DNA of 25,533 bases from Candidatus Zixiibacteriota bacterium (GCA_041742355.1 JBGSIV010000126.1:1-25533), one strand, 5' to 3'. Numbered from the stretch's first letter, positions 1 to 25,533 are shown. Notes: generated by a model from the letters alone, not told the origin. Program-made: numbers and translations.

Positions 1-593
1 TCCGCATCGTCCCAACCCCACGAAAACTGATCGTACTTCCCCGTCATCTCGTAGTACTGCTGCGTACGCGTATCGGGCAGGTGATGAGTGATCTCCGGGT
101 ATTCCAAGGGGTCGGCGTCATCGTCGTCGGCCAGCCCGTAGGTCCAGTTGAGGAAATTGCTGTAGCGGTCCTCAGACCAGTGCGTCCGGTTGAACAACTC
201 GAACTCGTCGGTCATCTCTGAGCCGTCGGCATGCCACTTGGCGTGCAGCCCCCACGATGCCGCTTCGACCCCGAGGAATATGAACGGCTTGATCCGGCTG
301 CCGTAGTACCATTGCCCCGCTCCCGGTACCAGAAGCGAGAGGAAGAACGCTTTGGCGGGTGACTTCGTCTTCACCTCGGCCCGTTCGTCCGCATCGGATG
401 AAAACGCCTCGTTCTCGGCCAGCTGGGCGAGATCCCCTTCGGACGCCGTCACCAGTCCATAGCGAACCTGCACGCCCGCGTCGTCGAACGGCGACCGCAC
501 CAGGTTCGCGCCCCTGGCCGGCGCATGCAGCAGAAGGCTGACCGCAATCAAACTACAGGCACAACTCCATCGGCTATACTGGCGCATCGTCAT
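1..593 (-). CDS. Hypothetical exported/membrane protein, DUF5683-like; 3' end runs off the window
   Basis: Not in the ORF track; translated by hand. ATG at 593 with GAGGAG RBS, 8 nt after the stop of the M6 gene. Reads MTMRQYSRWSCACSLIAVSLLLHAPARG...KTKSPAKAFFLSLLVPGAGQWYYGSRIKPFIFLGVE...QQYYEMTGKYDQFSWGWDDA, open to the window edge. KSPxxAxxLSxxxPGxGQxY is typical of DUF5683/TM2-like proteins. Confidence 0.8.
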   Translation of the reverse strand, partial: MTMRQYSRWSCACSLIAVSLLLHAPARGANLVRSPFDDAGVQVRYGLVTASEGDLAQLAENEAFSSDADERAEVKTKSPAKAFFLSLLVPGAGQWYYGSRIKPFIFLGVEAASWGLHAKWHADGSEMTDEFELFNRTHWSEDRYSNFLNWTYGLADDDDADPLEYPEITHHLPDTRTQQYYEMTGKYDQFSWGWDDA

Positions 594-601
594 GGGGCTC
601 C

Positions 602-3600
602 TCATCTGAGTATGGCTATATCGGTGAAGGCCGTTTCCGTCTCACCGCCAAAATCAACTTCTATCCGGCAGCGGTACACCCCCGGGGTGACATCGCCGCA
701 GTTCCATTCCAGCTCGTTGTTTACACCGCCCGCAGTCGGGCCGGGCATTTCGGCTATTTCGACACCCGACAGGTCGAACACCGTCAGCGTCACCCGGGCC
801 GCTTCGAGGCCGAGGAAATACCGGATCGTCGTCCGCCCTTCAGTCACCGGGTTGGGGTAGTTGAAGTACTGCTTTTTGTCGAACGCCTGCGCATACTGCG
901 CCGGCGCGCCCAGGCGGCGCTCGTCAAACACAAGGGTTCCCCCCGCGTCCGCTCCGGCCATCGGCCAGAAGTTGCGGGCCGTGTCGGCATCCGTTTCCCA
1001 CAGGTAGAACCAGCCGTCCGCGCCGATATAGCCGAGCTTGCCGCCCAGCGAATCGTTCACGAACAGCGCCGATCCGGCGGTGAACTCTCCGCCCGAGAGC
1101 GGGAAACCGTGGGCCAACTCGTCACCGTAGGCATAGACATTCCCGATCTCTGTCGGAACAACGACTTCGGGCCGGCCTCCCCGGCGAATGTCCGCCACCA
1201 CGGGCGCAGCCGTCACGTCCGCATCGGGGTAGCGATCATCGAGCCGCTTCGGATAGTCGGCGACGAGGGTGAAGTTCCGGTCGAATGCGACCAGATGGTT
1301 CTCGCTCCCCACCAAGATCTCCGGGTACCCGTCGCCGTTGATATCCGCCGCGATCGGATTCGTCGTCACCGGTATCGCGCGCGCCATTTTGAACGACGCA
1401 TCGTCGGCAACTACTTCCAGCGGCGCCTGTGCCCGGAGGCGGATCCCCTTGCCGTAATCGGTGAATCCGATGATATCCTGCGTGCCGTCCCGATCGACAT
1501 CGACCAGTATAGGCCCGAATCGGTACTGATCATCGTTGACCACGACGGAATCGTAGTCACCGTCGCTTCCGATGGAGTACCAAACGGTGTGGTCATCGGA
1601 GCCGCCCACGAGTATCATTCGGTCGCCGAATGCGCAAATACCGTGGTACTGCTCCTGCCCGAACGACCCGATCATTAAGGCACCGGAAGCGAGGTCATCA
1701 GCCCAATACACATTCCCGGCGCTCGTGAGCACCCACAAATCACTATTCAGGAACATGGCGATAGGATCCCCGACGGTCGTGAAGATCAGCCCCGAGTCGG
1801 CCAGACCATTCGCGATATCTCCCGCAAAATCCGTAGCCCGGCGCACCTCGACCACTCCTCCGGCGCGCCCTGCGGCCACCACCATTGGCCCTTCGCTGTC
1901 GCCGAAATCTCCAGCGACCGGACCGCACAGCAGTATCGAGTCCCCCAATCCAAACATGGCCAGCGGGTATATTTGGCCGTCATGCACAGTCGCGTACGAC
2001 GTATCGAGAAAGATCGAATCCGGCGCTCCCCAGACTTTCGCGAGGAAGTTCTCCCCTTCGGTTGTGAACGCGAGTATCCGCTTCCCTGACGCCACGATTA
2101 TCTCATCTGTGCCGTCCCGATCCAAATCGGCCGCGATCGGCGCCAGCGGCACCGAGGGCGTCCCGACTCGCACCGGGAAATTGTCCACCAGTCCTTCCGT
2201 CTCGACATCGAACCGCACCAGCGTGTCATGCACGATGATCGTTGTTCCCGGCGTATCCGCCTCGCGGGTGATACCGGTGATCCGCACGTGGGTGTTGTTG
2301 CCGGTGTTGTCGATCGACGGCGGGTTGGTGTTCGGCGTGAAGGACGTATTCCGATCATCCCGGTACATATCCTCCGGCCGGCCGTATCCGGCGCGGTAGT
2401 TGCCGCCGAAATTGATGATGCCGTCCCCTTCGATCAGCGTGATAAACTTGCGGTCCTTGTCCCACTGGAGCTGGTTGTCGCTGAAATTGTCTCCCCCATC
2501 CCCGTTGAAATCCATCGCCGCGACACTTTCGTCGACGAGGTAAATCAGCACGCCGGATCCCGGCATGAGGGCATCGTACTCGCGCGTGAACTCGCCGGTC
2601 TCGGTGTCGACCGGTCCCTGGAGCACGTTGACCACCGAATCAAGTCGCTGCCCCGTTTCATGTCCGGTGTAGCTGATGACCCGGTTCTCCAGCAGGTAGT
2701 ACTCATGCTCGCTGATCGGCACGCGCGCCACCTTGATTCCCTCGGTGGCCATCTGCGCCGCGGCCAGTTGAATATCCGTCCCCCGGCGAAAATCATGCAC
2801 TTCGGCAAACCCGAGATACGCCCGGGACCATGCGCACGGAAAGAGCGGAATCGTCCCGAACACCGATCCCACCGGGAAACCGAAATCGATTCCGGTCCCG
2901 AAACCGTTGTTGTCCATCAGCGCGAAATCGCCGAGCTGGCTCATGAAGGTCCGGGTGCTGTAGAGATCCACCAGTCCAAGCTGGTGGCCGAATTCATGCG
3001 CGAGCACCGCGTTGAGCGCGGTCGCCCGGTTGTCCTGGCTGGCTGTTTCCGGCATCATCAGCGCCGTCTTCACAAAGTTCGCACCGCCATCCACCGGGAG
3101 CGAATCACCGAACGCGATGAACCCGGTGAACAGGTCGTTGCAGGTCTCCGGAAAACCGATGTCGTTCTGACGGTCGCTCCCCGCATGAAACAGGAAGATC
3201 GACTGATAGGCACCGAAATCGATCTCCGGCGACACCGTATCGGCGAGCTGGATGCAGTCAATGAAGTACTGCTCGAGCCCCGCCACTACCTCGTTGAAAT
3301 CGCACCGCCCGTAGTGGTTCATCGGGTGCGGCAACTCGTACACCGAGTCCTCCACGGGAGGATAGATGTCCCAGGTCAGCGTGATCTTCCCATCCGAGAC
3401 AGTCTCCCAGTACCGACTGAGCGCACGCATGTGGGCATCGAAGTAGGCGGTGTTCCGGGGGGGCGAGTCGATCCAGTGCCCGACCGAATCGAAGTACGCC
3501 GCCGCCGATGCGGAGTCCGCTTCCGGATCGACCAGCACCATGCGCCCGCGCCCCGTCGTGTTGGGGTCGTCCGTCGCCTCGTACTGGAAGTTGTACCGGA

Positions 3601-3865
3601 GCACCAGGCAGTGGATAGTGTCCTGCGCGTCGGCCGCCAGCGCCTGTTTGGGTAGCGACCACGGGTTGGCCCGCTCCAGCCCCAGGTCGATGACCGACCC
3701 CGGGTGCGGCGTGAGGCACCGGTGGTGAACGAAGTTTTCGCCCGGTCCGGTTTCCCCCGGATGTTGAATTCCCTTGATCCGCAGAACCCCGTCACCGGCG
3801 GCGATTACCACCGCCGGGAGGAGTAGTGCCAGTGCGATCATCAGACATACATGTCGTTGTAACAC
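602..3865 (-). CDS. Secreted M6-family (immune inhibitor A-like) zinc metalloprotease with FG-GAP-like repeats and a T9SS type A-like C-terminal sorting domain
   Basis: Signal peptide; zinc motif HEFGHQLGLVDLY; M6 motifs FHAG, ALMD and EYYLLENR; FG-GAP-like ADLDRDGTDEI, DVDRDGTQDI and ADINGDGYPEI; C-terminal YPNP...VTLTVFDLSG...PGVYRCRI. Confidence 0.85.
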   Translation of the reverse strand: MLQRHVCLMIALALLLPAVVIAAGDGVLRIKGIQHPGETGPGENFVHHRCLTPHPGSVIDLGLERANPWSLPKQALAADAQDTIHCLVLRYNFQYEATDDPNTTGRGRMVLVDPEADSASAAAYFDSVGHWIDSPPRNTAYFDAHMRALSRYWETVSDGKITLTWDIYPPVEDSVYELPHPMNHYGRCDFNEVVAGLEQYFIDCIQLADTVSPEIDFGAYQSIFLFHAGSDRQNDIGFPETCNDLFTGFIAFGDSLPVDGGANFVKTALMMPETASQDNRATALNAVLAHEFGHQLGLVDLYSTRTFMSQLGDFALMDNNGFGTGIDFGFPVGSVFGTIPLFPCAWSRAYLGFAEVHDFRRGTDIQLAAAQMATEGIKVARVPISEHEYYLLENRVISYTGHETGQRLDSVVNVLQGPVDTETGEFTREYDALMPGSGVLIYLVDESVAAMDFNGDGGDNFSDNQLQWDKDRKFITLIEGDGIINFGGNYRAGYGRPEDMYRDDRNTSFTPNTNPPSIDNTGNNTHVRITGITREADTPGTTIIVHDTLVRFDVETEGLVDNFPVRVGTPSVPLAPIAADLDRDGTDEIIVASGKRILAFTTEGENFLAKVWGAPDSIFLDTSYATVHDGQIYPLAMFGLGDSILLCGPVAGDFGDSEGPMVVAAGRAGGVVEVRRATDFAGDIANGLADSGLIFTTVGDPIAMFLNSDLWVLTSAGNVYWADDLASGALMIGSFGQEQYHGICAFGDRMILVGGSDDHTVWYSIGSDGDYDSVVVNDDQYRFGPILVDVDRDGTQDIIGFTDYGKGIRLRAQAPLEVVADDASFKMARAIPVTTNPIAADINGDGYPEILVGSENHLVAFDRNFTLVADYPKRLDDRYPDADVTAAPVVADIRRGGRPEVVVPTEIGNVYAYGDELAHGFPLSGGEFTAGSALFVNDSLGGKLGYIGADGWFYLWETDADTARNFWPMAGADAGGTLVFDERRLGAPAQYAQAFDKKQYFNYPNPVTEGRTTIRYFLGLEAARVTLTVFDLSGVEIAEMPGPTAGGVNNELEWNCGDVTPGVYRCRIEVDFGGETETAFTDIAILR

Positions 3866-3889
3866 GTCCCTACCTTCGCCTCGCCGCAG

Positions 3890-6658
3890 TTACGGCATGA
3901 TCGAGAGCGAGAAGCGCAGCGTATTCGCCAGCGCCACATCCTTGCTGTTCGGAATATACGAGAAGTCGGCCCGCATCCAGTCGAGCGGATGGAGCCCGGC
4001 GCCGAGCGTGAACGTCTTAACTTTGCCTTCCTGGTCGTAGACGTACCCGAAGCGGCCGGCGATCAGATCGGCGTAAGTCAGTTCCACACCGCCGTTGAAG
4101 ATCGCTTCCTGCAGTTCTCCGCCAACATCGCCGAAATCGACATCGACGAGGATCTTGTTCATCTCGGCCGTCACCAGCAGCGTCGAGTAGTTCGTCTGGA
4201 ACAACTTGTAGGCGAACCCGACCGCAAGGTTTCGCGGCAGAGGATCCGACTGCGCCGGATCGATGTACGCCATGTCCCAGCCGAGGTTGGTGATCGCCAG
4301 GCCAAGGTTCAGCCGCGGCGACCACTGGTACAGGAGCCCGAGATCGAACGCAAACCCGGTCGAGGTTCCCTCGCCCTGTTCGTCACCGGCGCCGAGATCG
4401 GACAGGCGCGAGTAAATCAGCTTCGCGCCGATACCCGTTTTCAGCTTCTGCGTCAGCGAAAAGCCGAACGCCCCGGTAACCGCGAGGTCAAAGGACTCGA
4501 ACGTACTGATCGGATCGCTGCTCGTCTGCCCCGTTCGCGTGATCTCACCGTACGTCAGGTACGTCACGTTGATCCCGCCGGTGCCGATATCGCCGATCTG
4601 GAACACGGCCGAGGCGAAGTCATAGTACATATCGCTGGCCAGTTCCGGCAGCCAGTTTACGTGCATGAGGGAGATTTCGGTCCGGCCGTTGGCCTTGACG
4701 ACGATTTCCTCGTCGCTCGCCAGCCAGAGTTCTCCTTCTATCGCCCGGACGAAGATAGTGTTGGCTTCACCCATGCCCCGTTCGTTCACCCGCGAGAGAC
4801 GGCCTTCTTCGAGCACCCGGAGGCCTTCGCTCGTGGCGAAAAACACCCGGCCGCCGTCGACGGTCACCTGGTTGATCGGCGCAGCCACCGCATTCTCGTA
4901 GACGAGAACGGTCCGGCCGGAATCCAGCGTCTCCGTCTCCTGCAGGCCATTGACCGCCATGAGGGCATTCTGGTACTGCTGGCGGCCCTTCGTGTCGGAC
5001 GACCGGAAGCGCTTGTCTACAAGGCTGGCGACCGTCTCGCCCGCACCTGCCTCGCGCACTTTCCAACCCGGCATCTTCCACTTGTAGCCGTCAAAGTACA
5101 GAAGACCGTACTCGGTCCCCACAAACAGCTCGTCCTGCCGCACGACCACGGAATTCACATACCCCTTGATCTCCACCGCGAACGGCAGATACAGCACATC
5201 GCCGGGGGGAAGGTTCGACCAATCGACATCGCCGGACGGACGCGGCGGCATGGTCGCTGTCTCTGCGGGAGTCTCGGTCGCGGCCGGTTCCACTGCGGCG
5301 GCACTGTCGGCCGCCACGGTCGTCGAATCCGTTACCTGGGCCGTAGTATCAGCCGGCTTCTCTTCCGCCGGCGGAGCCGCGGCAACCTGCACCGGTGCGA
5401 TCGGTCCGGACGGGTTGAGCCGCTTGATCTCCTCGACAAACGCCTGCTTTTCCGCCGCAGTGCCATAGATCGCGAACCGCTCCGCAATGGCTTCCGGCGT
5501 GTCGCCGACCGCGATCGTGTACGGACGGCTGTCGGTCCACCGCGTCTTATTGTAGAAGTACAACTTGCCGTCGACAACGGCATACAGCTTCGAGCCGCCG
5601 TCGGCCCCAATCGCCGCCACCGCACCCGCCGGCAAACTGCCGGTAGTGTCAACCGAGGTGATATCGCGACCGCCGAACATCACCATACCCTTGGCTGTCC
5701 CGACATAGAACAGCGCGCCGCCCGCATAGAGCGAACGGATGTCGTTCGAGGGAAGCCCTTCCGCCTCGGTAAATGTCCGCCAGCTCCGGCCGTCATAGGT
5801 GAACAACCCGTCTGAGGTTCCCACCACCAGAAGCTTGTCCCTCGAGGAGATCGCCGTCGGCTGGCCATCGAACACCACCGTGTAGGGAATCATCACTTCT
5901 TCCGGGATGAAGCGCATCCTGGCCCGCTCAATCGCGACCCCGATCTTGTCGATTTCGCCCGTCTCAAGCGTGCCGTCCTTGAGGCCGTCGGCAAGTCCCT
6001 TACGCGCTTCCGCGACATTCTCCCAGCGCACCCGGGCATCCGTGTACGCCACCATGAGGGAATCCAGCCGTTCGCTGAGGAAGGGCCGATCGCGGTAGGT
6101 CTCAGGAACCACCGCGAGGATGCTGTCACGAAGCTGGCCAAGATCCTCGTAGGACATCGCGGCGTTGGCCCGCGCCACCCGCGCGACCATCTGGTCGAGC
6201 ATGGCCTCATCCTGCACCTTGAAGTAACCGCTCACGATCCCGCGGATCGTCTGATCGGTACGGGTGCTGAACAGCTCACCTTCGTGCCAACGACGGCCGT
6301 CATATCGTACCAGCCCCTTGGATTCGGATATGCCCCAGATCTCGTATGAATCGAAATCGGATCCGCCGCCGTGCTTCACCGCCGCAATCGCCCGCAACGG
6401 GCGAATGTGGGCGGGCACCTGCGAAACCGTCCAGCCGTCGGCCAGCGGACGGGCCCCCAGGCCGGCCGGATTCCAGTGGGTGGTGGTCGCGTCGTCGGCT
6501 ACCGCCACGAACGCTTCACCCATACCGGCCGCGCGGGCGCCGGGCGCTATGCGCAGGAACAGCACCGCGGCATTGGATATCTCCGCATAGCTGTCGGCCG
6601 CAGCCGCCCCAATCAGAAAGACCGTGAGAAGAACCAAACCAAGTTTCTTCGTGATCAT
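3890..6658 (-). CDS. porV: PorV/PorQ-family outer-membrane beta-barrel protein with a large internal insertion
   Basis: N-terminal FLRIAPGARAAGMGEAFVAVADDATTTHWNPAGL and C-terminal barrel (HVNWLPELASDMYY, GAKLIYSRL, FAFDLGLLY, NLGLAITNLG, DPLPRNL, LANTLRFSL) match PorV. It lies directly downstream of porU. ATG 6658 (AGGAG 6 nt upstream) is preferred to TTG 6664. Confidence 0.8.
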   Translation of the reverse strand: MITKKLGLVLLTVFLIGAAAADSYAEISNAAVLFLRIAPGARAAGMGEAFVAVADDATTTHWNPAGLGARPLADGWTVSQVPAHIRPLRAIAAVKHGGGSDFDSYEIWGISESKGLVRYDGRRWHEGELFSTRTDQTIRGIVSGYFKVQDEAMLDQMVARVARANAAMSYEDLGQLRDSILAVVPETYRDRPFLSERLDSLMVAYTDARVRWENVAEARKGLADGLKDGTLETGEIDKIGVAIERARMRFIPEEVMIPYTVVFDGQPTAISSRDKLLVVGTSDGLFTYDGRSWRTFTEAEGLPSNDIRSLYAGGALFYVGTAKGMVMFGGRDITSVDTTGSLPAGAVAAIGADGGSKLYAVVDGKLYFYNKTRWTDSRPYTIAVGDTPEAIAERFAIYGTAAEKQAFVEEIKRLNPSGPIAPVQVAAAPPAEEKPADTTAQVTDSTTVAADSAAAVEPAATETPAETATMPPRPSGDVDWSNLPPGDVLYLPFAVEIKGYVNSVVVRQDELFVGTEYGLLYFDGYKWKMPGWKVREAGAGETVASLVDKRFRSSDTKGRQQYQNALMAVNGLQETETLDSGRTVLVYENAVAAPINQVTVDGGRVFFATSEGLRVLEEGRLSRVNERGMGEANTIFVRAIEGELWLASDEEIVVKANGRTEISLMHVNWLPELASDMYYDFASAVFQIGDIGTGGINVTYLTYGEITRTGQTSSDPISTFESFDLAVTGAFGFSLTQKLKTGIGAKLIYSRLSDLGAGDEQGEGTSTGFAFDLGLLYQWSPRLNLGLAITNLGWDMAYIDPAQSDPLPRNLAVGFAYKLFQTNYSTLLVTAEMNKILVDVDFGDVGGELQEAIFNGGVELTYADLIAGRFGYVYDQEGKVKTFTLGAGLHPLDWMRADFSYIPNSKDVALANTLRFSLSIMP

Positions 6659-6675
6659 GGACAACTCCTGTTCTA

Positions 6676-9600
6676 TCAGTTCACTAAAATGACTTTTCCA
6701 AAGGACTCGACGGCCTCGCCGCCGGCCGGGTACGCGGTGGCCTTAAAAATGTAGACCCCCGTTGCCACCCGGTCCCCGGCGTAATCGTCCCCATACCAAA
6801 TAATATCGTCATAGTAGCCGGGATCTGTGGGGTAGCGGTCAAAACTCCGGATCCGCCGGCCCGACAGGGTAAAGATCTCCAGGGACACCCGCTGGACGCC
6901 GGCGGTCAATCGATACGAAAATCGGGTGCTTTCCTGCATGGGATTGGGGTAATTCAGCAGGTCCGCAAGAACCGTGCCACCCGCCGCCACAACCTCCGCG
7001 GCAAACTCCACCGTCGAAGAATTATTGGCGTTGTCCCAGGCCTTGATCTTGAACGTATGCCGTCCCGGCTCCAGCCCCTCCAGCCGATAGTCCAACCCTC
7101 CCCGGGTGAAGTCATCCTGCTCGGCGGCATACAGGCCGGTCAGATCCACCATCTGCTCCGGGCGATCATCAATGAGCAGCGTGATCCCGTGCCCGAGCCC
7201 GCCGGCCAGGTTGATGCCCGACGAATCCGCCAATCCGATCCGCAGAACATCCTCAGCCGTCACCGTTCCCCCATCGGAGAACCCCGCGATGTTCGGAAAT
7301 CCGTAGGTGATCTCCGGTCCGGCCGAATCGGTTGTCGGCGCCACCGCTCCCGACACCGGGAGCGAGTCAACCGCCCCGATCCCGTCGGTGGCTGTAAGCT
7401 CGGCATAGGCCATGATTCGCGCCCCTGTTCCGCCGTACCCCACATCCAGCGGCGTCACAAATTCGAAGCTGAATTCGCCATTGGTAATTGTTGCGGTGCC
7501 GCGGTAAATCGTCGGGCCCGGCAACGTGTAGTTCACGGTCGAAATCACCTGGCCGCTCGTGTTGAACAGCCGGAACTGCTTCTCCCGGTTGGAGTCGTAC
7601 ACGTCGATCAGCAGCCGTCCGTCGGCGTTGCGGAGAACTCCGTCGTGGTCGACCACGCGCCCCGACACCAGGGTTCGGCCCAGCGCCATCAGGCTGTCCG
7701 GCGCCTCGTCGAACTCGACCCGCAAGTGCGGCAATCCGAGCCGCAGGAACGGGTCGCCGAAGAACAGGTAGGCCCGATCGTTGGTGTTTGGCACCGGGAT
7801 AGTCCCGCCGTTGTACTGCCGCTCCAGCTTCGCGACAAAAAACGCTTCCGCCATCGACAGGCTGTCGGCAGTCAGCAGGATATCGAATACTTTCCGATTG
7901 AACGTCGAGTTCTCCGAAGCATACACAAGGCGCATCGCCGAAATGATCGCGATCGCACCGCCGTTCGGGTATACCAGCAGTTCCTCGGCCATACCCTCGC
8001 GTGCCGGATCATCGAAGAACCCGATCGCGCAGGATGCCGCGTAGAAGAGCGGCAGGCGATCGGCGTTCTGCAAACGGGGCAGATCGGCATCGCGGTAGAA
8101 AACCCGCTCATCCGCCCACACATCGGGGTTGCCGTGGCCGATATAGTCGATAAGCAGCGTCCCTTCGTTGACACTGCGCACGATGGCATCGTTCACCGAC
8201 GGCTTCAGCCGCCCGACCCGGGGGTAATCCCAAAGGTAGATCTTCTCGCGGCGGAATGTCTGGGGAATGTGGCTCCGATCCAGCGGCTCGGCCCCGATCG
8301 CCACGTGAAACGTCTCGTTGGCGTATGTCCCGCCCCGCTCATCGTCGGCCACCAGCGTGATTTTCGAGCGCCACGGCCCGTAGGTCGCGGGGGACTCGTA
8401 GCGTCTCGTCTTCTCCACAATCGTCCCGATCTCCGCCGCCGTCCGCACCGGCCACCGTGCGATCACCATGTCGAGCCCTCGATCCGGCGGCACCGCGTAG
8501 CTGGTATCCGAGTCGACAATCCCGTAGCGCCCGAAATACACGTAGTTGTCGTCGGAGGCCGACTCGTCAAGGTCGGACGGGAGCACAAACGGCGGCACCA
8601 CGTTGCTCATCCCGGTGCGCAGATTGTCGAGATAATCGAAACTTCCGTCTCCCACCAGGAGCGCCGTGTGCGGCGCGGGCGACGGGTAGTTTTCATACGC
8701 ATATTTCAGGAAATCGCGGATCGCGGTCGGATCGTACAGGCCAAACGCAAAGTTGTCCATAATGTCGTCGACCGTAACCGTGCGAAGGTTGATCCCTCTC
8801 CCCTCCCACAGGTCGATATACTCCGCCAGCCCTGGGGCCAGCTGCTGCGACGTGATGATAATCCCGTCAATCTGCTCTCCGACGGCATAGAGATCGACCG
8901 GCGTCGTCCGCTCGATCGCTATCGGCGCAAATGCCGCCGAGGATGCTCCGAAGAAGAACCTGTTCGGCCCTGTCGGCGTCAGGTCAACGACCAGGTCGAG
9001 CGTGCCGCCTGCGCGGGTCAGACTGTCGAGCCGCACCGGGCGCCGGGGGTTATCGATACGAAGGGCCACCAGCGACTGGCCGTAGCTGTCCACAACCTCG
9101 AGGCGTGCATTGGGCAGGGTCGACCCCCCCAAGGGCAGATCAAGCGACGAACCCATGGGGACTAGTCGGCTCTGGTAGGTGAGATCGACGTAGTTCAGGT
9201 AGGGTGCGACATCCGACGCCCCCCACATGTTGAGCCTGATGTTGTTGAGCCCATCCAGGAGGTTTGTCACCGTGAACTGGCAGTAGAACTGATTCTGAGC
9301 GATCGGAACGGCCCGTTGCCCGTTGGCTGTTACTTCCATGTACCCAACCAGCGGATCGTCGAAATCCGGGTCGAATGTCCGGCCGTAGCTCCGCAGTTCG
9401 GCCGCGGTTCCACTCACATATCCCGATGCCGGAATGAACAACTGGGCCGGGGACTCCTTCGTCCAGTACCAGGAGTAGTAGTCGAGTATCTTTCCATCGT
9501 TGAACTGGCGGAGCAGGTTATCCTGCTCGACATGAACGGTCCGCCGGAATGACGTGATGGTCGTATCAGCCGGCGATGTCGGATCGACCGATTCCAAAGC

Positions 9601-10542
9601 CATCCGCACCCCCTGCCCGCCGACAGTCAGCCAGTAGACGGTGCGGTCGCTGTAGTGGTGGTTCACGAAGGTTCCGGCCGATCCCGGGGCGTGTTGCCAC
9701 CGATCCGGACCCTCGGCGAAAAACAGCACGTAGTCGGTGGCGCCGAAAGAGCCGTCGCCGCCATCCTCGACCAGCACCGCGACCTCGTCAAACGTCGGCC
9801 GGGGTGTAGTGTTGTCGTACGGCAACGGTGCCCCGCCGCCGGTGTACAGGCGCAATGTCGAGGACGCGAGCCCGTTCAGTGACAGCCCGGCTTCGGCCAA
9901 CTGGCTGCCATAAATCCGGCACAGGCCGGTCTGGTTCACCGCGACCTTGTACCATGTTCCGCCGTCGGCAAACGGCCCCGATACCGCCGCCGATTTAGGT
10001 GCCGGCGCCGCAGTGGGCCAGCTCTTGAACGCATCGAAATTCACGATCCGGGCTCCAAAGACCCGGTCAAACCATGGATCACTCGCGGTGGCCCCGGATT
10101 TCGCCCCGCCGCGGAACGTCAGCCGCACGGCGACGTTTTCGACGCACAGGCCATCCGGAGAGAGCGGGTTGATCCGCAGCGTCACCATCTGCCGCCCGCG
10201 CACCGTAAACGGCTCCGAGACTTCGACCAGCGGGCGCACCACACCGGAAATGTCTGTGGCCGCCAGGACCTTCGACGCGGCAATGCGTGAGCGCACTTCG
10301 GCGGACGTCACCTCAACCTGCGCCCCGGTCGGAATCCCGACCGTCAGCAGGGCGTGGTAACCCGACAGCGAATCAGATTCAACACTGCTGGAAAGATGCA
10401 GGGGATCAAGCGTGATTTGGAAATACAGGCCGGCGCGATCCGAGGTGATCACGGAGACTTCGTCGCTCGACGCCGCATGGGGGGCAAAGGCGAGAAGAAG
10501 GATGAAGCTCCAGAAGAGCGATGTATACAGCCGAAGGTCCAT
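6676..10542 (-). CDS. porU: T9SS sortase PorU-like C25 (gingipain-family) cysteine peptidase with C-terminal CTD
   Basis: WYKVAVNQTGL; DPTAIRDFLKY; LLVGDGSFDY; catalytic dyad motifs YIGHG and AASC; FFGDP; KAWDNANNSS; CTD LLNYPNP...ATGVYIFK...GKVILVN. ATG 10542 gives a clean signal peptide (MDLRLYTSLFWSFILLLAFAPHAASS); the track's TTG 10587 is an alternative start. Confidence 0.85.
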   Translation of the reverse strand: MDLRLYTSLFWSFILLLAFAPHAASSDEVSVITSDRAGLYFQITLDPLHLSSSVESDSLSGYHALLTVGIPTGAQVEVTSAEVRSRIAASKVLAATDISGVVRPLVEVSEPFTVRGRQMVTLRINPLSPDGLCVENVAVRLTFRGGAKSGATASDPWFDRVFGARIVNFDAFKSWPTAAPAPKSAAVSGPFADGGTWYKVAVNQTGLCRIYGSQLAEAGLSLNGLASSTLRLYTGGGAPLPYDNTTPRPTFDEVAVLVEDGGDGSFGATDYVLFFAEGPDRWQHAPGSAGTFVNHHYSDRTVYWLTVGGQGVRMALESVDPTSPADTTITSFRRTVHVEQDNLLRQFNDGKILDYYSWYWTKESPAQLFIPASGYVSGTAAELRSYGRTFDPDFDDPLVGYMEVTANGQRAVPIAQNQFYCQFTVTNLLDGLNNIRLNMWGASDVAPYLNYVDLTYQSRLVPMGSSLDLPLGGSTLPNARLEVVDSYGQSLVALRIDNPRRPVRLDSLTRAGGTLDLVVDLTPTGPNRFFFGASSAAFAPIAIERTTPVDLYAVGEQIDGIIITSQQLAPGLAEYIDLWEGRGINLRTVTVDDIMDNFAFGLYDPTAIRDFLKYAYENYPSPAPHTALLVGDGSFDYLDNLRTGMSNVVPPFVLPSDLDESASDDNYVYFGRYGIVDSDTSYAVPPDRGLDMVIARWPVRTAAEIGTIVEKTRRYESPATYGPWRSKITLVADDERGGTYANETFHVAIGAEPLDRSHIPQTFRREKIYLWDYPRVGRLKPSVNDAIVRSVNEGTLLIDYIGHGNPDVWADERVFYRDADLPRLQNADRLPLFYAASCAIGFFDDPAREGMAEELLVYPNGGAIAIISAMRLVYASENSTFNRKVFDILLTADSLSMAEAFFVAKLERQYNGGTIPVPNTNDRAYLFFGDPFLRLGLPHLRVEFDEAPDSLMALGRTLVSGRVVDHDGVLRNADGRLLIDVYDSNREKQFRLFNTSGQVISTVNYTLPGPTIYRGTATITNGEFSFEFVTPLDVGYGGTGARIMAYAELTATDGIGAVDSLPVSGAVAPTTDSAGPEITYGFPNIAGFSDGGTVTAEDVLRIGLADSSGINLAGGLGHGITLLIDDRPEQMVDLTGLYAAEQDDFTRGGLDYRLEGLEPGRHTFKIKAWDNANNSSTVEFAAEVVAAGGTVLADLLNYPNPMQESTRFSYRLTAGVQRVSLEIFTLSGRRIRSFDRYPTDPGYYDDIIWYGDDYAGDRVATGVYIFKATAYPAGGEAVESFGKVILVN

Positions 10543-10697
10543 AGAAAACAGGCTACCGCCAAACCTGAAGACCGGTGCAGAAATCAACCGATGTCGAAAG
10601 GCTTGGACGCAAGATCACCGAATGAGAATGAGTGAACCTTAATACTTACGATAGCCGTGGTCCTATAGACATTCCTCCATGCTGTATAAATCGTTTA

Positions 10698-10726
10698 AGG
10701 ATAGAAAGTTCCCTCTTGGAAGTCAA
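10698..10726 (-). promoter_or_regulatory. Putative sigma70 promoter of the porU-porV operon
   Basis: TTGACT (10726-10721), 17-nt spacer, TATCCT (10703-10698) on the minus strand, in an AT-rich intergenic region. Confidence 0.6.
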
Positions 10727-10934
10727 GAGGGCAAAACGCTAATTTTGCGTTAGACACTGCAAGAACCCGGCCGGAAACACCGAAGGACCGCACTTCTCAT
10801 CCTAAGTTCTTCTCCCCAAACGCAATAACATTGGGATTCCCGATCCCCGGCTGCTCCAACCACACCCTTTTGGGCCAGAAATCGTGCGCAAACAGTGAAA
10901 CCCGCTTCACAGTTCTTCCCCTGCCACCCCCCTG

Positions 10935-11516
10935 TCAACGGTACCGCTCCAGTTCTTCGGCCAATTCACGGCTCAGGCTCTCGGTGGCGTCCTGGGACCG
11001 ATCAAGGTCGGCGACATATGTCTCCACATCAGCCTTCGGGTAGAAGACAACGTTGTACACGTCGTAGTACTGATCGACCATCTCTCCGAACAGCCCTATT
11101 ACCCGGCTGTCGAACCGGCTTGAATCGCGCACCCAGTCCCAGCCATACTCGAGGTTGTCCTCCCAGGCTTGCAGGATCGGACGGTCCTTCGCCACCGAGT
11201 TCTCGATCACCTGCTGGAAATCCGCGGCCGGAATCACCTGTGCGCGTCCGCGGTTGCCGTTGTCCCACTCCCGGGCAAACTGCCGGCCGATGTACACAAG
11301 CCGGGCCGCGCTCGAATCAATATGCTGCTTCAGAAGCGCTGCTTTGGTCAACTCGGCGGCGCTGTCAAAGTTCCGCGCCCAGGCCCGGCGCAGCTCGCTC
11401 GCTTGGGTCGACGACGCCGCGGTCTGTTCCTCGGCGGTGCGGCCGGTCTCGATCTTGATCGCACTACAACCGGCCGCAGCCAGCACGACGGCCACGATGA
11501 ACAGCAGATGTCGCAT
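10935..11516 (-). CDS. Hypothetical lipoprotein
   Basis: MRHLLFIVAVVLAAAG-C lipobox with Cys17; starts 11 nt after the tnaA stop; no family recognised. Confidence 0.75.
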   Translation of the reverse strand: MRHLLFIVAVVLAAAGCSAIKIETGRTAEEQTAASSTQASELRRAWARNFDSAAELTKAALLKQHIDSSAARLVYIGRQFAREWDNGNRGRAQVIPAADFQQVIENSVAKDRPILQAWEDNLEYGWDWVRDSSRFDSRVIGLFGEMVDQYYDVYNVVFYPKADVETYVADLDRSQDATESLSRELAEELERYR

Positions 11517-11527
11517 TCCCGGTGTCT

Positions 11528-12928
11528 TCAGGCCTTGACCTCCTCCGGTGTCAGCATCGCCATATCGCAGGTGAAGTGCCGCAGGAATTTCGGTTCCCGC
11601 ACCACCTTCATACCTACCAGTTGATCCTTGCGGGCGGCGATCTTCGCCGCGGCCTCGGCGATATACTCATAGTGCGTATTGGTGTAGACGCGGCGCGGCA
11701 TCGCCATGCGGACCAGCTCTTTCGGCGCGTATACCATTTCCCCCGTCTCGGCATCGACCCCGCCGAACATGAGCGAGCCGATTTCGACCACGCGCACCCC
11801 GGCTTCGCGGTAGAACTCCACCGTCAGCGACTGTCCCGGGAAGTGCGCCGGCTTGATCTGCGGCAGAAAAGCCCCGGCGTCGATGAACACGGCGTGCCCG
11901 CCGGTCGGCTCGACAATTGGCATCCCGGCAGCCTTGATCAGCTGCCCGAAATACTCCACCTGCCCGACCCGGTAGTCGAGGTAGTCGAACTCCATGACCT
12001 CTTCCAGCCCGACCGCCAGCACCTCGAGGTCCCGGCCGGCCAGCCCGCCGTAGGTCGGGAAGCCCTCGACGATGATCATCAGCTCTGTGACCTTGCGGTA
12101 CAGCTCTTCATCGTTGAGCGTGATAAACCCGCCGATATTCGCCAGGGCGTCCTTCTTGGCCGACATCATCGCGCCATCGACGTAGCTGAACATCTCGGCG
12201 ACAATCTCCCGGATACTCCGGGTGGCGTACCCCGGCTCGTGGCGCTTGATGAAGTAGGCATTCTCGGCAAATCGCGCGCAGTCGAAGAAGAACGGCAGGT
12301 TGAATTCCCGGCACACCTCCGCCGTCGCCTTGATATTCGCCATCGACACCGGCTGCCCGCCGACCGAGTTGTTGGTGATCGTCATGATCACCATCGTGAC
12401 CCGATCCCGCCCGCGATCCTTGATGAACCGCTCCAGCCGGGGGACATCCATATTTCCCTTGAATGCCGATTTCTCGTCGGCCACTGCCTCACGGCAGGGC
12501 ATGTCGATCGGAATTCCTCCCTTGTGGAGGGTGTTCGCCCGGGTCGTGTCGAAATGGGTGTTGTTGATGATGTACTTGCCGCGCTCGCAGATGGTCGAGA
12601 ACATGAGGTTCTCGGCCGAGCGCCCCTGGTGGCACGGAATCACGAACTTCTTGCCGAAAATCTCCCGCACCGCCCGCTCGAAGCGACGGAACGAGGTCGC
12701 TCCCGCATACGACTCATCCCCCATCATCAAGGCCGCCCACTGCCGCGTGGACATCGCCGACGTCCCCGAGTCGGTCAGCAGGTCGATGTAAATATCCGCG
12801 GCGTCAATCTTGAAGATATTGTAGTTCGCCTCGACAATGCGCTTCTCGCGCTCGGGGCGGTTCAGCAGACGAACCGGTTCGACCGATTTTACCCGGTGCG
12901 GTTCGACCGGCGGACGATACTTGGCCAT
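11528..12928 (-). CDS. tnaA: Tryptophanase (PLP-dependent beta-eliminating lyase)
   Basis: IDLLTDSGT, GDESYAG, HQGR and the PLP-lysine motif MSAKKD. Specificity positions HFDTT, VEIGS and LRHFT are tryptophanase-type, not tyrosine phenol-lyase-type (YFTTT, MERG, LRFFT). AGGAG/AAGGA RBS. Confidence 0.9.
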   Translation of the reverse strand: MAKYRPPVEPHRVKSVEPVRLLNRPEREKRIVEANYNIFKIDAADIYIDLLTDSGTSAMSTRQWAALMMGDESYAGATSFRRFERAVREIFGKKFVIPCHQGRSAENLMFSTICERGKYIINNTHFDTTRANTLHKGGIPIDMPCREAVADEKSAFKGNMDVPRLERFIKDRGRDRVTMVIMTITNNSVGGQPVSMANIKATAEVCREFNLPFFFDCARFAENAYFIKRHEPGYATRSIREIVAEMFSYVDGAMMSAKKDALANIGGFITLNDEELYRKVTELMIIVEGFPTYGGLAGRDLEVLAVGLEEVMEFDYLDYRVGQVEYFGQLIKAAGMPIVEPTGGHAVFIDAGAFLPQIKPAHFPGQSLTVEFYREAGVRVVEIGSLMFGGVDAETGEMVYAPKELVRMAMPRRVYTNTHYEYIAEAAAKIAARKDQLVGMKVVREPKFLRHFTCDMAMLTPEEVKA

Positions 12929-12991
12929 TTCCTTCTCCTGTCATTTTCACGATACTACCTTGAACACAACAGCATCCTGAGAAGGCCAGCC

Positions 12992-13066
12992 TTACGGCAC
13001 CACTTTGACCCACCGATGGTGGTACTCCAACCCGAGATGAGGGGCCCAAAAACCCTGTTCTATCAT
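12992..13066 (-). CDS. Candidate TnaC-like leader peptide (24 aa, MIEQGFWAPHLGLEYHHRWVKVVP)
   Basis: ATG...CCG TAA upstream of tnaA; two Trp codons; Pro immediately before the stop. Weak RBS; starts 5 nt after the asparaginase stop. Confidence 0.35.
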   Translation of the reverse strand: MIEQGFWAPHLGLEYHHRWVKVVP

Positions 13067-13071
13067 CCCGC

Positions 13072-14094
13072 TCATACCCGTTTCAGGTTTACCTCGGCCA
13101 CGATCCGCCCGGTTACGGTGTTGCGCACGTTGCGCACCTCGGGCATCTCGTGCCGTTTCAGATAGGGAAAATCGTCGATATTCTTAATCAACCCCAGCTG
13201 CTTGAGCACCGCGACACACACCGCACCCAGCGCCCGCCAGTTGCCGTCGTGGATTTTCACGACTATCCCCAGCGGCGGGTCCGACAGCCCGATTCCCTCG
13301 ATCGATTCCGCCCCGACTTTGCAGACCAGGTTGCCCGGGAACGACCGTGCGAGGTCGAGGTCAAACCGGCCGTCGCCCGAGACCATCTCGGGGTATTCGG
13401 TCATCGCCCCTTTCACCCGGGCCAGCACCTGCATCATTTTCGAGTCGGGCGCATCGAGGTTGGCCAGCTTCTTGAAACCAAGCGCGAGGTTGTAGAGCGG
13501 CAGCGGGTAGTTGGGCGCGCTGCAGCCGTCGATTCCCACCGGCATCAGCTCGGCCGGATATTCGCACATCTGCGCCAGTGCATTTCGCACCAGTGTCTGT
13601 GTCTTCGAATTCGCATCGAGGTACTTCTCCACCGGCTCTCCCAGAAATCGCGCCAGCGCCAGAAAGCCCGAGTGTTTGCCCGAGCAGTTGTGCCGCAGCG
13701 GATCGCAATCTTCCCCGTTGCGCGGATATTCCCGGGCCTGCTCCATTTGCATCGGCCAGTGGGTGCCGCAGCGCAGATCGGCCGGACGGGAGCCGGAGCG
13801 CTCGAGGTTGCCGAATACGACATCCCGGTGGTCGTCGGTGCCGTTGTGTGACCCGCACATGATGGCGATCTGGCGGGGGGAGAAATCGTAATGATCGGCC
13901 GCGCCGGTCATGATCAGGGGCATGACCTGAAACGGCTTGATCGATGACCGCGTCATGGTCTTGAGGTACGGGTCCCCCGCATAGTGGCTCAGCTTGCCGT
14001 CGGCCCCCACGACTGCCACCGACCCGTAGTGTATCGCTTCCACCGACTCCCCCCGGTAGACCCGGGCGAGCGGGACAATCTCTGGTGTAATCAT
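13072..14094 (-). CDS. L-asparaginase, Rhizobium etli-type (Asparaginase_II / class 3)
   Basis: Motifs RSSIKPFQ, CGSH, HNCSGKHSG, DGCSAP, KVGAE and KIHDG. ATG 14094 is preferred to the track start at 14130. Confidence 0.88.
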   Translation of the reverse strand: MITPEIVPLARVYRGESVEAIHYGSVAVVGADGKLSHYAGDPYLKTMTRSSIKPFQVMPLIMTGAADHYDFSPRQIAIMCGSHNGTDDHRDVVFGNLERSGSRPADLRCGTHWPMQMEQAREYPRNGEDCDPLRHNCSGKHSGFLALARFLGEPVEKYLDANSKTQTLVRNALAQMCEYPAELMPVGIDGCSAPNYPLPLYNLALGFKKLANLDAPDSKMMQVLARVKGAMTEYPEMVSGDGRFDLDLARSFPGNLVCKVGAESIEGIGLSDPPLGIVVKIHDGNWRALGAVCVAVLKQLGLIKNIDDFPYLKRHEMPEVRNVRNTVTGRIVAEVNLKRV

Positions 14095-14136
14095 AGGGTG
14101 AAAGATACAGCGCGGTGGCGGAAATGCCACAAAATA

Positions 14137-16488
14137 TCATGGCCCGTGGATTCGGACCCGGGCGAGCGGGCCGGCATCAAACTGCAGCCCGGTCGGCTCG
14201 TGGGCGCTCCCAATGCGGAAGTCATCGGACAAACCCGTAATCCAGATCTGGTCCACCCAGCCGTCGATCGGGTTCCCCTCCGATAGAGCGTCTACCGTCA
14301 CCAGCATTTTGAAAGCGGAGTCCACTCCTTCGACCGACACTTTCGCATCGATGTACCACTCCCCGCGCTCGTCCTGAGCCGTCGTCCACTTGACCGTGTA
14401 ACTCGGCAGAGCCGTCCCATATACCCACTGCCGGAAAAACCAGCCCATGTCGGCGTGTACCTCGTTCTCGACAGCCCGCCGAAACTCGGCGGTCGTGGTC
14501 TCCCGTCCCCTGCATGCCCCGTAGAATCGCCGCAGCATCCCGTTGAAGTCCCCCTCAGCGATTCCATGCTGGATGCCGATCGGATCAAGCAACTGCTCCA
14601 ATAAGATCAGGACCAATGCCCCCTTCTTGTAGACGATGAGCTGGTAATCTCCCTCCGTCTTGCTGCTCGCGGTGCGCGGGCCAAGGATGATCGGCCCGGC
14701 CTCAGCGCCTTTCAGGCCGAAGCCGTAGTCCCGCACCGAGAAAATGTCGTCCCGCCACTCATCGAGAGTTTTCCGGGCGTTCTTCGGATCGACCAACTGC
14801 AGGTACTTCCACGCCGCGTATTGGGCGAACCCCTCCGACAGCCACTGATCGTGGTAGCTCTCATAGCCGACGGCCACGCCCCACCACTGGTGGGCGGTCT
14901 CGTGCGCTCGGAACAGGCGCTCGTTGCCCCACTGGTCGGTCTTGAACCAGGTCTGCATTCCGAGGTGCAGCAGCCCGGGGAACGCCTCGCCGTGGTACGA
15001 AAAAACCTCGGCGACTTTGAGTCGATCATACGGGGGCGGCCCGAACATCGCCGCGTACAGATCCGCCGCCCCGACCACATCCGCCGCCACCTGCTTCTCT
15101 ATGTCTTTGGTCAGGCTCTCGTACCCGAGTTTACCCCAACTGGCCCGTTCGTGGACATCCTCTGAGTAGTAGATGTCGACCGGCCCGGAGAGCTCGGTGC
15201 CGAATTCGAATTTCGTCAGAGGCCCGATGGCAAACGACACGGCCGGGGCCGGTTCCTTCACCTCCCACCGGGTCACCAACGTATCCCCGACAACCTCGCG
15301 CCCGATCTCGTCCCCCACCGCCACGAACTCGTACTCGGAGGGGGTGCGAAAGGTCATGGAGAATGTGGCGTGCTGGTGGTAGGACAGGTGCGGGTACCAT
15401 TCTCCGCCGGCGGTCACGTCGAAGACTCCCGCCAGCGCTTTGGCAATTTCCCCCTCGGAAAAGACGCGCAGCCTCAGCGTGTCGCCGCCGCTGATTGCTT
15501 CTGGCAGGAACAGGTACAACTCCGGCTTCTGGTGGTCCTTGTCCTTGTGGCGCACGAATGGCACCCGCCTCCCGGATGCGTCGAACACGCTGTCCACCCG
15601 CAGCTCCGGGTGGAGGTAGAGCCGGGCGAGCCGGGTCGGTGCGCCGTAGGCCAGCAACGTAGCCGAGGCCTCGCCGATGAAATTCCCCTTGCGATCGATG
15701 CGGCTGTCCAGGTCGTAGTGGAGCGCAGACAGTCGCCCCCTGGGTGTGCCGTTAATCAGCTCGTACGTCTCATCGAGCCCCTCGGCGTAGCTGTTCACCA
15801 GTTCGAAGTAATCCGCTCCCGGCGCCCGGTACTCCCGCCAGAGGGCCACCTCTTCGCTCGAAAAGGGATTATAGACATACACCAACCGGTCGGTCTTCTT
15901 CGGCCGGCAGTTGATCATTAGCAACGGCTCTTCCTGCGGCTCCAGCAATGCCCGCATGATGCTGAAGACGTGGGAGTAGTTTTCATCCTTCGTGAGATCT
16001 TTGAGACGTTGCCGCCCCTCGTTGATCATCCGCCGGGGCGTCTTCTCCCCCGACCGATGGCAGCCGGCCCGGACTTGCCCGTAGATCGCACGGTCGAACA
16101 GGAGCAATGCCCCGTCGATTTCACGGTCGAGCGAGTCACTGCCGAAGAATCGCCGCAGTTGGTCCTTTTCGATGCTCACCGGCGGCTGAAATCGAATCCG
16201 CCCCTTCCCCTCATAATATGCGGCGAAGTACCGCTCCTCACCATCCAGCGCCACCGGTTCGAAGAAGGCCACGCTCCCCGCGCCCAATTCCAGGCGGCAG
16301 TCGGCGTGTTCGATCACCAGTCCGTCGGTGACCCAGACCGAGTCCCGCTGTGGTTCGCCGCGCGCCATCAGCAGCAATCCTTCACGGAGCGAGTCGGCGG
16401 AGGTCGCCGCTGTCCCCTGGACAGGTCCGGAGATCACCATAGTCAGGGCACTCACGACGAGGATGATGCAGCGGCAACAGACGTTCAT
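14137..16488 (-). CDS. Secreted M1-family (aminopeptidase N-like) gluzincin
   Basis: Signal peptide; HETAH-x18-E (HETAHQWWG...WLSEGFAQY); YKKGA; FFRQWVYG. Confidence 0.85.
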   Translation of the reverse strand: MNVCCRCIILVVSALTMVISGPVQGTAATSADSLREGLLLMARGEPQRDSVWVTDGLVIEHADCRLELGAGSVAFFEPVALDGEERYFAAYYEGKGRIRFQPPVSIEKDQLRRFFGSDSLDREIDGALLLFDRAIYGQVRAGCHRSGEKTPRRMINEGRQRLKDLTKDENYSHVFSIMRALLEPQEEPLLMINCRPKKTDRLVYVYNPFSSEEVALWREYRAPGADYFELVNSYAEGLDETYELINGTPRGRLSALHYDLDSRIDRKGNFIGEASATLLAYGAPTRLARLYLHPELRVDSVFDASGRRVPFVRHKDKDHQKPELYLFLPEAISGGDTLRLRVFSEGEIAKALAGVFDVTAGGEWYPHLSYHQHATFSMTFRTPSEYEFVAVGDEIGREVVGDTLVTRWEVKEPAPAVSFAIGPLTKFEFGTELSGPVDIYYSEDVHERASWGKLGYESLTKDIEKQVAADVVGAADLYAAMFGPPPYDRLKVAEVFSYHGEAFPGLLHLGMQTWFKTDQWGNERLFRAHETAHQWWGVAVGYESYHDQWLSEGFAQYAAWKYLQLVDPKNARKTLDEWRDDIFSVRDYGFGLKGAEAGPIILGPRTASSKTEGDYQLIVYKKGALVLILLEQLLDPIGIQHGIAEGDFNGMLRRFYGACRGRETTTAEFRRAVENEVHADMGWFFRQWVYGTALPSYTVKWTTAQDERGEWYIDAKVSVEGVDSAFKMLVTVDALSEGNPIDGWVDQIWITGLSDDFRIGSAHEPTGLQFDAGPLARVRIHGP

Positions 16489-16580
16489 CGACTACTTCCT
16501 CGGCAGTACGGGTTCACACGTTCCTCCGGGGAGGCCCGGAGAGAAACACCTCTCTTTGGGCCGGGTCGGCGGGGCGCCAT

Positions 16581-17037
16581 GGCTCCGGTGTTCCGGGGCG
16601 GAGACAAGCCCCGCCCCTACGCGGGGGAAAGGGGATTGGGTTCGTTTGTGCATCTTGCGGTTATCCTTCAAGGTCGGGTTTCTCGGGGCTTACGCCCCTC
16701 GGAACACCGACCTACGTCCAAGACCAATTGGGTTCGTTTGCGCAAATTCCCTGTTCCAGACTCTCCCTTTGTCAGGCTCCAAGGAGCCTGACCTACTGGA
16801 GGAGCATTTGTATCGGGCTGCCCGCAGCAGAGCTGCGGGTTACCTGTTCGTACACCGTGCTCAGTCTTCCTGCTCTTATCGTGAGAGCAACCCACCATAA
16901 ATGGTGGGCCACCTGAGAACCCAGAGAATCCTCTCCCACCGCAAGCGGTGGGGCACCCGGGCAGCAGAGCTGCGGGTTACTAAGTCGAGTAGTAGTGCAT
17001 TCTAGACTGCCCGCAGCAGAGCTGCGGGTTACCTGTT
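16581..17037. repeat. REP/BIME-like palindrome mosaic, copy 1
   Basis: GC-rich hairpins ending in CTAC (GTAG head on the minus strand) at 16595-16620, 16673-16715 and 16771-16796; GCAGCAGAGCTGCGGGTTAC x3 (16824, 16961, 17013); CCCACC-N-GGTGGG hairpins at 16891 and 16935. Confidence 0.85.
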
Positions 17038-17158
17038 TCAACAGGCCGTTGGGCAGGACTGACATTTCCCCATGTTCCAAAGGTAGACGTCCCTATGTTC
17101 TAAAGATAGACGGCGGACGGCCGCTAATCTACTGGAAAGAATCCCCCGAAACGCCCAA

Positions 17159-17180
17159 CGCCGGCACTTCCGTGCCGGCG
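17159..17180 (-). terminator. Possible terminator or stabilising hairpin after the small membrane protein gene
   Basis: Perfect 9-bp stem CGCCGGCAC/GTGCCGGCG with a GGAA loop on the minus strand; U-tract is weak. Confidence 0.35.
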
Positions 17181-17221
17181 CTGCCGGCGTACACCTGTGC
17201 GCCCCGTCCCCCTGCCCGAGG

Positions 17222-17359
17222 CTACCACGGCATGCTGGGCATCTTCTTGCTCAAGGTCGAACGCACTTCCATTTTGGCGTGCTCCCGTCCCAACCAGTAG
17301 CCCAGCACAAGGGCGACGATTCCTCCCGTGACCAGCCACCAGACTCCAGATCCGTTCAT
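17222..17359 (-). CDS. 45-aa single-pass membrane protein (below the ORF-track cutoff)
   Basis: AAGGAGG 5 nt before ATG; MNGSGVWWLVTGGIVALVLGYWLGREHAKMEVRSTLSKKMPSMPW*; hydrophobic helix followed by a basic tail. Confidence 0.7.
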   Translation of the reverse strand: MNGSGVWWLVTGGIVALVLGYWLGREHAKMEVRSTLSKKMPSMPW

Positions 17360-17594
17360 CCGTTCCTCCTTGCTATCGAAAGTGAATTACCTGCAGGGGG
17401 GTGACACGGCGCGATGAAGAGGCGGTCCCTGTCAGTCTTACAACAAGACGACCGGTACGCGGGTTCGAAAGAATCACCTCCGACGGTCTCCGCTTCCTCC
17501 CCCCGCGCCTCCGGCTGCCGAAAGTCCTTGCCCTCGCCCCACCCGATCACTACTATTTTGCGAAACACCGGACACCGCGTATCGAAAGACCAAT

Positions 17595-18767
17595 GTGAAA
17601 ACCACGCCGGACCCCATGCCTGTTCGTGCCGCCGACAGTCGAAATCTCTTCGGCCTGAGCACCCCCGGGTTGTGGTTTATGCTTTTTGCGGCCTGGACCG
17701 TCCTTGCCCTCATTCAGTCGATCCGCTCCTACTACCTGTACAATTTCGACAACGCCGGTTTCATGTCCTACGGGCAGGCGCTGGCCCTGTCGCTGACCAA
17801 CTGGTATATCTGGGCAGCGCTCAGCCCTTTCATATACCTGACGGCGACGCGTTTTGAGATCGATCGCGACAATTGGAGAAGGCGCCTCTTGGTTCATTTC
17901 CTCCTCGCTGTCGGCTTCGGCGTGGTGCGGGTCAGCCTGCACGCGTTCCTGCTTCACAACGTGCGCCACTGGTTCGAAATCCCGGTTGGCCGTTCGCTGC
18001 CGACCTTTACCGCGATGTGGTCGTATATGCTCCGGTCGGACCTTCTCCCCGACCTCATGACCTACCTGCTCATCGCGTTCGGCAGTTTCGCCCTCAGCTA
18101 CTACAGCCGACTGCGCGATGAACAGCGGCGTGTCGCGGAAGCCGAGGCCCGCCTGGCCGACGCGCGACTCGCCACACTTCGCGGTCAGCTCCAGCCGCAT
18201 TTCCTGTTCAACACCCTCAACGCCATCACCGCGCTGATTCATATCGACCCGAAAGCGGCCGACCGCATGATCGCTCGCCTCTCGGATCTCCTGCGCATGA
18301 CTCTCGACCTGGAGGATACGCCGACAACCACCCTTCGCCAGGAGCTCCAGTTTGTCGAGTGTTACCTCGAGATCCAGTTCACCCGTTTCCGCGATCGGCT
18401 TCGCACCGAGATGGCGATCCCGACCGCGCTGCTCGATGCCGAGGTGCCTCCTCTCATCCTGCAGCCGATTGTCGAGAACGCCATCCGTCACGGCATCGCT
18501 CCCCGCGCCACGCCCGGCACGGTCTACCTCTTTGCCGCCGCCGAGCATGGACGCCTCAAGCTGACGATCACCGACGATGGCGCCGGGCTCGGTCCCGGGT
18601 GGGAACAGCGTCGGTCTTCCGGACTCGGCGTGCGCAACACCCGCGACCGCCTCGCGACGCTCTATGGAACGGATCAGTCGTTCGATATCGCTACAAACGA
18701 CTGCGGCGGCGTCACGGTCACGATCACGCTCCCCCTGCGCGGCGTTGCCCCGGAGGATGGGGTATGA
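17595..18767 (+). CDS. LytS/YehU-family membrane sensor histidine kinase
   Basis: About four N-terminal TM segments; H-box QLQPHFLFNTLNAI; LQPIVENAIRHG; DDGAG; GLGVRN. Start is GTG 17595 or ATG 17616. Confidence 0.92.
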   Translation: MKTTPDPMPVRAADSRNLFGLSTPGLWFMLFAAWTVLALIQSIRSYYLYNFDNAGFMSYGQALALSLTNWYIWAALSPFIYLTATRFEIDRDNWRRRLLVHFLLAVGFGVVRVSLHAFLLHNVRHWFEIPVGRSLPTFTAMWSYMLRSDLLPDLMTYLLIAFGSFALSYYSRLRDEQRRVAEAEARLADARLATLRGQLQPHFLFNTLNAITALIHIDPKAADRMIARLSDLLRMTLDLEDTPTTTLRQELQFVECYLEIQFTRFRDRLRTEMAIPTALLDAEVPPLILQPIVENAIRHGIAPRATPGTVYLFAAAEHGRLKLTITDDGAGLGPGWEQRRSSGLGVRNTRDRLATLYGTDQSFDIATNDCGGVTVTITLPLRGVAPEDGV

Positions 18768-19531
18768 GCGGGCGAGTCCGCGCGCTCATAGTCGATGACG
18801 AGCCGCTGGCCCGCAAACGTATCGCCACCCTGCTCGCCGACAACCCGCGCATTCTTGTGGTCGGGGAGTCCTCCGACGGCTCCTCGGCGGTCAATGATAT
18901 CCTCCGTCTCAAACCCGACCTCGTCTTCCTGGATATCCAGATGCCGGAACTCGACGGTTTCGGGGTTATCGGCGCGATCGGGGCCGATCGCATGCCCGCG
19001 GTCATTTTCATCACGGCTTACGACGATTACGCGGTCAGGGCGTTCGAGGTGAACGCCATTGACTACCTGCTCAAGCCCTACGATCCCGACCGTTTCGCAG
19101 CGGCAGTCGACCGCGCCCTCCGCCATATTTCGGAAGCCTCGCCGCCCGGAGGCGAGAATATCGACAACCTGCTGTCCGGTCTCCGCCGCGACCGGCGGTT
19201 GGACAGCCGCATCCTTGTCCGCGAGGGAGAGCGCATCACGGTGGTCAAGACGGCCGACATCGATTACATTGAATCGGCCGGCAACTACGTCAAGCTGCAT
19301 ATCGGCAAACGTGATCACCTTGTGCGGGACACGATGAAGAGCCTCGAGGACCGCCTGCCGTCCGACCGGTTTGTCCGTGTTCATCGTACGGTGATTGTCA
19401 ATATCGAACGCATTAAGGAACTTCGGGCGCACTTCCACGGCGATTTCGACCTCCTCCTGACCGACGGCACGCGTCTGCCGCTGAGCCGCCGCTACCGCGG
19501 CCGGCTCGAAGAGGCTCTCGGCCGACGCTGA
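18764..19531 (+). CDS. LytTR-family response regulator (255 aa)
   Basis: Receiver motifs IVDDEPLAR, FLDIQMP, FITAY and YLLKP; LytTR motifs FVRVHRTVIVN and LPLSRRY. ATG 18764 overlaps the kinase stop (ATGA); the track's 18359 start is an over-extension. Confidence 0.93.
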   Translation: MSGRVRALIVDDEPLARKRIATLLADNPRILVVGESSDGSSAVNDILRLKPDLVFLDIQMPELDGFGVIGAIGADRMPAVIFITAYDDYAVRAFEVNAIDYLLKPYDPDRFAAAVDRALRHISEASPPGGENIDNLLSGLRRDRRLDSRILVREGERITVVKTADIDYIESAGNYVKLHIGKRDHLVRDTMKSLEDRLPSDRFVRVHRTVIVNIERIKELRAHFHGDFDLLLTDGTRLPLSRRYRGRLEEALGRR

Positions 19532-19589
19532 CCTTCTCATGCGCAGCGAGGCAGTTTCTCCTCTGGCCAAGACGCGAGTACCAATCTTG

Positions 19590-20033
19590 CCCGCCGCGAG
19601 CGGTGGGGGCTCCGGTGCTCCGGGGCGGAGACAAGCCCCGCCCCTACGCGGTGGAAAACGGATTGGGTTCGTTGGCGCGTATGCAGGTTCTCTTTCACAG
19701 TCGGGTTTCTCGGGGCTTACGCCCCTCGGAACACCGACCTACGCCCCTCGGAACACCGACCCATCACTGGGTTCGTTTGCACGAGTTCTTCGGTTGTCTT
19801 CATGACTCTGTCCTCTTGCTCTTTTCCTCAGAGCAACCCACCATGAATACTGGGCCACCGGAATCTCCTCCCGCCGCAAGCGGTGGGGCACCCGTGCTTC
19901 CTCACCCTTCGACTCCGCTCAGGGTGACGTCGACTCGCCTCAGGGTGACGGTGGCAGGAGTCTGGGGACTCCTGCCCTACTCGGTTCGCGCCACTCGTTC
20001 TTCTCCATGATCCCACAGCAAGCTGTGGGGTAC
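19590..20033. repeat. REP/BIME-like palindrome mosaic, copy 2
   Basis: 19608-19651 matches 16581-16624 at 43/44 nt; 19700-19743 equals 16673-16716; 19874-19894 equals 16939-16959. Extra hairpins at 19953-19980 and 20012-20033; CTCAGGGTGACG occurs twice. Confidence 0.85.
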
Positions 20034-20071
20034 TCGGTATACCCCAAAGAGTCAAATAGCCAAGTAGTTAG

Positions 20072-22102
20072 CTAATCCCTGACGCAACGAACCGAGCAAC
20101 CGTGAGCCTTCTTTTCGTAATTACGGGCGATATATGAACCCCTGTAATACATATAACGGTACAAGGCGGATCCATCAAAAAAGGCCTCCACCGTAGAGGA
20201 CCAAAAGTTCCCGTATTCACCCACATTGTAGTAGGCTCTGCCGGCACGTTCACCGCCGGGCATCGCGGAAAAACCGCTTTCATTGGTAGCACCAGTATTT
20301 GGAGAGTCCCAATGCGCTGTGCCAACCGCCTTTAGCTTACCGCCCTCAGCGGTGATACGGATGCCAGCCACATCGGCTTGGGATTGACTCATACCAAGAG
20401 CCATCTCCAATTGCTTCCACTCGGCATCAGTCGGCACATGCCAGCCAGCAGGAGCTATGTTCCGGCTGTCAGATACAGCATACCAATTATAGAGTCGGCC
20501 ATAGGTGGCGACATTGTTTACATCGTTATTGTATTCGCAATGAGCGCCGGTGGTCAGAGCTTCCCAATCGGTACTGTCGGTTACATTCGGTATCGCCTCG
20601 CCGTTACGGTAGTGAGTTACTTTCAGGTTTTCGGCCATCCACCATTGATTTCCTATCTTAACAGTGCGATATGTATTGGCGTCTATGTCGGTCATGGTGC
20701 CCACTGAATCAGTTGTGGAAAGTGATATGATACTGCCATAACCGGTCCCCTCACCGTTGCTGGCATAGGCCCGGACGTAGTAGAGGGTCCCGACAGTTAG
20801 CCCAGTAATCGAACTGGTGAAGCTATCTATTCCTACGCCATCGGTGGTCCTACTGTCAGTCACCGTTGGAGTTGGATTCGTACTCCAGCATACCCCACGA
20901 GCTGTCACCATGGCTCCGCCATCCGAGGTGATCGTTCCGCCGCACATTGCGGTCGTCTGCGTAATGGCGCTGACGGCGGCTGTAGTTAATACCGGCACAT
21001 TATCCTTGACACAGTAAACCGAGAAGCCTAGTGCCTTATTGGCGTGGCTACGGCCAACTACGGAATAATCGTAACCCAGGTGGCGGCACCAGGCGGATTC
21101 ACTAAGGTCCTCCGTAGAGGACCAGAAATAGGCGCGTTGCCCCAAACTGTCATAATCCCCACTGCCGGACCGGTAACCGCCGGGCAATAAGGAAAAACCG
21201 CTCCCGTTGGTGGCGCCAGTGTTGGGACTGACCCAATGTACAAACCCAGCTTCTTTCATCTCCCCACCGGCAACAGCGTCGCCCTCCAGAAAATCAATAA
21301 GGGTCTGCCAATCAGCATCAGTCGGCACATGCCAGCCAGCAGGAGCTATGTTCCGGCTGTCAGATACAGCATACCAATTATAGAGTCGGCCATAGGTGGC
21401 GACATTGTTTACATCGTTATTGTATTCGCAATATGCGCCGGTGGTCAGAGCTTCCCAATCGGTACTGTCGGTTACATTCGGTATCGCCTCGCCGTTACGG
21501 TAGTGAGTTACTTTCAGGTTCTCTTTCATCCATACCTGAGTACCAATAGTCACTGTCTGATACACGTTGCCGTCTATGTCCGTTACCGGACCAGTCGTCT
21601 TGTCAGTCGTCTTCTGCCAGAGATTGTTCTTGGCAATGTATAGCACATTGTTCACCCGAAGTTTGGTTCCGTCAGATACGAAAACCTCCCCTGTCCTGAT
21701 GCCCACAGTGCCTCCCGAAAACATCAGATTATATTGTAGCGAGCCCTCCAGTTTGATCTTTATATATCCGGTATCGTCGATGGTGTTGGCGCTAGCGTCG
21801 AGCTTTGACGTGACCGCTCGCATTTCAATGCTAAAACTTACGTCACTGTACTTCCGGAGCTTGTCAATCAAGTGGTCCGAGGGTCGCGGGGGCGTGACAC
21901 CCATCCCCAAGGATCCGCCAGCTCTTTGAACATATGTCACAATTCCGTACTCTATGGCGGTGCGCATCTCGGGGGTAATGTCCTCATGGGAAACAGCGGA
22001 GTGCTTTCCACTCCCTGAATCCTCATCAACTGCATATACTGGTTCAAGCCACAGAAAATTGGACAGCAGTGTTGTAAAGACGATGACAGCAATCGGCCTC
22101 AT
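20072..22102 (-). CDS. Exported protein with two Fib_succ_major (FISUMP) domains separated by an FN3-like domain
   Basis: GGAGG RBS before ATG 22102 (MRPIAVIVF... signal peptide). Two copies of TDIDxNxYxTVxIGxQxWMxENL...YGRLYNWYAV...APAGWHVPT...FWSST...SVxCVxD. Between them lies RGVCWST...YYVRAYA (FN3-like). Confidence 0.88.
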   Translation of the reverse strand: MRPIAVIVFTTLLSNFLWLEPVYAVDEDSGSGKHSAVSHEDITPEMRTAIEYGIVTYVQRAGGSLGMGVTPPRPSDHLIDKLRKYSDVSFSIEMRAVTSKLDASANTIDDTGYIKIKLEGSLQYNLMFSGGTVGIRTGEVFVSDGTKLRVNNVLYIAKNNLWQKTTDKTTGPVTDIDGNVYQTVTIGTQVWMKENLKVTHYRNGEAIPNVTDSTDWEALTTGAYCEYNNDVNNVATYGRLYNWYAVSDSRNIAPAGWHVPTDADWQTLIDFLEGDAVAGGEMKEAGFVHWVSPNTGATNGSGFSLLPGGYRSGSGDYDSLGQRAYFWSSTEDLSESAWCRHLGYDYSVVGRSHANKALGFSVYCVKDNVPVLTTAAVSAITQTTAMCGGTITSDGGAMVTARGVCWSTNPTPTVTDSRTTDGVGIDSFTSSITGLTVGTLYYVRAYASNGEGTGYGSIISLSTTDSVGTMTDIDANTYRTVKIGNQWWMAENLKVTHYRNGEAIPNVTDSTDWEALTTGAHCEYNNDVNNVATYGRLYNWYAVSDSRNIAPAGWHVPTDAEWKQLEMALGMSQSQADVAGIRITAEGGKLKAVGTAHWDSPNTGATNESGFSAMPGGERAGRAYYNVGEYGNFWSSTVEAFFDGSALYRYMYYRGSYIARNYEKKAHGCSVRCVRD
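20424..21510. repeat. Intragenic 196-bp direct repeat (20424-20619 and 21315-21510)
   Basis: 194/196 identical by direct comparison; offset 891 nt (in frame). Confidence 0.95.
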
Positions 22103-22152
22103 GGCGCCTCCGATATCAAAACGTTTCAAAGCTATCGCAAGAGTGTGATACA

Positions 22153-23079
22153 TCATACTTCGGACGACACTGGTTGTCCAGCCGTTAGTTTGTCTCTGAG
22201 CACTTCGTAAGGAGTTTTTCCACCCAAAGCCCCATGCGGTCGAGTGAAGTTGTAGTAGTCCTCCCATATCCGCAGTTTCTGGAGTAGATCGACGTCATCG
22301 GTATAGGTGAGCAGCTGATAGAACTCCTGATGGTCAGTCAGGTGAGATCGTTCGACCTTCCCATTGAGCCGCAGAGTGCCTGGCTTGATGTACACGTGTC
22401 GTATCCCCAGGTCTTCAACATGCCAGTGGAACATGGCCTGGAACTCATGACCATTGTCGGTCCGCACGGTGTGGATGCGGAAGGGGAAACGTTCAATCAC
22501 GTAGTTAATAAACTCAATCGCTGTGGCTTGGTTATGGCGCGGGTGGATCTGGAGGGCTCGGATACGGGTAGCGTCGTCTATGGCCGTGTACTGGAAACGC
22601 CTAATTGCCTTTCCGGCTGAGTCTTTGAACGTTAGGAACTTCACATCAACGTAGATGTGATGCCCGGGTACTTGCTTCTCGTACCGGTGCGTCTGGACGG
22701 TGCGTTTCTTGGCATTCTGAGGCAGCCGATTCAAGCCGTGGCGTCGCAACACCCGATACACACCGCTCTCCGTCACCTTCATCTGTAGATGGTACCGCTG
22801 AATGAACCAGCAGATCCGGTCTGAACCCAGATGGTACATGGTCCGCAGGTACACGATCTTCTCCTGAATCTCAGGAGCTACTCGCAAACCTAGATTCTCC
22901 GGACACGGCTTATGGTTGATCAGACCCTCGTCTCCCGACTTCTCGTACCGGGCTTTCCAGTCGTAGAACGTCTGCCGAGCTATCCCAAAGTGCCGACAGG
23001 CCTTGGCGACATTTCTCCGTGCTTTAACATACTCCAGAACACGCAGCTTCCGCTTGACATCCCGATCTGCTTTCGACAT
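22153..23079 (-). CDS. IS481-family DDE transposase
   Basis: N-terminal HTH (ACRHFGIARQTFYDW); DDE motifs YVDVK, TDNGHEF and NGKVERSH; YNFTRPHGAL; AGGAGG RBS; intact frame. Confidence 0.93.
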   Translation of the reverse strand: MSKADRDVKRKLRVLEYVKARRNVAKACRHFGIARQTFYDWKARYEKSGDEGLINHKPCPENLGLRVAPEIQEKIVYLRTMYHLGSDRICWFIQRYHLQMKVTESGVYRVLRRHGLNRLPQNAKKRTVQTHRYEKQVPGHHIYVDVKFLTFKDSAGKAIRRFQYTAIDDATRIRALQIHPRHNQATAIEFINYVIERFPFRIHTVRTDNGHEFQAMFHWHVEDLGIRHVYIKPGTLRLNGKVERSHLTDHQEFYQLLTYTDDVDLLQKLRIWEDYYNFTRPHGALGGKTPYEVLRDKLTAGQPVSSEV

Positions 23080-23100
23080 CTCTCACCTCCTGATTCGGGC

Positions 23101-23128
23101 AATCTACTTCCAATTGAGAAAGTGTCAA
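23101..23128 (-). promoter_or_regulatory. Putative transposase promoter
   Basis: TTGACA inside the left IR, 16-nt spacer, TAGATT, upstream of the AGGAGG RBS. Confidence 0.55.
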
Positions 23129-23189
23129 CCGAAGTCAGAAGATTCACATGCAAGGCCGCCCCCTGCGCGACGATGCTAGTCTTCTCATG

Positions 23190-23379
23190 CCGCGTAGGGG
23201 CGGGGCTCGCCTCTGCCCCTTTCACCTTCCTCACGTCAAACGCGCAAAGCCGTGTTTGACCTACCGGAGAGAGTACCTATGTCTATCGATTCCTTGGTAG
23301 GTCAAGCACCGGTTTCGGTGCTTGACGTCGTCAATCCAGCGTCGCCTGCGTCAAACACGCGGAGCCGTGTTTGACCTAC
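23190..23379. repeat. REP cluster 3 (GTAG-headed palindromes in alternating orientation)
   Basis: 23194-23219 is a degenerate inverse of 19622-19647; GTAGGTCAA...TTGAC hairpins at 23235-23264 (-), 23297-23326 (+) and 23350-23379 (-). Confidence 0.8.
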
Positions 23380-23406
23380 CGGATCTTCGGCCGACAATAG
23401 TCTTCC

Positions 23407-23456
23407 CCGTTTGTCCCGCCAAACACGCCGCTTGTCCCACCCTGTTGCCGCTTGTG
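23407..23456 (+). promoter_or_regulatory. Putative LytTR-binding triple direct repeat
   Basis: CCGTTTGTC (23407), CCGCTTGTC (23428) and CCGCTTGTG (23448), spaced 21 and 20 nt apart; resembles the AlgR box CCGTTCGTC. Possible -10 TATCCT at 23489. Confidence 0.65.
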
Positions 23457-23531
23457 TCATCGATTCGGCCGTCTGCGTGGTCCCACCGTATCCTTCGGTA
23501 AAACAGAGTCCCGATACGGAAAGGACCCCCC

Positions 23532-25502
23532 ATGAGAACATGGATCATGCTTCTGCTGGCGACGTCCCTCACCGCGACCGCCCAGGCTCAGATCTTCACC
23601 AAGGTGACCGGCCAGCCCCTGACCGACACCCCTGTAAGCTACCGCTCAGCCAACTTTGTCGATGTCGACAACGACGGGTACGCCGACGCGTTTGTCACCA
23701 CCGGCGACAACAACACGAACAACATGCTCTTTATGAACAATCAGGACGGCACGTTTACCCGGGTCACGACCGGCCCGATAGTCAACGAGCACTCCAACTC
23801 GGACGGCGCCACGTTCGGCGATTTCAACAACGACGGCTACCTCGACTGCGCGGTCGCCAACTGGTACAACCAGTTCAACCTTCTCTACGAGGCCGACGGC
23901 TCGGGTGGGTGGACCAGCCGCACCGATCTCCAGCCCGGTATCGACCGGGGCTACTCCGAGGCGGCGAGCTGGGCGGATATCGACAACGACGGCGATCTCG
24001 ACCTCTTTGTGGCCAACAGCGAGGGGGATTTCAAGAACTTCCTGTACGCCAATAACGGCGACGGGACGTTCACGCGAATCCTTACCGGGCCGGTGGCCAC
24101 CGACGCTGTGCCCTCGCGCCACGGCGCCTGGGGAGACTACGACAACGACGGCGATCAGGATCTGTTTGTCGCCAGCGAGAACGGCCACGTCAACAACCTG
24201 TATGAGAACAACGGCGGCGGCGCATTCACGAAGATTACCACCGGGGAGGTCGTCACCGACAGCTACAACTCGTGGAGCGGGAGCTGGGGGGACTACGACA
24301 ACGACGGCGACCTCGACCTCTTCGTGGCCAACAGCGCCGGTCAGGAGAACCTGCTGTACGAGAACAACGGCGACAAGACTTTCACCCGGGTGTATCCGCT
24401 GCATGTCGCTACCCAGTCCTCGTGGTCAACCAGTGCCGCTTGGGCCGATGTCGACAACGACGGGGATCTCGACCTGCATGTCGCGAACGGCTACCACCCC
24501 GTATCGGCCACCGGCCACAAGAACTTCCTTTACCTCAACGACGGCGCCGGCAATTTCACGGTGGACTCCACCGACGCTTCCGTGTCCGATGTCGGCTGGT
24601 CCTACGGCTGCTCGTTTGCCGACTATGATCGCGACGGCGATCAGGATCTGCTCGTCGCCCGCTGGCAGTTCGACAGCGAAACCAACAAGCTCTATCGCAA
24701 TAACACGCCGGCCGGCAACGGCTGGATCAGCGTCAAATGCATAGGGACCGTGTCGAACAACGCCGCGATCGGCGCGCGCCTTCGGCTGAAAGCGACAATT
24801 AGCGGCAACCCGGTCTGGCAGACGCACGAGATCGCATCCACCAGCGGCTACTGCGGCCAGGCCAGCCTCGAAGCGGAGTTCGGCCTGGGGAACGCGGCAA
24901 TCATTGACTCGCTCGTCATCGGCTGGCCCTCCGGCCTTGTCGAATACTTCACGGATGTCGCGATCAACCAGTATGTCACCGCTGTCGAAGGCGACGGCTC
25001 CCTCTGCTCCGGTCGCGATTCCGACCGGGATGGTTTCACGGATCCGGATGACCTCTCGGCCACCTGCGCTCCCGACAACTGCCCGACGGTGCACAACCGT
25101 GATCAGGCCGATATCGACTCCGACGGCATCGGGGATCCGTGCGACGCCTGCCCGAACGACTTTGCGAACGACGGCGACTCCGACGGCCTCTGCGCCGATC
25201 TCGACAACTGCCCGGCTGTCGCCAACGTTGACCAGGCGGATACCGACAGCGACGGTCTCGGGGATGCCTGCTGCTGCCTCAACCGGGGCAATGTCGACTC
25301 ATCGGTGAACGGGTCGGTGAACGTCTCCGACCTGACCTACCTGGTGAATCGCCTCTTCAAGAGCGGTCCCACCCCCGGGTGTCCGTCGCAGGCCAATGTC
25401 GACGGTTCGGCAAACGGCTCCGTGAACGTGTCGGACCTGACGTATCTCGTGAACTTTCTCTTCAAGTCCGGGCCGCAGCCGCCGGCATGCAGTTCAGTGT
25501 AG
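23532..25502 (+). CDS. Secreted CRTAC1-like protein: FG-GAP repeats, ASPIC/UnbV domain, thrombospondin type-3 repeats and a dockerin-like C-terminus
   Basis: Signal peptide; seven (W/F)xDxDxDGxxD repeats; AIGARL...SGYCGQ...FGLG...IGWPSG; DNCPxVxNxDQADxDSDGxGD; duplicated [27 protein letters not shown]. AAGGA RBS. Confidence 0.9.
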
Positions 25503-25533
25503 TTCCGTGTGGTGTCAGGCGGGGTCGCCTGAC

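Follow-up and report, generated by a model that had tools for sequence, protein, structure and literature searches.

The window, a stretch of 25,533 nucleotides from a Candidatus Zixiibacteriota bacterium (GCA_041742355.1, JBGSIV010000126.1:1-25533), encodes a PorV in which the short linker between plug and barrel is taken by a module larger than the barrel itself. Current models of type IX secretion (T9SS) describe PorV as a small barrel, pulled off the SprA translocon by the GldLM/GldKN energy chain. The long form is confirmed as genuine, a PorV variant that occurs throughout the phylum and beyond it and has a periplasmic module of a propeller and LysM folds; the gene, its conservation, its orthology and its fold have been established by computation. 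With a probability of roughly 45%, the arms of this module are predicted to tether PorV to peptidoglycan.

The long porV gene

A single open frame extends from 3890 to 6664 on the minus strand, with a likely ATG start at 6658 and AGGAG 6 nt upstream of it. Residue numbering throughout is that of its product, P0002 (922 aa), whose parts and neighbouring genes are the following.

3890..6658 (-), long PorV gene, 922 aa (P0002), recognised from the open reading frame, profile matches and homologues
6584..6658 (-), signal-peptide-like N-terminus, residues 1-25, predicted from sequence; a helix in the model
6458..6583 (-), plug (hatch) of PorV/FadL type, residues 26-67, ending in NPAGL, with the highest conservation of all regions (mean 0.90)
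4679..6457 (-), whole insert, residues 68-660 (593 aa), in place of a 6-aa linker
4688..6442 (-), seven-bladed beta-propeller of Reg_prop type, residues about 73-657, strand 75-80 probably closing blade 7
5885..6280 (-), LysM-fold unit 1, residues 127-166 and 251-258, interrupted by a four-helix bundle
5909..6160 (-), four-helix bundle inside unit 1, residues 167-250
5183..5530 (-), LysM-like unit 2, residues 377-492, interrupted by a disordered loop
5219..5401 (-), this Ala/Glu/Thr/Asp-rich loop, residues about 420-480 (6-134 aa in homologues)
4898..5065 (-), LysM-like unit 3, residues 532-587
3893..4678 (-), 14-stranded PorV barrel, residues 661-922, whose long outer loops bind the cargo C-terminal domain (CTD) in the model
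6676..10587 (-), porU, the sortase gene immediately upstream (NF033707, 643 bits; cut-off 420)
602..3865 (-), M6-like metallopeptidase/FG-GAP protein with a T9SS CTD, the conserved downstream partner
3..605 (-), first of the DUF5683 genes in the operon, truncated where the contig ends; contig C4 carries the operon further

The initial annotation described a PorV split by some 590 residues immediately after NPAGL, with the barrel resuming near residue 660, and this has been borne out. The motif is encoded at nt 6472-6458, and the insert is delimited as residues 68-660 because, in the model, residue 661 (nt 4678) is the first of barrel strand 1. Its removal leaves about 335 aa, a normal size for PorV as had been stated, the frame is intact, and the four quoted propeller-blade motifs are all present in the translation. 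The PorV models NF033709 and PF19572 match P0002 in two stretches. Of 80 loci with short orthologues, 14 gave no pattern match and 66 were scored; the linker between NPAGL and strand 1 has 6 residues in 47 of these 66, as against 593 in P0002. Conservation of the insertion point in relatives had been suggested as a check, and NPAGL occupies identical columns in all 150 long homologues aligned, whose inserts measure 406-724 aa. Chimeric assembly, named in advance as what would overturn the reading, was sought in assembled contigs of other studies, none of them spanning the whole stretch. A contig of run X2 (6148-6662) bridges the junction at 6457, and contigs of X3 (4568-4941) and X4 (4595-4816) bridge that at 4685, in addition to run X1, which is possibly the source. 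Together with the intact frame and the long form in relatives, these contigs rule out a chimera or a frameshift.

Predicted structure and membrane side

The AlphaFold model of P0002 has a pLDDT of 88.8 and a pTM of 0.83, being poor only in the N-terminal leader and at residues 426-469. In it, plug and barrel superimpose on chain F of 8GL6 (Z 36.3, rmsd 3.4, 308 residues aligned), and the 14-stranded FadL-like barrel with N-terminal plug that characterises PorV is present. The flanks thus fold as one PorV around a separate propeller, which is the outcome that had been anticipated from AlphaFold and a structural search. A large grafted domain had also been proposed; the propeller is real, but three LysM-fold arms, a helical bundle and a low-complexity loop had been overlooked. 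The arms are beta-alpha-alpha-beta units placed after blades 1, 4 and 5 according to the secondary structure of the model. Since strand 75-80 apparently completes blade 7, both ends of the propeller are brought together; from general propeller geometry, the links to the barrel would lie on one face and all three units on the other. The bundle alone finds generic four-helix bundles only (Z at most 6.9) in the structural search, no Foldseek match at E<=0.001 was obtained for unit 1 together with the bundle, and the ESM Atlas gave no usable match to the insert alone. The D-S/T-hydrophobic motif is that of Bacteroidota O-glycosylation. It is enriched 2.4-fold over shuffles in the insert and stands at 0.15-fold in the barrel, counted over homologues that are not independent of each other.

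The insert had been called probably periplasmic, and the model argues strongly for the same side. Short turns and long loops alternate along the barrel, and strand 1 thus begins on the periplasmic side in the model topology. N-terminal tails of the FadL family run through the pore to the outside, according to the available text of PMC12611786. In a modelled complex, the CTD of the M6-like protein touches plug residues 28-37 and loops 669-910, no insert residue being named. The complex scored 0.65 against 0.00 for the best of three controls, a value that may reflect memory of solved PorV-CTD complexes (8GL6-like); of 157 solved pairs, 116 reach the mark used for this score, as do 2 of 215 mismatched ones. 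Runs share no fewer than 86% of their contacts, and the partner pLDDT is at least 84. These values would support binding of type A CTDs by the outer loops, and because the CTD sits on the canonical cargo face in the model, the insert would fall on the opposite side.

Orthology, operon and type IX secretion genes

The identification as PorV, already made in the initial annotation, agrees with the PF19572 matches and with the score for the PorV/PorQ family, NF033709 (233 bits; cut-off 90). The PorV equivalog NF033710 is matched in pieces with 155 bits, under its cut-off of 250, as is also the case for the short KSB1-type orthologue P0138 (243.5). Among ten family members scanned in genome G000, P0002 ranks first for this model, the others reaching at most 101 bits; P0002 is the PorV orthologue of the organism. 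At least eight further PorV-family barrels are found in G000, on contigs C216, C1, C40, C214, C88, C244, C299 and C228; two are in tandem on C88, two have long TPR-like C-terminal tails, and that on C214 is the most PorQ-like. Compared with PorV of Flavobacterium johnsoniae (8GL6/6H3I chain F) and Porphyromonas gingivalis, P0002 shares the plug and 14-stranded barrel, the adjacency to porU and, in the model, the CTD-binding outer loops. It differs in the 593-residue periplasmic module in place of about 6 residues, in its score under the equivalog cut-off (155 versus 250) and in a host without detectable GldL, GldM, GldN and PorP.

The order porU-porV-M6-like gene, followed by one or two DUF5683 genes, is found in 20/20 Zixibacteria loci. 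Outgroup loci with short PorV have the M6-like gene in 59/80 and PorU in 40/80 cases, and the same operon with short PorV is seen in KSB1, Calditrichota, Ignavibacteria, Rhodothermales and Kapabacteria. The M6-like protein (window 602-3865) keeps HExxH in 20/20 Zixibacteria homologues, its best NCBIfam model is named 'inactivated', and it is rich in D-S/T-hydrophobic motifs (13 versus 4.2 expected). In the DUF5683 pair (window 3-605; L125:15049-16787), each protein has an N-terminus resembling a signal sequence and a C-terminus resembling a strand, as well as a hydrophobic hairpin, one helix of which carries a Glu in the two copies seen. An outer-membrane-like protein of about 1100 aa with a weak SprA match (24.6 bits) ends the operon in 15/20 loci, after an NHL propeller (L125:17765-19900 with L127:3-1172; C4:2214-4265 in G000); in genome G014 its gene precedes a BamA-like gene and a MoxR/Bat cluster. 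A gene of about 1030 aa with peptidase-MA-like, PD40 propeller and barrel parts (L137:12249-15356 and equivalents) lies between the M6-like and DUF5683 genes in outgroup and Fibrobacterota loci, and is missing from this position in the 20 Zixibacteria loci.

SprA is present in 61/61 Zixibacteria genomes. GldM was found in 0/61 (positive control 11/41), GldN in 0/61 by a search without positive control, GldL in 0/3 (positive control 2/2), and PorP was not found in G000 (its positive control was detected); as remote homologues could escape such searches, these negatives mean that the proteins are not detectable. The search for GldM was likewise negative in 5/5 outgroup genomes that combine SprA with a short PorV, and in 31/31 genomes of the KSB1 phylum. 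The idea that the insert replaces a missing motor is weakened by these searches: GldM is also missing in lineages with short PorV, and lack of the motor therefore does not explain the insert.

Distribution and origin of the insert

Among 8000 candidates, 477 homologues were recognised, of which the best 120 measure 852-990 aa and, where named, are mostly from Zixibacteria. The long form, or a piece of it at a contig end, is present in all but one of 40 relatives, the exception being 81% complete; P0122, P0123 and P0130, considered as insert-free alleles, are fragments of the long form. The insert alone matches 249/251 genomes of the phylum Zixibacteria and 198/198 of those of high quality, these being insert-like matches of which the weakest were not each checked. 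A long PorV in a single reading frame is found in representatives of 19/19 families sampled. A genus-specific oddity is thus ruled out and, rather than a one-off graft, this is the standard PorV of the whole phylum and of Fibrobacterota. No RNA holder appeared among the matches listed.

A profile of eight divergent long forms retrieved 787 proteins. The 118 newly listed ones all match the Zixibacteria insert profile, 112 of them have the same junction pattern, and the four that are named belong to Fibrobacterota. In the Atlas, three insert-bearing clusters (118, 64 and 91 members) have Fibrobacterota as commonest phylum, and one insert-bearing cluster is named Chitinispirillaceae. Judged from these sequences, a homologous insert is widespread in PorV of Fibrobacterota. 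Other inserts are found at the same NPAGL site: an unrelated one of roughly 500 aa, apparently helical, in a group including a cluster named Edwardsbacteria (members P0267, P0263, P0268 and P0253), and a second one, also unrelated, of 680 aa and rich in Asp, Gly and Asn, in P0271. P0338 is a PorV extended at its C-terminus by OmpA and two SPOR domains. In a tree of the barrels only (46 rows chosen from 99, after 18 rows without a matched NPxG motif had been dropped), Zixibacteria and Fibrobacterota each form a supported clade over an unresolved backbone, and a single clade of all propeller-bearing barrels is not rejected (p-AU 0.22).

A bundle like that of the insert occurs in a protein of 135-160 aa with one predicted membrane helix, found in 14/61 KSB1-phylum genomes (E 9e-8 to 5e-4; L261:1306-1770, L262:1504-1950, L263:1492-1971). 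Its hhalign probability of 97 comes from three sequences picked by that same profile. No Pfam family scored over cut-off for this protein, and no stand-alone copy was found in G000.

Possible roles of the module

The mechanism that we consider first is a PorV tethered to the wall. The long protein, a true PorV, would carry type A cargo and anchor PorU, and its outer loops would have kept their binding of CTDs. The propeller, set into the periplasmic link that joins the plug to strand 1, would bear from one to four LysM-fold arms on its membrane-distal face; the arms would most likely bind the glycan chains of peptidoglycan, and PorV, with PorU or cargo, would be kept in place over the cell wall. 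Peptidoglycan binding and tethering are putative functions, which we infer and place first because of the likeness to LysM, the direction of the arms, their variable copy number and the precedents of PorE and the PorV-OmpA-SPOR protein. Such an arrangement would be a single-chain analogue of PorP-PorE. In the parts of the reports available, PorE has a periplasmic propeller and an OmpA-like domain with a bound peptidoglycan fragment (PMC5053529, PMC7192894), while PorP-PorE anchoring is put forward as a proposal (PMC12618676). The PorE (PG1058) and PorP/SprF shuttle resembles the long PorV in that a propeller and a peptidoglycan-binding module are tied to a carrier barrel (available text of PMC5053529, PMC7192894 and PMC12618676). 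PorE differs in being a separate lipoprotein with TPR, CRD and OmpA-like domains that serves type B cargo, whereas in P0002 the module lies inside the type A carrier, has LysM folds and is only predicted to bind the wall.

The likeness to LysM is itself uneven. Pfam LysM (PF01476) scores 14.4 bits in P0002, under the cut-off of 20.9, which counts against the tether, whereas it passes the cut-off in 4/22 unselected homologues and matches below it in 5 more, which counts in favour. It also passes in 4/4 homologues picked for a prior LysM mark, one of which scores identically to an unselected row. Units 2 and 3 are those that reach the cut-off in some homologues, and the only other open reading frame in the genome found with the unit-3 profile is an MltD-type protein with four LysM domains (E 3.5e-8), again in favour of the tether. 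Variable copy number is usual for binding modules. The number of units varies from 1 to 4 between lineages, as a tether would allow: family f15 is without unit 1 and bundle, f5, f8 and f18 duplicate both, and f10 has an extra unit. On the other hand, Fibrobacterota PorV keep unit 1 only, and Pfam LysM found no match in 8/8 Fibrobacterota-type proteins. Folded alone, unit 1 gives weak matches to 6u5b_6 of the pyocin baseplate (Z 4.9, rmsd 2.1, 53/55 residues) and to 9gtp_P of a contractile-injection baseplate (Z 5.0, rmsd 1.9); these two are the only ones across unit 1 among the structural matches listed (Z 4.9-5.0), which also speaks against the tether. The pyocin baseplate 'glue' protein has a LysM fold (available text of PMC10811340), and 6u5b_6, of 55 residues, is consistent with being this protein. 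Like LysM (PF01476) and the baseplate 'glue' folds, the units of the insert have the order beta-alpha-alpha-beta, with Pfam matches in some homologues and the weak structural match of unit 1; unlike in these, the second helix is longer, and other domains interrupt units 1 and 2.

Two further points weigh against a firm tether. In Bacteroidota, PorV has to be pulled off SprA for cargo release (available text of PMC10994853), and a firm tether to the wall would hinder this step. Moreover, SprA and PorU operate with a short, module-free PorV in many lineages, and a tether is therefore no general requirement. Alternatively, the module might be a periplasmic docking platform or handle, in which the propeller and the LysM folds would bind proteins. 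This appears possible, although we place it behind the tether; it comes second because likeness to LysM is lowest in the unit that is kept most widely, and because PorV must leave SprA in the Bacteroidota model. The partner would be the periplasmic side of SprA, an operon partner (for example the two DUF5683 proteins or the NHL propeller) or some energiser, which is compatible with wall binding, and the module would take the role that SprE/SkpA and the GldK/N hub have in Bacteroidota. The alignment of unit 1 with 6u5b_6, a putative protein-binding LysM fold, and with 9gtp_P fits this reading, as do the conservation of the helical bundle with its resemblance to the small single-pass membrane protein of KSB1 genomes, the searches negative for GldM, GldN and GldL in Zixibacteria that nevertheless have SprA, and the contact of SkpA with the periplasmic face of F. 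johnsoniae PorV (described in the available text of PMC10994853). It is opposed by the failure to find GldM in short-PorV outgroups and KSB1 genomes as well, by the loss of unit 1 and bundle in f15, and by the fact that no partner gene tracks with the insert, the operons of Zixibacteria and Fibrobacterota being different.

A periplasmic sensor or gate is unlikely. In this reading the Reg_prop propeller, like the sensors of hybrid two-component systems, would have wall fragments or sugars as ligands and would act on the plug or on the availability of PorV. The first bacterial propeller among the structural matches listed is indeed that of the hybrid two-component protein BT3049 (3v9f, Z 21.4), Reg_prop repeats are frequent and the insert is joined directly to the plug, but a Z of 21 is equalled by many unrelated WD40 propellers, there is no output domain, and the conserved operon has no regulator gene. 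We give similarly little credit to a passenger or spacer, in which a permissive loop in the periplasm would tolerate an insertion that serves stability or folding only. The same site holds 7-17 extra residues in several outgroups and receives the two unrelated large inserts of Edwardsbacteria and P0271, as would be expected of a permissive loop; the propeller-LysM insert, however, is kept in 19/19 families with a mean conservation of about 0.4-0.7 outside the loop, and across two phyla.

A surface fusion resembling PorZ, in which the propeller lies outside and delivers the lipid anchor to PorU, is highly improbable. It would account for the weak PorZ-model scores of some inserts and for the adjacency to porU. 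P0002 does share a seven-bladed Reg_prop-type propeller with PorZ and the hybrid two-component sensors (PF07494 Reg_prop; 5M11, 3V9F), but it has one propeller and not two, interrupted by LysM folds, on the periplasmic side and without CTD, and G000 has a separate full-length PorZ-like gene (C256:5577-7931); on these grounds the fusion was rejected. In addition, Fibrobacterota-type loci are without adjacent porU, the 1/34 loci that has it being Zixibacteria-type, although many of these loci are short.

The claim of the initial annotation that this architecture is undescribed stands for the searchable papers, among which none describes it (subscription journals were outside the scope, and supplements may list such proteins), but not for the databases, which already list the proteins as PorV/PorQ family. 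Among the matches listed, no paper joined 'Zixibacteria' with PorV or type IX secretion. Two phyla at least have a PorV whose periplasmic module exceeds the barrel in size, and GldM is undetectable in the Zixibacteria searched. Going beyond the tether itself, it is conceivable, though rather doubtful, that T9SS outside Bacteroidota lack the known motor and hub, that the plug-to-barrel loop is a recurrent attachment point, and that PorV of Zixibacteria and Fibrobacterota is a fixed station, anchored to the wall or coupled to an energiser, instead of a diffusing shuttle. If true, a fixed station would imply a different extraction of cargo from SprA. How such systems release their cargo may be testable because the module extends to Fibrobacterota, which have cultured members, FSU_2254 of Fibrobacter succinogenes S85 (UniProt D9S423) being a candidate.

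Other features of the window

Beyond porU, the window encodes a beta-eliminating lyase and an asparaginase II (11528-14130), an M1 peptidase (14137-16488) and a LytS/LytTR-type pair (17595-19531). The intergenic parts 16300-17100 and 19540-19800 give repeated translations, which suggests short REP-like DNA repeats. Two genes, for a Fib_succ_major protein of two domains (20072-22267) and for an integrase-core transposase (22153-23079), lie in the stretch 19500-23500, which is lower in GC (0.50-0.58). Finally, an FG-GAP/ASPIC-UnbV protein with TSP3 and a dockerin-like tail is encoded at 23532-25502.
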